Origin: Hyalangium minutum
GTDB taxonomy: Bacteria; Myxococcota; Myxococcia; Myxococcales; Myxococcaceae
Direction of reading: 5' to 3'
NCBI RefSeq assembly: GCF_000737315.1
Contig: NZ_JMCB01000002.1
Location: 434,001 to 498,000, forward strand
Length of the DNA: 64,000 nt
Part shown: positions 1 through 64,000 of the stretch, one piece after another
Position numbering within the stretch: position 1 is the stretch's first letter
How the letters are laid out: each line of letters opens with the position of its first letter
Notes under the pieces: model-generated
The model's input: only the letters and a program-made list of their open reading frames with translations
The model's database searches: none
What the model was told of the DNA's origin: nothing
Made by a program: the position numbers and the translations under genes

Positions 1-471
1 ATTGGAGGGCACAAGAAGTTCGTGTTCGTCCCTCATGCCCTGGAAGAGCGAGGTTACCTGACGCTCGGACACGCTCTTCGGGCCGGTGAATACGCCATCA
101 TCCAGACGCTCGAGTCCGACAGTGCCTACTTCGTCGAGCGGTGGAGCTATCCCGATGAGCAGCTCAGGGACAAGGCGCTCGAGTTCGTGAGGAAGTATTG
201 CAGGGACATCCTCATTGGTCTCTTCCGGTCCTCCGAACACGCGCCCCCTTCTCTCTTCTTCGCGCACCGGGAGCACGTGCACGTCGCGGCACACATCGTG
301 ATGGCGGACAGTCTCATCCACCCCAAACGAGGTTTTCCCATGCTGCTCGAAGTCGCGGATTCCTCCTGCAGGGGCGTGTTTGGCACGGACTCCTTCCAAG
401 GGCTTGTCCAGGACGCCTACACGCGCGCGGGTGGCAAGTACGAGTACTTCAACGAGCGGCACTGGCGGTAG
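1..471 (+). CDS. NurA-like (RNase H/PIWI-fold) nuclease, C-terminal part; 5' end lies outside the window
   Basis: Frame 1 is open from base 1 (IGGHKKFVFVPH...) to TAG at 469-471. C-terminal GFPMLLEVAD resembles the NurA GYPxxLxxAH/D motif. Ends 6 nt before a HerA ATPase, the usual NurA partner. Catalytic N-terminal Asp not visible. Confidence 0.6.
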   Translation: MGGHKKFVFVPHALEERGYLTLGHALRAGEYAIIQTLESDSAYFVERWSYPDEQLRDKALEFVRKYCRDILIGLFRSSEHAPPSLFFAHREHVHVAAHIVMADSLIHPKRGFPMLLEVADSSCRGVFGTDSFQGLVQDAYTRAGGKYEYFNERHWR

Positions 472-477
472 CGGGAG

Positions 478-2748
478 ATGGAAGACATGGCGGATGAGAA
501 TTTGCCGAAGTTATCGGGGGTATCCCAGGGCAACAGTCCCTCGCGAGCGGTGGGGGGAGATCCCCGAGAGGTTCCTCGCTCCGCTGGAGGGGGCCTGCCT
601 GAAAGGCCTGTGCGTCTGGGAGCCGCGGTAGGAGCCATGGGGCAAGGTCGGCCGCCTGAGGCGACGACCCTTCCGGCCGCTGGCACACGCCAGGCACCTC
701 GGCCCCCTGTTCGGGAGACTGCCACTCCGGGCAAGCCCGTACCTTCTCCGGCCGCGAGCGCACCTCGGAGCGAGTCCCCACGTCCCGCACAACCGGCAGG
801 AGTCCGGGCCCAGCAGCCTCCGCGGCCCGACGGCAGCCCCAAAGAGGTTCTCCAGAGGCTTCCTGAGGCGGAAGCCCATGCGTTCACCGAGCTGCGCTCC
901 CAGGCGAATGCGGCAGCGGCGGAACTGAACCCCGAGCTCGAGAACGCAGTGGGGTTCACTCATTTCGACACCGCGTCGAGCCAGGACAACCTCATCACCG
1001 TGCTGATGACGCGGGCTGATCTGCACAAGTTGCCCTCGCAGACACTCGTGCGGGTGAAGTCCCTGGAAGACAAGCGCTCCTACCTGGGCGTGGTCGTCCG
1101 CGGCCCCTTCTCCGAGCCGGATGCCGTGGCCGCCAACTCCAACATCGCCGTGGGCGTGGTCGTCCAGGGCAAGAAGCTCTCCTTTACCTTTGATTACCAC
1201 GGCCGGGCCGAGATCGAGATCCTTGGCGAGGAGAACGACGGCAAGGTGCTTCCCCCCGGCCACCGCCCGCGCCCCAAGAGCCCCGTCTTCCTGCTGGATG
1301 ACGAAGAGAGCGAGCACGTCCTGGGGATGAAGGGAGAACTGTGTCTTGGAATGGTCGTGGGCTACAAGCAGATGGAGGCGCGCATCGACGCCCTGGACAA
1401 GTCCATCCTGCCCCGCCATACGGGCATCATCGGGACCACCGGCGGTGGCAAGTCCACCACCGTCGCGACGCTCATCCACCGGGCCCAGTCCGCTGGAGTC
1501 GCCACCATCGTCTTCGATGTGGAAGGTGAATACACCCATGTGGACCAGGCCACCGACGAGCCGACGATGCTCGCGGCACTCCAGCGCAGGAAGCAGCGGC
1601 CCGAGGGGGTGAAGGATCTGCACATCCATCACCTGATAGGCCGTGACACCCGCAACCGCCGTCATAAGCACCGGCATCCCTTCGCGTTGAGCTTCTCGAG
1701 CCTCTCACCCCATGCCATCGCGGAGATTCTCGAGATGACGGACGCGCAGCAGGAGCGCTTCCACAAGGCCTACGAGGTCACCAAGCTGCTGTTGGAGGAT
1801 CTGAAGATCTTCCCGAAGACTCCCGAAGAGCAGCAGCAGTTGATGGAACTCGATGAGCTCTCCACGGGCTATCCGCGCATGACTCTCGAGCACCTCTTGG
1901 ATGTCGTGAGCACGTACATCTACGTCCTGAGCAGTGAGGGAAGGGCTGAGAGCAAGACCAAGACCAAAGGATCCTCCCGGCAGGCCCCGGTGCCCGGCGA
2001 GAACATCGAGGAGGGGGCCGTTGAGTCGGCACCCTCCCAAGGGCCTCGGCTCTTCAGCGAGTTCAAGGAGCACCTGCACCTGGTCTTCCGCCGCGTGCAT
2101 GAGCAGAGCAGCCGGAGCGAGGTGAGCTGGAAGGCCTTGTTTGGCAGGCTCCTGCGCCTGCGGCGCCTCAAAATCTTCGACGTGGGGCATGCACGAGGCG
2201 TGGATTACGACTCCATGCTGACCCCGGGGCGGGTGTCGGTGATCGATCTGTCGGACACAGACTCGCCCCAGCTCAACAATCTCGTCATCGCCGACATCCT
2301 CCGGGGGCTCCAGGAGCGGCAGGAGGAGCGCTACCAGCGGGCCCAGGAACAGAACCACCCCGTCGACCCGGCCCTCATCATCATCGAAGAGGCCCACGAG
2401 TTCCTCTCGGCCAGCCGCATCGCGCAGATGCCGGTGCTCTTCGAGCAGGTCGCTCGCATCGCCAAGCGCGGACGCAAGCGCTGGTTGGGGCTCGTCTTCG
2501 TCACCCAGTTGCCCCAGCACCTGCCCAACGAGGTGCTCGGCCTGCTCAACAACTTCATCATCCACAAGATGACCGACAGCACCGTCATCTCCCGGATGCA
2601 GAAGTCCGTGGGTGGGATCGACGAGAGCCTCTGGGGCCGCGTCCCCCGGCTGGCTCCCGGGCAGGCCATCGCCTCGTTCAGTTCCTTCAAGCGGCCTCTG
2701 ATGATCACCGTGGATCCCGCTCCCGTGAAGCGGTTGCTCGTGGATTGA
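478..2748 (+). CDS. herA: HerA/FtsK-superfamily ATPase (HAS barrel + DUF87 type) with a Pro/Ala-rich N-terminal extension
   Basis: Walker A GTTGGGKS, strand-2 VFDVEGEY, Walker B IIIEEAHEF, arginine finger/Q motif GRKRWLGLVFVTQLP. HAS-barrel-like region LVRVKS...YLGVV...PRPKSPVFL. RBS-like GGGAG before the ATG. Confidence 0.9.
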   Translation: MEDMADENLPKLSGVSQGNSPSRAVGGDPREVPRSAGGGLPERPVRLGAAVGAMGQGRPPEATTLPAAGTRQAPRPPVRETATPGKPVPSPAASAPRSESPRPAQPAGVRAQQPPRPDGSPKEVLQRLPEAEAHAFTELRSQANAAAAELNPELENAVGFTHFDTASSQDNLITVLMTRADLHKLPSQTLVRVKSLEDKRSYLGVVVRGPFSEPDAVAANSNIAVGVVVQGKKLSFTFDYHGRAEIEILGEENDGKVLPPGHRPRPKSPVFLLDDEESEHVLGMKGELCLGMVVGYKQMEARIDALDKSILPRHTGIIGTTGGGKSTTVATLIHRAQSAGVATIVFDVEGEYTHVDQATDEPTMLAALQRRKQRPEGVKDLHIHHLIGRDTRNRRHKHRHPFALSFSSLSPHAIAEILEMTDAQQERFHKAYEVTKLLLEDLKIFPKTPEEQQQLMELDELSTGYPRMTLEHLLDVVSTYIYVLSSEGRAESKTKTKGSSRQAPVPGENIEEGAVESAPSQGPRLFSEFKEHLHLVFRRVHEQSSRSEVSWKALFGRLLRLRRLKIFDVGHARGVDYDSMLTPGRVSVIDLSDTDSPQLNNLVIADILRGLQERQEERYQRAQEQNHPVDPALIIIEEAHEFLSASRIAQMPVLFEQVARIAKRGRKRWLGLVFVTQLPQHLPNEVLGLLNNFIIHKMTDSTVISRMQKSVGGIDESLWGRVPRLAPGQAIASFSSFKRPLMITVDPAPVKRLLVD

Positions 2749-2795
2749 GACCGCGAGACCGCTTGGACACATTCGCGCGGGTGCCCTGAGGAGAT

Positions 2796-2815
2796 CCCCC
2801 GAAAGGGGGGTATGC
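2796..2815 (+). repeat. 20-bp hairpin repeat, copy 1 (CCCCCGAAAGGGGGGTATGC)
   Basis: Read directly; 18/20 identical to 5176-5195. Forms a C5-GAAA-G5 stem-loop. Confidence 0.7.
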
Positions 2816-2825
2816 CCTCGATGAC

Positions 2826-2856
2826 GCCTTTCCTAGCTTGTTTGTCACTAGGAGGC
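2826..2856 (+). promoter_or_regulatory. Hairpin occluding the Shine-Dalgarno of the kinase-synthetase gene
   Basis: GCC-TT-TCCTAG (2826-2836) pairs with CTAGGA-GGC (2848-2856): 9 Watson-Crick pairs with a 2-nt bulge, covering AGGAGG at 2850-2855; ATG at 2861. Confidence 0.5.
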
Positions 2857-2860
2857 TCGA

Positions 2861-4495
2861 ATGTCGAAGGGAGAGCGGGTTCTTGTCATCTCGGGTCCGA
2901 TTGGAGCAGGCAAGAGCACGCTTGCCCAAGGACTCGTCGAGCGCCATGGAGCACATCGTGTCAGCTCTCGGGAGCTGTTGCTCGCGCGCATGGGAGAACG
3001 CAGTGGGGACCGGCGCACGCTCCAGGAGGCCGGTGCGGCGCTGGACCGCGAGACGGGTGGGCGCTGGGTGGCGGACAGCGTGAAGGAAGTCCTTCAGCGG
3101 CAGGAAGGACCGCCCCGTCTACTCATCGTGGACTCTGTCCGCATCGCATCCCAGGCCGAGGCGCTGCGAAGAGCCCTGGGGTCCCGGGTGGTGCATGTGC
3201 ACCTGTCCGCGCCGGAGCAAGAACTCGCGGCGCGATACGAACAACGGCGTTCGCGGGCGGTGTCCGACTCCGAGGGCACCTCGTTCGAGGAGGCCCGCGC
3301 CGATGCCACGGAGCGCGGAGTGGAGACGCTCGCGGAGTTCGCGGACCTGGCGCTGAACACACACCGGCATCCCCCCGAGGCGGTGCTGGTCCAGGTCGCA
3401 TGCCTGCTCGGGCTGTTTGGCCGAGACGTGGAGCGGCTCGTCGACGTGTTGGTCGGAGGCCAGTATGGAAGCGAGGGCAAGGGGCAGATCGCCTCCTATC
3501 TCGCGCCGGAATACGACGTCTTGGTGCGCGTGGGGGGGCCCAATGCCGGACATCGCGTGTACGAGGAGCTGGGGCCTTATACCTTCCACCAGCTTCCGTC
3601 GGGGACACGGGCGGCGCCTCGCGCGCGGGTGGCGCTGGGGCCTGGAGCCACTCTCTCGCTGACGTCTCTTCAGCAAGAGATCGCTGACTGCCGGATCGAG
3701 CCGGGGAGGCTCTTCATCGATCCCCAAGCGCTCGTCATCGAACCCTCGGACGTCGCGTTCGAGGAAGAGTCCTTGCGGAAGCAAATTGCGTCGACGGCAC
3801 AAGGTGTGGGGATGGCGACGGCGCGCAAGGTGCTGCGCACGGCGGCGAAGCCGCAGGTCCGGCTTGCGAAGGAGCTTGAAGAGCTGAGGCCCTTTCTCTC
3901 CCCTACGCGAGAGGTGCTGGAGGACACCTATGCGGGTGGCGGTAAAATCCTCGTCGAGGGGACCCAGGGGGCGGGTTTGAGCTTGCACCATGGGGATTAT
4001 CCGTATGTGACCTCGCGGGACACGACGGCGAGCGGGTGTCTGGCGGAGGCCGGCATTGCTCCAGGCCGGGTGCGTAAGACGCTTCTGGTATGCCGCACTT
4101 ATCCCATTCGGGTGCAGAACCCCGATGGAGGGGATGGCACCTCGGGCCCCATGAGCAGAGAACTTTCCTGGGATGAGATTGCCCAGCGCTCGGGCTTGCC
4201 TCTGGAGGAGCTGCTGACGCAGGAGCGTACCTCGACGACGAAGCGGCAGCGGCGAGTCTCCGAGTTCGATTGGAGCCTGCTGCGCAAGGCTGCCGCGCTC
4301 AATGCCCCCACGGACGTGGTGCTGACCTTCGTGGACTATCTCGCCGCGAGCAACAGGTCCGCCCGGCGCTTCGAGCAATTGACCCCAGAGGTGCACCACC
4401 TCATTGAAGGCATCGAGCGGGTCGCCCAGGCCCCGGTGTCGATCCTGTCCACGGGCTTTGGTTTTCAGAACATCCTCGACAGGAGGGCGTGGTGA
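2861..4495 (+). CDS. Fusion of an N-terminal P-loop (d)NMP-kinase-like domain and a short PurZ/archaeal-type adenylosuccinate synthetase-like domain
   Basis: Kinase: GPIGAGKST, RRTLQEAG, LIVDSVR. Synthetase (about aa 194-544): GGQYGSEGKG, GGPNAGH, IASTAQGVG, EGTQG...HHGDYPYVTSRD, RTYPIRV, STTKRQRRV, LTFVDYL. Confidence 0.9.
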   Translation: MSKGERVLVISGPIGAGKSTLAQGLVERHGAHRVSSRELLLARMGERSGDRRTLQEAGAALDRETGGRWVADSVKEVLQRQEGPPRLLIVDSVRIASQAEALRRALGSRVVHVHLSAPEQELAARYEQRRSRAVSDSEGTSFEEARADATERGVETLAEFADLALNTHRHPPEAVLVQVACLLGLFGRDVERLVDVLVGGQYGSEGKGQIASYLAPEYDVLVRVGGPNAGHRVYEELGPYTFHQLPSGTRAAPRARVALGPGATLSLTSLQQEIADCRIEPGRLFIDPQALVIEPSDVAFEEESLRKQIASTAQGVGMATARKVLRTAAKPQVRLAKELEELRPFLSPTREVLEDTYAGGGKILVEGTQGAGLSLHHGDYPYVTSRDTTASGCLAEAGIAPGRVRKTLLVCRTYPIRVQNPDGGDGTSGPMSRELSWDEIAQRSGLPLEELLTQERTSTTKRQRRVSEFDWSLLRKAAALNAPTDVVLTFVDYLAASNRSARRFEQLTPEVHHLIEGIERVAQAPVSILSTGFGFQNILDRRAW

Positions 4496-5169
4496 GCGGG
4501 ATTCGCGCGGACGACTTCTCCGAACGCTTTCCCCTCCTCTTTCACATGGCGGAGGCAGGGAGCTGGCCGAGCATCCAGCGCCATGGGCTGCTGAGCACCT
4601 CGGCGCTCCTGGACCTCTTCGAGGTGAGGGGCGAGCAGCGGGTGGCCTTGGAAGCACGGCATCGGCCCGAGTCTGTCACGCTCTATCACCCCCGGCACGG
4701 GACTGCGGTCGTGCGAGACCAGAAACCCATGGATGATGCAGGGCTGCTGCGGAGTCTGAGCGGCGGACTGTCTCCAACGGATTGGTACCAACTGCTCAAT
4801 GCCCGGGTGTTCTTCTGGGTCACCCACGAGCGGCTCACGAAGCTTCTCAATGCCCGAGCGTACCGGAACAAGCGGCAGACGGTGCTGACGCTAGACACCG
4901 CGCGGCTGCTGGCTCGCCATGAGGCGCGCGTCATGCTGTCCCCACTCAACAGTGGAGCGACGAAGCCATCTGCATGGCCTCGTGGACCGGACACCTTCCT
5001 GCCGATGGTGCGATACCCGTTCTCTTCTTGGGACCAGAGGCGCAAGCGCCGGGATCCGGTGGTCGAACTGACCGTCACCTATTCCGTGCCCGACATCAGG
5101 GACTTCGTGCTGCGAGTCGAGGAGTACGCGGGGGGGAAGCCAGACACGCTGTTGTTCAAGGCCAGGTGA
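4489..5169 (+). CDS. DarT-like ADP-ribosyltransferase-fold protein (DUF7002-like)
   Basis: LFHMAEAGSWPSIQRHGLLS matches the DarT N-terminal YHxTxxxNLxSIxxxGLLS pattern; central VFFW; C-terminal VVELTV carries a candidate catalytic Glu. GTG start overlaps the upstream stop (translational coupling). Confidence 0.65.
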   Translation: MVSGIRADDFSERFPLLFHMAEAGSWPSIQRHGLLSTSALLDLFEVRGEQRVALEARHRPESVTLYHPRHGTAVVRDQKPMDDAGLLRSLSGGLSPTDWYQLLNARVFFWVTHERLTKLLNARAYRNKRQTVLTLDTARLLARHEARVMLSPLNSGATKPSAWPRGPDTFLPMVRYPFSSWDQRRKRRDPVVELTVTYSVPDIRDFVLRVEEYAGGKPDTLLFKAR

Positions 5170-5175
5170 GTCACA

Positions 5176-5195
5176 CCCCCGAACGGGGGATATGC
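5176..5195 (+). repeat. 20-bp hairpin repeat, copy 2 (CCCCCGAACGGGGGATATGC)
   Basis: Read directly; lies 6 nt after the ART stop and 52 nt before the next ATG. Confidence 0.7.
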
Positions 5196-5247
5196 GTCTC
5201 TGCCTCGGGTCTCTAATTTGTGTCCTGAAGCAACCCAGGAGACGTCA

Positions 5248-5442
5248 ATGGCGACCGGAGTACAGGAGTTCAAGACGGGTGAGAAGTGCGAGACCAAAGG
5301 CAACTACGCGTTCGTTCGGTACGTGGACAATCCGCAGACCCCCCTTCCGACAATCAATGAGCGGAACATTCCTCTCGACAAGGGGGACACGTTCCCTCCC
5401 ATCAAGTCTCAGAACAGGGCAGCTTGGTGGAGGCTTACCTAG
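5248..5442 (+). CDS. Small YjzC-like protein (64 aa)
   Basis: AGGAG RBS then ATG 5248. FKTGEKCETKGNY...LDKGDTFPP...WWRL resembles the YjzC pattern (KxGEKAPxxGxY...LxKGDxFP). Confidence 0.65.
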   Translation: MATGVQEFKTGEKCETKGNYAFVRYVDNPQTPLPTINERNIPLDKGDTFPPIKSQNRAAWWRLT

Positions 5443-5459
5443 GTGACGTAGACGTGATG

Positions 5460-5493
5460 GCGAGCGTCGGAGCCTGTGAGCTCTGACGCTCGC
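5460..5493. terminator. Stem-loop between convergent genes, probable terminator
   Basis: GCGAGCGTCGGAGC / GCTCTGACGCTCGC: 14-bp stem with one G:U pair and a 6-nt loop, between the stops at 5442 (+) and 5503 (-). Confidence 0.65.
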
Positions 5494-5502
5494 ATCTAAG
5501 CG

Positions 5503-6774
5503 CTACCGGCAGGGGTAGTTGGACTTCGTGCAGGTGACGCCGGAGTTATACGAGTCGTTGAAGTGGGCGTAGTACCCGTCATAGAGCGGGTGCGTCGTCC
5601 CGGTCTCGCCCGCCAACTTGACGAAGATCTCCTCGTTCTCGTTGAGCGCGTCCTGGGACCAGTTCTGCGAGCCCGTGTACACCCGGTACTGGTACGCGGA
5701 GCCGTACTTGCCGTACACGAGGAAGAACTTGTCGTGCACCTTGTCGTGCCGGCGGATGTTCACCCCCGCATCCAGCAGCGAGTTGTAGACCGACTGCGCC
5801 ATGTCGATGCCGTCGGTCGAGTTCCCGCTCACCACCATCCACACCGCGCAGCCCCCGTTGCGGTAGCGCAGCACCTGGTTGAGTAGCTCCGGGCGCCCCG
5901 TGGTGACGAACGCCATGCCAATGCGCAGGCGGCAGTTCGCGTCCGGCGTGACGTCGTTCAGCCGCGTGACGATGGTGTCCGTCTGGCCCACGGCCTCGGG
6001 CGAGGCGTAGACGTCCGCAGGGTTGGACAGGTAGTAGCCCCGGCCGCTCGCCGAGTCGTAGTAGTCATTGTTGGCGTAGTGCCGCCGGTTCCACATGTCC
6101 GAGAAGTGGGCGTTGAGCCCGTCGTACAGCGTGACGGCGTCATACACGGTGATGGCGTTGTTGGACGCATCCGGTCCGCTCGCGTACGTCAGGTTCGATG
6201 AGCCGAACCAGGACACGTTCGGGTAGAGCACCCCGCTGGGATCCGTCGCCTGGCTGAACGTGAACATCTTCGTGTGCATATTGCCGGCGCTGCTCGTGCC
6301 GATGCAGCCCCCGCCACCACTCGCGTTGGTGCAGAACTTCGCGTTGGCGATCTTCTTGAGGGTCGCCACCGCCGGATCCGTGGAGGCTGCGTTCTTCCCA
6401 TCCAGCACCAGGGACACAGAGACGCCCCGCGTCTGCGCCGCCAGCAGCGCATCCGCCACGCCATCAATGCTGATGGAGTGAATGGCGCCCCGGATGGTGC
6501 CACCCGCGGGCGTGCTGTGGATGAGCCGCTTCAGCTCGTCCGTGATGGTGTAGTCCCGGCCCGAGAACGCGGGCGGGTTGCTGAAGTGTGCCCAGACCCG
6601 CTTGCCGCCCACCGTCCCCGTCGCGGAGCTGATCCCCGCCTGAACGACGCCGGTCTCCTCGCCCAGGAGCTCTTCTTCCTCGGGAGAGCGAGGCGCGCAG
6701 GCGGTGAGCGCCGCCGCGCTGAGAGCCACTGCCAGTGCCTGCAGAACCGCCTCAATGTTTGTCCGCGAACGCAT
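5503..6774 (-). CDS. Phospholipase D-superfamily lipoprotein with two HxK modules
   Basis: Start MRSRTNIE at 6774 follows GGAGG; lipobox LTAC; HTK...GSSN and HDK...GSQN motifs. The ORF-track extension to 7182 is upstream read-through. Confidence 0.8.
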   Translation of the reverse strand: MRSRTNIEAVLQALAVALSAAALTACAPRSPEEEELLGEETGVVQAGISSATGTVGGKRVWAHFSNPPAFSGRDYTITDELKRLIHSTPAGGTIRGAIHSISIDGVADALLAAQTRGVSVSLVLDGKNAASTDPAVATLKKIANAKFCTNASGGGGCIGTSSAGNMHTKMFTFSQATDPSGVLYPNVSWFGSSNLTYASGPDASNNAITVYDAVTLYDGLNAHFSDMWNRRHYANNDYYDSASGRGYYLSNPADVYASPEAVGQTDTIVTRLNDVTPDANCRLRIGMAFVTTGRPELLNQVLRYRNGGCAVWMVVSGNSTDGIDMAQSVYNSLLDAGVNIRRHDKVHDKFFLVYGKYGSAYQYRVYTGSQNWSQDALNENEEIFVKLAGETGTTHPLYDGYYAHFNDSYNSGVTCTKSNYPCR

Positions 6775-6867
6775 CTGCTCCCTCCAGGGGCTCGACAACC
6801 CGAGAAAGCCAGAATCACGGAGATAATGATAAATCAAGTGCTCCAGGAGCCGGTGACTTTCGATATT

Positions 6868-6886
6868 GAAAATGAGAACCATTATC
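6868..6886. promoter_or_regulatory. Fur box
   Basis: GAAAATGAGAACCATTATC is 16/19 to GATAATGATAATCATTATC, in an AT-rich gap upstream of hmuY; a partial box GATAATGATAA lies at 6822-6832. Confidence 0.8.
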
Positions 6887-6976
6887 AAATAGGGTCGCGG
6901 CCCGAAGTCTTCCTCTCTCTGCACACGCCCCCTGGACAGGACTGTGGCCATGAACTCCTCCACCGAAGTGAGACCG

Positions 6977-7735
6977 ATGAATCGCGAGACCCGAGCCCGA
7001 TGGGTATGGGCGATGATGATGATGTCGATGGTGCCGCTGTGGGCAGGCTGCGGCACGGACGACGAGCCCGAGCCCGCACCGAAGTGTGAGGCCAGCGCCG
7101 TGCGGTGCACCGAGCAGAGCATCGACCAGCTCGACCTGCTCACCACCGTGTCCACGGGAGAGATTCGCGAGGAGGGAACCACCTCCGGCCAGTTCCATAC
7201 CTATGTGGATGCTCGCGCGGGCGGGCTCACGCCCACGCAGTCCTATACCTACGTCAGCTTCACCGAGCAGGGGCTGACCCGGGTGTCGGTGGATGATCAG
7301 GCGGCACTGGCGTCGACGGACTGGGACATTGCCTTCCGCCGCTTCGTCATCCGGGTGAACAGCGGCGTCTCGGGGCCCTCCTGCGTCTCCGTGGCGCAGG
7401 CCCCGGTGGGCACGACCTTTGACTCGGTGACCCGGGTGGACCCCGCGTGGCAGTTCCGCACGGAGAACTACTTCACGGAGACCTGCGAGCTCGTCGAGGA
7501 CGACACCGGCATCGGCGCGCCGGCCGCGGTGATGGGCAGCTACTGGTCCTACGAGAGCTGTCTGGTCATGACGGGCAACGTCTTCGTGCTGCGTCTGGCC
7601 GACAGCCGCCACGTCAAGGTGCAGGTGACGAGCTACTACGAGCCCTCGGTCCAGGAGACGTGCAACCAGACGGGGAGCGCGACCCAGCCGAGCGGCGCGG
7701 CGCAGTTCCGGGTCAAGTGGGCCTTCCTCCCGTGA
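6977..7735 (+). CDS. hmuY: HmuY-family heme-binding lipoprotein
   Basis: Lipoprotein signal ending WAGC; WDIAFRR and VKVQVTSYY motifs; Fur box upstream. Start could be 6944 or 6950. Confidence 0.8.
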   Translation: MNRETRARWVWAMMMMSMVPLWAGCGTDDEPEPAPKCEASAVRCTEQSIDQLDLLTTVSTGEIREEGTTSGQFHTYVDARAGGLTPTQSYTYVSFTEQGLTRVSVDDQAALASTDWDIAFRRFVIRVNSGVSGPSCVSVAQAPVGTTFDSVTRVDPAWQFRTENYFTETCELVEDDTGIGAPAAVMGSYWSYESCLVMTGNVFVLRLADSRHVKVQVTSYYEPSVQETCNQTGSATQPSGAAQFRVKWAFLP

Positions 7736-9201
7736 GGTGGGCGGCGCTGGCGGTCCTCGCCTTCGCCGGGTGTGGCCCGGGCCACTCAGCGCCCGAGCCA
7801 CATGACCGCTCACAGGCCGCGTTGTTGGCGGAGAGCCGGCCGACCTCTCCGTCCTCGAGCCTGCCGCGCTTCGAGGCCACCGAGCAGGTGGAGTCCGTGG
7901 TGTCCCCTGGGGCGCATTTCCGCATCCACTTCACGCGCAGCGGGCCCAATGCGGTGAAGGCTGCGGATGCCGATGGCAATGGCATCCCGGATGCGGTCGA
8001 CATCGTGGCTCGGACCTACGATCGGGTCGCGGCCTTCTACGCGGGGCTGGGCTACCTGCCTCCGCCCGAGGACTCCTGGCTGCCGGGAGACTTCGGCGGA
8101 GACGGGCTCTTCGATGTCTACCTGTTGGACTTCGCCGGGCGTGCGGACGGGGCGTTCCGGACAGATGGTTGCCAGGGCGCGGAGAGCCAGTGCTCGGGGC
8201 ACATGCTCCAGGAGAATGACTTCACCGGGTACAGCTACCGCTCCTATGAGGAGGCGGTGGACACGCTGGCCAGCCATGAGTTCTTCCATGCCGTGCAGGC
8301 CGCCTACCACCCCAACCTCGGGAGCGTGGCGGTGGAGGGCACCGCGGTCTGGGCGACGGAGCGCTTCGCCCCGGCCTTGGAGGATCTGGAGCAGTTCTCC
8401 TCCGCGTACCTCGATCGGCCGGATCGCAGCCTGGTCGTGGATCCCGACGGGCCGGGCAGCTTCTCCTACGGCTCCTCGCTCTACTTTCAGTTCTTGAGCG
8501 AGCGCTTCGGAGACCGGCTCATCCTGTCGATGTGGGAGGAGAGCGTCCGCACCCCCAGCGTGCGCTGGCCGGCGCTGGTGGATACCGTGCTGCGCCGCGA
8601 TTCGGGCGCGGACTTCGACCGTGCCTTCGCGGAGTTTGCCCAGTGGAACATGGCCACCGGTTCACATGCCCGGCCGGGCCAGGGGTACGCGCGCGGCGAG
8701 GGCTATGCCGAGCTCACCTCCTCCTCCAAGACCTTCCCAGTGGATGAGCCCTCGGTGCGGGTGGCTCCTGCCTCGACGCGATACTTCGAGGTGGCGGGAG
8801 CACAGAACATCTCCGTGAGCTTCCAGCCCACGGATGATGCGGAGACAGGGGCGCTCCACCTCCTGGTGGCAGTGGTGGGCCAGGACGGCACGCTCCAGGT
8901 GACCCGGGCGGACAGTCCAGGGGCTCTGCTCGCCCAGGTGTCCGCGCAGGGTGCCTCCCGCGTGCTGGTGGCGGTCGTGGATGGGCGCCACCAAGGGCTG
9001 GGGCGGTACGGGCGGCTCTGCATCACGGACACCGCCACCGGCTCGCCTTGCGGCGGGGACGCTCCCTCCGATGGCGAGGACAAGGACACGGGCTGCCAGT
9101 CAGCCCCCGGCGGATGGACGTGGTGGCTGTCCTGGCTGGTGCTGGCCGCTGGCGGGTACCGCCCCCTCCGGAAGCGGTCTCACCTCGAAGCTTCGCGCTG
9201 A
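7732..9201 (+). CDS. MXAN_6640-type secreted zinc metalloprotease lipoprotein with a MYXO-CTERM-like tail
   Basis: GTGA overlap with hmuY; lipobox FAGC; HEFFH zincin motif followed by EGTA; C-terminal GCQSAPGG + hydrophobic stretch + RPLRKR. Confidence 0.75.
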   Translation: MRWAALAVLAFAGCGPGHSAPEPHDRSQAALLAESRPTSPSSSLPRFEATEQVESVVSPGAHFRIHFTRSGPNAVKAADADGNGIPDAVDIVARTYDRVAAFYAGLGYLPPPEDSWLPGDFGGDGLFDVYLLDFAGRADGAFRTDGCQGAESQCSGHMLQENDFTGYSYRSYEEAVDTLASHEFFHAVQAAYHPNLGSVAVEGTAVWATERFAPALEDLEQFSSAYLDRPDRSLVVDPDGPGSFSYGSSLYFQFLSERFGDRLILSMWEESVRTPSVRWPALVDTVLRRDSGADFDRAFAEFAQWNMATGSHARPGQGYARGEGYAELTSSSKTFPVDEPSVRVAPASTRYFEVAGAQNISVSFQPTDDAETGALHLLVAVVGQDGTLQVTRADSPGALLAQVSAQGASRVLVAVVDGRHQGLGRYGRLCITDTATGSPCGGDAPSDGEDKDTGCQSAPGGWTWWLSWLVLAAGGYRPLRKRSHLEASR

Positions 9202-10229
9202 GAGGCCGTGGCGCTCACGCCCCGCTCCACGAAGCGCTCGAGGGTTGCCCGGATCTGCGCGCGCATGTTGGCGGCCGATTCGGGCTTTCCCTCGCGCTGG
9301 CGCTGCCGGTAGGTCTCCGCGAGCGCGAAGAGCTCCTCCGAGCGCCTCCGCCCCTCGGCGTTCTCTCTCATCGTGAGGTGGGGATGGGCCTGGAAGAGGG
9401 CGTGCCACTCCTGGCGCACCTCGCTCCAGAAGCCCTGCGTGTCCGTCCAGTAGGCGCTCGCCTCGGGCAGGCTCTGGGCCTCCGGCAGCCGGGTGTAGAC
9501 GTTGAGTCCCCGCTCCCGTACCAGCGCATGCGGCACCGGGCCGAGCACCACCTTCAGGCTGTCCTGCTCGTGCACCCAGCCCGTGGGCGTCAAGGCGTGC
9601 CGGTTGGTGCCAGTCAGGACGTCGTAGTCGCTCCGCTTCGTGTACTCGCGGCGCGGCAAGGGGCGCCATGTCTCGCCGGACTGCCAGGAGGACACTCCGC
9701 GAGCATGGGTCCAGCGCCCCGAGCCCTCATACCGAGGCCCATCGTCGACCTCGAACACGGCTTGGCTCCACGTACACCGGGCCTCCGCCGGGGACAGCGC
9801 ATGGTGCTCCCATGACTGGCGGCCGCGAAACTCGAGCAACTCGGTGTCCTCGAACGTCCAGTCCTGGCGCCAGTGCTTGAGGGGCGCTGGCTGTCCGTCT
9901 TTCGTCACCACCAGGATGTGCTGGAGCGACACGCGCCCCGGCGTGTCCTCCACCACCCCCACCCACTCCGTCCCCGTGGTGCGGTAGGGAGCCCGCGGCG
10001 TGTAGCCCTCGCTGAGGCTCACCGTCTCTTCAAAGGCGAACTCCACCCGGTAGCTTCCCGCCATGCGAAGAATCGCGGCCCTGTCGCGCTCCGGATCACA
10101 CCCCTCTGCCGCCGGCGCTTCCACCTGGACCGTGGGGGAGATGCTCCGAGGCGCGCAGGCCAGGGTCAGTGTGAGCAGGGCCCAGCGCGGCACAGGGCTC
10201 CTCCGTGGCTCCGTTGTGTGGAACGTCAT
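9180..10229 (-). CDS. DUF6607-like lipoprotein
   Basis: DRAAILRMAGSYRV, HWRQDWTFED, PLPRREYTKRSDY and GWVHEQD motifs; in an operon with hmuY and the TonB receptor. Confidence 0.7.
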   Translation of the reverse strand: MTFHTTEPRRSPVPRWALLTLTLACAPRSISPTVQVEAPAAEGCDPERDRAAILRMAGSYRVEFAFEETVSLSEGYTPRAPYRTTGTEWVGVVEDTPGRVSLQHILVVTKDGQPAPLKHWRQDWTFEDTELLEFRGRQSWEHHALSPAEARCTWSQAVFEVDDGPRYEGSGRWTHARGVSSWQSGETWRPLPRREYTKRSDYDVLTGTNRHALTPTGWVHEQDSLKVVLGPVPHALVRERGLNVYTRLPEAQSLPEASAYWTDTQGFWSEVRQEWHALFQAHPHLTMRENAEGRRRSEELFALAETYRQRQREGKPESAANMRAQIRATLERFVERGVSATASQREASR

Positions 10230-10306
10230 GGGATGCCCTCCGGTTGAGATGGGAAGCCGGTGTTGAAGGTGTGAGCTGTCACTTCATGGGCGTGCGTGTC
10301 CCAGCC

Positions 10307-10963
10307 CTATCCTTGAGGGGCAGGCGGCTTCACGCTCCCCCAGTGGAGCTGGAACATCGCTGGGGTCCCTGCCGCGTCGTAGTAGGACAGGATCCGCACC
10401 TTGAAGTAGGCGCCCTCATCCGTCCGGACGACATAGAGCATGCTGCGCGGCGAGAGCTGGTGCGTCCTCGGGTCGTAGCTGTACCAGGCCGTTCCCGACT
10501 CGAAGGCGGTGTCCGGGTCCGTGTTCTCGTCGGCACCATCCTCCGCGTCGGTGACGTACCCCTCCGCGGGGGCTTGGCTCACCTGGGCAAAGTCCGCGTC
10601 CGCAAGGATGGCCGCCGCTACGGCTCCGCTGCCATTCACGCCTCCCCGGACGCGGATGTGAAACCGCTGGAAGGCCAAGTCCCACTGCTTGTCCTCGGTC
10701 CCCTCTACCTGCTGACGCTGATCCAGGTCGAAGCCGATCCACTTCTCCGAGCTCGTCGCGTCGAGGGTGGTGGTGAGGGTGCCGTCGCCGTTGTCCACGT
10801 GGCGGATGTTCGGCTCTTGCGGCGCGTTGCCAGGATCCTCGATGTCGGGAACGTCGTCGGGATTCGGCTGGAGGTCCGGGCCACAGGCCGCCAGCCACCC
10901 CGTGAGGAGCAGCACCGAGGCGAGGGGACGGCGGAGCGCGGGGCGAAGGGGCAGGGCACGCAT
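10307..10963 (-). CDS. hmuY: Second HmuY-family lipoprotein
   Basis: Start MRALPLRP; lipobox LAAC; WDLAFQRF and YFKVRILSYY motifs. Confidence 0.8.
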   Translation of the reverse strand: MRALPLRPALRRPLASVLLLTGWLAACGPDLQPNPDDVPDIEDPGNAPQEPNIRHVDNGDGTLTTTLDATSSEKWIGFDLDQRQQVEGTEDKQWDLAFQRFHIRVRGGVNGSGAVAAAILADADFAQVSQAPAEGYVTDAEDGADENTDPDTAFESGTAWYSYDPRTHQLSPRSMLYVVRTDEGAYFKVRILSYYDAAGTPAMFQLHWGSVKPPAPQG

Positions 10964-10992
10964 GCGAGTCACCTGAGGGAAAGCGAGGAGCA

Positions 10993-12906
10993 TCAGAGCT
11001 GGAAGGACAGCCCGGCTTGGAAGGTGCGAGGCAGGATGGGCAGATCCGTGGTGTTGCCAGTCGCGGTGAGGTTGGAGCCGGCCACGAAGAGGCGGAAGCC
11101 CGCGGGGAGCTGCTGAGAGGCGCGGGCGTCCAGCGAGACGTAGGGGTCGGACTGATACGGGTCCGCGGTCCCATCCCCGTCCACGTCCGGGTAGAAGGGG
11201 CGGGGGCCCACGAGCGCGCCGCGCACCCACGCCTCCAGTCCCCAGGGCCGGAAGCGCCAGGTGGCCTGGGCCGTGAAGCGGTGGCGGGCCTGGCCCTCCA
11301 GGGGCTCTCCGGTGGTCTGATCCCTGCCGACCGTGAGCGTGTAGCTGGCGTCCACGGTGAGGCCGCCGGGGATGCGCTGGCGCAGGCCCACTTCGCCTCC
11401 GCGGACGCTGGCCCGCTCGAGGTTGGTGTAGATGAAGTGCTGCCCCTCCGTGTCTTGCCGGAGCGAGATGGTGATCATGTCCCGCAGCGAGTGCTGATAG
11501 CCACTCAGCCAGAGCAGAGTCGGCGCGGCGGGCCGCAACTCCACGGACAGGTTCACGCTGCGGGAGCGCTCGGGCTGCAGGTCCGGATTGCCGCGCACGG
11601 TGTAGCCCACCGAGGGATTCTCGAAGTCGAGCAGCAGCTCCTGGAAGCTGGGCGCACGCAGCCCCCAGCCATAGCTGGCCCGGAGCGTGACGCGGGAATG
11701 CGGATCCAGCCGCAGTGCGAGCCGCGGCGTGATGGCAGGGCCGAACTGCGAGTCCAGATCGAGCCGCGCCCCCGGGACGAGGATGAGGCGCGGCTGGAGG
11801 AGCACCGTCCAGTTGTCCTGCACGTAGAGCGACGCGCGGCCCCGCTGCCCGCTCCCGCTGTCCAGCCGGTCCGCTGCGAGGTGCTCTCCGAGCAGCTCCA
11901 CGCCTTGGATGAGCACATGCCGCTCTCCGAGCTTCAGATCGAGCTGACCGCCGAGCTGGGCCAGCTGATCCCGCGTGTCCTCCACCGAGTCGAGCGCGGT
12001 CCCCTGGCGCTGGTCGAGCAGGTAGCGGCGCTTGAACCCCGTGTAGTACGCCTCCGTGCGGAGGCTCATCGTGTCACTGAGCCGCCAGGAGGGCGACAGC
12101 CTCACGGACAAGGTGTCATCCCGGCTGGCGCGGTCGAAGGTGGCGCCCGTCGCTCCGAGGTCGACTCCGCGCTGGACGCGCCGGGAGTAGGACAGCGTGC
12201 TGGCCAGCTCCGAAGACTCCCCGCGCACGTCCCCGCGAGCGGAGACCTGGAAGCCCGCGAGGCTGCTGCCCGTGGTGCCAATGTCCGCGGGCTCCAAATC
12301 GTAGGCATCGCGGCGCTGTAGGCCTCCACTCACCCGCAGGCCCCAGTCCTCCCGCTGCATCTCACCCGTGGCGTCCACGTCGGCCTGCCGCAGGCTCCCG
12401 TACGTCACACGAAGGTCGGCGCCGAGCGGGCGGCGGGCCCGGCGGGTGATGAGGTTCACCACTCCCGCCACCGCGTCACTTCCATAGAGGACCGAGGAGG
12501 GACCTTTGACGATCTCCACCTGCTCGATGTCCTCCAGAGAGATGCGGGACAAGTCCACCGCGCCATTGACGCGCCCGTTGACCCGCTCGCCGTCCACGAG
12601 GACCAGCGCGTACTCGGGCCCGAGTCCCTGCACTTGGAGGGTGGCCCCCGAGAACGTGGACTGCACCTCCAGCCCCGGCTGGGCGCCGAGCAGCTCCGCG
12701 ACGCTCTGGGCCCCACTGGCCACGATCTCCGCGCGGGTGATGACCTCGGTCGCGACCGGAGTGTCCTCCAGCCGCTCGGGAGAACGGGCGGCCGTCACCA
12801 CTGTCTGCGCGGGAGGAGCCTCCACGCCGCCGTCAGAGGGCTCCTCGCCCCAGGCCCTCCACGGAATGGCGACCGCCACGAAGAGAAGACACCAGCGCCC
12901 CGACAT
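10993..12906 (-). CDS. TonB-dependent receptor (heme/siderophore type)
   Basis: Plug motifs VVTAARS and IEQVEIVKGPSSVLYGSDAVAGVVNLIT; NPDLQPERS; C-terminal aromatic beta strand; Fur box upstream. Confidence 0.92.
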   Translation of the reverse strand: MSGRWCLLFVAVAIPWRAWGEEPSDGGVEAPPAQTVVTAARSPERLEDTPVATEVITRAEIVASGAQSVAELLGAQPGLEVQSTFSGATLQVQGLGPEYALVLVDGERVNGRVNGAVDLSRISLEDIEQVEIVKGPSSVLYGSDAVAGVVNLITRRARRPLGADLRVTYGSLRQADVDATGEMQREDWGLRVSGGLQRRDAYDLEPADIGTTGSSLAGFQVSARGDVRGESSELASTLSYSRRVQRGVDLGATGATFDRASRDDTLSVRLSPSWRLSDTMSLRTEAYYTGFKRRYLLDQRQGTALDSVEDTRDQLAQLGGQLDLKLGERHVLIQGVELLGEHLAADRLDSGSGQRGRASLYVQDNWTVLLQPRLILVPGARLDLDSQFGPAITPRLALRLDPHSRVTLRASYGWGLRAPSFQELLLDFENPSVGYTVRGNPDLQPERSRSVNLSVELRPAAPTLLWLSGYQHSLRDMITISLRQDTEGQHFIYTNLERASVRGGEVGLRQRIPGGLTVDASYTLTVGRDQTTGEPLEGQARHRFTAQATWRFRPWGLEAWVRGALVGPRPFYPDVDGDGTADPYQSDPYVSLDARASQQLPAGFRLFVAGSNLTATGNTTDLPILPRTFQAGLSFQL

Positions 12907-12916
12907 AGATAACCAC

Positions 12917-12935
12917 GATATTGATACTGATTATC
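12917..12935. promoter_or_regulatory. Fur box in a divergent promoter
   Basis: GATATTGATACTGATTATC is 16/19 to consensus, between the TonB receptor and RCC1 genes. Confidence 0.8.
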
Positions 12936-12984
12936 AAAGTCAAATATGTCAGGGAGACAACTTCTTCCTATTGTCGGGATTCGT

Positions 12985-14472
12985 ATGCTCCTTCGCCCAC
13001 TGGCCCTTGTTGCTGCGCTGTTACTCGCTGCATGTGGATCGGACCCTGGCGCCCCGCGCGGCCCCTTGCCAGACCCAGACACGCAGGCGCCGCAGGTTCA
13101 GGTCCTGTCGCCCACGATGCACCAGAGCATCACCGTGCGGCGCGTGCGCGTGGAGGGGCTGGCCACGGATGATCGGCAGCTGGTGTCCCTCGCCTGGGAG
13201 CTCAATGGCGGGACGCCGCAAGCGCTGGACGTGACGCAGCTGGAGGCTCTGGGCGCCTTTGCCTTCGAGGTGACTCCCCGCCCGGGTGCCAACGCGTTGG
13301 TGCTGCGCGCCCAGGACGCCGCTGGCAACACCACGGAGGGGCGCACCACCTTCCTGTTCGGAAACCAGAGCGGAGGCGGCGGGCTGCACAGCGGGGTGAT
13401 CCGTGACGGCTCCCTCTACACCTGGGGCCGGAACAACCGGGGGCAGCTCGGCCTCGGCGCCGCGGTGACGGAGGACCAGAAGCTGCCGCGGAAGGTGCCG
13501 ACCCTCGAGGATGTCGCCGCCATGGCCTTCAACCAGAACCAGTCCCTGGCGCTGAAGGCGGACGGCACCGTGTGGAGCTGGGGCGAGAACGCGCAGGGGC
13601 AGCTTGGCGTGGGGACTCCGCCCGAGCCGGGCTCACCCCACACGGCGGACCTCACGCCTCGCTCGAGCCCCACGCGGATTCCGGGGCTGAGCGGCGTGGT
13701 GGCCATCGCGCTGGGCTACCGCCATGGTCTGGTGCTGATGGCGGATGGCACCGTGCGAGCCTTTGGGGACAACTCCACCGGCCAACTGGGGGATGGCTCC
13801 TCGGAGGCCCTCAGGGACTCCCCCGTCACGGCCGTGGGGCTGACGGACATCGTGAAGGTGGCCGGTGGCTCCATGCACTCGGTGGCGTTGAGGGCGGACG
13901 GCACCGTCTGGGTCTGGGGGCGCAACACCTACGGCAACCTCGGCCAGGGCACTTCGGATGCGGTGGCCCATCCCAATCCCGTGCAGGTGCCCGGTGTCAC
14001 CGGGGTGATCGACATCGCCACGGGCAGGGACCACGTGCTCGCTTTGCACGCGGATGGGACGGTCTCCTCGTGGGGGCTGGATGCCAGTGGCCAGCTCGGC
14101 TTTGGCGAGCCCATCCCGGACGAGCAAAGCGCCACGCCCGTGAAGGTCAAAGGGCTGGCGGATGCGCGCGCCGTCTTCGCCAACGCCAACATGAGCTATG
14201 CCCGGCGGGCGGATGGCACGCTCGTCTCCTGGGGGCAGAACTTCAACGGCCAGCTCGGCAACGGCGGCAAGACGGACAGCAACGTTCCTGTGACTTCAGT
14301 TCCTCTGCTCAAGGGGCTCTCCTCGTTGGGGGCGGGCGCCACGCACGTCGTCTCCATCCGTGAGGATGGGAAGTTCTTCACGTGGGGGTGGAACTCGCGC
14401 GGCAGCCTGGGCCGGGATGATCTGCTCGATAACTGGTCCTACCCTGAGCCGATCCAGGTCTCGCTGCCATGA
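12985..14472 (+). CDS. Lipoprotein with an Ig-like domain and an RCC1 beta-propeller
   Basis: Lipobox LAAC; repeated WGxNxxGQLG and GxxHxxAL units. Confidence 0.85.
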   Translation: MLLRPLALVAALLLAACGSDPGAPRGPLPDPDTQAPQVQVLSPTMHQSITVRRVRVEGLATDDRQLVSLAWELNGGTPQALDVTQLEALGAFAFEVTPRPGANALVLRAQDAAGNTTEGRTTFLFGNQSGGGGLHSGVIRDGSLYTWGRNNRGQLGLGAAVTEDQKLPRKVPTLEDVAAMAFNQNQSLALKADGTVWSWGENAQGQLGVGTPPEPGSPHTADLTPRSSPTRIPGLSGVVAIALGYRHGLVLMADGTVRAFGDNSTGQLGDGSSEALRDSPVTAVGLTDIVKVAGGSMHSVALRADGTVWVWGRNTYGNLGQGTSDAVAHPNPVQVPGVTGVIDIATGRDHVLALHADGTVSSWGLDASGQLGFGEPIPDEQSATPVKVKGLADARAVFANANMSYARRADGTLVSWGQNFNGQLGNGGKTDSNVPVTSVPLLKGLSSLGAGATHVVSIREDGKFFTWGWNSRGSLGRDDLLDNWSYPEPIQVSLP

Positions 14473-15917
14473 GAGGTCCGGGCCTGGCGCTGCTGGTGGT
14501 GTGGCTGGCGAGCTCCGCCTGCAGCCCGGGAGATGCCCCGGTTCCGTTTCCTCCCGAGGAAGAGCCCGCGCCGTCCGGACCCGAGCCGCCGCCCCGCCAT
14601 GACTTCGTGGAGCCTGGCGAGGAGCTGCCAGGCGGCGCAACCACCGTGGTGGATACGAGCCCCGAGGCCTTTACCCATCCCGCGGCGAACCTCTCGGTGG
14701 AGAGGCGCTCGGAGTTTCTCGTGGGCGAGGCCTTCTTCGAGGTGGACTGGCTCGTGGCGCCCAACGCCCGGACGGATCGGGACGGGCTGGGCCCGCTCTA
14801 TCATGCGGTCTCCTGTCTGGCGTGCCATCAGCGCAACGGGAGAGGCGCTCCGCCCAGTCCGGGGGAGGGCGTGCTCTCGTTGCTGGTGCGGATGAGTGTG
14901 CCGGGCGCGGACGCCCAGGGCGCTCCTGTGCCGGAGCCTACCTACGGAGATCAGCTGCAGCCCCGTGCCGTAGCGGGTGTTCCGCCCGAAGCCTCCGTGC
15001 AGGTGCGCACCACGGAGCTGCCGGGGGCCTTCGAGGACGGTGAGCCCTATGCGCTCGAGGCTCCCGAGTACGTCCTCACGGATCTGGCCCATGGCCCGCT
15101 GCGGCCCGACACGCGCTTGTCACCGCGGGTGGCCCAGCCGGTGTTCGGCCTTGGCCTGTTGGCGGCCGTGCCCGAGGCGCTCCTGCTGGAGTGGGCGGAT
15201 GCCGAGGACGCGAACGGGGACGGCATCTCCGGCAGGCCCAATCGCGTGTGGAACCGGCGGCTCGGGCAGACCGTACTGGGGCGCTTTGGATGGAAGGCCA
15301 ACCAGCCGAATCTGGAGCATCAGAATGCCGGTGCTCTGGCGGGCGATATGGGGCTCACTTCGCCGCTGGCGCCCAGTGAGTCCTGCACCTCCGCGCAGGC
15401 CGCGTGCCTCGCCGCGCCCAACGGTGGCACGCCCGAGGTGGACGCGCGCAAGCTGACGGCGCTCACCTTCTACACCCATGTCCTCGGAGTGCCCGCCCGC
15501 CAGGGGGTGGATGTGCCCCGGGTGCTGCGAGGCAAGGAGCTCTTTCACCGTGCCGGGTGCGCACGGTGCCATCGGCCATCGATGGAGACAGGCGCACTGG
15601 AGGGCCACCCCGAGCTGTCCCATCAGCTCATCTGGCCGTACACCGATTTGCTGCTGCATGACATGGGAGCGGGGCTGGCGGACGGACGCGAGGACTTCGC
15701 GGCCTCTGGACAGGAGTGGCGCACACCGCCGCTGTGGGGGCTGGGGCGAACAGCGGCCGTGAGTGGACACACGCGCTTGCTCCATGACGGGCGGGCCCGC
15801 TCGGTGATGGAGGCCATCCTCTGGCACGGAGGCGAGGCCGAGGCGTCACGCGAGCACGTCCGGCGGCTCACGCGCGAGGAGCGCACGGCCCTCCTCGCAT
15901 TCCTCGAGTCCCTCTGA
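14469..15917 (+). CDS. Di-heme oxidoreductase family protein (DUF1111) lipoprotein
   Basis: CLACH and CARCH heme-c motifs; GRFGWKA, YTDLLLHDMG, WRTPPLWG, LLHDGRAR; ATGA overlap with the upstream gene. Confidence 0.88.
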   Translation: MRGPGLALLVVWLASSACSPGDAPVPFPPEEEPAPSGPEPPPRHDFVEPGEELPGGATTVVDTSPEAFTHPAANLSVERRSEFLVGEAFFEVDWLVAPNARTDRDGLGPLYHAVSCLACHQRNGRGAPPSPGEGVLSLLVRMSVPGADAQGAPVPEPTYGDQLQPRAVAGVPPEASVQVRTTELPGAFEDGEPYALEAPEYVLTDLAHGPLRPDTRLSPRVAQPVFGLGLLAAVPEALLLEWADAEDANGDGISGRPNRVWNRRLGQTVLGRFGWKANQPNLEHQNAGALAGDMGLTSPLAPSESCTSAQAACLAAPNGGTPEVDARKLTALTFYTHVLGVPARQGVDVPRVLRGKELFHRAGCARCHRPSMETGALEGHPELSHQLIWPYTDLLLHDMGAGLADGREDFAASGQEWRTPPLWGLGRTAAVSGHTRLLHDGRARSVMEAILWHGGEAEASREHVRRLTREERTALLAFLESL

Positions 15918-16004
15918 GCGGGGTCTGAGTGCCAGAAGACGTGCCGGTGACCACCGTAAGAGAATGAAGGGAGCTCCGTCAGCCAGGGTGAAAGGAACAG
16001 AGCA

Positions 16005-18482
16005 ATGAACCACCCTCACCCTCCTGAGAAGCATTCCCACGCCCACTCGCACGCTCCGGTACCGGCCGAGGGCGACACCCGGCCCGTGGACCCCGTCTGC
16101 GGCATGAAGGTGAACCCCGAGGCCCCCAAGGGAGGCACTTCCGAGTACGAGGGCCACACCTACTTCTTTTGCAATCCGAAGTGCCGGGAGAAGTTCCGCG
16201 CCGAGCCGCTGAAGTACCTGAAGCCCCAGGCGGAGCCACTCCTCCCCGCTCCGGCGGGGACGACGTACATCTGCCCGATGGACCCCGAGGTCCGGCAGGA
16301 CCATCCGGGGGCCTGTCCGAAGTGCGGCATGGCGCTGGAGCCCGAGGCGCCCGTGCTGGAGACGAAGACGGAGTACGTCTGTCCCATGCACCCGGAGGTG
16401 GTGCAGGACCACCCGGGAACCTGCCCGAAGTGCGGCATGGCGCTGGAGCCGCGCACCGCCGTGGCCGAGGAGAAGCCTGACCCGGAGCTGATCAGCATGA
16501 CGCGCCGGTTCTGGGTGTCGCTGGTGCTCACCGTGCCTGGGGTCTTCCTGGGGATGTCGGACCTGATTCCCGGGCAGCCGGTGCAGCGGATGTTCTCGCC
16601 GGGCCTGCTGGCGTGGGTGCAGCTCGTGCTGGCCTCTCCGGTGGTGCTGTGGGGCGGGTGGCCCTTCTTCGAGCGGGGCTGGGCCTCGGTGCGCAACCGG
16701 CACCTGAACATGTTCACGCTCATCGCGCTGGGCACGGGCGCGGCGTACCTCTTCAGCGTCTTCGCCACGCTCTTCCCGAGCACACTGCCGCACGCCTTCA
16801 CTGGCCACGGAGGCAGCATCCCCGTCTACTTCGAGGCGGCCGCGGCCATCACCACGCTCGTGTTGGTGGGACAGGTGCTGGAACTGCGCGCGCGCCGTGC
16901 CACGTCGGGAGCGCTCCGGGCCCTGCTGAGCCTGGCGCCCGCCACGGCCCGCCGCATCCGTGAGGACGGACAGGAGGAAGACATCCCGCTGGCGCACGTG
17001 CACGCGGGGGAGCGGCTGCGCGTGCGTCCGGGCGAGAAGGTGCCCGTGGACGGAGTGGTGCTGGAGGGGAGGAGCGCGGTGGACGAGTCCATGGTGACGG
17101 GCGAGTCCCTGCCAGTGGAGAAGGCGCCGGGCCTGAAGGTGACGGGCGGCACCGTCAACGGGACGGGGAGCCTCATCATGCGGGCCGAGCGGGTGGGGCG
17201 GGACACCCTGCTGGCGCGCATCGTCCAGCGGGTGAGCGAGGCCCAGCGCAGCCGGGCGCCCATCCAGCGGCTGGCGGACAAGGTGTCGGCCCTCTTCGTG
17301 CCAGCGGTCATCGCGGTAGCGGTGGTCACGGCCATCATCTGGGGCATGTGGGGGCCAGAGCCTCGGCTGGCGCATGCGCTGGTGAACGCAGTGGCGGTGC
17401 TCATCATCGCCTGCCCGTGCGCGCTGGGTCTGGCTACGCCCATCTCGGTGGTGGTGGGCATGGGGCGAGGGGCGCAGGCGGGCGTGCTCATCCGGGACGC
17501 GGCTGCGCTCGAGCGGCTGGAGAAGGTGGACACGCTGGTGGTGGACAAGACGGGGACGCTCACGGAGGGCAAGCCGCGGCTGGTGTCGGTGGTGCCCTCG
17601 GCGGGCTTCGCGGAGGCGCAGCTGCTCCGGCTCGCCGCGAGCCTGGAGCGCGGCAGCGAGCACCCACTGGCTGCTGCCATCGTGGCCGGAGCGCAGGAGC
17701 GGGGCGTGGTGCTGGCGCAGGTGCAGGACTTCCGCTCGCTGACGGGCCAGGGCGTGACGGGCAAGGTGGATGGAACCGCCGTGGCGCTGGGCAACGCGGC
17801 GCTGCTGGCCGTGCTGGAGACGGATGCTGGCGCGCTGTCCGAGCAGGCCGAGTCGCTGCGGCGCGAGGGGCAGACGGTGGTCTACGTGGTGGCGGAGGGG
17901 CAGCCGGCCGGGTTGCTCGGGGTGGCGGATCCGGTCAAGGCGTCCACGCCCGAGGCGCTCGCGCTGTTGCGCCAAGAGGGCCTGCGGGTGGTGATGCTCA
18001 CGGGGGACAGCCGCACCACAGCGGAGGCGGTGGCGCGCAGGCTGAGCATCACCGAGGTCGTGGCGGAAGTGCTCCCGGAGGCCAAGGGAGACGTGGTGAA
18101 GAAGCTCCAGGCCGAGGGCCGGGTGGTGGCGATGGCGGGAGACGGCGTCAACGACGCTCCGGCGCTCGCGCAGGCGGACGTAGGCATCGCCATGGGCACG
18201 GGGACGGACATCGCCATGGAGAGCGCGGGTGTGACCCTGGTGAAGGGAGACCTGCGAGGCATCGCCCGGGCGAGGAAGCTCAGCCAGGGCACGCTGCGCA
18301 ACATCCGGCAGAACCTGTTCTTCGCTTTCGTCTACAACATGCTCGGAGTTCCTCTGGCGGCCGGTGTTCTCTATCCGGCGTTCGGTCTGCTCCTCAGTCC
18401 GATGATCGCCAGCGCGGCGATGAGCCTGTCCTCGGTGTCGGTCATCACCAACGCGCTGCGGCTGCGCAAGCTGTCTCTGTAG
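16005..18482 (+). CDS. copA: Cu(I)-type P1B ATPase with His-rich N-terminus, YHS domain and two YxCPM(D/H)PE metal-binding repeats
   Basis: DPVCGM/YFFC (YHS); tandem [10 protein letters not shown]; [30 protein letters not shown] and MxxSS motifs. Confidence 0.95.
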
Positions 18483-18563
18483 CGCTCGCTTCCTCGCCTC
18501 TTTGGGGTTGGTGGCGTCCTGCTCGCGCCCCACCCTCTCCATTCAAGGACTCAAGGTCTGCCT

Positions 18564-19835
18564 ATGCGCAACGCATTGCTGGTGGTCTGCCTTGTGCTGA
18601 TTCCCCTGAGCGTCGGGGCGCAGCACTCCCACGCGGAACCTGAAGCGGCCATGGCCTCCGAGGTGAAGTCCGTGCGCGACATTCCGATGATGCGCACGGC
18701 CTCGGGCACGGCGTGGCAGCCGGATGCCTCACCTCACATCGGAGTCCACTGGGGCGCGGCAGGCTGGCACTTCATGGTTCACGGCCTGCTCTTTGGCGGG
18801 TACGACTGGCAGCAAGGTGCGCGCGGTGGCGATGCCCCGCTTGGGTTGGGGTGGCTGATGCTGATGGCCGACCGCGAACTCGGAGCAGGGCGCCTCGGCG
18901 CGCGGGTGATGCTCAGCCCCGAGCCCTTCACCGCCCAGCACCACGGCGGCTATCCGCTGCTGCTCCAGACCGGCGAGACGTACCGGGGCGAGCCCCTGCG
19001 AGACCGGCAGCACCCGCACGATCTCTTCATGGAGCTGGCCGCCGTCTATACCCATGTGCTCTCGAACAACTGGGGCTTCCAGCTCTATGCCGCGCCCGCG
19101 GGGGAGCCCGCGCTCGGCCCCGCGGCCTTCCCGCATCGCCTGTCCGCCTCGTCGGATCCGCTGGCGGCCCTGAGCCACCACTGGCAGGACTCCACGCACA
19201 TCTCGTTCGGCGTGCTCACTGCGGGCCTGCTCACGCCCGTGGCAAAGCTGGAGGGCTCCTGGTTCAACGGCCGCGAGCCCGACGAGAACCGCCTCGACAT
19301 CGACTTCCGGAAGCTCGACGCCTACTCGCTGCGGCTGAGCGTCAACCCCACGCCCGAGGTCAGCGCGCAGGTGTCCTATGGCTACCTCCCCAGCCATGAC
19401 GTGCTCCACGCGGATGAGCCGCTGCACCGCCTCACGGCCTCGGCCATGTTCCACCGGCCACTCGGTGACGGAGGACTCTGGGCGACGACAGCGGTCTTCG
19501 GGCGCAACGTGGAGGGCGAGCACGGCGGCACCAACGCCTACCTCCTGGAGACGAACCTGAACCTGGATGGCCGCAACGTGCTCTTCGGTCGCGCCGAGCT
19601 CATCGAGAAGACGGGCCATGATCTGAGCCTGGACGAGCCGCTGGCGGAGGAGACCTTCCCCGTGACTGTGCTCGCCCTGGGCTACCTGCGGAACCTGGGC
19701 CACGTAGGGCCCGTGGTGCCAGGAGTGGGCCTCCGTGCGGCGGTGAACTTCGTGCCAGAGCGCCTCGAGTCCACTTATGGCGGACGGACACCTGTCGGTG
19801 GCATGCTCTATCTGCGATTGTCTTCCATGCCGTGA
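18564..19835 (+). CDS. His/Met-rich exported protein, probable outer-membrane beta-barrel associated with copper
   Basis: Signal peptide; SGTAWQP, QHPHDLFMELA, HHWQDSTHI motifs; alternating beta-strand pattern; directly downstream of copA. Confidence 0.6.
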   Translation: MRNALLVVCLVLIPLSVGAQHSHAEPEAAMASEVKSVRDIPMMRTASGTAWQPDASPHIGVHWGAAGWHFMVHGLLFGGYDWQQGARGGDAPLGLGWLMLMADRELGAGRLGARVMLSPEPFTAQHHGGYPLLLQTGETYRGEPLRDRQHPHDLFMELAAVYTHVLSNNWGFQLYAAPAGEPALGPAAFPHRLSASSDPLAALSHHWQDSTHISFGVLTAGLLTPVAKLEGSWFNGREPDENRLDIDFRKLDAYSLRLSVNPTPEVSAQVSYGYLPSHDVLHADEPLHRLTASAMFHRPLGDGGLWATTAVFGRNVEGEHGGTNAYLLETNLNLDGRNVLFGRAELIEKTGHDLSLDEPLAEETFPVTVLALGYLRNLGHVGPVVPGVGLRAAVNFVPERLESTYGGRTPVGGMLYLRLSSMP

Positions 19836-19883
19836 GCTTGGGCCGGGGCTCCGGAGTCACTCCCACTTCAGGAGTCTTCGACG

Positions 19884-20873
19884 ATGCGTACTGGCCCTCC
19901 CTCTTCGTTTCCCCGGAACCGCCGGCTCCGGCGAACCGTGGCCCACCTGTTGATCGCCATCCCCACGCTGTCGCTCACGGCGTGCTCCGCCGAGGATGAC
20001 GGAGGTTGCATTCCCTATCCCGAGCGTCCCGGGACGCGGACCTACTACGGGAACTTGCTGGATGGCGGTGTGCCCACGAACGACACCTGCATGGACGTGT
20101 GCAGGCCGCAGGTCGCCAATGCCCAGAGCTGCGAGGTGGATAGCGAGACCGTGACCTATTTGGATGGCGGGACGGGCACACGCCCGGTGATCCGGTGCCA
20201 CTACATCAGTCCGGCATATTGCGGGTCGGATGGGCGCATGCCCGAGGGACTCCAGGCTGCACGGGTGGAGGCGCGGTGTGCCCTGGGCGTCCACTTCGCC
20301 CAGATGGCCTGGATGGAGGCCGCCTCGGTGCCCGCCTTCCTCCGGCTCGCGGACGAACTGAAGGCCCACGGGGCTCCCGATTCACTGGTGCGCGCGGCCC
20401 GGCGCTCGGCGGGGGATGAGGTCCGCCACACGCGCGCGGCCGGAGCGCTGGCCCAGCGACACGGCGCCTCCGTGCCCGAGGTGGAGCTCGCACCGGTCGC
20501 TCCGCGCTCGCTGGAGGCGATGCTGCTGGAGAACGCGAAGGAAGGCTGCGTCCGGGAGACGTTTGGCGCGGTGGTCGCTGGGTGGCAGGCCCAGCATGCG
20601 CAGGACGCTCAGGTGCGAGAGGCGCTCCGCCGCATCGCCGAGGATGAGCTCCGCCACGCCGAGCTGGCCTGGGCCGTCGCGGAGTGGGCGGAAGAGCTGC
20701 TCACGCCCGAGGAGCGCCAACGGATGAAGGACGCCCGCCTTGAGGCGTTCCACGAGCTGGAGCGCAAGCTGGGCGAGGAGGAGCCCGAGCTGGCGTTGAT
20801 CCAGCAGGCGGGCGTGCCCTCGCGCGATGCCTCTCTCCAGCTTCTCCGGGGGCTGCGGACCCTGATCGCCTAG
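19884..20873 (+). CDS. Ferritin-like domain lipoprotein (myxobacterial type)
   Basis: Lipobox LTAC; Cys-rich N-domain; EAASV...DEVRH and EGCVRE...DELRH di-iron-like motifs. Confidence 0.75.
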   Translation: MRTGPPSSFPRNRRLRRTVAHLLIAIPTLSLTACSAEDDGGCIPYPERPGTRTYYGNLLDGGVPTNDTCMDVCRPQVANAQSCEVDSETVTYLDGGTGTRPVIRCHYISPAYCGSDGRMPEGLQAARVEARCALGVHFAQMAWMEAASVPAFLRLADELKAHGAPDSLVRAARRSAGDEVRHTRAAGALAQRHGASVPEVELAPVAPRSLEAMLLENAKEGCVRETFGAVVAGWQAQHAQDAQVREALRRIAEDELRHAELAWAVAEWAEELLTPEERQRMKDARLEAFHELERKLGEEEPELALIQQAGVPSRDASLQLLRGLRTLIA

Positions 20874-20881
20874 CGCTCCCG

Positions 20882-20925
20882 GCCGCGTACGCTTCTCCTC
20901 CGCCCAGGAGAAGCGTGCACGCGGC
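20882..20925. terminator. Strong intergenic stem-loop
   Basis: ACGCTTCTCCT / AGGAGAAGCGT perfect 11-bp stem plus a 7-bp outer stem (GCCGCGT / ACGCGGC). Confidence 0.55.
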
Positions 20926-20949
20926 GAGCGGCTCGCTAGACTGCACCCC

Positions 20950-22032
20950 ATGAGTTCCCGCGAGGAGCCACGTACGCCGGGGGCACCGGCCGGCAACATC
21001 TCGGTGGTCCGGCTGCCCAATAGCTGGTTCATCCTCTGTACATCGCGCGAGCTGGGCCACAAGCCCATCTCCCGGATGCTACAGGGTACTCCGCTCGTGC
21101 TCTTTCGAGGCGCGGGCGGGCAGCCCGCGGCGCTCTTGGATCGCTGTCCGCACCGCAACGTGCCGCTGTCGCTCGGCCGCGTCGTGGGCGGCCAGCTCCA
21201 GTGCGGCTACCACGGGTGGACCTTCGACTCGGCCGGCGAGTGCCGGGCCATCCCCGGCCTCTCCGGAGACACGCGCGCCAAGGCCCGCTGTGCCGCCTCG
21301 TACGCGGTGCGGGAGCAGGATGGCTTCGTGTGGGTCTACTCGACGCCCGGGGTGGTGCCCACGACGGAGCCCTATCGCTTCCCGCTGCTGGACGCGCGAG
21401 GCTACAGCACGGTGCGCCGCATCGTCCGGGCGCCCGGCTCGCTGCACGCGGCGCTGGAGAACACGCTCGACGTGCCGCACACCGCGTTTCTCCACGGCGG
21501 CCTGTTCCGCACCGCCAAGAAGAGCAACGAGATCGAGGTGGTGGTGCGGCGCGGCTCGGATCGGGTGGAGGCCGAGTACATCGGCGAGCCTCGTCCGAAG
21601 GGGCTGGTGGGCAAGGTGCTGGCACCGGGTGGAGGGGTGGTGCAGCACTTCGACCGGTTTTTGCTGCCGTCCATCGCTCAGGTGGAGTACCGCATCGGGG
21701 ATGACAGCCACCTGATGGTGTCCTCGGCGATGACGCCGGTGTCGGACTGGGACACGCTCATCTACGCGGTGGTGACGTTCCGGCTGCCCATTCCGCACTG
21801 GCTGGTGAAGCCGTTCCTCACGCCGGTGGCGCTGCACATCTTCTCGCAGGACGCGCGCATCCTGAAGGAGCAGACGGAGACCATCCACCGCTTCGGCACG
21901 GAGATGTACGTCTCCTCGGAGCTGGATGTGCTGGGGCCCGCCATCCTCCGATTGCTGCGCTCGGTGGAGCGCGAGAAGCAGGCGTCCTCCTCCGAGCCGG
22001 TGCACGAGACCCGGCTCAAGATGCTCGTGTGA
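20950..22032 (+). CDS. Rieske non-heme iron oxygenase, alpha subunit (VanA-like)
   Basis: CPHR...CGYHGW Rieske motif; ENTLDVPHTAFLH mononuclear iron site; C-terminal QD. Confidence 0.9.
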   Translation: MSSREEPRTPGAPAGNISVVRLPNSWFILCTSRELGHKPISRMLQGTPLVLFRGAGGQPAALLDRCPHRNVPLSLGRVVGGQLQCGYHGWTFDSAGECRAIPGLSGDTRAKARCAASYAVREQDGFVWVYSTPGVVPTTEPYRFPLLDARGYSTVRRIVRAPGSLHAALENTLDVPHTAFLHGGLFRTAKKSNEIEVVVRRGSDRVEAEYIGEPRPKGLVGKVLAPGGGVVQHFDRFLLPSIAQVEYRIGDDSHLMVSSAMTPVSDWDTLIYAVVTFRLPIPHWLVKPFLTPVALHIFSQDARILKEQTETIHRFGTEMYVSSELDVLGPAILRLLRSVEREKQASSSEPVHETRLKMLV

Positions 22033-23132
22033 GGTCTCTCATGTGGAATGCCGTCATGACCCGGGCTGGGCTCGCAGTCACACTGATGCTCGCCGTGGCC
22101 TGTGGCGAGGAGGAAGCGCCAGGCAACGGGCCGCCGCAGAGCAGCGCGATGACCTTGTCGCGCAGCGAGCACGCGGCGGTGTTGCTTCCCTCGGGGAAGG
22201 TGCTCGTCTCGGGCGGGGTGGCCAGTAGCAGCCTGAGCACCCAGGTGAGGGGCGCCGAGCTCTACGACCCGGACACGGGTGCCTGGTCCCTGACCGGCTC
22301 CCTGAACGAGCCGCGAAACACCCATGAGGCGGTGTTGCTTCCCTCGGGGAAGGTGCTGGTCATGGGAGACGCCCACATTGGCAACACGGCCGAGCTGTAT
22401 GACCCGGAGCGGGGAACCTGGGAGCGCACGGGGAACATGCTCGGCGGCCGCATGTTTCCCCAGGCGGTGGCGCTGCCCTCGGGCCGCGTCCTCGTGGTGG
22501 GAGGCGATCCCGGTGACCCCACAAAGCCCAGCGCGGCCGAGCTGTACGAGCCGGTTACGGGCACCTGGGCCGCGACGGGCTCAGTCACCACTGGGCGGGT
22601 GATCAGGCCCGCGGCGGTGCTGCTGCCCTCGGGCAAGGTGCTGCTCTCGGGAGGAGGCTACTCGACACCTGTGGCCGGGGCGGGTCTCTACGATCCGGCC
22701 TCTGGCACCTGGAGCAACACTGGGGCGATGAAGACGCCCCACGAGGGCCACAGGGTCACGGTGCTGCCCTCGGGCAAGGTCTTGGTGGTGGGGGGCAAGG
22801 GGAGCGGCGGGGTGCTGGCCACGGCGGAGCTGTACGACCCGGCCACGGGCACCTGGAGCCTTGCGGCCTTCATGGCCCAGGGCCGCACGGGACACACGCT
22901 CACCCTCTTGCCTTCCGGAAAGGTGCTCGTCACGGGCGGGCGCAATGACACCAGCACGTTCTCCACGGCGGAGCTGTATGACCCGGAGACGGACACCTGG
23001 AGCAGCGCGCCTCCCATGGCTGAGCCGCGCAGCGGCCATACGGCCACCTTGCTGCCCTCGGGCGAGGTGCTGATTGCGGGCGGGGCCAGCGATGAGCGCT
23101 CGCTCAACTCGTCGGAGCTCTACACGCCCTGA
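22029..23132 (+). CDS. Kelch-repeat lipoprotein
   Basis: Six LPSG(K/R/E)VL(V/L/I)xG...LY(D/E/T)P repeats; lipobox AVAC. Confidence 0.9.
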   Translation: MRSLMWNAVMTRAGLAVTLMLAVACGEEEAPGNGPPQSSAMTLSRSEHAAVLLPSGKVLVSGGVASSSLSTQVRGAELYDPDTGAWSLTGSLNEPRNTHEAVLLPSGKVLVMGDAHIGNTAELYDPERGTWERTGNMLGGRMFPQAVALPSGRVLVVGGDPGDPTKPSAAELYEPVTGTWAATGSVTTGRVIRPAAVLLPSGKVLLSGGGYSTPVAGAGLYDPASGTWSNTGAMKTPHEGHRVTVLPSGKVLVVGGKGSGGVLATAELYDPATGTWSLAAFMAQGRTGHTLTLLPSGKVLVTGGRNDTSTFSTAELYDPETDTWSSAPPMAEPRSGHTATLLPSGEVLIAGGASDERSLNSSELYTP

Positions 23133-23152
23133 CTTCGGCTCTCCGGCCACTC

Positions 23153-24772
23153 GTGGTATGGGCCGTGGCTGTCTTGGAGTCTCTCGAACCCGCCCTCTCC
23201 AGCAACAGAGCCAGTCTGGGGTCCCTCGTTCCGTATCTGGGGCTGGGCATGCTGCTGGCCTGGGTGTCGACGCCCCCCGTGGCGATGGCCGCGTGCTTCG
23301 TGGCGACCCTGATGCTGGTGCCCTCGCGGAAGCTGGCGGAGGTTCCCCGGCTTCCTTCCTTCGTGACACTGTCCGGGCTGGTGGTCTTCCTGGCGTGGAT
23401 CGTGACGAGGGGGACGTTCTCCTGGGACGAGCGCGAGGCGCTGAGCAGCGCGTACGACGCGCTGGCGCGCAGCCTCCGTGAGGGCTCGGCGGAAGTGCCT
23501 CGCGAGGACATCCAGTGGGAGGCCTGGAGCGTGGGAGGCCGCACGTTCATGTACTTTGGGCCGTTCCCCGCGCTGCTGCGGATGCTGCCGGACGCGCTCA
23601 TGCCCGGGCGGTACGGGCTCTGGTCGAGGCTCTCGGGGTTCCTCGCGGTGGTGCTCTGCCTGGGAGTCGTGGTCGCCATCACCCGGCGGCAGCTCGGCGA
23701 GAACGAGCGGCTCGGGGCACGCGGGCGCGCGGTCCTGTTCTTCGCGACGGTGGCCGCCGTGGGGCTGGGCTCGGTGCTCGTTCTCCTGGGTTCGCTCGCG
23801 AACCTGTACCACGAGGCCATTCTCTGGGGCCTGTGCGCCGCGCTGTGGGGTGTGTTCTTCATGCTCGGCGTGCTGCGGGATGACGCGGGAGCTTGGCGGA
23901 GCCTTGCGCTGCTCTCGGTGGCTGCGGGCGTGGCATTCCTCTCGCGGGTGACGTTCGGCCTGCCGCTCTACGCGCTCGTCTCGGGGCTCGCGCTGCGGCG
24001 GCTCATTCTCCAGGTGCGGCGGGAGCGGCAGCCTTTGTTCACGGCGGCGGGATGGGTGGCGCTGGCGTTGCTCCCAGCGGTCGCGGCGGGCCTCTTCCAC
24101 CTCTGGTACAACCACGCGCGCTTCGGCTCGCCGTTCGAGTTCGCGCCCTTCGCCGCGTACGAGTCTCCCTCGAAGCCACAGGGTGTGGACAGCCCGTTCC
24201 ACTGGAGTCGCATCCCGAGCGGTGCCCTGGCGTACTTCCGTATCTCGCTGGAGAACTTCCGCCTCGGGGTGCCGTTCCTGACGTTCTCGAATCCGGCGGT
24301 CTTCCGGCCGGAGCTCTACCGAGACCTGTCCACGTTGCTCATCTCGCCGCTGCTCGTCTCGCCGTGGCTGGTGGTGGCGCTCGTGGGCGGACTGCTGCTC
24401 CCAGGCAGGCCGGGAGAGCGCAGGGGGTGGATGCTCTGGGCGCTTCCGTTCGCGGCGCAGGGTCTGCTCATCCTGGCCTACTACTGGTTGGCGTACCGGT
24501 TCACGGCGGAGTTCCTGCCATTGGGCATCTGGTTCCTCGCGGCGTACCTGCGCCGGGCTGGAGCGGAGCGGGGCGTGAAGCGGCTCCTCTCACCCCCGGT
24601 CTTCGCGGCGGTGGCGGTGCTCTCCGTGGTGGCGACGATGACGTCCCTGTTCCACTTCGAGAGCCGGTGGTGGGCGTACCCGGAGAAATACCGCCAGCGC
24701 CTCTCGCGTACCTTCGAGGCGTATGACGCGCGCCTCGGTCTGGGCACGCTCGGCAGTGCCCGGGAAGAGTGA
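23153..24772 (+). CDS. Polytopic membrane protein, GT-C glycosyltransferase-like
   Basis: Many TM segments; YFGPFP, LYHEAILW and YNHARFGSPFEF loops typical of GT-C-like proteins. Confidence 0.5.
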   Translation: MVWAVAVLESLEPALSSNRASLGSLVPYLGLGMLLAWVSTPPVAMAACFVATLMLVPSRKLAEVPRLPSFVTLSGLVVFLAWIVTRGTFSWDEREALSSAYDALARSLREGSAEVPREDIQWEAWSVGGRTFMYFGPFPALLRMLPDALMPGRYGLWSRLSGFLAVVLCLGVVVAITRRQLGENERLGARGRAVLFFATVAAVGLGSVLVLLGSLANLYHEAILWGLCAALWGVFFMLGVLRDDAGAWRSLALLSVAAGVAFLSRVTFGLPLYALVSGLALRRLILQVRRERQPLFTAAGWVALALLPAVAAGLFHLWYNHARFGSPFEFAPFAAYESPSKPQGVDSPFHWSRIPSGALAYFRISLENFRLGVPFLTFSNPAVFRPELYRDLSTLLISPLLVSPWLVVALVGGLLLPGRPGERRGWMLWALPFAAQGLLILAYYWLAYRFTAEFLPLGIWFLAAYLRRAGAERGVKRLLSPPVFAAVAVLSVVATMTSLFHFESRWWAYPEKYRQRLSRTFEAYDARLGLGTLGSAREE

Positions 24773-24790
24773 GGCAGGGTTGAGAGCGCC

Positions 24791-25741
24791 TCAGCTCTTG
24801 GGCTGGATGAGCTCGGTGGAGAAGTAGCGCTCCATGCGGTCAGGGAACACCGTCACCACCTGAGCGCCGGGCCCCAGGCGCTTGGCGGCTTCCACTGCCG
24901 CCGCGTAGTTGAGGCCCGACGAAGGCCCCACCGGGAAGCCGCGCTTGATGAGCGCCCGGGCGGTGCGCATGGCCACCTCGTCCGAGACGTTCAGCTCCAC
25001 CAGCCCCGGCAGGTCCGCCTGCCGGTACAGCAGCGACAGCCCATCCACCACGCCCGGCACGCGCGAGCTGAAGCTGCAGCACTCCATGTCGCTGCCCATG
25101 CCGGAGATGGGCTTGGCCACGAACGGCGTCACCGGGCAGCCTGCCTCCGCGAACGCCTGGTACAGGCCCACCACCGTGCCACCCGTGCCCACGCCGCTCA
25201 CCACGCCGTGCACGAGCCCGCCCGGCACCTGCGAGAGGATCTCCTGCCCCGTCCACACCCGGTGCGCCTCGGCGTTGTCCGGGTTCTCGAACTGGCGCGG
25301 CGCGAAGGCCTTGCGCTCCTGGGAGAACTCCGCCGCGCGCTGGATGGCGGCCCGGATGCCCTCGCCCCGAGGCACCAGCACCACATCGCCGCCATAGGCG
25401 CGGATGGTGAGCACGCGCTCATCCGTGACGCCCTCCGGCATGACGGCGGTGAACTTCAACCCCATCTGCGCCGAGGCCAGCGCCAGCGCGATGCTCGTCG
25501 AGCCGCTCGAGGCCTCCACCACCTCGCCGCCGGGGCACAGCTCGCCCAGCCGCCACGCCTTCTCCAGCATGTAGCGGGCGATGCGGTCCTTGGTGGAGCC
25601 GCTCGGGTTGAGGAACTCCAGCTTGCACCAGATGGTGGGCCCCTCCTCCTGCAGGCGGACGGGCACCAGCGGCGTGGGGCCAATGGCCTGGATGAAGCGG
25701 CCATCGGCGGGCAGGGGGCGACAAGGGGCGCGAGGGTTCAT
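24791..25741 (-). CDS. PLP-dependent cysteine synthase-family protein
   Basis: KLEFLNPSGSTKDR (PLP lysine), GVGTGGT, VGPSSG, VFPDRMERY; substrate loop is SSGST rather than TSGNT. Confidence 0.88.
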   Translation of the reverse strand: MNPRAPCRPLPADGRFIQAIGPTPLVPVRLQEEGPTIWCKLEFLNPSGSTKDRIARYMLEKAWRLGELCPGGEVVEASSGSTSIALALASAQMGLKFTAVMPEGVTDERVLTIRAYGGDVVLVPRGEGIRAAIQRAAEFSQERKAFAPRQFENPDNAEAHRVWTGQEILSQVPGGLVHGVVSGVGTGGTVVGLYQAFAEAGCPVTPFVAKPISGMGSDMECCSFSSRVPGVVDGLSLLYRQADLPGLVELNVSDEVAMRTARALIKRGFPVGPSSGLNYAAAVEAAKRLGPGAQVVTVFPDRMERYFSTELIQPKS

Positions 25742-25933
25742 GAGGGGCTCGGGTTCCGTTCCACATACCTCGAAAGCCTGCGTCCCGGGGAGGGCCCCAG
25801 ATGACTCCTAGCGGACAGAACGCCCGCTTTCCTGGCTGTCATTCCGGCCAGGGTGCGACCGGAGCTTCCACCAGCCAACCAATGGGCGCGGAGCCTGTCG
25901 CTTCTTTCAGGGAAGACCGCCACTCTGTTGGGC

Positions 25934-26518
25934 ATGCCGAACGAAAAGCTCGTCTTCGCTCAATCCGTGGAGGCCCTCTTCGTCCGGTCGCTCGGACCGC
26001 ATCTGACGTCCGAGGGACGGCGCTTGCTGCGTGGCGTGGGGTTGGATCTCTCCGAGCCGCTGCGGCCCTCCTACTCGCTGGAGCAGTGGCGAACCTTCCT
26101 GCGCGTGGCCGCGCCGGATGTGTTCCCCAGGGCTTCGCCTGATGCCGCCTACTTCGGGCTGGGCGAGCGCTACGTGCAAGGCTACCGGCAGACGGCGGTG
26201 GGCCGCGCGAGCATGGCCCTCATCGCGCACCTGGGGCCTCGGGGCACGCTGGAGCGCGTCACCCATGGCGCTCGCGCGGGCAACAACTTCAACGAGGCCC
26301 GCGTGAAGGAGCTGGGCAACCGCGAGGCCACGCTCTGGATGAAGAACGTGTCCGCGGACAATCCGTTCTTCGCCTGTGGCTTCGTGGCGGAGACGCTGCG
26401 GGGCTCGGGGGCCGCGGAGATTCACGTGGAGCCCGTGGCGTTCGACGGCATCTCCGCCACCTTCCGCATCACCTGGGAGGTCGCCTCCCGGCGCCCGGTC
26501 GTTGCTGCTGCGGGGTGA
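25934..26518 (+). CDS. DUF2378 family protein (Myxococcales-restricted)
   Basis: EKLVFAQSVEALF...GLDL...YSLEQW...G...YxQTxVG pattern. Confidence 0.75.
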   Translation: MPNEKLVFAQSVEALFVRSLGPHLTSEGRRLLRGVGLDLSEPLRPSYSLEQWRTFLRVAAPDVFPRASPDAAYFGLGERYVQGYRQTAVGRASMALIAHLGPRGTLERVTHGARAGNNFNEARVKELGNREATLWMKNVSADNPFFACGFVAETLRGSGAAEIHVEPVAFDGISATFRITWEVASRRPVVAAAG

Positions 26519-26538
26519 GCGTGGCGGGAGCGTGGCTC

Positions 26539-27798
26539 CTACGTCGGAGTCTCGCTGAGCCGGGCGGCGTGCGTCAGGAGGTAGTTGCGCTCCGACAGGC
26601 TCGTGGTGCGCTCCGCGGCGCGCCGGTAGTGCGTGATGGCGCCTTCGAGGTCTCCGGCCCGCTCCAGCAGGTGCGCGCGCACCGCGTCCAGGCGGTGGTG
26701 GCCTTCGAGGCGGGGATCCTCTGAGAGCGCATCGAGCCGCTCGAGGCCCGCGGCTGGACCGTGCACCATCGCCGTGGCGATGGCGCAGTTGAGCGTCACC
26801 ATCGGGTTGTCGGACATGCGCTGCAGCACTTCGTACAGCGCGAGGATCTCCGCCCAGTCCGTGGCCTCGGTGCTGGGCGCCTCGTCGTGCACGGCGGCGA
26901 TGGCGGCCTGCAGTTGATAGGGGCCGACGGCGCCCCGTGACAGCGCGGTGGTGACGAGCGCCACGCCCTCGGCAATGGCACTGCGGTCCCAGAGGCTCCG
27001 GTCCTGCTCGTCAAGCGGGATGAGCTCGCCGGAGGGGCCGGTTCGCGCGGCACGCCGGGCGTCGGTGAGGAGCATGATCGCGAGGAGCCCCTCGATTTCG
27101 GCATCGCCGGGGACGAGGCGGTGGAGCATGCGCGTGAGGCGGATGGCCTCGTTGGAGAGATCGCTGCGGTGGAGCTCGGGGCCCGATGAGGCGGTGTAGC
27201 CCTCGTTGAAGATGAGATACAGCACGTGCATCACGGCGCCGAGGCGTGCGGTGCGCTCCTCGGGGGTGGGCTGCTGGAAGGGGACGCCGGAGGACTTGAT
27301 GGTCTGCTTGGCGCGGCTGATTCGCTGCGCCAGGGTGGCCTCGGGCACGAGGAAGGCCTTGGCGATCTCGAAGGTCGTCAGGCCGCCGACGGCGCGAAGC
27401 GTGAGGGCGATGGCGGAGGAGGGCGAGAGCGTGGGGTGGCAGCACATGAAGAGCAGGTCGAGGGTGTCATCGCGCTCGGTGGCGCCGGCCTCATCGGCGG
27501 CGAGGGCGAGCTGTTCCTCGGGAGGCACGAGGCTGACCACGAGCTGCTCGCGGTGTCGGCGGGCGGCCTCGGCGCGGACCTGATCGGTGATGCGGCGGGA
27601 GGCGACCTGGATGAGCCATGCGCGCGGATTGTCGGGGAGGCCCTCGCGCGGCCACTGGGTGGTGGCGGCGATGAGGGCCTCCTGGACCGCGTCTTCCGAA
27701 GCGGCGAAGTCGCGGAACCGGCGGATGACGGCGCCCAGCACCTGCGGCGCGAGGTCGCGCAACAGGTGCAGGGTGCGGGTGTCCAGGGAGGGGTTCAT
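26539..27798 (-). CDS. ECF sigma factor with C-terminal TPR/DUF6596 extension (ECF42 type)
   Basis: Sigma regions 2 and 4 (EDAVQEA, LFMCCHP, LTLRAVGGL), LYLIFNEGY, QDRSLWD, YQLQAAIAA; overlaps the upstream DGPF gene. Confidence 0.88.
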   Translation of the reverse strand: MNPSLDTRTLHLLRDLAPQVLGAVIRRFRDFAASEDAVQEALIAATTQWPREGLPDNPRAWLIQVASRRITDQVRAEAARRHREQLVVSLVPPEEQLALAADEAGATERDDTLDLLFMCCHPTLSPSSAIALTLRAVGGLTTFEIAKAFLVPEATLAQRISRAKQTIKSSGVPFQQPTPEERTARLGAVMHVLYLIFNEGYTASSGPELHRSDLSNEAIRLTRMLHRLVPGDAEIEGLLAIMLLTDARRAARTGPSGELIPLDEQDRSLWDRSAIAEGVALVTTALSRGAVGPYQLQAAIAAVHDEAPSTEATDWAEILALYEVLQRMSDNPMVTLNCAIATAMVHGPAAGLERLDALSEDPRLEGHHRLDAVRAHLLERAGDLEGAITHYRRAAERTTSLSERNYLLTHAARLSETPT

Positions 27799-28193
27799 CC
27801 GATCAGGTCTTTGGGCGGGCCGCTCGGGACGAGGCGCACTTCGATGGACATGTTGAGGGGCTCACCGCCGGGGCCGGGGGCGGCAGAGGCCTCGGCGGCG
27901 ATGGCGTAGGCGCGCTCGGGGGAGTCGACGTCGATGATCCAGAAGCCGGCGAGGAACTCCTTGGACTCGGGGAAGACGCCGTCGGTGATGGGCTTGCCGT
28001 CCTTGCCGGCGCGCACGCGCTTGGCCTGCTCGGGGCCGGAGAGGCCCTCGCCGGCAACGAGCTCGCCCGACTCGGTGAGCTTCTTGGAGAACTGCATCAT
28101 GAAGGCGATATGGGCCTGGAGGTCCTTCTTGGGCCAGCTGGCGATCTGGTACGGCCCATTGCCAGGGTGGTTCATCATCAGCATGTACTTCAT
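27795..28193 (-). CDS. YciI/DGPF family protein
   Basis: MKYMLM start; ITDGVFPESKEFLAGFWII; IEVR. Confidence 0.88.
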   Translation of the reverse strand: MKYMLMMNHPGNGPYQIASWPKKDLQAHIAFMMQFSKKLTESGELVAGEGLSGPEQAKRVRAGKDGKPITDGVFPESKEFLAGFWIIDVDSPERAYAIAAEASAAPGPGGEPLNMSIEVRLVPSGPPKDLIG

Positions 28194-28246
28194 GGGTGGC
28201 TCCTTATTGACGGGCGCTCCAGCGTGGAGCGTGCGTTCACCGAGGA

Positions 28247-28295
28247 GTCGGAGCCCAAAAGCGGTTCTCGACATCGGCGACGCGCTCTTTCGACA
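28247..28295 (-). promoter_or_regulatory. Candidate ECF42 autoregulatory promoter
   Basis: Minus strand carries TGTCGA twice (28295-28290 and 28273-28268); the proximal one is followed by 17 nt and CGAC. This matches my recollection of the ECF42 -35 TGTCGA / -10 CG(A/T)C motif. Confidence 0.5.
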
Positions 28296-28388
28296 TTTTT
28301 TCCGAGCTCGCGCAAGTGCCTGGAATGATTGATGTTGGCGGCGGGGCAGGGCTCCTCATCGGAGGTTGAGGCTGATAAATTCGCTCAA

Positions 28389-28817
28389 ATGCCGAGGCTT
28401 ATCGCCCTCCTACCATTGTTGGTGCTCACGGGCTGGGGATGTGCGGTCAAGCCCGGTGTTCGTGGAGGAACGCTCTACCAAACAGCACCGGCTTCTGGCC
28501 CAGCCACACCACTGCCAACTGAGGGACATACGAGGGGGTTCTCGTTCTGCGAACTCAATCCAGATATTTGTCTGGACCCTTTACCTGCTCCGGAGCCAGG
28601 CGAGGCCGAAGTTACTGCGGACCCTTGGAAGTCCTTGGCGTGCATTCAGGCGTGCCAAGCCGGGAGTGAGGCGATGGAGACCTTCTGCGCGAGACTTCCG
28701 GGAAGGACGAAGCGTCAGCAGAAGATCAAGGCCATGTGCTTTGGCTCATGCTACGCGGGGAAGGCCGCATGCATCGTGTTCTGCCGGGCCACCTTTGGTC
28801 CTCCGAGGGAACCATGA
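28389..28817 (+). CDS. Small exported Cys-rich protein (putative lipoprotein)
   Basis: Hydrophobic signal ending GWGC; C-terminal CxxxC...C...CxxxC...CxxxC; ATGA overlap with the next gene. Confidence 0.55.
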   Translation: MPRLIALLPLLVLTGWGCAVKPGVRGGTLYQTAPASGPATPLPTEGHTRGFSFCELNPDICLDPLPAPEPGEAEVTADPWKSLACIQACQAGSEAMETFCARLPGRTKRQQKIKAMCFGSCYAGKAACIVFCRATFGPPREP

Positions 28818-29203
28818 AGTCGCGATCCGTGCCGCAGGACGAGGCTTGGCGCCCGAAGCTGAGCCGGATTGAGGACCCGATCGCGGAGGATTGCTGGGAG
28901 TACGTCACTCCCAAGGGGCAGAAGCGCTTCTCTCGGCTCATGGTGGGGCGGCCAGTGCACTACCCCGAGCATCAGCTCTGGTACTGCCCGGTCCTGATCG
29001 AGGGCTACACCCAGCCTCGGATCAAGCCGATCTTCGGCATGGGGCCTGTGGATTCGCTGATGAATGCGATGACCTTCGTCCGCACGTTCTTCGAGGAGAA
29101 CTCCGAGGTTCTGCCTGGAGCGAAACCAGCGGGTACTCAGCGGTCTCGCCCGGCCGCTTCTCGCAAGAGATCCACGCCTCGCCGAAAGTCCCGGTCCGTG
29201 TAG
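28814..29203 (+). CDS. DUF6968-like protein
   Basis: IAE..W...LMVGRP...WYCPVLIEG...IFGMGPVDSLMNAM pattern; coupled to the upstream gene. Confidence 0.6.
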   Translation: MKSRSVPQDEAWRPKLSRIEDPIAEDCWEYVTPKGQKRFSRLMVGRPVHYPEHQLWYCPVLIEGYTQPRIKPIFGMGPVDSLMNAMTFVRTFFEENSEVLPGAKPAGTQRSRPAASRKRSTPRRKSRSV

Positions 29204-29301
29204 GTCCCCAAGGCAGCTTCATGCCCTGCTAGGGGATCCAACAGGTAGGCGTGGCGCGCATTGACGGCGTGCTGTACCTGTGTTCAGGCTACGGGTGCGC
29301 C

Positions 29302-32300
29302 ATGGCTCCGCAGATCTCCATTGATTTCCACGCCGCTCAGGCGGCTCACCCCTCGTTGATGCCCTTCCATCCGGTGGTGCGCCGGTGGTTCGCGGAGCGG
29401 CTGGGCGAGCCCTCGCAGCCCCAGGTCGAGGGCTGGCCGCTCATTCAAGCGGGGCATGACGTCCTCATCGCCGCCCCCACCGGCAGCGGTAAGACGCTGA
29501 CCGCCTTCCTGGCCGCACTCGATGGGTTGTTCCGCCAGGCGCTCGAAGGCACGCTCCGGGACCAGACGCAGGTGCTGTACGTGTCGCCCCTCAAGGCCCT
29601 GGGCAACGACGTGCAGAAGAACCTCCTGCAGCCGCTCGAGGAGCTGCTCACCCGGGCCCGTGCCGAGGGCTACTCGCCCCAGGACCTGCGCGTCCAGGTG
29701 CGCACCGGTGACACCTCCGCCTCCGAGCGCGCGCAGATGATCAAGCGCCCGCCGCACATCCTCATCACCACGCCGGAGTCGCTCTACCTCTACCTCACCG
29801 CCGATCGCGCCCGCGCCACCCTGCGCGCCGTCCACACCGTCATCGTGGACGAGATCCACGCCCTCGCCCGCGACAAGCGCGGCAGCCACTTCACGCTCTC
29901 CCTGGAGCGGCTCAAGGTCCTCACCGAGGTGCGCCCTCAGCTCATCGGCCTGTCCGCTACCCAGAAGCCGCTGGACCGGATCGCTGGCTTCCTCACCGGC
30001 GCCACCCTCCAAGAGTGCAAGCGCGTCGAAGTGGGCCACGTGCGTCCCTGGGACCTCACCGTCGAGATTCCCGACGCAGAGCTGAGCTCCATCGCCTCGC
30101 ACGAGATGTGGGGCCAGATCTACGACCGATTGGTGCAGCTGACCTCGGAGCACCGCACCACGCTCATCTTCGTCAACACGCGCAAGATGGCCGAGCGCGT
30201 GGCGCATGACCTCGGCGAGCGCCTGGGCAAGCACAAGGTCGCGGCCCACCACGGCAGCATGTCGCGAGAGATTCGCCTCTCCGCCGAGGAGCGGCTCAAG
30301 AGCGGCCAGCTCGTGGCGATGGTGGCCACCGCCTCGCTGGAGCTCGGCATCGACGTGGGCAACGTGGACCTCGTGGTCCAGTTGGGCACCACGAAGGCCA
30401 TCTCCGTGCTGCTCCAGCGCGTGGGCCGCGCCGGCCACTATAAAGGTGGCATCTCCAAGGGCCTCCTCTTCGCGATGACCCGCGACGAGCTGGTCGAGTG
30501 CGTCGCGCTGCTCAACGCCGTGCGCGAGGGCGAGCTGGACGCGGTGCGCATCCCCGAGAAGCCCATGGATGTGCTCGCGCAGCAGATCGTCGCCGCCTGC
30601 GCCTGCGAGGAGTGGGACGAGCGTGCCCTGTTCTCCGTCTTCCAGCGCGCCTACCCGTACCGGGACCTCACGTGGGAGGAGTACCAGTCCGTAGTGGAGA
30701 CGCTCTCGGAGGGCATCTCCCTGCGCCGGGGCCGCAGCGGCGTGCACCTGCACCGCGACCGGGTGAACCACAAGCTGAAGGGACGCCGCGGCGTGCGCAT
30801 CACCGCGCTGACCAATGGCGGTGCCATCCCCGACACCTTCTCCTTCTCCGTCACCGCCGAGCCCGAGGGAAAGATTGTCGGCCAGCTCGACGAGGACTTC
30901 GCGGTGGAGTCCTCCCCCGGCGACATCTTCCTGCTGGGCTCCACGGCGTGGCGCATCCAGCGCGTGACGGGCAGCACCGTGCAGGTGGAGGACGCGAAGG
31001 GCGCTCCCCCCACGGTGCCCTTCTGGCGCGGCGAGGCCCCTGGCCGCACCGACGAGCTGTCCCTCCAGGTGGGCCGCCTGCGCGAGGAGTTGCTGCGGCA
31101 CGATGACCCCGCAGCCTTCCTCCAGAAGCAGCTGCAGGTGCCCGCCCCCGCGACGGACGCGCTGCTGGGCTACCTGCGCCTGGGACAGAAGATGCTAGGC
31201 GGCGTGATTCCCAGCCACACCACCGTGGTGGCCGAGCGCTTCTTCGACGAGGCGGGCGGCATGCAGCTCATCATCCACGCGCCCTTCGGTAGCCGCATCA
31301 ACCGCGCGTGGGGCCTGGCCCTGCGCAAGCGCTTCTGCCGCTCCTTCGACTTCGAGCTGCAGGCCGCTGCCACCGAGGACGGTCTCCTGCTCTCCCTGGG
31401 CGAGCAGCACTCCTTCCCGCTGGGCGACATCTTCGAGTTCCTCCACCCGGACAACGTGGAGGAGGTGCTGGTGCAGGCCGTGCTCCAGGCCCCCATCTTT
31501 GGCACCCGCTTCCGGTGGAATGCGACGCGCTCGCTGGCGCTCAACCGCTTCTCCGGCGGCAAGCGCGTGGCCCCCAACCTCCAGCGCGCCCGGAGTGAGG
31601 ACCTGCTGGCCGCCGTCTTCCCCGCGCAGGTGGGCTGCCAGGACAACCACGGCGGTGGCGACATCGAGCTGCCGGGCCATCCGCTGGTGAAGCAGACAAT
31701 GGAGGACTGTCTGCGCGAGGCCATGGACATCGACGGCCTGCGCGAGGTGCTCCGCCGCATCAAGGATGGGCGCATCCGCCTGGAGGCCCGTGATGTGCCG
31801 GAGCCCAGCGTCTTCGCCCACCAGATGATCAACAGCATGCCGTACACCTTCCTGGACGACGCGCCAGCGGAGGAGCGGCGGGTGCGCAATGTGGCGCTGC
31901 GCCGGGCCATGCCCGCCGAGGATGCGGCGGCCTTCGGGGCGCTCGACGCCGGAGCCATCGCCCAGGTGGTGGAGGACGCGGCGCCCCCCATGCGCGACGC
32001 GGACGAGCTGCACGATGCGCTGCTGCAGTTGGTGCTGCTGCGGTCCTCGGAAGTGCCTCGGGGGCTGGATGCGCCGCTCTTCGCGCAGGGCCGTGTGGCG
32101 TGGCTGGAGCTTCCGGGCGGACGCTTCCTGGTCCCCGCCGAGCGTGGCACTGCCGTCCGGGCGCTTTTCCCCGAGGTGGCGACTCAGCCGGAGCTGCCGC
32201 TGCTGGAGGGCGACAAGCCCATGGAGCGGGACGCGGCGGTGCTCCAGGTGGTGCGCGGGTATATGGAGATGCTCGGGCCCACCACCGCGGGCGAGCTCGC

Positions 32301-33630
32301 GCGGCTGACGCTGCTGGACGAGGGGGAGATCAACATCGCCCTGCACGCCCTCGAGAGCACGGGCGGTATCCTGCGCGGCCAGTTCCGCGCGCCCACCGAG
32401 CCTCGTGCCCCGGGCGAGCCCGTGCCCCTGGAGTGGTGCGATCGGCGCCTGCTCCAGCGCATCCACCGGCTCACCGTGGGCCGGCTGCGCAAGGAGATCG
32501 AGCCGCTCAGCGCACAGGACTTCATGCGCTTCCTCTTCCGGTGGCACCACCTGGAGGAGGTGGACGCACTGCGAGGCTCCACCGGCCTGCTCAAGGCCAT
32601 CACCCTGCTGCAGGGCTATGAGGCGCCCGCCTCGGCGTGGGAGCGCTTCCTGCTGCCCTCGCGCATGAAGGGCTACACGGGCGAGCTGTTGGAGCGCGCC
32701 TGCTACGCCGGTGAGGTCGCCTGGGGACGGCTGACGGTGAAGGACGCGCGTCCGCCGCCGGGGCCTCGCCGGGGCGCTCCCGTGGAGCCGGAGGCCCCGC
32801 GTCCCCGTGCGCCTCAGCCCACGCGCAACGCGAGCCTCACCTTCACCCGCCGAGAGAACCTCGACTGGATGCTGGCTGCCGCCCGGCCGGACGCGGTGTT
32901 CTCGGACGGGGGCGTGTGGCTGCCGCCGGACCTGTCCGCCGCCGCGAGGGACGTGGTGAACGTGCTGGAGCAGCGCGGGGCGTGCTTCTTCAATGATCTC
33001 GCGTCTCGCGCCCGCCGGCTGCCCGCCGAGGTGGAGGATGCGCTCTGGGAGCTGGTGGCTCGGGGGCTCGTCACCGCGGACGCGGTGCAGAACCTGCGGG
33101 TGCTTCAGAGTCCGGCCCAGCGCCGCCGCCAGAAGCTGCTGCAGCGCGGCGGTCCGGGGCGCTGGAGCCTGCTGGTTCCCTCCGAGCCGAAGCCTGCCGA
33201 CGAGGTGCTCGAGCAGCGCGCGCGCCTGTTCCTCCAGCGCTACGGCATCATCTGGAGAGACCTGGCGATGCGCGAGGCACTGGCGCCCAGCTGGCGCGAG
33301 CTGCTGTTCATCTACCGCCGCATGGAGGCGCGCGGAGAGGTGCGCGGCGGGCGCTTCGTCTCGGGCTTCGTGGGCGAGCAGTTCGCGCTCCCCGAGGCGG
33401 TGGACATGGCGCGGGCGGTGCGGCGCCAGGCGCCCTCGGGTGTGCGGGTGCAGTTGTCGGCGGTGGATCCGCTCAACCTCACGGGCGTGGTGACGCCAGG
33501 GCCGCGCGTGCCCGCCACGGTGGGAAACGTTGTCACCTGGATAGATGGCATTCCCCAGGGCGTCGACGCGCTCGCCGAGGACGAGGACGAGGGGCCCGAG
33601 GCTCCCGAGGGCGAAGCGGCCGCGAGCTGA
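29302..33630 (+). CDS. lhr: Lhr-family SF2 helicase, long form with C-terminal winged-helix/AlkZ-like domain
   Basis: APTGSGKT, YVSPLKAL, TTPESL, DEIH, SAT, HHGS, ATASLELGID, QRVGRAGH; C-terminal RGGRFV...EQFALP and SAVDPLNL. Confidence 0.92.
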   Translation: MAPQISIDFHAAQAAHPSLMPFHPVVRRWFAERLGEPSQPQVEGWPLIQAGHDVLIAAPTGSGKTLTAFLAALDGLFRQALEGTLRDQTQVLYVSPLKALGNDVQKNLLQPLEELLTRARAEGYSPQDLRVQVRTGDTSASERAQMIKRPPHILITTPESLYLYLTADRARATLRAVHTVIVDEIHALARDKRGSHFTLSLERLKVLTEVRPQLIGLSATQKPLDRIAGFLTGATLQECKRVEVGHVRPWDLTVEIPDAELSSIASHEMWGQIYDRLVQLTSEHRTTLIFVNTRKMAERVAHDLGERLGKHKVAAHHGSMSREIRLSAEERLKSGQLVAMVATASLELGIDVGNVDLVVQLGTTKAISVLLQRVGRAGHYKGGISKGLLFAMTRDELVECVALLNAVREGELDAVRIPEKPMDVLAQQIVAACACEEWDERALFSVFQRAYPYRDLTWEEYQSVVETLSEGISLRRGRSGVHLHRDRVNHKLKGRRGVRITALTNGGAIPDTFSFSVTAEPEGKIVGQLDEDFAVESSPGDIFLLGSTAWRIQRVTGSTVQVEDAKGAPPTVPFWRGEAPGRTDELSLQVGRLREELLRHDDPAAFLQKQLQVPAPATDALLGYLRLGQKMLGGVIPSHTTVVAERFFDEAGGMQLIIHAPFGSRINRAWGLALRKRFCRSFDFELQAAATEDGLLLSLGEQHSFPLGDIFEFLHPDNVEEVLVQAVLQAPIFGTRFRWNATRSLALNRFSGGKRVAPNLQRARSEDLLAAVFPAQVGCQDNHGGGDIELPGHPLVKQTMEDCLREAMDIDGLREVLRRIKDGRIRLEARDVPEPSVFAHQMINSMPYTFLDDAPAEERRVRNVALRRAMPAEDAAAFGALDAGAIAQVVEDAAPPMRDADELHDALLQLVLLRSSEVPRGLDAPLFAQGRVAWLELPGGRFLVPAERGTAVRALFPEVATQPELPLLEGDKPMERDAAVLQVVRGYMEMLGPTTAGELARLTLLDEGEINIALHALESTGGILRGQFRAPTEPRAPGEPVPLEWCDRRLLQRIHRLTVGRLRKEIEPLSAQDFMRFLFRWHHLEEVDALRGSTGLLKAITLLQGYEAPASAWERFLLPSRMKGYTGELLERACYAGEVAWGRLTVKDARPPPGPRRGAPVEPEAPRPRAPQPTRNASLTFTRRENLDWMLAAARPDAVFSDGGVWLPPDLSAAARDVVNVLEQRGACFFNDLASRARRLPAEVEDALWELVARGLVTADAVQNLRVLQSPAQRRRQKLLQRGGPGRWSLLVPSEPKPADEVLEQRARLFLQRYGIIWRDLAMREALAPSWRELLFIYRRMEARGEVRGGRFVSGFVGEQFALPEAVDMARAVRRQAPSGVRVQLSAVDPLNLTGVVTPGPRVPATVGNVVTWIDGIPQGVDALAEDEDEGPEAPEGEAAAS

Positions 33631-33702
33631 GCGAGGCGGGAAGAGGGCGCGCGGCGCCTCCAGGGCTGCTAGGGTGTCCCCGTCACAGCGAGGGGAACGC
33701 CG

Positions 33703-36258
33703 ATGCGCCGTCTGCTCATCCTGGGGTTGTTGTTACTCACGGGCTGTCCTGAAGACACGGGCGAAGAGCCGCTTCCGACCGACGAGGGTCGCGTCCAGGG
33801 CAAGCTGACTCCATTCCTGGGCTCCAGCTCCGTGGGCTCCACGGCGTCGCGCCCGGCCCTGCTCCAAGGCCAAGGGGCCGCCGAGCTCTCCCGAGCTCTC
33901 CAGCGTGCACGCGCGCAGCAGCAGCGGCTGAAGCAGCAGAAGGCCTCGCTGGATGTCTCGCAGCCGGACTTCCCGGTCATCCCGACGCCTCCGGGGCCTC
34001 CGCCGCTCAAGCGGCTGCCTGCGGGGGATCCCACCATCATCGGTGACGTCATCGTCCGCTTCGAGCAGGCGGGGGTGAGCGCGCAGCGGGCCCTGGAGCA
34101 GGTCCAGGTGCCCGGCTACCGAGTGACGCACAAGGGCTACTCCAGCGAGTACCTGCACCTGGTGGGCTTCGAGGCGCTCGATGGCCACGCGCTCACGGTG
34201 GAGGAGACGGGCCAGCTGGTGTCGCAGCTGGCGCAGGTGCCCGGCGTGCGCTTCACCGAGAAGAACCTGCGCATGTACCCGTTCCGCACGCCGAACGACA
34301 AGGTGTACTCGCTGCAGTGGCATTACTCGGCGCTGAACCTCCCGGCCGCCTGGGACGTGAGCACGGGCGGCAGCACCGTGACGGTGGCCGTGCTCGACAC
34401 GGGCATCGTCTCCCACCCGGACCTCACCCCGCGCATCGTCGCGGGCTACGACATGGTCAGCGACGTGTCCAACGCGGGGGATGGGAACGGCCGTGACTCG
34501 GATCCCACCGACATGGGCGGCGACGAGCCGGGGGGTGGCTCCTCGTGGCACGGCTCGCACGTGGCGGGCACCATCGGCGCGGCCACGGACAACACCAGCG
34601 GCGTGGCGGGCGTTACTTGGACGGCGCGCATCATGCCGGTGCGCGTGCTGGGCAAGCAGGGTGGAACCAGCGCGGACATCGCCGCTGCCATGACGTGGGC
34701 CACGGGCGGCAGCGTGCCGGGCTTGCCGGCCAACCCCACGCCCGCCAAGGTCGTCAACATGAGCCTCGGCGGCGCCTCGGCTCCGTCGCGGACGTACCAG
34801 GATGTCATCGACGCGCGCGTGCCGGCCGGGGCCATCTTCGTCATCGCCGCGGGCAACGAGAACACGGACGCGGCCAACTCCACGCCGTGCAACCAGCAGA
34901 ACGTCATCTGCGTGGGCTCGACGAACTTCGCGGGCAAGCGCAGCAGCTTCTCCAACTACGGCGCGCCGGTGGATGTGATGGCGGCGGGCGGCGAGATGCG
35001 CGAGGACCTCAACGGCGACGGGTACGCGGACGGCGTGCTCTCCACCGCGCTGGATGACAACAAGCAGCCGGCCTACGTCTTCAACCAGGGCACCAGCATG
35101 GCCACGCCGCACGTGTCGGGTGTGGTGGCGCTGATGGCCGCCGTGAGCGCTGACCAGGGCCAGAACCTGACGATGGCGCAGGCGGAGAACATCTTGAAGG
35201 CCACGGCCAGCCCCAGCAGCCAGTGCTCCCAGGGCTGTGGCGCGGGCCTGGTGAACGCGCAGGCGGCGCTCAAGGCGCTGAGTGGCAACCCCAACGACCC
35301 GCCGAAGCTGGGCGTCACCACCTCGCTGCTGTCCTTCCGCAACGGTGGCACGCAGCAGGTGCTCCTCTCCAACCTGGGCGGAGGTTCTCTGAAGGTGACG
35401 CTGGCGAAGTCGGGGACTCAGGCCTCCGCGGTGACGCTCTCTACCACCACCGTGACCATCCCTGCCTTCCGCACCCAAACGCTGGACGTGGGCGTGAACA
35501 CGGGGGGGCTCGCCAACGGGGACTACTCGGCGACGCTCACCCTCACGGGGACGGATGCGAACTCGAACGCGGCCGTGGGCACGGCGACGGTGGCGGTGAA
35601 GATCCGCGTGGGCCTGGCGGAGGATCAGGACGCGTTCATCGCGTTCGCGTACCAGAACTCGCTCGGCGAGTGGAAGGTGGACGACAATGCGGTCGCGGTC
35701 GTCGAGGCGTCGACGGGCTACCAGTACAGCATCAAGTTGTCGGCGAGGACGTACTACACGCTCGCGACGATCGACGACGACAACGACGGCGAGTTCTTCG
35801 AGGACGGCGAGCGCACGGGCTTCTGGCGGAACGTGGACGACTTCGAGCCCATCCCGCTGGCGGCGCAGCAGACGATCACGGGCATCAGCTATGACTTGGT
35901 GCCGCTGGCCCCCATCGACGACTCGCCCGCGCTGGTGGTGGGCAGCCCCTGCACGAGCAACGCGGACTGCCCGGATGGCGGCCGGTGCGTGCTGAGCTAC
36001 CCCGGCGGCTACTGCACGCGCGACTGCAACACGCAGTCCTGCCCCGCGGGCTCCAAGTGCTACGTCGTGGACCAGGCCTCCGACGCCCGGGTCTGCATCC
36101 AGAGTTGCTCGGGGCCGAGCCTGGGACAGAGCAACTGCCGCACCAGCTACGTCTGCTACGACGATTCGGCGGGGGGCGGACAGTGCCTGCCGAACTGCAA
36201 CGCCTACAACATCTGCGGCTCCACCCCCGCGTGCCGGGCCAACGGCTACTGCCAGTAG
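33703..36258 (+). CDS. Subtilisin (S8) lipoprotein protease with a Cys-rich C-terminal region
   Basis: Lipobox LTGC; catalytic triad motifs VLDTG, HGSHVAG, GTSMATPHV; GGYCTRDC-type Cys repeats. TGCTAGGGT (extended -10-like) at 33667-33675. Confidence 0.92.
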   Translation: MRRLLILGLLLLTGCPEDTGEEPLPTDEGRVQGKLTPFLGSSSVGSTASRPALLQGQGAAELSRALQRARAQQQRLKQQKASLDVSQPDFPVIPTPPGPPPLKRLPAGDPTIIGDVIVRFEQAGVSAQRALEQVQVPGYRVTHKGYSSEYLHLVGFEALDGHALTVEETGQLVSQLAQVPGVRFTEKNLRMYPFRTPNDKVYSLQWHYSALNLPAAWDVSTGGSTVTVAVLDTGIVSHPDLTPRIVAGYDMVSDVSNAGDGNGRDSDPTDMGGDEPGGGSSWHGSHVAGTIGAATDNTSGVAGVTWTARIMPVRVLGKQGGTSADIAAAMTWATGGSVPGLPANPTPAKVVNMSLGGASAPSRTYQDVIDARVPAGAIFVIAAGNENTDAANSTPCNQQNVICVGSTNFAGKRSSFSNYGAPVDVMAAGGEMREDLNGDGYADGVLSTALDDNKQPAYVFNQGTSMATPHVSGVVALMAAVSADQGQNLTMAQAENILKATASPSSQCSQGCGAGLVNAQAALKALSGNPNDPPKLGVTTSLLSFRNGGTQQVLLSNLGGGSLKVTLAKSGTQASAVTLSTTTVTIPAFRTQTLDVGVNTGGLANGDYSATLTLTGTDANSNAAVGTATVAVKIRVGLAEDQDAFIAFAYQNSLGEWKVDDNAVAVVEASTGYQYSIKLSARTYYTLATIDDDNDGEFFEDGERTGFWRNVDDFEPIPLAAQQTITGISYDLVPLAPIDDSPALVVGSPCTSNADCPDGGRCVLSYPGGYCTRDCNTQSCPAGSKCYVVDQASDARVCIQSCSGPSLGQSNCRTSYVCYDDSAGGGQCLPNCNAYNICGSTPACRANGYCQ

Positions 36259-36344
36259 CGGCACGCTGAGGGAGCAGGGCAGGGGCGTCGGGTGTTTCAC
36301 CCGGCGCCCCTTGCCGTTTCAGGGCCTGAAGTGGGGGAGGCGGC

Positions 36345-38066
36345 TCAGGTCAACGCCTTGGCGGCGGGGAGGTTGAGGCGGAACGTGGTGCCCCGGTCCA
36401 CCTCGCTCTCCACCGTGATGGTGCCGCCGAGCGTGGTGATGATGCTGTGGACCATGGCGAGTCCCAGGCCGGTGCCCTCGCCCACGGGCTTCGTGGTGAA
36501 GAACGGATCGAAGATGCGGTCCAGGTTCTCTGGAGGAATTCCGCACCCGGTGTCGCGGATCTCCACCACGATGAACTCGGGCGTGTCCTGCCGGGTGGAG
36601 ACGCGGATCTCGTTCTCCTCCACCTGCCCCTCGGGAATGGCATGGGCGGCGTTGATGAGCAGGTTGAGGAACACCTGGCCCAGGCGCGAGGCATTGCCCT
36701 GCACGGGGGGCACGTCCTCGCCCAGCTCCGCCACGAGGCGGGCGCGGCGGCGGATCTCGTGTGAGGCAATCTTCACCGCGGCGTGCACCACGGTCTTCAG
36801 GTCCGCCCGTCCGTTCTGGGCGTCGTCCGGGCGCGAGAGCGTCTTGAGATCCTGGACGATGACGCGCACACGCTCGGCGCCCTCCTTGGCATCCGTGACG
36901 GCCGTCAGCAGCTCCTGGAAGTCCTCCTGCGAGGGAGCCCCTTGGGTGCGGTTCAGCTCCTTGTGGAGGAAGTTGAGGTTGCTGATGACGTAGGCCAGCG
37001 GGTTGTTGATCTCGTGGCCCACGCCCGCGGCCAGCTTGCCCATGGAGGCCAGGCGGTCATTGAAGATGAGCTGCGCCTGCATGCTCTGGAGCTGCCGCAG
37101 GCTGGAGGCCAACTGGATGTTGGCGTTCTCGAGCTCTCCGGTGCGCGCGCGCACCATGTGCTCCAGGGCCGCGTTGTAGCGGTGAAGGTCTCTCGCGGCG
37201 ATCTCGGCCTCCTCGCGGCGCTCGCGCTCAGCGGCCTCGGCCTGGGCCTGGAGCATGCGCTCCTTCTCGCGCAGGGAATCCCTCAGCTCCTGCGCCATCC
37301 GGTTGAGGGCGTGCGCGAGCGAGCCCAGCTCGTCCTGGCGCTCGGCGGGGAGCTCGGCGGAGAAATCTCCCTGGCGGATGCGCTCGGCGGTGGTGTGCAG
37401 CTCGCGCAACTCACGCAGCAGGGGCGCCAGGAGGAACGCGGCCAGCGGGCCTAGCACCAGGCCCACCAAAAGCGGCAGGACGCCACTCAGCACCTGCTCA
37501 TTCTCGAGGTGCTCGTCCATCTGGGCCTGGAGCAGCTGCTTCCGCTCCCGCTGGGCGGCTGCGGCGTTGTCGAGGTGAGGCCTCACCCCTTGCTCATAGG
37601 TGGAGAACAGCTCCCACCAGGCGCTGTTGGAGGAGTTGGCGGGGAGCGTCACCGGCCGGAGCACCACCTCTACGCCTCGGGCCCATTGGCGCTGGGCGTC
37701 AATGAGGTTCTCGATGAGCTGGGATTGACGGGCATTGCCTGGAGTGTCTTTCCACTGCTGCTCCTCGCGCAGGCCCTCCTGCAGGTTGAGAAGGTTCTCG
37801 TTGAGCAGTTGCTCGTAGTCCCGGAGCAGTGCGCGCGAGTCCATTCCCAGACGTCCCGCCTGGAGCAGGTGTGCCAGATAGTTCCATGCCTGGGGCTGCA
37901 TCCCGGAATAGAGGCGCAGTTGCTGATCCACCACCGCGATGCGCGCGCGGAGCTCCTGCGCGCTCGAGGCATTGCGGTGCAGCACGATCCCCGCGGCGGC
38001 CACGAGACCGAACGCCACCCCCGCGAACAGCAGGACCTTGGTGCGGATCGACATGGAGACAGGCAT
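36345..38066 (-). CDS. Membrane HAMP sensor histidine kinase (orphan)
   Basis: Two TM segments, HAMP (RQDELGSLAHALNRM), H-box HEINNP, N-box, DTGCGI, FDPFFTTK, GTGLGL; no adjacent response regulator. Confidence 0.92.
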   Translation of the reverse strand: MPVSMSIRTKVLLFAGVAFGLVAAAGIVLHRNASSAQELRARIAVVDQQLRLYSGMQPQAWNYLAHLLQAGRLGMDSRALLRDYEQLLNENLLNLQEGLREEQQWKDTPGNARQSQLIENLIDAQRQWARGVEVVLRPVTLPANSSNSAWWELFSTYEQGVRPHLDNAAAAQRERKQLLQAQMDEHLENEQVLSGVLPLLVGLVLGPLAAFLLAPLLRELRELHTTAERIRQGDFSAELPAERQDELGSLAHALNRMAQELRDSLREKERMLQAQAEAAERERREEAEIAARDLHRYNAALEHMVRARTGELENANIQLASSLRQLQSMQAQLIFNDRLASMGKLAAGVGHEINNPLAYVISNLNFLHKELNRTQGAPSQEDFQELLTAVTDAKEGAERVRVIVQDLKTLSRPDDAQNGRADLKTVVHAAVKIASHEIRRRARLVAELGEDVPPVQGNASRLGQVFLNLLINAAHAIPEGQVEENEIRVSTRQDTPEFIVVEIRDTGCGIPPENLDRIFDPFFTTKPVGEGTGLGLAMVHSIITTLGGTITVESEVDRGTTFRLNLPAAKALT

Positions 38067-38092
38067 TAGGAGAGAAGGGCCTCCAGCACAAG

Positions 38093-38785
38093 ATGGGTGG
38101 TGGACACTTGCGCTGGAGGCAGGTTCCCTCCGCCCAGAACTTGCATCATCTTCTGGGGGCTTTGCACACCGAGCCGCGAAATCTTCTCCAGCGTCTCAAG
38201 GCCGAGACGCGTCCCCACCACGAGCGCGCGGAGCGCACCGTCCGCTTGATGGACCCCGGCCTCACCCTCGAGCACTACCGCCACCACCTGGAGGCGCTCT
38301 ACGGCTTCTATGGCCCGCTCGAAGCCCGGCTGGCTCGACAGCTCTCCGGCCTCGTCCCTGAGTTGCGCGCCTCTGAGCGGTGGAAGCTCCCGCTGCTCGC
38401 GAGAGACCTGCGCTCGCTGGGGCATGACGCAGCATCCCTCGCGAGCCTGCCCCAGGCCACCTGGCTGCCGCCGCTCACGGGCCTGCCCGAGGCACTCGGC
38501 GGCTTCTACGTCCTGGAGGGGGCCACGCTCGGGGGCCAGCTCATCCTCCGCCACCTTCGGCGCCACTTCGAGGGCATCCCCGCGGGCGAGTTCGCCTTCT
38601 TCCGCGCCTATGACGAGGACGTGGGCCCCATGTGGAAGGCCTTCGGCGAGGCCGTCACCCGCGCCTCCGAGGCTGCTGCCTCCGAGGACTTCGACTCACG
38701 CGCCGTTCAGTCCGCCAAGGACACCTTCGATGCCTTCGGACGCTGGCTCCAGAAGGAGGCCTCGGAGGCCACGCTGGAGCCTTGA
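38093..38785 (+). CDS. Biliverdin-producing heme oxygenase (BphO-like); start uncertain
   Basis: RLKAETRPHHERAE proximal His; YVLEGATLGG distal helix; AxDTF near the C-terminus. Confidence 0.82.
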   Translation: MGGGHLRWRQVPSAQNLHHLLGALHTEPRNLLQRLKAETRPHHERAERTVRLMDPGLTLEHYRHHLEALYGFYGPLEARLARQLSGLVPELRASERWKLPLLARDLRSLGHDAASLASLPQATWLPPLTGLPEALGGFYVLEGATLGGQLILRHLRRHFEGIPAGEFAFFRAYDEDVGPMWKAFGEAVTRASEAAASEDFDSRAVQSAKDTFDAFGRWLQKEASEATLEP

Positions 38786-38791
38786 GCCGGC

Positions 38792-39355
38792 CTACGGCGA
38801 GGCCGGCAGGCTGCCACGCAGCATGAAGAACACCACCACGCCCGTCACCGAGACGTAGATCCAGATGGGCGCCAGCCACCGCGTCACCTTGCGGTGCCGC
38901 CGGAAGTCCTGCTTCCACGCGAAGTAGAAGGCCGTCAGTGCCAGCGGCAGCACCGGCATGGACAGCAGCACGTGCGTGGCGAGGATGAGCAGGTACACCG
39001 CCTTCATTGCCCCCGTCCCCGCGTACTTCGTGTCCCCGTGCACGTAGTGGTACGCCAGGTACCCCACCAGGAACAGCGATGACGCCGCGAACGTGGACAC
39101 CATCAGGTACTGGTGCAGCCGCCGCGCGCCCTTCCTGATGGCCACCCACCCGGCCACCAACAGGCTCGCCGCCAGCGCGTTCAGGCTCGCGTTCACCGCG
39201 GGCATGAACCGCAGATCCACGCCCTCCGCGCCCCCGCGCCGGATCAGCAGCAGCCACGCCAGCAATGCCAGGGCCGCCGCCGACACAACGCCCGTGAAGA
39301 CGTAGAAGGTTCGATCACTCACACGGGATGTAGGGGCTTGGCTCGCGGTCGACAT
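38792..39355 (-). CDS. DUF420 membrane protein
   Basis: PAVNASLN, HQYLM, FLVGYLAYH, ILATHV, HRKVTRW...IWIYVSVTG. Confidence 0.85.
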   Translation of the reverse strand: MSTASQAPTSRVSDRTFYVFTGVVSAAALALLAWLLLIRRGGAEGVDLRFMPAVNASLNALAASLLVAGWVAIRKGARRLHQYLMVSTFAASSLFLVGYLAYHYVHGDTKYAGTGAMKAVYLLILATHVLLSMPVLPLALTAFYFAWKQDFRRHRKVTRWLAPIWIYVSVTGVVVFFMLRGSLPASP

Positions 39356-39513
39356 GGGTCTCTGAATGTCTGGAACCTCGCACACTTGCAACTGCTCACC
39401 GGGGGGTAGGGGGTGAGGCTACCTCCACTGTGTGTGAAGGGGGACTGGCTAAAGATCGGAAATCCGGGCATAACACGTGTCCGGAATCACCCAGTACCCC
39501 CCCGGAGGTCCCT

Positions 39514-41517
39514 GTGCCTCGCGTACGACACTTCTTGGCCGCCTTGGCGGCCTTTGCCCTTCTTCAGGCCGCTCCTGCCTCTGCCGAGGAAGCGGTGTGC
39601 TCGGTCGTAGACAAGGTTCCTCTGGAGCGGCACCTGCGCCAGCTCTCCCTGGACCTGCTCGGCCGTCCTCCCACCATCGAGGAGTACCGCGCCTTCCAGG
39701 CCAAGGGCTCCATCACCGCCGAGGACATCCAGCAGATGATGGACTCGGAGGGCTTCTACGAGCGCATGCGCGGCTACCACCGCGCGCTGCTGCGCTCGAA
39801 CATCAACGCCAGCGTGTTCGACAACGGTGACACGCGCCTGACAGGCACCGGCGCCATCGCTGCCGGCACGACGGTGAACAACCCGTACGGCTTCCGCAAC
39901 ACCACCAGCAGCTCCCTGCGCGGCAACAACAACCAGGGCTGTGACGCCTTTATTCCGCAGGACACCTGCAACTCCCAGAAGCAGGATCCGCACGCGGAAC
40001 CGGCCAACAAGGTGTGCCGTGACGAGCAGGGCGTGCCGCTGCCGGTCAGCTACGACTACGACACCACCAGCTACTACGCGTGCAACCGGCTGGACTCGAC
40101 GGACACCACCATCACCGACTGCACCGTGGCCGTCAGCAAGGGCGCCATCGCGGCCAAGTACCTGTACTTCTGCGACATGCGGCGGCTGAGCGACAACAAG
40201 CTCCACCCGCACCTGTGCTTGCCGGACCCCGCAAAGAACACCACGGTCGCGCTGACGCAGGAGGAGCTGGACTCCGGGGGCAAGGTGGTGGCCTTCGTCC
40301 ACCCGAACCCGCCCTCGGGCACCTCGCTGACGCGGCTGGACCGCTGCACGCTGGACCTGACGCTGCGCAACGGCATCAAGGGGGCCTGGGTGCCCCAGCG
40401 CGGCTGCTTCCAGCGCGAGGGCTTCGTCACCAGGAGCGGGCCCTTCTTCGCCACGGACCCGTCGGCTCAGGTGACGGTGTGCGCCATCGAGGCGCAGGAG
40501 CGCCCCTCCAACCCGTGGACGATGGAGTCCTGCGAGACGACGCGCTTCCGGAGCGACCGGAGCTGCGGCTGCGGCAAGGACATGCGCCGCTGCGAGGTGA
40601 CCGCCGTGCACACCGCGCGCGTGGACGCCATCAACAAGGAGCAGGAGCTCATCACGGACTCGGTGGTCCGCCACGATGAGCCCTACTTCAACATCCTCAC
40701 CACGCGCCGCTCGTTCGTGAACGGCACGCTGTCCGAGATGTACCGGCAGCAGCAGGGCGTGGGCATCTTCACCATCACCTCGCCGGCCAACCCGGACGTG
40801 GTGCCGTCGGTGCCCTACGCGCAGGCGAGCACCTGGACGGAGTACACGCGGGATCCGCAGCACTCCGGCGTGCTCACCACGCCTTCGTTCCTGTACCGCT
40901 TCCCCACGCAGCGCGCCCGCGTGAACCACTTCTACGAGGCCTTCCTCTGCAAGACGTTCGTCCCGTCCTCGGACCCGCTGCCTCCGCCCGAGGACAACTG
41001 CAACCGCGAGAACAACCTGGCCCGCCGCTGCGGCTGCAACTACTGCCACGCCACCATCGAGCCCACCGGCGCCCACTGGGGCCGCTTCGACGAGCGCAAC
41101 TCGCTCTTCCTCACGGAGGAGAAGTTCCCCCGGTTTGATCCCAAGTGCCGTGACTGCGCGCTGGCCGGCGACACCAACTGCGGCGGCGAGTGCAGCCAGT
41201 ACGTGATGCAGGCGTATGACGGTGACGGCGCCGCCTCGCTGGGCATGCTCAAGACGTACCTGTACCGGACGGCGGACGAGGAGGCGAACATCGCCGGCGG
41301 CCCGCAGCTCCTGGTGCGGCGCATGCTGCAGACCGGAGACCTGGAGCGCTGCGCCGTGAAGCGCGTCTGGAGCGAGTTCCTCGGCCGGCCGATGACGGCG
41401 GAAGAGCAGCGGCTGTACCTGCAGGAGCTTTCGGAAGACTTCTCTGCCCACAACCACAGCCTCAAGTCGCTCATCCAGAAGCTGGTGACGACCGACGCCT
41501 ACCGGAGGATCGACTGA
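39514..41517 (+). CDS. Exported DUF1588/DUF1585-type protein with a heme-c motif and Cys-rich insert
   Basis: GGAGG then GTG; signal peptide; LRQLSLDLLGRPP, GVLTTPSFL...QRARV, CNYCH, CAVKRVWSEFLGR, LKSLIQKLV. Confidence 0.75.
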   Translation: MPRVRHFLAALAAFALLQAAPASAEEAVCSVVDKVPLERHLRQLSLDLLGRPPTIEEYRAFQAKGSITAEDIQQMMDSEGFYERMRGYHRALLRSNINASVFDNGDTRLTGTGAIAAGTTVNNPYGFRNTTSSSLRGNNNQGCDAFIPQDTCNSQKQDPHAEPANKVCRDEQGVPLPVSYDYDTTSYYACNRLDSTDTTITDCTVAVSKGAIAAKYLYFCDMRRLSDNKLHPHLCLPDPAKNTTVALTQEELDSGGKVVAFVHPNPPSGTSLTRLDRCTLDLTLRNGIKGAWVPQRGCFQREGFVTRSGPFFATDPSAQVTVCAIEAQERPSNPWTMESCETTRFRSDRSCGCGKDMRRCEVTAVHTARVDAINKEQELITDSVVRHDEPYFNILTTRRSFVNGTLSEMYRQQQGVGIFTITSPANPDVVPSVPYAQASTWTEYTRDPQHSGVLTTPSFLYRFPTQRARVNHFYEAFLCKTFVPSSDPLPPPEDNCNRENNLARRCGCNYCHATIEPTGAHWGRFDERNSLFLTEEKFPRFDPKCRDCALAGDTNCGGECSQYVMQAYDGDGAASLGMLKTYLYRTADEEANIAGGPQLLVRRMLQTGDLERCAVKRVWSEFLGRPMTAEEQRLYLQELSEDFSAHNHSLKSLIQKLVTTDAYRRID

Positions 41518-42212
41518 TGCGCCGCCTCGTCGCCCTCGCGCTCATCGCGCTCGCACCCGCTTGCTCCAAGTCCGAGGACAAGCCCCTGCCCCCGCCCCTG
41601 GACGGGCAGCTGGAGCCTGTCCCCAACCCCCACGGCACGGTGACGCCGCTGCCGGACCCGGAGATGCAGGAAGGCTCCGTGGGCCGTGCTCCTCGCCGCA
41701 TCACCGTGGCCCAGCTGGACACCTCCATCCGCACCGTGGTGGGCCGCGGCTGGGAGTGTCCTGCCAACGCCCCGTCCTCCTGCGTGGACCTGGCCGATGT
41801 GGCCCCCTCGCTGGGCAAGGCGGACTTCGCCAACGTCTCCACGGAGAACACCGAGGCCAACCTCGTGTTCGCCAAGTTCCTCGAGGATGGCGCGCGTGAC
41901 GTGTGCATGGCGCAGGCCACCGCCGAGCTGACCGTCACGGACCCGAACGCCCGGGTGCTCACCCGCACCGTCCCCACGCTGACTGGGACGGCGGGCAACC
42001 TGACGCAGCTCAGCGACGCGCAGGTGACGGAGCTGCTCACCTACCTGTCCACCCGCTTCTGGGGCGCGCCGCTGTCGGGCGAGGAGCTTCCGAAGTGGAA
42101 GAACTTCTTCACCCAGGCCGCCGCCCGCGCGGAGACCATCAAGAAGCGTGACCAGGCCTTCGCGGCCATGTGCATCGCGATGATGACGGACTCGCGCTTC
42201 CTCACCTACTGA
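41517..42212 (+). CDS. Lipoprotein (DUF1595-like partner)
   Basis: TGATG overlap; lipobox APAC; PRRITVAQL; C-terminal FLTY. Confidence 0.7.
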   Translation: MRRLVALALIALAPACSKSEDKPLPPPLDGQLEPVPNPHGTVTPLPDPEMQEGSVGRAPRRITVAQLDTSIRTVVGRGWECPANAPSSCVDLADVAPSLGKADFANVSTENTEANLVFAKFLEDGARDVCMAQATAELTVTDPNARVLTRTVPTLTGTAGNLTQLSDAQVTELLTYLSTRFWGAPLSGEELPKWKNFFTQAAARAETIKKRDQAFAAMCIAMMTDSRFLTY

Positions 42213-42234
42213 TACGCACCCGGGGACACTTGCC

Positions 42235-43617
42235 ATGAAGAAGAACCCGAACACTCCCAACTCCGGGCGCCGCACGTTCCTCAAGGCGGCCGCTGGCTTC
42301 ATGGGTGCCACCCTCTTCGGGGGCATCCCCTTCCGCGCCTTTGCCCAGGCGACCAACCTGGCGCCGGCCGATCGCTGCTTCGTCTTCGCCTACTTCTCCG
42401 GCGGCTGGGATCAGCTCCTGGCCTTCGACCCGAAGGATCCGGCCGAGTTCACCCCGGAGCGCGTGTCCGAGACGCGCATCCTCCCGGGCTACAGCCTCAT
42501 CAACGACTCGCGCTACTCGGGGGTGCCCGTCATCCCCGAGAAGAACAACGTGCGCTCGAACATCGCGTTCGGGCCCGCGGTGGGCCGGCTGGCGGACCAC
42601 TTCGATTTGATGACCGTGGTGCGCGGCATCAACATGACGACGCTGGGCCACGAGGTGGGCTTCCGCTACTTCCTCACGGGCAAGCGTCCCATCGGCAGCG
42701 CGGCGCGCGGCTCGTCCACGGCGACGGAGATTGTGGGCCAGCTGCACCCGGCGGTGCCGATTCCGTCCGTGGCCTACAACATCGAGACGTACAACGACCG
42801 CTACCCTGGCTACGCCAACGCGCTGCGGGTGAGCCGCTCCACGGACCTGCTGCTGACGCTGTCGCCCAGCACCAAGCAGCTGGACAGTGAGCTGGAGCGG
42901 CAGCTGGTGGACTTCCGCGGGCAGCCCATCTCCTGCGAGGCGGCGGCCTACGGCACGCGCGGCGTGGGCGCCACGTACTCCAACAGCCAGGACCAGATGC
43001 AGACGGTGCTCTCCAGCCGGCTGGACAACTCGTTCCGGTTCGAGCTGGCGGAGAACGCCGAGGTGCGCCAGAAGTACGGCCTGGCGGCCGCGGGCCCCTA
43101 CGACAACGAGGCGGGCCGCGCGGCGCTGGTGGCCACGGCGCTCAAGAAGGGCATCAGCCAGTGCGTCTCCATCAACCTGGCGGGCGGCCTGGACACGCAC
43201 TTCGGCACGCAGCTGACGCACGCCAACAACCAGCGCCGCGGCTTCGACGCGCTGGCCATGCTGGTGGATGACTTGCGGGGCACGGCGCACCCGGCGGGCG
43301 GCAACTTCATGGACCACACCACCATCCTGGTGTTCTCCGAGTTCTCCCGCACGCCGCTCATCAACGCCAGCGGCGGCCGCGACCACCACATCAGCAACAG
43401 CTGCATGCTGATGGGCGCGGGCGTGAAGCACAACTACGTGTTCGGGGCGAGCGGTGACATCGGCATGGGGCCGGGCACGTTCGACCTGCGCAACGGCGCG
43501 GCGTCCGCCACCGGAGAGAACATCCTCCCCGAGCACATCATCGCCACCGTCCTCGCCTCTGCGAAGCTGGACTACAGCATCACCCGCGTGTCGCCCCTGC
43601 AGCCGATCCTGGCCTGA
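42235..43617 (+). CDS. Tat-exported DUF1501 protein
   Basis: RRTFLK Tat motif; FSGGWDQ, GGLDTH, TILVFSEFSRTP, GRDH. Confidence 0.88.
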   Translation: MKKNPNTPNSGRRTFLKAAAGFMGATLFGGIPFRAFAQATNLAPADRCFVFAYFSGGWDQLLAFDPKDPAEFTPERVSETRILPGYSLINDSRYSGVPVIPEKNNVRSNIAFGPAVGRLADHFDLMTVVRGINMTTLGHEVGFRYFLTGKRPIGSAARGSSTATEIVGQLHPAVPIPSVAYNIETYNDRYPGYANALRVSRSTDLLLTLSPSTKQLDSELERQLVDFRGQPISCEAAAYGTRGVGATYSNSQDQMQTVLSSRLDNSFRFELAENAEVRQKYGLAAAGPYDNEAGRAALVATALKKGISQCVSINLAGGLDTHFGTQLTHANNQRRGFDALAMLVDDLRGTAHPAGGNFMDHTTILVFSEFSRTPLINASGGRDHHISNSCMLMGAGVKHNYVFGASGDIGMGPGTFDLRNGAASATGENILPEHIIATVLASAKLDYSITRVSPLQPILA

Positions 43618-43628
43618 AGTCACAGCCA

Positions 43629-45170
43629 ATGAAGACTCCTCTCCTGTGCGTCTGGGGGAAGGGTGGGACTGTTGCGCCCGCTCTTCTCCTCCTCCTGGCT
43701 GCCGCGTGCGGTGGCTCTTCTTCCTCTTCGCTGGAGCTGGAGCGCCCGCAGGCGACGGCCTTCCAGCCTACGCAGATCCGCTCGCCCATGGCGCTGGCCT
43801 CGGGCACGGGTTTCGCGGACCAGACGGGCGGAGGCGTCTTCATCTCCGCGGCGGGGAAGGCCGTGCGGCTGCGGCTGGACGGCACCCAGGCCCAGCTGGA
43901 AAGCCACCCGGGGAACACCGTGGCTCCTGGCACCGCGAGCGCGGCCTTCCGGATGGGGCCTCGCACCGCGCTGGTGGAGACGGCCACGGGCCTGTTCCTG
44001 GCCGACGCGGGCTGGCTGATCGCCCCGCCGTGGCGGGATGCACTCGGGCCGGGGACGAAGGCCACGGCGCAGGGCGCGGACGGAGCGGTGTGGCTGGCGC
44101 ATACTTCCGGCCTGTACCGGTTGGTGGACGGGCAGCTCTCCGCGCTCAAGGTGAGCGGTGCGGCGCTCGAGGGCATCACCCAGCTGGCGGTCGCTCCCGC
44201 AGAGGACGGAGCCCCCGGCGTGTGGATGCTGCGCAACGGGGCGCTGCATGTGGCCGTGGCCACGGCGCCCAACGTGTTCCAGGTGCGCCCGGCGGCCCTG
44301 GCGCTCGAGGAGAAGGAGACGCTGGTGTCCATCGCGTCGCTGCTTCCCGGCAAGGAGCAGAGCGCGGAGCTGTGGGTGCTCACCTCGGAGCGGCTGCTGC
44401 GGCACAAGGACAAGGCCTGGAAGCGCGTGGAGTTCGCGCAGCGGCCGGTGCAGCTGCTGGGCTCCGGGCGCTTCCTCTGGGTGAAGTCCAGCGATCAGCT
44501 GCTCTCGTATGACGCGGACGCAGGCAAGTGGGGCGTGGCCACGGGCGTGGACACCCGCGAGTTCCGCTTCCTGGCGGCCGATGAGAGTGGGTGCGCCTGG
44601 GCGCAGCTCGGCGCGGACTCGGTGGCGATCAGCCGCGCCCCGGCTCCCCGCGTGGTCGGGCTGAATCAGAGCGCGCGCGTGGTGGAGGATGGCCTCATCA
44701 TCCGCGCGGTGCCGCCCGCGGGCACCGACTCGCCGACGATTCTGTTCCGCATCGGCGGCACGGAGCAGGTGGTGGAGGCGCCCGAGTACAGCCTGGGTGG
44801 GCTGGAGAAGGACGGGTCGGCGCGGCCCTTCTCATTCGCGGCGCTGGAGCCGGGCGTGAACTCGCTCGAGGTGGTGGCGCGCTTGCTGGATGGCACGGAG
44901 GCCCGGCGCACGGTGCACTTCGACTTCCAGCCCCTCTCTCCCATCCAGGTGGGCTTCGAGAAGGACATCCGCCCCATCTACGAGTCCCGCTGCGCCAAGT
45001 GCCACGTCTCGGGTCCCGGCCGGCCGCTCTCCACGTATGAGCTGTGGAAGCAGAACGCCGATCTCATCTCCGCCGCGGTGCGCGACCAGCGCATGCCCGC
45101 CGACGGTCCCTTGGATCCCCAGCTGATCTCCCTCATCCAGCGGTGGGTTGCCGCTGGCACCCAGCCCTGA
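43629..45170 (+). CDS. Lipoprotein with a propeller-like region and C-terminal cytochrome c domain
   Basis: Lipobox AAAC; FEKDIRPIYESRCAKCH...RMP (His/Met heme c). Confidence 0.75.
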   Translation: MKTPLLCVWGKGGTVAPALLLLLAAACGGSSSSSLELERPQATAFQPTQIRSPMALASGTGFADQTGGGVFISAAGKAVRLRLDGTQAQLESHPGNTVAPGTASAAFRMGPRTALVETATGLFLADAGWLIAPPWRDALGPGTKATAQGADGAVWLAHTSGLYRLVDGQLSALKVSGAALEGITQLAVAPAEDGAPGVWMLRNGALHVAVATAPNVFQVRPAALALEEKETLVSIASLLPGKEQSAELWVLTSERLLRHKDKAWKRVEFAQRPVQLLGSGRFLWVKSSDQLLSYDADAGKWGVATGVDTREFRFLAADESGCAWAQLGADSVAISRAPAPRVVGLNQSARVVEDGLIIRAVPPAGTDSPTILFRIGGTEQVVEAPEYSLGGLEKDGSARPFSFAALEPGVNSLEVVARLLDGTEARRTVHFDFQPLSPIQVGFEKDIRPIYESRCAKCHVSGPGRPLSTYELWKQNADLISAAVRDQRMPADGPLDPQLISLIQRWVAAGTQP

Positions 45171-45190
45171 GCTCACCTCCGAGGTTCTTC

Positions 45191-48100
45191 ATGAAGTCCC
45201 GACTGCTCGCTCGCGCGGCGTGTGCCTCCGCGCTCCTGGCCCTGGCTTGCGGTGAGGAGGCTGTACCTCCAACTCCCGAAGCGCCCGTGGTGAATCCCTG
45301 CGACGGGCTGCCGCCGATGACGCTGAAGGCCGAGCCCACCCGCCTCCGGGTGGCGGGCGCGGTGGACCTCACCGCCACGGGCGGCAGCGGCCACTACCGC
45401 TTCCGTGCCGAGGCGGGCGGCTCCTCCGGTGAGATGCGCGGGGACCGCTTCATCGCGGGAGCCACTCCGGGCACGGACACCCTGGTGGTGGAGGACATCC
45501 AGTGCTCCGGGTCCGCGCAGGCCACGGTGCAGGTGATCGCGGGCTTCGACGTGGGGCCGGCACGCGCCATGGTGCGCCCGGGCACCTCCTTCCAGGTGTT
45601 CACGCAGGGGATGCTTGGCAACCCGGACTTCACGCTGGTCTCCAGCTCCGCGGGCAGCACGCTCTCGCCCACGGGTGTGTACAGGGCGGGCCAGGGCTCG
45701 GGCGTGGACCTGCTGCGCGTGCGCGATGGGCAGACGGGCGATGAGGCGCTGCTCCAGTACGAGGTGAGCGCCAGCGCGCGGCTGCGCGGCGACCCGGTGG
45801 TCCTGGCGCTGCCGCCGGGCTCGTCCATTCCGCTGGCCACGGCGGGCGGCAGCGACCGGGTGTCGTGGACGAAGGTCTCCGGCCCGGGCACCCTCGAGGG
45901 GGGCCGCTTCAAGGCCGAGACCTCCGCCCGGGGGCTGGCCATCCTCGAGGCGACGGATCCCTTCACCAAGGACACGGCGCGCATCTCCGTGCGCGTGATG
46001 GACGAGCTGACGCGCCCCACGCAGCCGCACGGCCGCATCACGGACGTGGCCACCGTCGTCTCCGCGGACTTCGACGGGGATGGCATGCAGGACGTGGCGG
46101 TGGGGCAGCGTGAGAGCGATCTCAACCGGCCGCTCGGCGGCGCGGTGTTCATCTTCAAGGGCAGCTCCACCGGCTTCCCCCAGCAGCCCACGTGGGTGCT
46201 GACGGGGGCCACGGACACGGCGGCCTTCGGCGACACGCTGGCGGCGGGAGACTTGGACAAGGATGGGAAGGCGGAGCTGGCGGTGGGCTCTCCGGGCGCG
46301 GACATCACCGGCGCGGACTCGGGTGCGGTGTACCTCTACCGCTGGGGCGCCAATGGGCCGGAGTTGATGCGCCAGCCTCTCACGAGCGTGGCCCGCGGTG
46401 GCGCCTTCAGCACGGGCCTCGCCATGGCGGATGCGGATGGGGATGGGGACCTGGATCTGATCATCGGCGCGCCCGCGGGAGACCTGGCGCCCTCGTCCAC
46501 GGTGTCTCGCCGCGGCACGGTGGACATCTTCACGATTACGCCGGGCCAGCCCATTCCGGACCTGCCGGCCATCCGGCTCGGCGGCTCGGACCTGTCCAAG
46601 ACGAACACGCTCATGTCCCGCAGCAACACGGACCTGGGCCGCGCCATCGTGGCGGCGGACCTGAACGGGGACGGGCTGACGGACATCGCGGCGCTGAGCA
46701 AGGTGTCGCGCTACCTGGCGGACGGCACCACGCAGGCCACGGTGCTCGTGGCGGTGTCCGTGCACTTCGGGCGGAGCTCGGGGACGCGGTTCCGGGCCGC
46801 CGCGGACGTGTATGTGCTACCGATGAACTCGGCGGACGGCACCGAGGGCACCTGGCGCCTGGGCTTCGCCCCGAGCGAGGGGACCCGGCCTCCGCTGCTC
46901 ATGGCGGTGGCGGACCGCACGGACTCGCCGAATCTGAGCCCTGGTGGCAACCCGGGGGCCACGGACGCGGGCGGCGCGCTGTTGTTCGACCTGACGGCGT
47001 ACAAGCCCACGGGCGAGCCCTCGGACACGCCGGTGCAGGTGACGAAGGATGCGGCCTATGCCCGCATCTATGGTGAGGCTGCGGGCATCTTCGCGGGCCG
47101 CAGCTTCGCGGTGATGGACGTGGACGGGCAGTCCGGCTCGGAGCTGGTGCTCGGGGCGCCCAACGCGTCCGCGCCGTCGGGGTCGACCACGCTGCGCCTG
47201 GCAGGCCGGGTGCTGGCCTATCCGCTGGCGACGCTCACGGCGGGCAGCGTCATCAACAAGCCGCTGGCCGTCATCCACGGGCAGAGCAAGTCGGACGTGT
47301 TCGGCGTGGGCCTGGCCGCGTGGGGGAACTCGAGCGGTGGCGGCCTGTTGGCCTTCTCCGGGCGGTCCTCCTCCGAGGCGGGTGCCTTCACCGGACGGCT
47401 GGAGTTCTTCACGCGGGCGGGCGCCTCGTTCGCCGAGTGGACCCGCGGTATCGCGGTGGTGCCGGCGAAGCCCGCGGTGGAGCGCTTCGGCGAGGTGGTG
47501 GCGGCGACGACGGGCGTGGGCGGCCGGGCCGTGGCGCTCGTGGGCGCGCCGGGCGTCGCGGGCCCTGGCACGCAGGCGGACGGCAATGACTTCAACGTGG
47601 GTCGGGCCTTCACGTACGACCTGACGCAGGGCACGGTGGCCTCCATGGTGGCCGAGGGCGCGAGCGCGCCGGTGGTGAAGGGCCGCAGCGTGGGCACGGA
47701 CGTGACATTCACGGACTTCAATGGCGACGGGCGCCAGGATGTGGTGGTGGGCGCGCCATCCTTCACGGTGCCAGCCTCCAATGCGACGGCGGACCTGTCG
47801 GTGTATGCCGCCCAGAAGACGGGCTGTGTCACGACGGCCTCGCAGGGCGTGGGCGGGCTGCTGGTGTCGCTGGGGCAGGCGGACGGCTCCTTCAAGGATG
47901 CCTATCGGCTGTGGGCGCCGCTGGTGATTCCGGGCTGCACGCCGGACACGGACACGCGCTGCCGCCGCAGCCAGATTGGCCGCGGCGTGGTGGGTGAGTT
48001 CGACTTCAACGGCGATGGGCGTGATGACATCGGCGTGCTGCGCAACAACGGCTTCGAGGTGTTCCTCGGCCGCACGCCGGATGACGCCTCGCTGGCGAAG

Positions 48101-48904
48101 CTGACGATGGGGTGCGATCCGCTCTACTTCACGGACGGCTCCACGACGCGCCAGACGAGCGCCCCGGCGGTGCTGGGCGACCTGAACGGCGACGGCTGCG
48201 AAGAGGTGAGCTGGCGCTACACGGAGACGAACCGTTCGGGCGTCATCATCCTCTTCGGCTACGACGCGGGCGGTACGCGCTGCGGCGGCCGGACGGCGGC
48301 CTCGTGGGTGCGGCTGGCGGCGGATGGCGAGGTGGGTGGCAACGTGCTGGGTCTCGGCGTGGCGACAGCGCGGGCGGGCAAGTTCCTCAACGATGGGAAG
48401 GACCGCATCGCCATCAGCGCGACGTCCGTCCCCTTCGACGGGGTGACGCAGCCGGCGGTGCTGCTCTTCGACAAGGATCTGCTGGTGGGGCGCCGTCCGA
48501 CGGGGGCGGGTGAGGCGCTGGTGGGCGCGCTGGGCGATGGGGTCAACCCGGTGACGGTGGTGCACCGCACACGCGCGGTGAACTTCGGGCGTGCGCTGGC
48601 GGGAGGCCGGGACCTGAATGGCGACTCCATCCCGGATCTGATCGTCGGTGCTCCGGGAGCCTCGGAGTCCTCGGACGGTGGCGGCGCGGTGTTCCTCTAT
48701 GCGGGTGGCGCGCAGCCGACGGGCCGGCTGACGCCATGGCTGATCGCGGTGGGCGATGTGGCGGAGCGCTCCAACATCGGCCAGGACCTCTCGCTCACGC
48801 AGGGCGGGGCGAACAGCCCGCCGACGCTCGTCATCGGCGCGCCGACGAGCTATCGCACGGGGACACAGAACGGCACGGCCTTCTCGCTGCCGCTTTCGTT
48901 CTAA
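45191..48904 (+). CDS. Large FG-GAP/integrin-like repeat lipoprotein with Ig-like N-terminal repeats
   Basis: Lipobox ALAC; repeated DFDGDG/DLNGDG...DxxVGAP units. Confidence 0.88.
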   Translation: MKSRLLARAACASALLALACGEEAVPPTPEAPVVNPCDGLPPMTLKAEPTRLRVAGAVDLTATGGSGHYRFRAEAGGSSGEMRGDRFIAGATPGTDTLVVEDIQCSGSAQATVQVIAGFDVGPARAMVRPGTSFQVFTQGMLGNPDFTLVSSSAGSTLSPTGVYRAGQGSGVDLLRVRDGQTGDEALLQYEVSASARLRGDPVVLALPPGSSIPLATAGGSDRVSWTKVSGPGTLEGGRFKAETSARGLAILEATDPFTKDTARISVRVMDELTRPTQPHGRITDVATVVSADFDGDGMQDVAVGQRESDLNRPLGGAVFIFKGSSTGFPQQPTWVLTGATDTAAFGDTLAAGDLDKDGKAELAVGSPGADITGADSGAVYLYRWGANGPELMRQPLTSVARGGAFSTGLAMADADGDGDLDLIIGAPAGDLAPSSTVSRRGTVDIFTITPGQPIPDLPAIRLGGSDLSKTNTLMSRSNTDLGRAIVAADLNGDGLTDIAALSKVSRYLADGTTQATVLVAVSVHFGRSSGTRFRAAADVYVLPMNSADGTEGTWRLGFAPSEGTRPPLLMAVADRTDSPNLSPGGNPGATDAGGALLFDLTAYKPTGEPSDTPVQVTKDAAYARIYGEAAGIFAGRSFAVMDVDGQSGSELVLGAPNASAPSGSTTLRLAGRVLAYPLATLTAGSVINKPLAVIHGQSKSDVFGVGLAAWGNSSGGGLLAFSGRSSSEAGAFTGRLEFFTRAGASFAEWTRGIAVVPAKPAVERFGEVVAATTGVGGRAVALVGAPGVAGPGTQADGNDFNVGRAFTYDLTQGTVASMVAEGASAPVVKGRSVGTDVTFTDFNGDGRQDVVVGAPSFTVPASNATADLSVYAAQKTGCVTTASQGVGGLLVSLGQADGSFKDAYRLWAPLVIPGCTPDTDTRCRRSQIGRGVVGEFDFNGDGRDDIGVLRNNGFEVFLGRTPDDASLAKLTMGCDPLYFTDGSTTRQTSAPAVLGDLNGDGCEEVSWRYTETNRSGVIILFGYDAGGTRCGGRTAASWVRLAADGEVGGNVLGLGVATARAGKFLNDGKDRIAISATSVPFDGVTQPAVLLFDKDLLVGRRPTGAGEALVGALGDGVNPVTVVHRTRAVNFGRALAGGRDLNGDSIPDLIVGAPGASESSDGGGAVFLYAGGAQPTGRLTPWLIAVGDVAERSNIGQDLSLTQGGANSPPTLVIGAPTSYRTGTQNGTAFSLPLSF

Positions 48905-48932
48905 GCTGGCGCCCTCTTTTCAAGGGGGAGCC

Positions 48933-49940
48933 ATGTCGTTGTGGGGAGGACTGCGGGACCGGCTGTTTGGAAAACCTGGGAACTCCGCGCAGGTCAGCCG
49001 GTTCGACATCGAGCCTGGTCTCTCGGTGTTGTTCACCCGCCACCGCCTCTCCACGCAGCAGGGGCTCATCGATTGCTGTTCGTATGTGACGGAGGGGCTG
49101 GCGGAGCACCGGCAGAAGGAGATGGTGCTCACGCTGCGCGAGACGGCGGAAGTGAAGGAGGATGCTTTCCGTCAGCGGGTGTTCTCGGCCTTCTCCACGT
49201 TCAAGCATTTCGCCGCGCAGGGCCGGACGGTGGACGTGGGAGATGTCACGAGCTTCGGTGAGCGGCGGCCGTTCCCAGGCAGGCAGTTCCTCTACGCGGC
49301 GGCGAGTCCCATGCCCGGGGTTCCCGTGCCGCAGGGGGCGCTGGCGGTCATGCTCATCACCGACAAGGAACTGGAGATCTACATGCGCTGCGGGGCCGCA
49401 CGCGTCTTCGCCTCGCTCGGCAAGGCTTTGGGTTACTACCCGCATCCCTCCTGGTCGGATCTCCACCGCGCGGAGCTGCCAGCGTCCCTCCTCGAAGAGA
49501 GCCTGTTGCCCAAGGTCCCCAGTGTGCACATGTGGAGTGCGCGGGTCGTGCAGACGGAGGGAGACCTCGTCCTGCGTGTCGCACCGGGGAGTCATGAACA
49601 CTTTCGCAAGTTGTTCGAGCAACTGCCTGGCGAGACGCAGCCCTTCGCGTTCCTGACCGGCATGGATGCGGCCGCGAATGCGTGTCTCGTCTGGGAGAAA
49701 GGGCAGAGCGAGACCTCCGCCATCACCCCTCCTGGCAGCAGAGCGGAGCGGATCAGCGGATGCTTTCTCATGATCCTTCCCGGGGTGGAGCCGGAAGGCG
49801 TCAAACAACAAGAGGACGGCTACGTCTGGTGCCTCTCGGAAGCGTCCTTCCAGGCCTTGAAGCGTGCGCTGTGCGAAGAGCAGGCGCTGGCGCTGCTTGT
49901 GGAAGGTTGGCGGCTGAGGGTCGAGTGGCTGGCCCCTTGA
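48933..49940 (+). CDS. Bacterial homologue of the SARA/endofin C-terminal domain (DUF3480/SUFU-like fold)
   Basis: Collinear motifs YVTEGL...QKEMV, FLY, LAVMLI...E, LG...YYPHPSWS, ANACLVW, RISGCFL, EDGYVW...FQALKRAL match my recollection of the human ZFYVE9 C-terminus. Confidence 0.7.
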   Translation: MSLWGGLRDRLFGKPGNSAQVSRFDIEPGLSVLFTRHRLSTQQGLIDCCSYVTEGLAEHRQKEMVLTLRETAEVKEDAFRQRVFSAFSTFKHFAAQGRTVDVGDVTSFGERRPFPGRQFLYAAASPMPGVPVPQGALAVMLITDKELEIYMRCGAARVFASLGKALGYYPHPSWSDLHRAELPASLLEESLLPKVPSVHMWSARVVQTEGDLVLRVAPGSHEHFRKLFEQLPGETQPFAFLTGMDAAANACLVWEKGQSETSAITPPGSRAERISGCFLMILPGVEPEGVKQQEDGYVWCLSEASFQALKRALCEEQALALLVEGWRLRVEWLAP

Positions 49941-50437
49941 TGCCGATGGCCCCGAGGACAGCGCGCTTCTCCCTGCGGAAGTTCACGAGCGGGGACGTGG
50001 GCCTGTACCACCAGCTTACGGGGAACGTGCGGGTCATGCAGTTCGTCACGGGCCGCCCATTCACATGGGAGGAGACGGCGGAGAAGTTCGAGCGCATCCT
50101 GGCCAGGAGCGCCCAGCACGAGCACGAGGGCGTCTACGCCATCCACGACTCGGGCACGGACGAGTTCGTGGGGGCCGCCGCGCTGCTGCGAGAGCCCACC
50201 GGGCGGGTGGAACTCGGCTACAGGATCCTCGACACGCACTGGGGACGTGGAATCGCCACAGAGGTAGCCGCCGAGCTGCTGCGTTTCGGCCTCCACGTCC
50301 TACACGCGCCAGCGGTTGTCGCGTATGTGGACGCGGAGAACACCGCGTCCATCCGGGTGTTGGAGAAGATCGGCATGCGGCGCGTGGCCACGACCTCCGA
50401 GGGTGGCTGCACCGAGCACGAGTATCTGCTCGGGTAG
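49940..50437 (+). CDS. GNAT N-acetyltransferase (RimJ/RimL type)
   Basis: ELGYRI...WGRGIATE; NTASIRVLEKIGM; TGATG overlap. Confidence 0.9.
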   Translation: MPMAPRTARFSLRKFTSGDVGLYHQLTGNVRVMQFVTGRPFTWEETAEKFERILARSAQHEHEGVYAIHDSGTDEFVGAAALLREPTGRVELGYRILDTHWGRGIATEVAAELLRFGLHVLHAPAVVAYVDAENTASIRVLEKIGMRRVATTSEGGCTEHEYLLG

Positions 50438-50712
50438 AGCGATGATCAGTTCCTGGCTGACAGGTCAGCGGTGGGAACGACCTGTGAGAAGAGAGGGCTG
50501 ACACGTCGAGCCACAGGTGCGCGGTTCCCCGCCCACCATGCCCAGCACCTGCGTAGGCCCTGGTTCGTCCCCGAGCGGCCGCCCAAGGCACGCCCCACAG
50601 CCCAGCGCGGAAAGCGCTGAGGCGCTGATTCCGGAGTCGAGACGCCGGGGGAGCGCTGGCTCCCCTGGCAGGAGAATGCCGGGCGAGCCGGAGGGCGTTA
50701 GGAGAGGCAGCC

Positions 50713-51087
50713 ATGCCCATCAAGACCAAGCGCTGGGTCGTGCCCGCGGAGCCGGATGACGGCCTGAGGGTGCTGATCTGCCGCTACCGGCCACGCGGTG
50801 TGACGAAGGCGAAGGAGACCTGGGACGTCTGGATGCGCGACCTGGCGCCCAGCCCCGAGCTCTTCGACGCCTTCTACGGCAAGGGCCAGACGCCCATCAC
50901 GTTGGATGCCTACCGCGAGCGCTACATGAGCGAGATGCAGGCCCAGCAGGAGAAGATCGCCGAGCTGGCCGCCCGTGTGGACCGGGGCGAGACGGTGACG
51001 CTGCTCTGCTCGAAGGACTGCATCCTGGAGCAGGTGTGCCACCGCACCCTTCTGGCCGAGCTCATCGAGGCTGCTCGGAAGCGCTGA
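50713..51087 (+). CDS. DUF488 (YeaO-like) protein
   Basis: DDGLRVLICRYRPRG, WMRDLAPS, VTLLC...CHR. Confidence 0.85.
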   Translation: MPIKTKRWVVPAEPDDGLRVLICRYRPRGVTKAKETWDVWMRDLAPSPELFDAFYGKGQTPITLDAYRERYMSEMQAQQEKIAELAARVDRGETVTLLCSKDCILEQVCHRTLLAELIEAARKR

Positions 51088-51119
51088 GAGGCGCACGCTC
51101 TCAAATGTAGAGTGCTCCC

Positions 51120-51875
51120 ATGACCTCGACCTCCACGCATCGCCGGAGCGCCCTGGGAACCTGGGTGCTCGTGTGTCTCCTCGCGGGGCCGCTCACGGCC
51201 TGGGCGCAGAAGAAGGACTCTTCCCGCGCGAAGTATCTCGCCGAGCTCTCGAAGTTGAAGCGCGCCAAAAAGGGTTCGGTCGAGCCTGTGTTCCATCTGG
51301 GCCTCGCCGCCGCCCAGGAACTGCAGGAGCAAATCATGGAGCGCGACGAGGCTCCCGCGGGTGACCCGAAGGCCAAAACACCCGTGAACACGAAGCTCGA
51401 GGGCTTCAATGTCAGCACCGGGGAGGCGCTCTACGCCGTGCCGCGGACTGCCTACTTCCTGGCGCTCGCCCGGAAGAAGGGCACGCCGGAGGACATCGCC
51501 TTCTTCGAGAACATCCAGCGCACCTTCCCGGAGCACGATGCGTGGCCGGCGTTCGTCGAGCAGCAGACGGACTACAGCGGTTGCACCCTCTACAACTCGC
51601 CGGAGCTCATCTCCGTTTACCGGGGCTGGTCTGAGTTCGCCGCGAAGTATCCCAAGGCCTACCCGGAAGAGGTGGCCAAAGAACTCGAACGCATCCACGA
51701 GGCGATGACCCAGGAGGAAGGCTGTGCCTGCGAGAAGGCCGAGGGCGTCACCGCCGGCTTCGAGGCCTTTCTCAAGGCCTTCCCGAAGGCTCCCATCGCC
51801 GACACGGTGAAGGCGCGCCTGGAGGCCTTGCGGGCAGGGAAGAGCGACATTCGCTTCGAGTGCCAGAGCGGCTGA
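51120..51875 (+). CDS. Secreted hypothetical protein
   Basis: Signal peptide ending AWA; GC-biased codon usage; no family recognised. Confidence 0.7.
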   Translation: MTSTSTHRRSALGTWVLVCLLAGPLTAWAQKKDSSRAKYLAELSKLKRAKKGSVEPVFHLGLAAAQELQEQIMERDEAPAGDPKAKTPVNTKLEGFNVSTGEALYAVPRTAYFLALARKKGTPEDIAFFENIQRTFPEHDAWPAFVEQQTDYSGCTLYNSPELISVYRGWSEFAAKYPKAYPEEVAKELERIHEAMTQEEGCACEKAEGVTAGFEAFLKAFPKAPIADTVKARLEALRAGKSDIRFECQSG

Positions 51876-51959
51876 GGACACACGAAACAACAGAGGCCGC
51901 AGCCCGGAGGTCCTTGAAGGGGGATAAGCACCTCCGAGCTGCGAGGCCTCCCGGGCGCC

Positions 51960-53000
51960 TTAGCGGCGGCCCGTTCCCGGCGCGCCGTGGTCCGGCAGTT
52001 CCACGGCGGTGCCGTCGAGCGTCGCGGTGCCGCAGTCCGGCCCGAACACCAGCGTGTGCGTCGTGCCGTCCGAGGTGGCACGCGTGAGGGTGCCAGCGGT
52101 CGGCCAGCGGCACACATTCCGCGGCGCGCGCACGATGTTCTCCAGCGTCACCGTGCCTGTGGTGCCGTCGAGGTACGCCTCGGTGTACGAGCCGTTCACC
52201 GTGCGCGTCGGCGGCGTGTCGCTGGAGAACTCCACCGTCATGGAGCCGGTCAGGTGCACCGAGCTCACCACCGAGCCCGACGCATCGGTGCGAGAGCGCG
52301 TGACATCGGCCTGGGTCGTCTTCGTCTGCGGCGGAGCCTCCCCGTTGAGCGTCGCGCTCGAGGAGGTGGTGCCCTGCACCGTCGACACGGAGCCATCCTC
52401 TCCCGTGCGGGAGAGCTGGAAGGTCACGCTCTGGTCCTGCTGCACCGTGGAGCAGTCCTCGGACGCCTTGTAGTCATAAGCGATGTCCACCGTGCCGCTG
52501 GAGGGACCGAAGCGCGGCCCGCCGCACGTCTTCAGGTCCCCGTCTCCCGGCGCTGGCGTCGTCGGCGTCGTGGTGGTGTCCATGCTCGAGACGGTGCCGG
52601 TGCTCGTGCCGCCCGTGCCGCCGGACGGAGGCTGACGTCCCCCGCCTCCGCCGTGGCCACCACCGCGCCCACCGCCCCCGGGCCTGCCAGGGGACTCGCA
52701 GTCGGTCCACTCGAGGTGAACCGTGGCGGGGAGGCTCTTGCCACAGACATCCACGTAGGTGATGTCCGGGCTGGCGTCACAGTGGAAGCCCTCCACCGCA
52801 TCCGGACGCAGCGTGTGCAGGCCGCGCATCAGGCTCGATACCTCGACCGCATCGCTCGAGTCCGAGGTGGCCTCCACCGTCTGAGACACCACCTCCGTGG
52901 TGTCCTCTTCCGAGCTGTTCCCCGTGCACCCGCTCGTCAGCGCCCCGGCGACGAGGGCGACGGCTCCCAGCCATGAGCTGCTCTTCTTCCAGTGCGTCAT
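51960..53000 (-). CDS. Ser/Thr-rich beta-structured lipoprotein of unknown function
   Basis: MTHWKKS start; lipobox TSGC; Gly/Arg-rich insert; Cys pairs. Confidence 0.75.
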   Translation of the reverse strand: MTHWKKSSSWLGAVALVAGALTSGCTGNSSEEDTTEVVSQTVEATSDSSDAVEVSSLMRGLHTLRPDAVEGFHCDASPDITYVDVCGKSLPATVHLEWTDCESPGRPGGGGRGGGHGGGGGRQPPSGGTGGTSTGTVSSMDTTTTPTTPAPGDGDLKTCGGPRFGPSSGTVDIAYDYKASEDCSTVQQDQSVTFQLSRTGEDGSVSTVQGTTSSSATLNGEAPPQTKTTQADVTRSRTDASGSVVSSVHLTGSMTVEFSSDTPPTRTVNGSYTEAYLDGTTGTVTLENIVRAPRNVCRWPTAGTLTRATSDGTTHTLVFGPDCGTATLDGTAVELPDHGAPGTGRR

Positions 53001-53050
53001 ATGTGCTCCCGTGCGTTTCGGTTCCGGCCCGAACCGACTGCATGCGGAGA

Positions 53051-53076
53051 GACGAGAAGGGGAATTTTCGTGTTCC
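53051..53076 (-). promoter_or_regulatory. ECF-type promoter GGAAC-N17-CGTC driving the divergent lipoprotein gene
   Basis: Minus strand: GGAAC (53076-53072), 17 nt, CGTC (53054-53051), 50 nt before the ATG at 53000. Confidence 0.6.
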
Positions 53077-53131
53077 CGGCACCGTGCGCGTTTTTGCGGA
53101 CCCATCCTTGGGGGAAGCTAGACTGGGGGCC

Positions 53132-53773
53132 TTGGCCGAGAACGAAGAGCTGCGCGCATTGATCGCCGAGGCCCAGGACGGCAGCGTCCGCGCCTTCGAG
53201 CTGTTGGTGTCCTCGTACCTGCCCCAGGTGCGCCGCTTCGCGCGCGCGTTCGCCAGGTCAGACTCGGATGCGGACGACTTGGCGCAGGAGGCACTGGTCA
53301 AGGTCTACAAGAGCCTGCGCTCGTACCGCTTCCAGTCCGCGTTCAAGACGTGGCTCTATGCGGTGGTGCGCAACGTCGTCGTGGACGCGGCGCGCAGCCG
53401 CGCGGGCCGGGAGCGCTCTCAAGAGGATCCGCTCCCCACGGACCATGCCCGGCTGCCTTCCACCGCCGAGCCGCCCGATGAGGGCCTCGCTCGGGCGCAG
53501 GAGCGACAGCGGCTCTGGAAGGCGCTGCGTCAACTGCCGGAGGAGTTCCGCACGGCGGTGGTGCTCTTCGATGTCGAGGGGCACACGTATGACGAGGTGG
53601 CAGCCATCGAAGGCGTGCCCATCGGTACAGTAAAATCGAGGCTTTCGCGGGGCCGGACGCTGCTCCGGGACTTGCTGGCGGGCGAGCGGGCGCCCGATCC
53701 GGCGGCGAGTGAAGCCACGGTGGGAACATCCGGCCCAGGTGTTTCGTCCCATGGGCGTAGGAGCGAGAAATGA
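53132..53773 (+). CDS. ECF RNA polymerase sigma factor
   Basis: DADDLAQEALVK, FKTWLY, EEFRTAVVL...YDEVA...GTVKSRLSRGR; probable TTG start. Confidence 0.9.
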   Translation: MAENEELRALIAEAQDGSVRAFELLVSSYLPQVRRFARAFARSDSDADDLAQEALVKVYKSLRSYRFQSAFKTWLYAVVRNVVVDAARSRAGRERSQEDPLPTDHARLPSTAEPPDEGLARAQERQRLWKALRQLPEEFRTAVVLFDVEGHTYDEVAAIEGVPIGTVKSRLSRGRTLLRDLLAGERAPDPAASEATVGTSGPGVSSHGRRSEK

Positions 53774-54369
53774 GTGAGCTGGAGCCATCGGAGGAGCGCG
53801 CGCTGCGAGAGCAGCTGGGAGCGCTGCGGGAAGACCCGCCCGAGCTGGGCTTCCAGGCCTCGCTCCATCGGCGGCTGGCCGCGGCGGGCCCGCCAGAGCC
53901 CGCGTCCGGGTGGGACCGGGTCCGCTCGTTCTTCCGCCGGGGGGCGCCGGTGCTCTGGCCCGCGGTGGGGGTCGCGGCGGGCGTGGCCGCGTTCCTGATT
54001 CTGAGCGCCGTGCAGACGCCTCCGGCCGCTCCGCAGGGCTCCGCCGAGGTGGCGCAGCCGCTGGAGACGCCGGGCACGGCCGTGCCAGCCAGCAAGGTGG
54101 CGGTCATCAAGCTGGACTTCACGGCGGACGTGGCGGTGGAGGAGGCGGACTTCCAGGTGAGCCTGCCCGAGGGCCTGTCCTTCTGGGCGGACGGCGAGGA
54201 CTTGCCGCTGCGCTCCTTCCAATGGACGCAGCCGCTGAACGCAGGCAGCAACGTCATCCCCATCGCGGTGCGCGGGCACAAGCCGGGCCGCTATCTGGTC
54301 ACGGCGATGGCTCGCGCGGGAGATCAGAAGATAGAGCATGATGTGGTGCTCGAGGTGACTGACGGATGA
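53770..54369 (+). CDS. Single-pass membrane protein, putative anti-sigma factor
   Basis: ATGA overlap with the sigma gene; short cytoplasmic N-domain, one TM helix, periplasmic Ig-like beta domain. Confidence 0.65.
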   Translation: MSELEPSEERALREQLGALREDPPELGFQASLHRRLAAAGPPEPASGWDRVRSFFRRGAPVLWPAVGVAAGVAAFLILSAVQTPPAAPQGSAEVAQPLETPGTAVPASKVAVIKLDFTADVAVEEADFQVSLPEGLSFWADGEDLPLRSFQWTQPLNAGSNVIPIAVRGHKPGRYLVTAMARAGDQKIEHDVVLEVTDG

Positions 54370-54890
54370 ACCGGTCCATTGCACAGCTCGGGGCAGTCGC
54401 CGTGGCGCTCGTGCTGCTCGGGGCCGGGAGCGCGCGTGCGCAGGCTCAGGCGGTGCCCCCGCCCACAGCGCCCCCGCCTCAAGCAGCGCCCCCACCTGCA
54501 TCTCCTCCACAAGGAGCACCGGCCCAGACGGCTCCGGCGGACACGGGCGCGATCCGTGGCCCTGATGCTCCGGCACCCTCCGCGCTGGAGCCGCGAGGCG
54601 CGGAGCCGCGCGTCCGCGTGCGCAGCTCGCACACCGTGGACGTCATCGCGCCGGGTGAGAAGGTCGACACGATTCTGGGCCGGATGCGCACGGAGCGTCC
54701 GGCACCTCCACCGCGAGGAGACACGGTACGGCCGCCTCCAGGCCCGGATGGACGAGGTGCTCACCGCCAGCAGGGCCCGGGGCGCTCAGGACCGCCGCGC
54801 CCCGGTGAGGATGGGCGCGGTCCGCCATCTCCTCGCACGGACGGCACTCCTCCTCCCCCGGGCTCCCAGCTTCCGCCACCGCCGCGATGA
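54366..54890 (+). CDS. Exported Pro-rich protein
   Basis: Signal peptide; low complexity with an ordered core VRSSHTVDVIAPGEKVDTI; coupled on both sides. Confidence 0.6.
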   Translation: MNRSIAQLGAVAVALVLLGAGSARAQAQAVPPPTAPPPQAAPPPASPPQGAPAQTAPADTGAIRGPDAPAPSALEPRGAEPRVRVRSSHTVDVIAPGEKVDTILGRMRTERPAPPPRGDTVRPPPGPDGRGAHRQQGPGRSGPPRPGEDGRGPPSPRTDGTPPPPGSQLPPPPR

Positions 54891-56695
54891 TGCTCGCCCC
54901 AGTGCTTGCCCTCCTGGCGCTGTCGGCCACGGGGGCTTCGCTCACAGAGGCACAGCAGGCCTTCGCCGAGGGACGGTACGAGGGCGCGGAGCAATTGGCG
55001 CTGCAGGCCGCGAAACCTCCACAGGAAGGCGCCGCGCTCTACCTGGTGGGCTTGGCGCGCTTTCGCAGTGGGCGGCCGGCCGACGCCCTGGAGGCGCTCG
55101 AGGCTGCGGGCAAGGCGCAGGACGCGCCCGAGCGGGCGCCCTGGAACTTCAACCGCGGCGCCTGTCTGTACGAGCTGGGCCGCTTCGAGGAGGCCGAGCA
55201 GGCCTTCCTCCAGGCCGCGGCGGACGAGTCCCTCTCCCGGGTGGCTTGGGTGAATGCGGGCTTCGCCGCGCTGGATGCGGGCTTCCCCGAGCGGGCCGCG
55301 CAGTGGGCAGCTCGGGCGAAGGCAGGAGCCGCCGAGCGGGAGCTCGCGCTGGTGGAGGAACTGCTCTCGGAAGTGGCGCACGCAAAGGGAGCCACGGTGA
55401 GCGCGGGCGACGAGTCCTATCGACAGGGCCTCACGTCCTTTGACGCCGGGCGCTTCGAGGAGGCGCGCACGCATTTCCTGGAGGCCGCGAAGTGGGAAGG
55501 CTCCTCTGGCCGCGCGCGGCTCATGGCGGGAGCCTCCGCCTACCGGACGGGAGACCGGGTGGCGGCGCGGGAGGACATCGTGACGGCGCTGGCGCTGCGG
55601 TTGGAGCCCCGGGACAGGGAAGTCGCCCGGGACTACCTCGACCGGCTCTCCTACGGCCTTCGCTCCAGCGGGCAGGGGCTGGGGGCCTCGGTGGGGGCGG
55701 GCGTGGGTTACGACAGCAACGTGCTGCAGGTGGGCGTGGCGGCGCGGGATGGTTCGCTCGGGTCGAGGACGCTGGATACCGCCAGCCAGTTCGTGGAGGT
55801 GGGGCTCGGGCTCGTCGCGCGGCTGCGGCTCTCGGACACGGTGTTCTCCGAGCTGTCGTACGGCGGCTCGCAGCGGGCGTACACGGAGAGCTCCGCCAGC
55901 GACTACTCGCTGCAGCTGCACCGCGCGGGAGCCGCCGTGGAGTGGGACGCCGTGCGCCGCCTTCGCCTGGGCGCCTCGGCCAACGGGGAGGTGTACTTCA
56001 CCGGCATCTCGGCGTTCCGGGGGCTGCAGGCCTCAGCCACGGGCTCGGTGTGGGTGGCGCTGGACGAGAATGAGCTGACGAGCACGCGGCTCGATGCCTC
56101 TTTCTCGCGCAAGGTGGGGCTCGCCAGCGAGTTCAGCTACCTCACGGGCCGGCGGCTGGATGCGACGCTGTCCCAGGACCTGCGCCTCCGGAAGTTTCTG
56201 CTGACAGGGTGGTACCGCTACCGGGAAGACCGCATCGGCACGCTGATGCAGTCGGCCTCCAGCGGGGGCTCCGGCCTGCTGCAGGAGTACGTCATCCCCT
56301 TTGCCTGGGCGGGCCACGCCACGGGCGCATCGGCGCGCTGGGAGCTGGGCGAGGGCTTCGAGGCGAGCCTCTACGCGGGGCTGGAGTGGCGCCGCTACCT
56401 CAGCGAGAGCTTCCTGCGCGTCCAGTTGTTGGACGGGAGCGAGCAGGAGTGGGGGCATCGCCAGCGCCGGGACACGCGCCTCGTCCTGGGCCCGGCCCTG
56501 AGCGCCCAACTGGGCAAGCACCTCCAGTTGTCCGTGCGGTACGACTTCCTGTCGAACGACTCGAACGTGGACACGCGGCTGGCCGACCCGGCGGATGCAT
56601 GCGAGGCGCCGGACTACGTGTGCCATCGCTACGACTACACGAACGGGAACTACCAGAAGCACCAGCCCATGTTGGAGCTGAGCGGGACGTGGTGA
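54887..56695 (+). CDS. TPR + outer-membrane beta-barrel protein
   Basis: N-terminal TPR helices; barrel start VGVGYDSNV; terminal W. Confidence 0.78.
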   Translation: MMLAPVLALLALSATGASLTEAQQAFAEGRYEGAEQLALQAAKPPQEGAALYLVGLARFRSGRPADALEALEAAGKAQDAPERAPWNFNRGACLYELGRFEEAEQAFLQAAADESLSRVAWVNAGFAALDAGFPERAAQWAARAKAGAAERELALVEELLSEVAHAKGATVSAGDESYRQGLTSFDAGRFEEARTHFLEAAKWEGSSGRARLMAGASAYRTGDRVAAREDIVTALALRLEPRDREVARDYLDRLSYGLRSSGQGLGASVGAGVGYDSNVLQVGVAARDGSLGSRTLDTASQFVEVGLGLVARLRLSDTVFSELSYGGSQRAYTESSASDYSLQLHRAGAAVEWDAVRRLRLGASANGEVYFTGISAFRGLQASATGSVWVALDENELTSTRLDASFSRKVGLASEFSYLTGRRLDATLSQDLRLRKFLLTGWYRYREDRIGTLMQSASSGGSGLLQEYVIPFAWAGHATGASARWELGEGFEASLYAGLEWRRYLSESFLRVQLLDGSEQEWGHRQRRDTRLVLGPALSAQLGKHLQLSVRYDFLSNDSNVDTRLADPADACEAPDYVCHRYDYTNGNYQKHQPMLELSGTW

Positions 56696-56813
56696 CGGGC
56701 TGCGGCTCGAAGAAGCTCCTGGAGCCTGGACAACCTGAGAGGTTCACCTTCCCACTCCCAACGTGCCAGGCAAGCTGCTAGGGTGCGCGCCTTCTCGCAG
56801 AGGGGGGTACGCC

Positions 56814-57584
56814 ATGGCAGCAAGGAAGGGACGCTTCGACTGGTTCGACCTGATGACGCCGGACGTGGCCGCAGCCCGGTCGTTCTACACGGCCGTCATC
56901 GGCTGGAAGACCACGAAGTGGGAGCAAGCTGACTATGAGATGTGGACCGTAGGGAATGAGACCATCGGCGGGATGATGGCCCTGCCGGCGGAGGAGACGA
57001 AGCGGGGCACGCCGCCGCACTGGCTGGCCCATATCGAGACAGATGACGTCGACGCCACGGTGAAGAAGGCGCAAGAGCTTGGGGGCAAGGTGCTCCGGCC
57101 GGGGACGGACATCCCCACCGTGGGCCGCTTCGCCATCCTGGCGGATCCGCAGGGCGCCATCTTCGGCGTGTTCCGGCCGCAGGAGCCGATGAACGATGCT
57201 CCCCGCAAGCCGGGCTACTTCACCTGGCACGAGCTGAACACCACCGACTACCAGGGCGCCTGGAAGTTCTACTCGGAGCTGTTCGGGTGGAAGCACACCC
57301 GCTCCATGGACATGGGCCCGGAGATGGGCGCGTATTGGATGTTCGGCTACGACGCGCAGACCTCTCTCGGAGGGATGTCGAACGTCGCCGTGCAGATGAA
57401 GGTGCCGGCGCATTGGCTCTACTACGTGTCGGTAGAGGACCTCGACGCGGCTCTGGCGCGCGTGAAGCAGCTCGGAGGTCAAATCCTCAACGGGCCCATG
57501 GAAGTGCCGGGCGGCGATCGGATCGCCCAGTGTATGGATCCGCAGGGGGGGATGTTCGCCCTCCACATGAGCCCTCAGTCCTAG
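56814..57584 (+). CDS. Two-domain VOC/glyoxalase protein
   Basis: WFDLMTPD and WHELNTTD repeats; GRFAILADPQGA. TGCTAGGGT upstream at 56776-56784. Confidence 0.9.
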   Translation: MAARKGRFDWFDLMTPDVAAARSFYTAVIGWKTTKWEQADYEMWTVGNETIGGMMALPAEETKRGTPPHWLAHIETDDVDATVKKAQELGGKVLRPGTDIPTVGRFAILADPQGAIFGVFRPQEPMNDAPRKPGYFTWHELNTTDYQGAWKFYSELFGWKHTRSMDMGPEMGAYWMFGYDAQTSLGGMSNVAVQMKVPAHWLYYVSVEDLDAALARVKQLGGQILNGPMEVPGGDRIAQCMDPQGGMFALHMSPQS

Positions 57585-57607
57585 CCCGCTTCCCAGGAGT
57601 GACAGAC

Positions 57608-58102
57608 ATGTCCAAGATCATTCCCTGCCTCTGGTTCAACTACGACGCCGAGGAGGCCGCGAAGTTCTACGTCACGCTGCTGCCCAACTCCCGCATCGAC
57701 AAGGTGACGCGCTCTCCGGCCGACAACCCGAGCATGTCCGCGGGCGCGGTGCTGACCGTGGAGTTCACGCTCGCCGGACAGCCCTTCGTGGGGCTCAACG
57801 GTGGCCCGCAGTTCCCCTTCACCGAGGGCGTGTCCTTCACCATCGACTGCGAGGACCAGGCCGAGGTGGACCGGCTGTGGGAGACGCTGTCGAAGGACGG
57901 CGGCAAGCCGGGACAGTGTGGCTGGATCAAGGATCGGTTCGGGCTCTCATGGCAGATCGTCCCGCGCGCCCTGAACCAGCTGCTGCAGGGCTCCAACCGC
58001 GAGGGCGCGGCCCGCGCCATGCAGGCGATGCTCAAGATGAGCAAGCTCGACGTCGCCGCGCTCCAGCGCGCCTATGACGGCGCGAGCGCTCCCAAGCACT
58101 GA
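57608..58102 (+). CDS. VOC family protein (PhnB / 3-demethylubiquinone-9 methyltransferase-like)
   Basis: KIIPCLWF, LNGGP, CGWIKDRFGLSWQI, MLKMSKLD. Confidence 0.9.
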   Translation: MSKIIPCLWFNYDAEEAAKFYVTLLPNSRIDKVTRSPADNPSMSAGAVLTVEFTLAGQPFVGLNGGPQFPFTEGVSFTIDCEDQAEVDRLWETLSKDGGKPGQCGWIKDRFGLSWQIVPRALNQLLQGSNREGAARAMQAMLKMSKLDVAALQRAYDGASAPKH

Positions 58103-58110
58103 GGGACGCC

Positions 58111-58950
58111 TTACGGGCCCGCTGGCGGCTTCGGGGCCACGCTGGCGCGCATGAAGGCCATGTACTCGTCCTCGGAGGTCTGCCGGCGTGCGCGAACGAG
58201 CGGGAGAATGTCGCTCGTCGCCACGTAGCGCAGGCGCTCCGAGGTGTCGTTCGTTGCCTCGAAGATGACCTCGGCGACGTGCTCGGACGTCGAGTCCTTG
58301 CTCGCGCTGCGCGAGGCCCGCATCGCCGCGAAGACCTGGTGCGCCTCCGAGACGAAGGAGTCGTAGTCCCGGATGCCGCTCGAGAGCAGGCTTGCCTCCT
58401 TCGCGGAGCGCTCACCGAACTTCGTGGTGATGACGCCGCCTGGCTCGACGATCTTCACGCGGATGCCGAGCGCGCCAAGCTCGTACGAGAGGGACTCGGA
58501 GAAGCCCTCGAGCGCGAACTTGCTCGCGTTGTAGAGGGAGATCATCGGCAGCGCGAACACGCCCGCGCCGGAGCTCACGTTGACGATGCAGCCTCCCTTG
58601 TTGGCGCGGAAGTGCGGCAGCACCGCGCGCACGACGTTCATGACGCCGAAGACGTTCACCTCGAACTGCTCGCGGACCTTCTCGTCCGGGGTCAGCTCGA
58701 AGACGCCGAACGCGCCATAGCCCGCGTTGTTCACCACGGCGTCAATGCGTCCGAACCGCGTGAGGCCCGCATCGATGGCGGCGCGGATCGTCTCGGGCTT
58801 CTGGACGTCGAGCGGGGTGACGAACGTGCCGGGAAGCTCCTGGGGCGTTCGCATGGTGGCGATGACGTTCCAGCCACGGGCGGCAAACAGCTCCGCGGTG
58901 GCCTTGCCGAACCCAGATGATGCGCCGGTGATGAGGACGGTCTTCTTCAT
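58111..58950 (-). CDS. SDR oxidoreductase
   Basis: TGASSGFG, NNAG, YNASK. Confidence 0.92.
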   Translation of the reverse strand: MKKTVLITGASSGFGKATAELFAARGWNVIATMRTPQELPGTFVTPLDVQKPETIRAAIDAGLTRFGRIDAVVNNAGYGAFGVFELTPDEKVREQFEVNVFGVMNVVRAVLPHFRANKGGCIVNVSSGAGVFALPMISLYNASKFALEGFSESLSYELGALGIRVKIVEPGGVITTKFGERSAKEASLLSSGIRDYDSFVSEAHQVFAAMRASRSASKDSTSEHVAEVIFEATNDTSERLRYVATSDILPLVRARRQTSEDEYMAFMRASVAPKPPAGP

Positions 58951-59042
58951 GGTGCTCCTCCTGTGGAGACCGTCAGATAGCGGCGCGGGACTGGTGCAAC
59001 AATCACAGCAACATGAGATGAACTGGTGCAGGAGACAGCACA

Positions 59043-59951
59043 ATGAAACGACCGGATCTCTTCGAGCTCCAGGCCATCTCGGCAGTGGCCTCCCGCCGCA
59101 GCTTCCGGGCCGCCGCGGCCGAGCTGAGCCTCTCGCCGTCAGCGCTGAGCCATCGGGTGGCGGCGCTCGAGCGGCGGCTCGGCGTCCGGCTCTTCCAGCG
59201 CACGACGCGCAGCGTGTCGCTCACGGAGGCGGGGGAGCAGTTTCTCGCGCGCGTTCGGCCCGCGCTCGCCGAGCTCTCGGCGGCGATGGAGATGGTCAAA
59301 GAGTTCCGCGACACGCCCGCGGGCACGCTGCGCATCACCACCTCGGAGGGCGCCGCGCGGCAGGTGCTCACGCCCGTGGTGCTCGAGTTCATGGAGCGCT
59401 ACCCCGACATGCGGGTGGAGCTGGTGGTCGAGTCGCGGTTCATGGACATCGTGAAGGAGGGCTTCGACGCGGGTCTCCGGCTGCTCGAAGCGGTGCCGCA
59501 GGACATGGTGGCCGTGTCCTGTGGCCCGAGGCAGCGCTCCGTGGTGGTCGGCTCTCCCCGGTACTTCAAGGCGAACCCCCGGCCGAAGGTGCCGGCCGAC
59601 CTGCGCGCGCACCGCTGCATCCGCACGCGGAAGCGGAATGGCGGCATCTACGCGTGGGAGTTCGAACGACGGGGCGAGGAGCTGGAGATCGAGGTGGATG
59701 GGCCGCTCACACTCGACACGCTCTCGCTGGTGATAGAGGCGGCGATGAATGGCGCGGGGCTCGCGTATCTGAGCGAGTGGGAGGTTCGCTCGGCGCTTGC
59801 TTCCGGAAAGCTCGTGAGCGTGCTGGAGGACTGGTTGCCCTCATACCCGGGGCTGTGCGTCTTCTATCCGAGCCACCGCCACGTGCCTGCGGGGCTGCGA
59901 GCCTTCGTGGAGGTGGTGAAGCAGTTCACGAAGCGCCAGGAAAGTGTGTGA
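59043..59951 (+). CDS. LysR-family regulator divergent from the SDR gene
   Basis: N-terminal HTH (SFRAAAAEL...LERRLGVRLFQRTTRSVSLTEAG) and LysR substrate domain. Confidence 0.95.
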   Translation: MKRPDLFELQAISAVASRRSFRAAAAELSLSPSALSHRVAALERRLGVRLFQRTTRSVSLTEAGEQFLARVRPALAELSAAMEMVKEFRDTPAGTLRITTSEGAARQVLTPVVLEFMERYPDMRVELVVESRFMDIVKEGFDAGLRLLEAVPQDMVAVSCGPRQRSVVVGSPRYFKANPRPKVPADLRAHRCIRTRKRNGGIYAWEFERRGEELEIEVDGPLTLDTLSLVIEAAMNGAGLAYLSEWEVRSALASGKLVSVLEDWLPSYPGLCVFYPSHRHVPAGLRAFVEVVKQFTKRQESV

Positions 59952-60002
59952 GTGGAAAGCGGCTATGCTGGCGCCTCTTTTGTGGTGGGAAGGAGATGGA
60001 AG

Positions 60003-60884
60003 ATGGCGTCCAGCAGTGCAGCGAAGGTGGGGGTGATCGGCAGTGGTCTCATGGGAACCGCACTGGCGCGAGCCTTGGCAGCGGCCGGTCATGACGTCGT
60101 GGTGTGGAACAGGACTCCCAGCAAGGCCCAGGCTGTAGGCAGTGGCACCGTGGCAAGGGAGAACCTGGTCGAGGCCGTCTCGGGCCGAGAGCTGGTCATC
60201 GTCTCTGTGTCCAACTATGCCGCCAGCTTCGAGCTGCTCTCCGCGAAGGGGGTTGCGCAGGCGCTGGCCGGGAAGACGCTCGTTCAGCTCACCAGTGGCT
60301 CTCCCGCGGATGCTCGCGCGGCCCTGGAGTGGGCCACGGCTCACGGCGTGGACTATTTGGACGCTGCGATTCTCGCCTACCCGAGTTTCGTCGCCACCGA
60401 TTACGCGACGGTCTTCTACGCCGGGCTGCGCACCGTCTTCGACCGGCACCTTCCTACCCTTCAGGCGATTGCCAAGAACTCCATCTACGTCGACGAGAAG
60501 ATCGGGGCCGCCGCGACGCTCGACTGCGCGATTCTGGAGTCCTATTACGGAGGCTCTCTGGCCTTCCTGCACGCTGCGGCGATGTGCCAGGCGGAGGGCC
60601 TGGACCCGAAGACGTTCTTCGCCCACAAGAACTCCTTCCTCGGGCTGATCTCCGTGACGGCTGATGCCGCACAGGGGATGATCGAGCGCAACGACTTCTC
60701 GGGCGACCAGTGCAGTCTCAACACCCACGTCGCGGCCATCGAGCACATCGTCCGGTTGAGCCAGGACGCCCGCATGAGCGCACGCTTCCCCAAAGAGCTG
60801 CTCGACAACTACAAGCGAGCCGTGAGCGCGGGATGGGGAGGCCAGGAGTTGCCAGCAGTGTTCCGGACGCTCAAGCAGGACTGA
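60003..60884 (+). CDS. NADPH-dependent imine reductase (IRED)-family protein
   Basis: GSGLMG...WNRT, VSVSNY, QLTSGSP, YLDAAIL and LDCAILESYYG. Confidence 0.78.
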   Translation: MASSSAAKVGVIGSGLMGTALARALAAAGHDVVVWNRTPSKAQAVGSGTVARENLVEAVSGRELVIVSVSNYAASFELLSAKGVAQALAGKTLVQLTSGSPADARAALEWATAHGVDYLDAAILAYPSFVATDYATVFYAGLRTVFDRHLPTLQAIAKNSIYVDEKIGAAATLDCAILESYYGGSLAFLHAAAMCQAEGLDPKTFFAHKNSFLGLISVTADAAQGMIERNDFSGDQCSLNTHVAAIEHIVRLSQDARMSARFPKELLDNYKRAVSAGWGGQELPAVFRTLKQD

Positions 60885-60985
60885 GTTCCGCAGTCATCGA
60901 GGCGACACACGCTCTGCTTCAGCAGGCAATCTCGGCGTGAACAGGGTAGTGCGGTTGGCTCTTCAACCCACACGACGGACAACCC

Positions 60986-61606
60986 ATGGACGAGAAAGTC
61001 ACGGCGGTGCTCGACGCCTATCACGAGCGCATACGCGCAGAAGACCAGCTGATGCGGGAGGCGCCGCAAAAGGGCGGCTTTGAGGGGTTGCGCGATCAGG
61101 TCCTGCTCTCCGTGGGACCGGACACGGGCAAGCTGATCAACATCCTTGCGCGGAGCTTGAAGGCCCCCCACATCCTGGAGCTCGGCACTTCTTACGGTTA
61201 CTCCGGGATCTGGCTGGCGGAAGCCGCGCGGGCGACTGGCGGCCGGGTGACCACCATGGAGCTGCAGGACTACAAGGCAGCCTATGCGCGCGGCATGGCG
61301 GAGAAGGCGGGGCTGGCCGGCTCCATCGACTTCAAGGTGGGTGATGCGGTTCAGATGATCAACGAGTTGCCGTTCAAGCTCGACTTCGTGCTCGTTGACC
61401 TGTGGAAGGACCTCTACGTGCCGTGCCTCGAGGCCTTCTATCCCAAGCTCAATCCGGGGGCGATCATCGTCGCCGATAACATGCTCCGGCCTGGTGGCGA
61501 AGAGGTGCAGCGCTATGGCCGAGCCGTACGCGCGAAGCCCGGAATCACCAGTGTCCTGCTCCCCGTGGGGTCTGGGCTGGAGGTCAGCCGTTTCGAGCCG
61601 AGCTGA
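60986..61606 (+). CDS. Class I SAM-dependent O-methyltransferase
   Basis: ILELGTSYGYS, DFVLVD, GAIIVADN. Confidence 0.9.
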   Translation: MDEKVTAVLDAYHERIRAEDQLMREAPQKGGFEGLRDQVLLSVGPDTGKLINILARSLKAPHILELGTSYGYSGIWLAEAARATGGRVTTMELQDYKAAYARGMAEKAGLAGSIDFKVGDAVQMINELPFKLDFVLVDLWKDLYVPCLEAFYPKLNPGAIIVADNMLRPGGEEVQRYGRAVRAKPGITSVLLPVGSGLEVSRFEPS

Positions 61607-61659
61607 CCGCTTTGCGCGAGCACTGGCGCGTGTCGTGGCTGCCGGTTAGGGATACGGCC

Positions 61660-62451
61660 ATGAGCCACGATACGACCTCCTCACCCCATGCCTCTCGCCC
61701 CGTGGTGGTGCTCGGAGCCGCCGGGCGCCTGGGCCGTGAGCTTGTCCATGCGGCCCTGCGGCTGGGACAGCCGGTCACGGCCGTCGCCCGGAGCCGCGAG
61801 AAGCTCCGGGAGACGCTCCGAGTCGCGGATAACCCGTTGCTCACCTTGACCGAGGGCGATGCTCGCGACGCCGAGGCCATGGTTGCGGTGATGAGGGGCG
61901 CATCCGCCGTGGTGAACTCGGCGGGGCATGCGGGAGACGGAGCGGCGTTCATCGAACTGGGCCGCACGGTCGTCCACGCGGCGGAGCGCATGCTTGGGCC
62001 CGGCGGACGGCTCTGGTTCCTCGGCGGCCTGGGCGTGATGCGCATCCCGAACACGAACCGTCTCGGCATTGATCTCGCCGGGATGCCGGAGATGTACCAG
62101 ACCCACCGCGCCAACCACGAGACGCTGCGTGCCTCGTCGCTCGACTGGTCGATGCTCTGCCCGGGTCCGTTGATTGATTCGGCCGACAGGCCCGCCGTGG
62201 ACACGCTGCGCATCAGCACCGAAGTCCTCCCCGTCGAGATCGACGTGAGTGATGCGCCGGACGATGCGCGGCTCTTCGCGCGGCTGCGCGAGCGGTTCCC
62301 TGAGACCACCATCCCCTATGCAACAGCGGCCGAAGTGGTGATGCGCCACCTGGAAAAGAATGGCCCGTTCAACCGCCAGCGGGTGGGTATTGCCCTTCCG
62401 GTGGGACATACCGCTGAGAAGCAGGGGTGGACGCTCGGCAAGCGAGGGTGA
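61660..62451 (+). CDS. NAD(P)H-binding atypical SDR (flavin reductase-like)
   Basis: GAAGRLG, LWFLGGLG, DWSMLCPG. Confidence 0.85.
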   Translation: MSHDTTSSPHASRPVVVLGAAGRLGRELVHAALRLGQPVTAVARSREKLRETLRVADNPLLTLTEGDARDAEAMVAVMRGASAVVNSAGHAGDGAAFIELGRTVVHAAERMLGPGGRLWFLGGLGVMRIPNTNRLGIDLAGMPEMYQTHRANHETLRASSLDWSMLCPGPLIDSADRPAVDTLRISTEVLPVEIDVSDAPDDARLFARLRERFPETTIPYATAAEVVMRHLEKNGPFNRQRVGIALPVGHTAEKQGWTLGKRG

Positions 62452-62605
62452 GGTGCTAGGGAGCGCTCAGAGGGGGCCGAGCCAAACGAGCGAGTGCTCC
62501 TCAAGTGAGTCCCAACGCATTGAAGGCTGCGGCCTTGGGATCACCATTGCACCTGCCAGCGCTGCTTCTCTGTCCGCAGCATTCAGCAACCGGAAGAAGA
62601 CCGTC

Positions 62606-63787
62606 TCACCCATCACCCACCTCCGAACCTGAAACCTGCGGCGTGCCCTGCGCTCCCGTTTCCATCCCGTGCTGCTCGAACAGCGCGAGGTACGGCTCAT
62701 ACCGATACAGCCGGTTCCGCTTCTGCCCCGTTGTTTCCCGCAGCAATCCAGCCGCCACCAACTGTTCAATGGTGCTGGCCGCCGTCGCGAACGAGCACCT
62801 CAGGTGCTGCTCCGCCGCGCGCACGGACATGAACGGCTTCTCGAAGAGGTAGTCCAGTAGCCGGATACCCAGCGCGTTGGCGGCGAGTTTCTGCCGTGCG
62901 TCCTCTCGCAGGTGGAGAATGGAGCGCGCGGTGTTCGTCGCCGCGACACTCACTTCGGCAACACCTTTGAGGAAGAAGCGCAACCACCCCTCCCAGTCTC
63001 CCGCCGTTCGCACGGCCGTGAGCCGGTCGTAATACTCCGCGCGGTGGGCCTTGAGGTACACGCTGAGGTACAGCAGTGGACGTGCCAAGATGCGCTGCTC
63101 GCACAGCAACAGCGTGATCAACAAGCGCCCCACACGGCCGTTGCCGTCCAGGAACGGGTGGATGGTCTCGAACTGCGCGTGCGCCAGGCCGCACTGCACG
63201 AGCGGAGGCAAGCCCCGGCTGTCGTGCAGGAACTTCTCCAAGTTGCCAAGCGCCTCCTTCATTTCGTGAGGAGGTGGTGGCACGAAAGTGGCTGTCTGCA
63301 GGTTGCAACCTTGCGGGCCAATCCAGTTTTGCGAAGTGCGGAACTCCCCGGGGCTCCGCTCACTGCCGCGGACGCCCTCCATCAGCCTTCCATGGATCTC
63401 CCGCAGTAACCGCAGCGAGAGCGGCAAGGTCTTGAGCCGCTCCAGGCCATGGTTCATCGCCGCCACATAGTTGACGACTTCGCCCGCATCCTTGGCGATG
63501 CGAGGTCCCTTTGCGTCGATTTCGTACTGGAGGACATCCTCGAGCGTGCTCTGCGTACCCTCAATCTGCGAACTCAGGACCGCTTCATGCCGTACGTACA
63601 TCGCCACGAAGAGGTCCGGGTTGGGCAGAATGGAAGCGACCCCGTCCAGCCGTCCGAGCGCCCGGTCTGCCTCACTCATCAGGGCCGTCAACTCCCCCTC
63701 CATGCGCACAGGGGACGTAGGGGGCAAGGCGGCGGGAATGAACGCCCGGTATCCATGGAGTTGCTGTACGTATTGCCCTGCGCGCAT
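62606..63787 (-). CDS. fic: Fic-family protein (SoFic type: Fic_N, Fic, C-terminal HTH)
   Basis: HPFLDGNGRVGR catalytic motif; N-terminal inhibitory SSQIEG; C-terminal ETTGQKRNRLY. Confidence 0.93.
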   Translation of the reverse strand: MRAGQYVQQLHGYRAFIPAALPPTSPVRMEGELTALMSEADRALGRLDGVASILPNPDLFVAMYVRHEAVLSSQIEGTQSTLEDVLQYEIDAKGPRIAKDAGEVVNYVAAMNHGLERLKTLPLSLRLLREIHGRLMEGVRGSERSPGEFRTSQNWIGPQGCNLQTATFVPPPPHEMKEALGNLEKFLHDSRGLPPLVQCGLAHAQFETIHPFLDGNGRVGRLLITLLLCEQRILARPLLYLSVYLKAHRAEYYDRLTAVRTAGDWEGWLRFFLKGVAEVSVAATNTARSILHLREDARQKLAANALGIRLLDYLFEKPFMSVRAAEQHLRCSFATAASTIEQLVAAGLLRETTGQKRNRLYRYEPYLALFEQHGMETGAQGTPQVSGSEVGDG

Positions 63788-64000
63788 CGGATTGCGCCTC
63801 CTGCCTACTGAAGTAGCCCGAGATAATCCTGCGTAAGACGCGCGGTTATTGCAATCGACTGCCAGATCCTGAAATAAGGATCGTGTTCGCGATCCGGTAT
63901 TTCAACCTGCTTCCATAGCGGATTGCTCAGGGGCCGTGGATTTCGAGAGGCATACGCCGCCGTTTCCACCATGGCGGAATCGATGGCGCCGAGCGGCCCT

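Follow-up and report, generated by a model that had tools for sequence, protein, structure and literature searches.

A predicted DarT-related ADP-ribosyltransferase encoded with a kinase-fused PurZ-like synthetase in Hyalangium minutum and its relatives

Introduction

Pairs of an ADP-ribosyltransferase (ART) and a macrodomain are well established in toxin-antitoxin and anti-phage roles, DarTG being an example. DarT2 ADP-ribosylates thymidine and DarT1 guanosine in single-stranded DNA, and an eraser relieves the toxicity; DarT toxins are normally paired with a macrodomain or NADAR eraser. The phage enzyme PurZ starts 2-aminoadenine DNA synthesis. In PurA, Asp13 shows 99% conservation, whereas 100% of 147 phage PurZ sequences have Ser in its place (PMC12884076).

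A 2025 survey of Legionella ARTs (BMC Genomics, PMC12522546), in the sections used here, describes in silico an ART-like family, 'Lmac_3114', as a distant homologue of DarT and Tpt1. The relationship was published from HHpred and FFAS results, PTS_2-RNA is also listed as a nearest relative, and in about 60% of cases an adenylosuccinate-synthetase (AdSS) gene is reported as a neighbour. The same sections place PTS_2-RNA in the HHh clade and Lmac_3114 in the HYE clade owing to its Glu, dock NAD+ in a non-standard position, name a NUDIX protein as the partner of the P. aeruginosa member, and propose metabolic regulation, not a conflict role, for the family (PMC12522546). Judged by its motifs and its neighbour gene, Lmac_3114 appears to be the same family as Pfam DUF7002.

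Here we analysed a DUF7002 gene and its surroundings in a stretch of 64,000 nucleotides from Hyalangium minutum (the window; its position 1 is position 5510 of our locus L083), together with related loci in bacteria and archaea. Our literature search, covering DUF7002 and the combination of synthetase, HerA and defence, found no experimental work.

Results

The DUF7002 gene

The features of the locus are collected in Table 1. The reading frame at 4489..5169 of the forward strand begins with GTG and encodes 226 amino acids, and the public call for this gene (P0001) begins one codon downstream, giving 225. With the start at 4492, the two genes share the sequence GTGA, in which the TGA stop (4493-4495) of the 544-aa reading frame 2861..4495 is embedded; the overlap of ART start and synthetase stop that the earlier note had claimed is therefore real. 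The motifs it had quoted were all found as well: FHMAEAGSWPSIQRHGLLS holds H19, S28-I29 and G33-L-L-S36, VFFW occupies residues 107-110 and VELTV residues 192-196. The label DUF7002 given in the note is correct, because Pfam PF22531 matched end to end at E=8.5e-76 (254.3 bits, with the cut-off at 27; residues 15-207 on model positions 1-195 of 195), far beyond chance.

The family comprises 3687 matches at 90% clustering and 1911 clusters at 50% identity. Across all 82 genomic copies, the residues H19, R59, R76, D77, N104, W110, R115, N154, G156, R165 and E193 were invariant. The Hyalangium protein is basic, and its pI of 10.2 fits a nucleic-acid or nucleotide ligand. The NCBIfam library contained nothing informative for it, and PDB chains searched by sequence, with the protein or with its profile, yielded no useful match.

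Table 1. Features in the first 5.5 kb of the window.
Feature	Position	Strand	Remarks
NurA-like nuclease, C-terminal 156 codons of 393-aa gene	1..471	+	gene starts upstream of window
HerA-type hexameric ATPase	487..2748	+	753 aa as called; longest ORF starts at 478
G+C hairpin CCCCCGAAAGGGGGG	2796..2810	+	in 112-nt gap between HerA and synthetase genes
NMP-kinase-like P-loop domain, N-terminal part of 544-aa fusion	2861..3415	+	Pfam AAA_33 3.6e-10, AAA_18
Short archaeal-type adenylosuccinate-synthetase domain	3431..4495	+	Pfam Adenylsucc_synt 5e-53; PurZ signature GSEGKG
DUF7002 gene	4492..5169	+	predicted DarT-related ADP-ribosyltransferase-fold enzyme; alternative GTG start 4489
Hairpin, second copy CCCCCGAACGGGGG	5176..5189	+	right after DUF7002 stop
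Small YjzC-like gene	5248..5442	+	Pfam YjzC 1.7e-9; called gene of 64 aa

Relation to DarT

Structural comparison with DarT had been proposed in the earlier note, with a fold unlike that of ARTs as the outcome that would speak against its reading. The AF2 model of DUF7002 (pLDDT 92.2, pTM 0.89) gave the opposite outcome. Foldseek ranks 1-39 in the PDB were all ARTs, among them cholera toxin A1, pertussis toxin, Tpt1/KptA and Rhs ART toxins, with DarT1 (8baq) and DarTG (7omu) at ranks 2 and 3. These scores (E about 1e-3, TM 0.36-0.45) speak to the superfamily level only, and at that level the model has the ADP-ribosyltransferase fold.

We then aligned profiles of 130 DUF7002 sequences and 10 genuine DarT sequences in a local hhalign run. 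The alignment reached a probability of 77% (P=2e-5, 150 columns) and a score of 40.4, against at most 17.2 for reversed and 20 shuffled controls. It paired H19 with H10, R59 with R48, FFW with FYF and E193 with E162, placing F109/W110 on the DarT FYF and E193 on the DarT catalytic Glu. On the other hand, the Pfam DarT model (PF14487/DUF4433) matched none of 30 aligned DUF7002 members at E<=10, and no PADLOC model, DarT included, matched the protein at E<=0.1, which rules out membership in the DarT family proper. The term 'DarT-like ART' thus holds for the fold and for distant homology, and fails as an assignment by DarT models. Model and alignment together identify DUF7002 as a distant homologue of DarT that has the ART fold and catalytic positions arranged as H...F/W...E.

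The kinase-synthetase partner

The kinase domain of the 544-aa fusion matched the NCBIfam adenylate kinase model at 3.5e-7, and its best PDB matches were all adenylate kinases at about 1e-4. The synthetase domain matched P. horikoshii PurA (6e-47) and PurZ0 (7vf6, 9e-34) in the PDB, and also PurZ (6fm1 and 7odx), while PADLOC gave no match to it. It scored below both curated NCBIfam cut-offs, with 271 against 368 for archaeal PurA and 217 against 300 for PurZ (NF038379). Ser replaces the catalytic Asp13 (GSEGKG) in the window synthetase and in all 38 family members checked; the catalytic mark of PurZ is present, and the curated PurZ model is not matched above its cut-off.

Conservation and spread of the pair

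The synthetase gene lies directly upstream of the DUF7002 gene in 43-44 of 82 loci, archaea included, and the pair is spread over more than eight bacterial phyla and archaea. In 22 of 37 loci the overlap between the two reading frames is 4 nt, and kinase, synthetase and ART are joined in a natural triple fusion of 757 aa in one locus (L047). The coupling of the ART to the synthetase, first noticed in the Hyalangium sequence, is thus conserved, and the gene arrangement points to a translationally coupled two-gene unit of DUF7002 and an NMP-kinase/PurZ-like synthetase. About 39 of the 82 copies stand alone with catalytic residues intact, accompanied by neither macrodomain nor synthetase.

Only 332 of 185,579 species genomes were matched in our scan, and none of 50,697 phage genomes carried a DUF7002 homologue. 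The AdSS domains of archaea and myxobacteria are 59% identical, a high value that points to horizontal transfer. The unit is sporadic and mobile. Its carriers are soil bacteria of many phyla, archaea and plasmids, and integrases and transposases lie beside it: an integrase adjoins the pair in L021, and the B. thailandensis plasmid copy is flanked by a transposase and an integrase. Neighbours in Sorangium are STAND-WD40, EAD1-trypsin and DUF6119 genes, and an HD 5'-deoxynucleotidase-like gene adjoins in one Rhizobium plasmid. The Corallococcus pair lies next to a glycosyl hydrolase and a peptidase, and stand-alone copies in Acetobacteraceae lie amid ordinary genes (DapF-like, GFA-like, ABC transporter). 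In high-G+C loci, many neighbour clusters that looked conserved (3, 4, 6, 7, 10, 13) turned out to be artefacts of antisense or overlapping ORFs.

The upstream cassette

Ahead of the pair in Hyalangium lies a five-gene cassette (sigma-like, HTH, CapP-like M78, NurA, HerA), of which the upstream part, including the HTH and M78 peptidase genes, is cut off by the window. The HTH call is a weak one (E about 0.004-0.04), and the M78 protein matched PADLOC capP at 3.6e-9 in the HEXXH region only. For the full 393-aa NurA-like protein (model pLDDT 70), the best ten Foldseek PDB matches were all NurA, for example 2ygk (E=1.8e-6) and the HerA-NurA complex 9x1m, and several UniRef homologues are named 'NurA domain-containing'. 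The HerA assignment came from Pfam DUF87 (4e-22) and HerA_C, from PADLOC HerA models down to 5e-30 and from PDB 4d2i (2.7e-24). A HerA ATPase and a NurA-fold nuclease are thus encoded together upstream of the pair. The same cassette occurs in Cystobacter ferrugineus in the same synteny without the pair, and HerA is missing from all pair loci but those of the closest relatives; the pair was added behind a self-standing cassette in the Hyalangium lineage. We rejected HerA/NurA as an integral partner, since the cassette stands alone in Cystobacter and nearly all other pair loci lack it.

The two hairpin copies around the pair are identical at 18 of 20 bases (reference copy 2796-2815). We noted the hairpin as a repeat, not as a proven terminator, because the copy at 2796 folds no better than shuffled sequence (z=-1.0). 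A simple promoter/terminator scan, which is uninformative for Hyalangium, found no promoter-like site in the 112-nt gap and no terminator-like site in the region. Co-transcription of the pair with the HerA cassette is putative, as the gap with its hairpin lies between them. The YjzC-like gene follows the pair only in the closest relatives (L003, L005) and is probably not part of the system.

The macrodomain in relatives

The earlier note had described the ART as having no DarG or NADAR antitoxin. This stood for the Hyalangium locus. Precomputed Pfam calls for every gene of the window and its flanks included no macro, NADAR, ARH or NUDIX domain in the window or about 5.5 kb upstream, and an HMM of the family's own macrodomain had no match in a six-frame translation of the window. 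The DUF7002 gene therefore has no DarG macrodomain or NADAR gene adjacent, whereas DarG was next door in 10 of 10 fetched DarT genes. As a rule for the system the description did not stand, for a gene fusing an M78 peptidase to a macrodomain lies directly upstream in 31 of the 44 synthetase-linked loci (about 70%), two genes upstream of DUF7002. Its macrodomain is of the ALC1/TARG1/DarG class (profile matches to BT1257 at 3e-48, SCO6735, ALC1, TARG1 at 1e-10 and DarG at 8e-6); the profile also matched the Poa1p-type ADP-ribose-1''-phosphate phosphatase at 6e-10, and the fusion protein matched capP at 1.8e-12.

The macrodomain is absent from 13 linked loci and several plasmid copies, and the window is a lineage-specific macro-less variant. 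We considered whether the M78-macro gene had lost its macrodomain here and survives, as its N-terminal half, in the local M78 peptidase, and rejected this; the BLAST match between them covers only 43 residues around HEXXH, so the two are not orthologous. The suggestion that DUF7002 must be held off another way seems fair, and it gains support from the stand-alone copies, which keep their catalytic residues with no partner at all.

Discussion

On sequence grounds we read the pair as a variant of ART-based conflict modules, and we put the probability of this reading as a whole (DUF7002 ART and kinase-synthetase, with a macrodomain in relatives) at roughly 0.45. The two-gene unit would then serve defence or be abortive-infection/toxin-antitoxin-like. 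DUF7002 would transfer ADP-ribose from NAD+ to a nucleotide or to a base of a nucleic acid, and the macrodomain of the relatives would reverse or limit this modification, with the fused peptidase as the trigger. The kinase-synthetase, whose role is a proposal only, would have a guanine-type (deoxy)nucleoside monophosphate as its substrate and would share a pathway or a complex with the ART. Since the macro gene is absent in Hyalangium, control there would come from transcription via the HTH and M78 pair, if the genes are co-transcribed, from the synthetase partner, or from a substrate that cells do not normally contain. Besides the DarT relationship, the coupling and the M78-macro gene, we counted in favour of the conflict reading the STAND/EAD1 neighbours, the integrase and transposase flanks and the rarity of the family. 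Against it, cells should not tolerate stand-alone or macro-less copies of a DarT-type enzyme that is constitutively toxic; the lack of any PADLOC model on the ART, the absence from phage genomes and the non-standard NAD+ docking in the survey sections used here (PMC12522546) also weigh on this side.

A more specific version, which we consider improbable, is that the kinase and the PurZ-like synthetase make a 2-aminoadenine- or succino-guanine-type (deoxy)nucleotide, and that the ART acts only on this product or on nucleic acid containing it. Such an ART may be harmless until the synthetase product appears or DNA with such a base enters the cell, and gating of this kind would explain why many copies need no eraser. 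Immunity that depends in this way on base substitution would be of a new kind. The cellular module may also represent the lineage from which phage PurZ arose.

Several other explanations have to be weighed against the conflict module. It is unlikely, though well worth keeping in view, that the kinase-synthetase and then DUF7002 act on a free nucleotide and produce a signal or a toxic analogue, for example by converting a guanine-type NMP into a succino- or 2-aminoadenine-type nucleotide that is ADP-ribosylated or used with NAD+. The macrodomain (or NUDIX) of relatives would bind or degrade this product rather than erase a DNA mark. Each of the three catalytic modules belongs to a type that binds nucleoside monophosphates or dinucleotides, all three are naturally fused in L047, the Rhizobium deoxynucleotidase-like neighbour fits the same chemistry, and the tolerance of macro-less copies is easily explained. 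The partners, a macrodomain or, in the survey sections used here, a NUDIX protein in P. aeruginosa (PMC12522546), both process free ADP-ribose derivatives. However, stand-alone copies keep every catalytic residue without a synthetase, the closest ART homologues (DarT, DarT1, Tpt1/KptA) act on nucleic acids, and the two-gene form has no conserved receptor or effector. We give a low probability to a Tpt1/KptA-like activity, in which DUF7002 would move ADP-ribose to a terminal or internal RNA or DNA phosphate in a repair or end-modification pathway, by 2'-phosphate removal or 5'-phosphate capping, with the kinase domain supplying phosphorylated ends. The Foldseek matches do include 8tg3 (E=0.12), 9ld4 and 9lda, the kinase domain falls in AAA_33, a Pfam family that also includes polynucleotide-kinase-type kinase domains, and the Poa1p-type phosphatase is among the macro profile matches. 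Nevertheless, the DarT structural matches are stronger (1e-3 vs 0.1), the best structural matches of the kinase domain are NMP kinases, not polynucleotide kinases, and ligase and cyclic phosphodiesterase genes are absent from the neighbourhood. The survey sections used here list PTS_2-RNA among the nearest relatives, yet assign it to HHh and the family to HYE (PMC12522546), in line with the alignment of the invariant E193 with the DarT catalytic Glu.

That an activated DUF7002 simply depletes NAD+, like Res, SIR2 or TIR effectors, seems very improbable to us. The pair does directly follow a HerA gene, SIR2-HerA systems deplete NAD+, HerA-partnered effectors are often NADases, and NADases can evolve from ART folds; but HerA is found only in the closest relatives, its cassette also occurs where the pair is missing, a pure NADase would have little use for a macrodomain partner, and the DarT-type catalytic Glu together with the basic surface suggests an acceptor substrate. 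We also hold it improbable that DUF7002 is a housekeeping or stress enzyme outside conflict, for instance one that regulates purine or NAD metabolism, a role put forward in the survey sections used here (PMC12522546). The surroundings of the Acetobacteraceae and Corallococcus copies would suit such an enzyme, whereas the very patchy distribution, the carriage on plasmids and genomic islands, the horizontal transfer indicated by the AdSS identity, and relatives with M78-macro, STAND and EAD1 neighbours do not.

The pair ties a relative of DarT, in archaea as well as in bacteria, to a cellular enzyme with the catalytic signature of PurZ. The Ser-for-Asp13 signature has so far been treated as diagnostic of phage PurZ, and here it is found in a cellular enzyme. 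If the two enzymes work together, the unit would connect the NAD+-dependent modification of nucleic acids with non-canonical purine chemistry in cellular immunity, and would provide a cellular setting in which the origin of PurZ can be tested. Macro-less variants (the Hyalangium locus, other Myxococcota, plasmid and stand-alone copies) provide a natural experiment on ART safety without an eraser.

Compared with known systems, the published Lmac_3114 family shares with DUF7002 the motifs Hxx, FFW and xxE and overlapping taxa; its description in the survey sections used here mentions neither the M78-macro partner nor the PurZ-type Ser, says nothing of archaeal members or of the NurA/HerA-linked variant, and does not present fusion to an NMP kinase as the rule (PMC12522546). 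As in CapH/CapP, the DNA-damage-responsive regulators of CBASS and other defence operons, an HTH gene and an M78 gene open the operon upstream of the window, but the local capP match is short and the HTH is weak. As in HerA-NurA and HerA-partnered defence (SIR2-HerA, DUF4297-HerA), HerA and a NurA-fold nuclease lie immediately upstream on the same strand; unlike in those systems, a related genome has the cassette without the pair and nearly all other lineages have the pair without HerA, so that cassette and pair look juxtaposed rather than interdependent. With PurZ/PurZ0 of Z-genome phages the synthetase shares the short archaeal-type AdSS scaffold and the Ser in place of catalytic Asp13, whereas it is cellular rather than phage-borne, is fused to an NMP kinase and lies under the PurZ cut-off; no DatZ, MazZ or DpoZ gene came to notice in those loci for which annotation or Pfam calls were read.

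DarTG differs from the present pair in several respects. DUF7002 is a separate Pfam family outside the DarT HMMs, carries a family-specific insert of about 30 residues with an invariant RDQKPM motif, and has FFW instead of FYF as motif II. The macro gene of its relatives is fused to an M78 peptidase, with an obligate kinase-PurZ-like gene between macro and ART, and the macro is absent at the Hyalangium locus and many others, whereas DarG adjoined every DarT gene fetched. The likenesses to DarTG are the predicted ART fold with profile-profile homology, in which the conserved H and R, the aromatic positions and the catalytic Glu fall in register, and a macrodomain of DarG's ALC1-like class encoded in most relatives' operons. 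Both systems also occur as natural fusions, DarT with DarG in Thermosipho (7omu) and the synthetase with the ART in L047.

DUF7002 is a distant relative of DarT

Pfam DUF7002 (PF22531) matched the protein across the whole model (E=8.5e-76), so the family label given in the earlier note is correct. The reading frame exists as that note described it, and all of the motifs listed there were found: H19 in FHMA, S28-I29, GLLS33-36, VFFW107-110 and VELTV192-196. The public gene call (GCA_000737315.1, JMCB01000002.1) starts one codon downstream, at 4492, and gives 225 residues. This GTG and the stop TGA of the upstream synthetase gene share the sequence GTGA, which agrees with the overlap noticed before. 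Overall, the family numbers 3687 proteins when clustered at 90% and falls into 1911 clusters at 50% identity, and its members are nearly always stand-alone proteins of ~220 residues. An insert particular to DUF7002 holds the invariant R76-D77-Q78-K79-P80-M81.

Features of the locus and of the rest of the window (window positions)
Feature	Position	Strand	Length (aa)	Remarks
sigma70-region-2-like protein	upstream of window		202	operon gene 1
HTH protein, weak assignment	upstream of window		125	operon gene 2
M78 peptidase	upstream of window		244	operon gene 3; PADLOC capP match 3.6e-9
NurA-fold protein (from model)	mostly upstream of window, runs past position 1		393	operon gene 4
Five-gene cassette	1-2748 plus ~2.4 kb upstream			3096-8257 of L083, the source locus with upstream flank
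Hairpin copy	2796-2815			in the 112-nt HerA-synthetase gap
Kinase-synthetase gene	2861..4495	+	544	two-part; upstream of DUF7002
DUF7002 ORF	4489..5169	+	226	GTG start
Hairpin copy	5176-5195			right past the DUF7002 stop
PLD-family (PLDc_2) protein	5503-6882	-		convergent with the operon
Haem-uptake-like cluster	6977-12906			after the PLDc_2 gene; two HmuY-like genes and a TonB-dependent receptor
Lhr-type DEAD-box helicase	29251-33630	+	1459	with Lhr winged-helix domains
Fic-domain protein	62606-63787	-	393	Fic_N + Fic

Neither sequence nor profile searches with DUF7002 matched any PDB chain. We utilized AlphaFold2 with 30 homologues as input and obtained a confident model (pLDDT 92, pTM 0.89). 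When this model was compared with the PDB by Foldseek, ranks 1-39 were exclusively ADP-ribosyltransferases (ARTs), led by cholera toxin A1 (1.2e-3), E. coli DarT1 (8baq, 1.3e-3) and Thermosipho DarTG (7omu, 1.6e-3), with Thermus DarT, pertussis-like toxins, Tpt1/KptA and Rhs ART toxins among the further matches; the Foldseek viral library gave the same outcome. The TM-scores were nevertheless low (0.36-0.45), so the model supports an ART fold at the superfamily level only.

For a direct comparison with DarT, ten plasmid-borne genes for genuine DarT (DUF4433) were aligned by hhalign with 130 diverse DUF7002 sequences. The two families aligned over 150 columns with a probability of 77% (P=2e-5), pairing H19 with H10, R59 with R48, FFW with FYF, and E193 with the catalytic E162. 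The score was 40.4, versus at most 17.2 when the DarT alignment was reversed or its columns were shuffled (20 versions). On the other hand, the Pfam DarT model matched none of 30 DUF7002 members even at E<=10, and no PADLOC model matched the DUF7002 ART. The description "DarT-like ART" therefore holds for the fold and for a distant homology, but not for membership in DarT. We conclude that DUF7002 is a distant DarT homologue forming a separate family.

Coupling to a PurZ-like kinase-synthetase

The first part of the upstream protein is an adenylate/NMP-kinase-like P-loop domain and the second a short archaeal-type adenylosuccinate synthetase domain, which in structure is closest to P. horikoshii PurA (6e-47), followed by phage PurZ0 and PurZ (~1e-33). 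In the synthetase P-loop (GSEGKG), Ser replaces the catalytic Asp13, and this Ser is kept in 38/38 checkable family members. Asp13 is 99% conserved in PurA, whereas phage PurZ sequences have Ser in its place without exception (100% of 147; PMC12884076). Judged from these residues, the partner is PurZ-like in its catalytic signature. On a Rhizobium plasmid (locus L100, 4779-5330, - strand), a gene for an HD-domain YfbR-like 5'-deoxynucleotidase, a second nucleotide-pool enzyme beside the PurZ-like gene, lies divergent from the pair.

Scanning one genome per species (185,579 species), we found 332 DUF7002 relatives, and examined the loci of 80 of them together with two others. In 43-44 of the 82 loci, the gene directly before DUF7002 encoded the kinase-synthetase. 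The two genes overlapped by 4 nt in 22/37 loci and by 7 nt in 3/37, and a Bryobacterales genome (L047, 6384-8657) encodes NMP kinase, PurZ-like synthetase and DUF7002 as a single 757-aa protein. The coupling proposed earlier is thus borne out, and within its clade it is obligate. Linked pairs occur in Myxococcota, Acidobacteriota, Verrucomicrobiota, Planctomycetota, Gemmatimonadota, Alphaproteobacteria and an actinobacterium (Thermoleophilaceae), among other bacteria, and in the archaeal Nitrososphaerota and Bathyarchaeia.

Plasmids and megaplasmids of Rhizobium, Agrobacterium, Ralstonia and Burkholderia also carry the pair. The B. thailandensis copy is flanked by a transposase and an integrase, and at another locus (L021) the pair follows a phage-type integrase; no DUF7002 homologue was found in 50,697 phage genomes. 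In Sorangium (L002, 281-12493) a 1085-aa DUF87/HerA-like ATPase, a STAND-WD40 protein and an EAD1-trypsin protein precede the pair, a DUF6119 gene follows it, and Rhs/PAAR toxin genes are close by. At the other 38-39 loci, mostly from Acetobacteraceae, DUF7002 stands alone among ordinary genes with all catalytic and invariant residues retained. One such "stand-alone" copy (Gemmatimonadaceae, L015) is preceded by a remnant (7738-7980) that matches only the last 80 residues of the synthetase, which suggests decay of the partner gene.

A macrodomain in relatives and a nuclease cassette in Hyalangium

When neighbouring genes were clustered, 31/44 linked loci proved to have a gene of 450-480 aa directly upstream of the synthetase; thus the system most often takes the form of an operon of three genes, one of which encodes an eraser-type domain. 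The N-terminal half of this protein is an M78 (ImmA/IrrE, CapP-like) peptidase and the C-terminal half a macrodomain. The macrodomain profile matches BT1257 (2afc, 3e-48), SCO6735 (5e3b, 1.5e-45), the ALC1 macrodomain (1e-22), TARG1 (1e-10), Poa1p and DarG (5m31, 8e-6; 7omu, 2.5e-5), which places it in the ALC1-like class that includes DarG. The gene was absent from all Myxococcota loci examined, Hyalangium included. With an HMM of the relatives' macrodomain, the window and its flanks gave no match in six-frame translation, and precomputed Pfam calls of every gene across the window included no Macro, NADAR, ADP-ribosylglycohydrolase or NUDIX domain. The earlier claim that a DarG or NADAR antitoxin is missing consequently stands for this locus, but most linked loci of the family carry a macrodomain gene.

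On the source contig, the operon instead runs sigma70-region-2-like, HTH, M78, 393-aa protein, HerA, kinase-synthetase, DUF7002, with window position 1 falling within the 393-aa gene. The model of the 393-aa protein (pLDDT 70) indicates a NurA fold, the best ten Foldseek matches all being NurA (2ygk first, 1.8e-6). Across Myxococcota, the five-gene cassette (sigma70-region-2-like protein, HTH, CapP-like M78 peptidase, NurA-fold nuclease, HerA) is conserved, and it resembles a regulated, defence-type NurA-HerA module that stands by itself. Cystobacter ferrugineus (L098) has this cassette in the same synteny but lacks the pair, and HerA is missing from pair-bearing loci except in the closest relatives; therefore the pair is an add-on behind an independent cassette. 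Near-identical copies of a hairpin, CCCCCGAA(A/C)GGGGG(G), then ATATGC, flank the pair, and hairpins are arranged likewise in Stigmatella. They would fit an intergenic segment duplicated at insertion, and could be either the footprint of that insertion or a shared terminator/attenuator.

Discussion

A 2025 in-silico survey (PMC12522546) describes an ART-like family, 'Lmac_3114', with motifs Hxx, FFW and xxE, DarT and Tpt1 as nearest relatives, an adenylosuccinate-synthetase neighbour in ~60% of cases and a NUDIX partner in P. aeruginosa. By motifs and context rather than by sequence, it appears to be the same family as DUF7002, with which our reading of a distant DarT homologue accords; what seems to be this family, along with its likeness to DarT and its neighbouring synthetase, was thus already published in silico. 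The passages of the survey consulted here do not mention an M78-macrodomain gene as third component, a Ser of the PurZ type, kinase fusion as the general state, the protein that fuses all three domains, archaeal members or the macrodomain-less NurA/HerA-linked variant.

DUF7002 is a DarT-related ART-fold enzyme, and the synthetase-DUF7002 unit is sporadic, mobile and usually accompanied by the M78-macrodomain gene. We infer that this unit is a conflict module. The ART is predicted to modify a nucleic-acid base or nucleotide using NAD+, with the macrodomain limiting or reversing the modification, the M78 peptidase acting as trigger, and the synthetase working in the same pathway or complex. Rival readings are a small-molecule pathway, ADP-ribosylation of phosphate in the manner of Tpt1/KptA, simple NADase activity and a housekeeping function. 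The many macrodomain-less and stand-alone copies argue against constitutive toxicity of the DarT kind, and therefore the earlier idea that the ART is gated by means other than an eraser is reasonable. At this locus, candidates for the gate are the CapH/CapP-like couple of HTH and M78 proteins (provided that the genes are co-transcribed), the synthetase, or a substrate that cells do not normally contain.

Compared with DarTG, the macrodomain of DUF7002 relatives belongs to the same ALC1-like class as DarG. By contrast, a macrodomain DarG gene adjoins each of the ten plasmid DarT genes, unlike the situation at the window locus. Compared with PurZ, the synthetase domain reaches neither the curated PurZ cut-off nor that of PurA, but it shares the Ser-for-Asp13 replacement with the phage enzyme.
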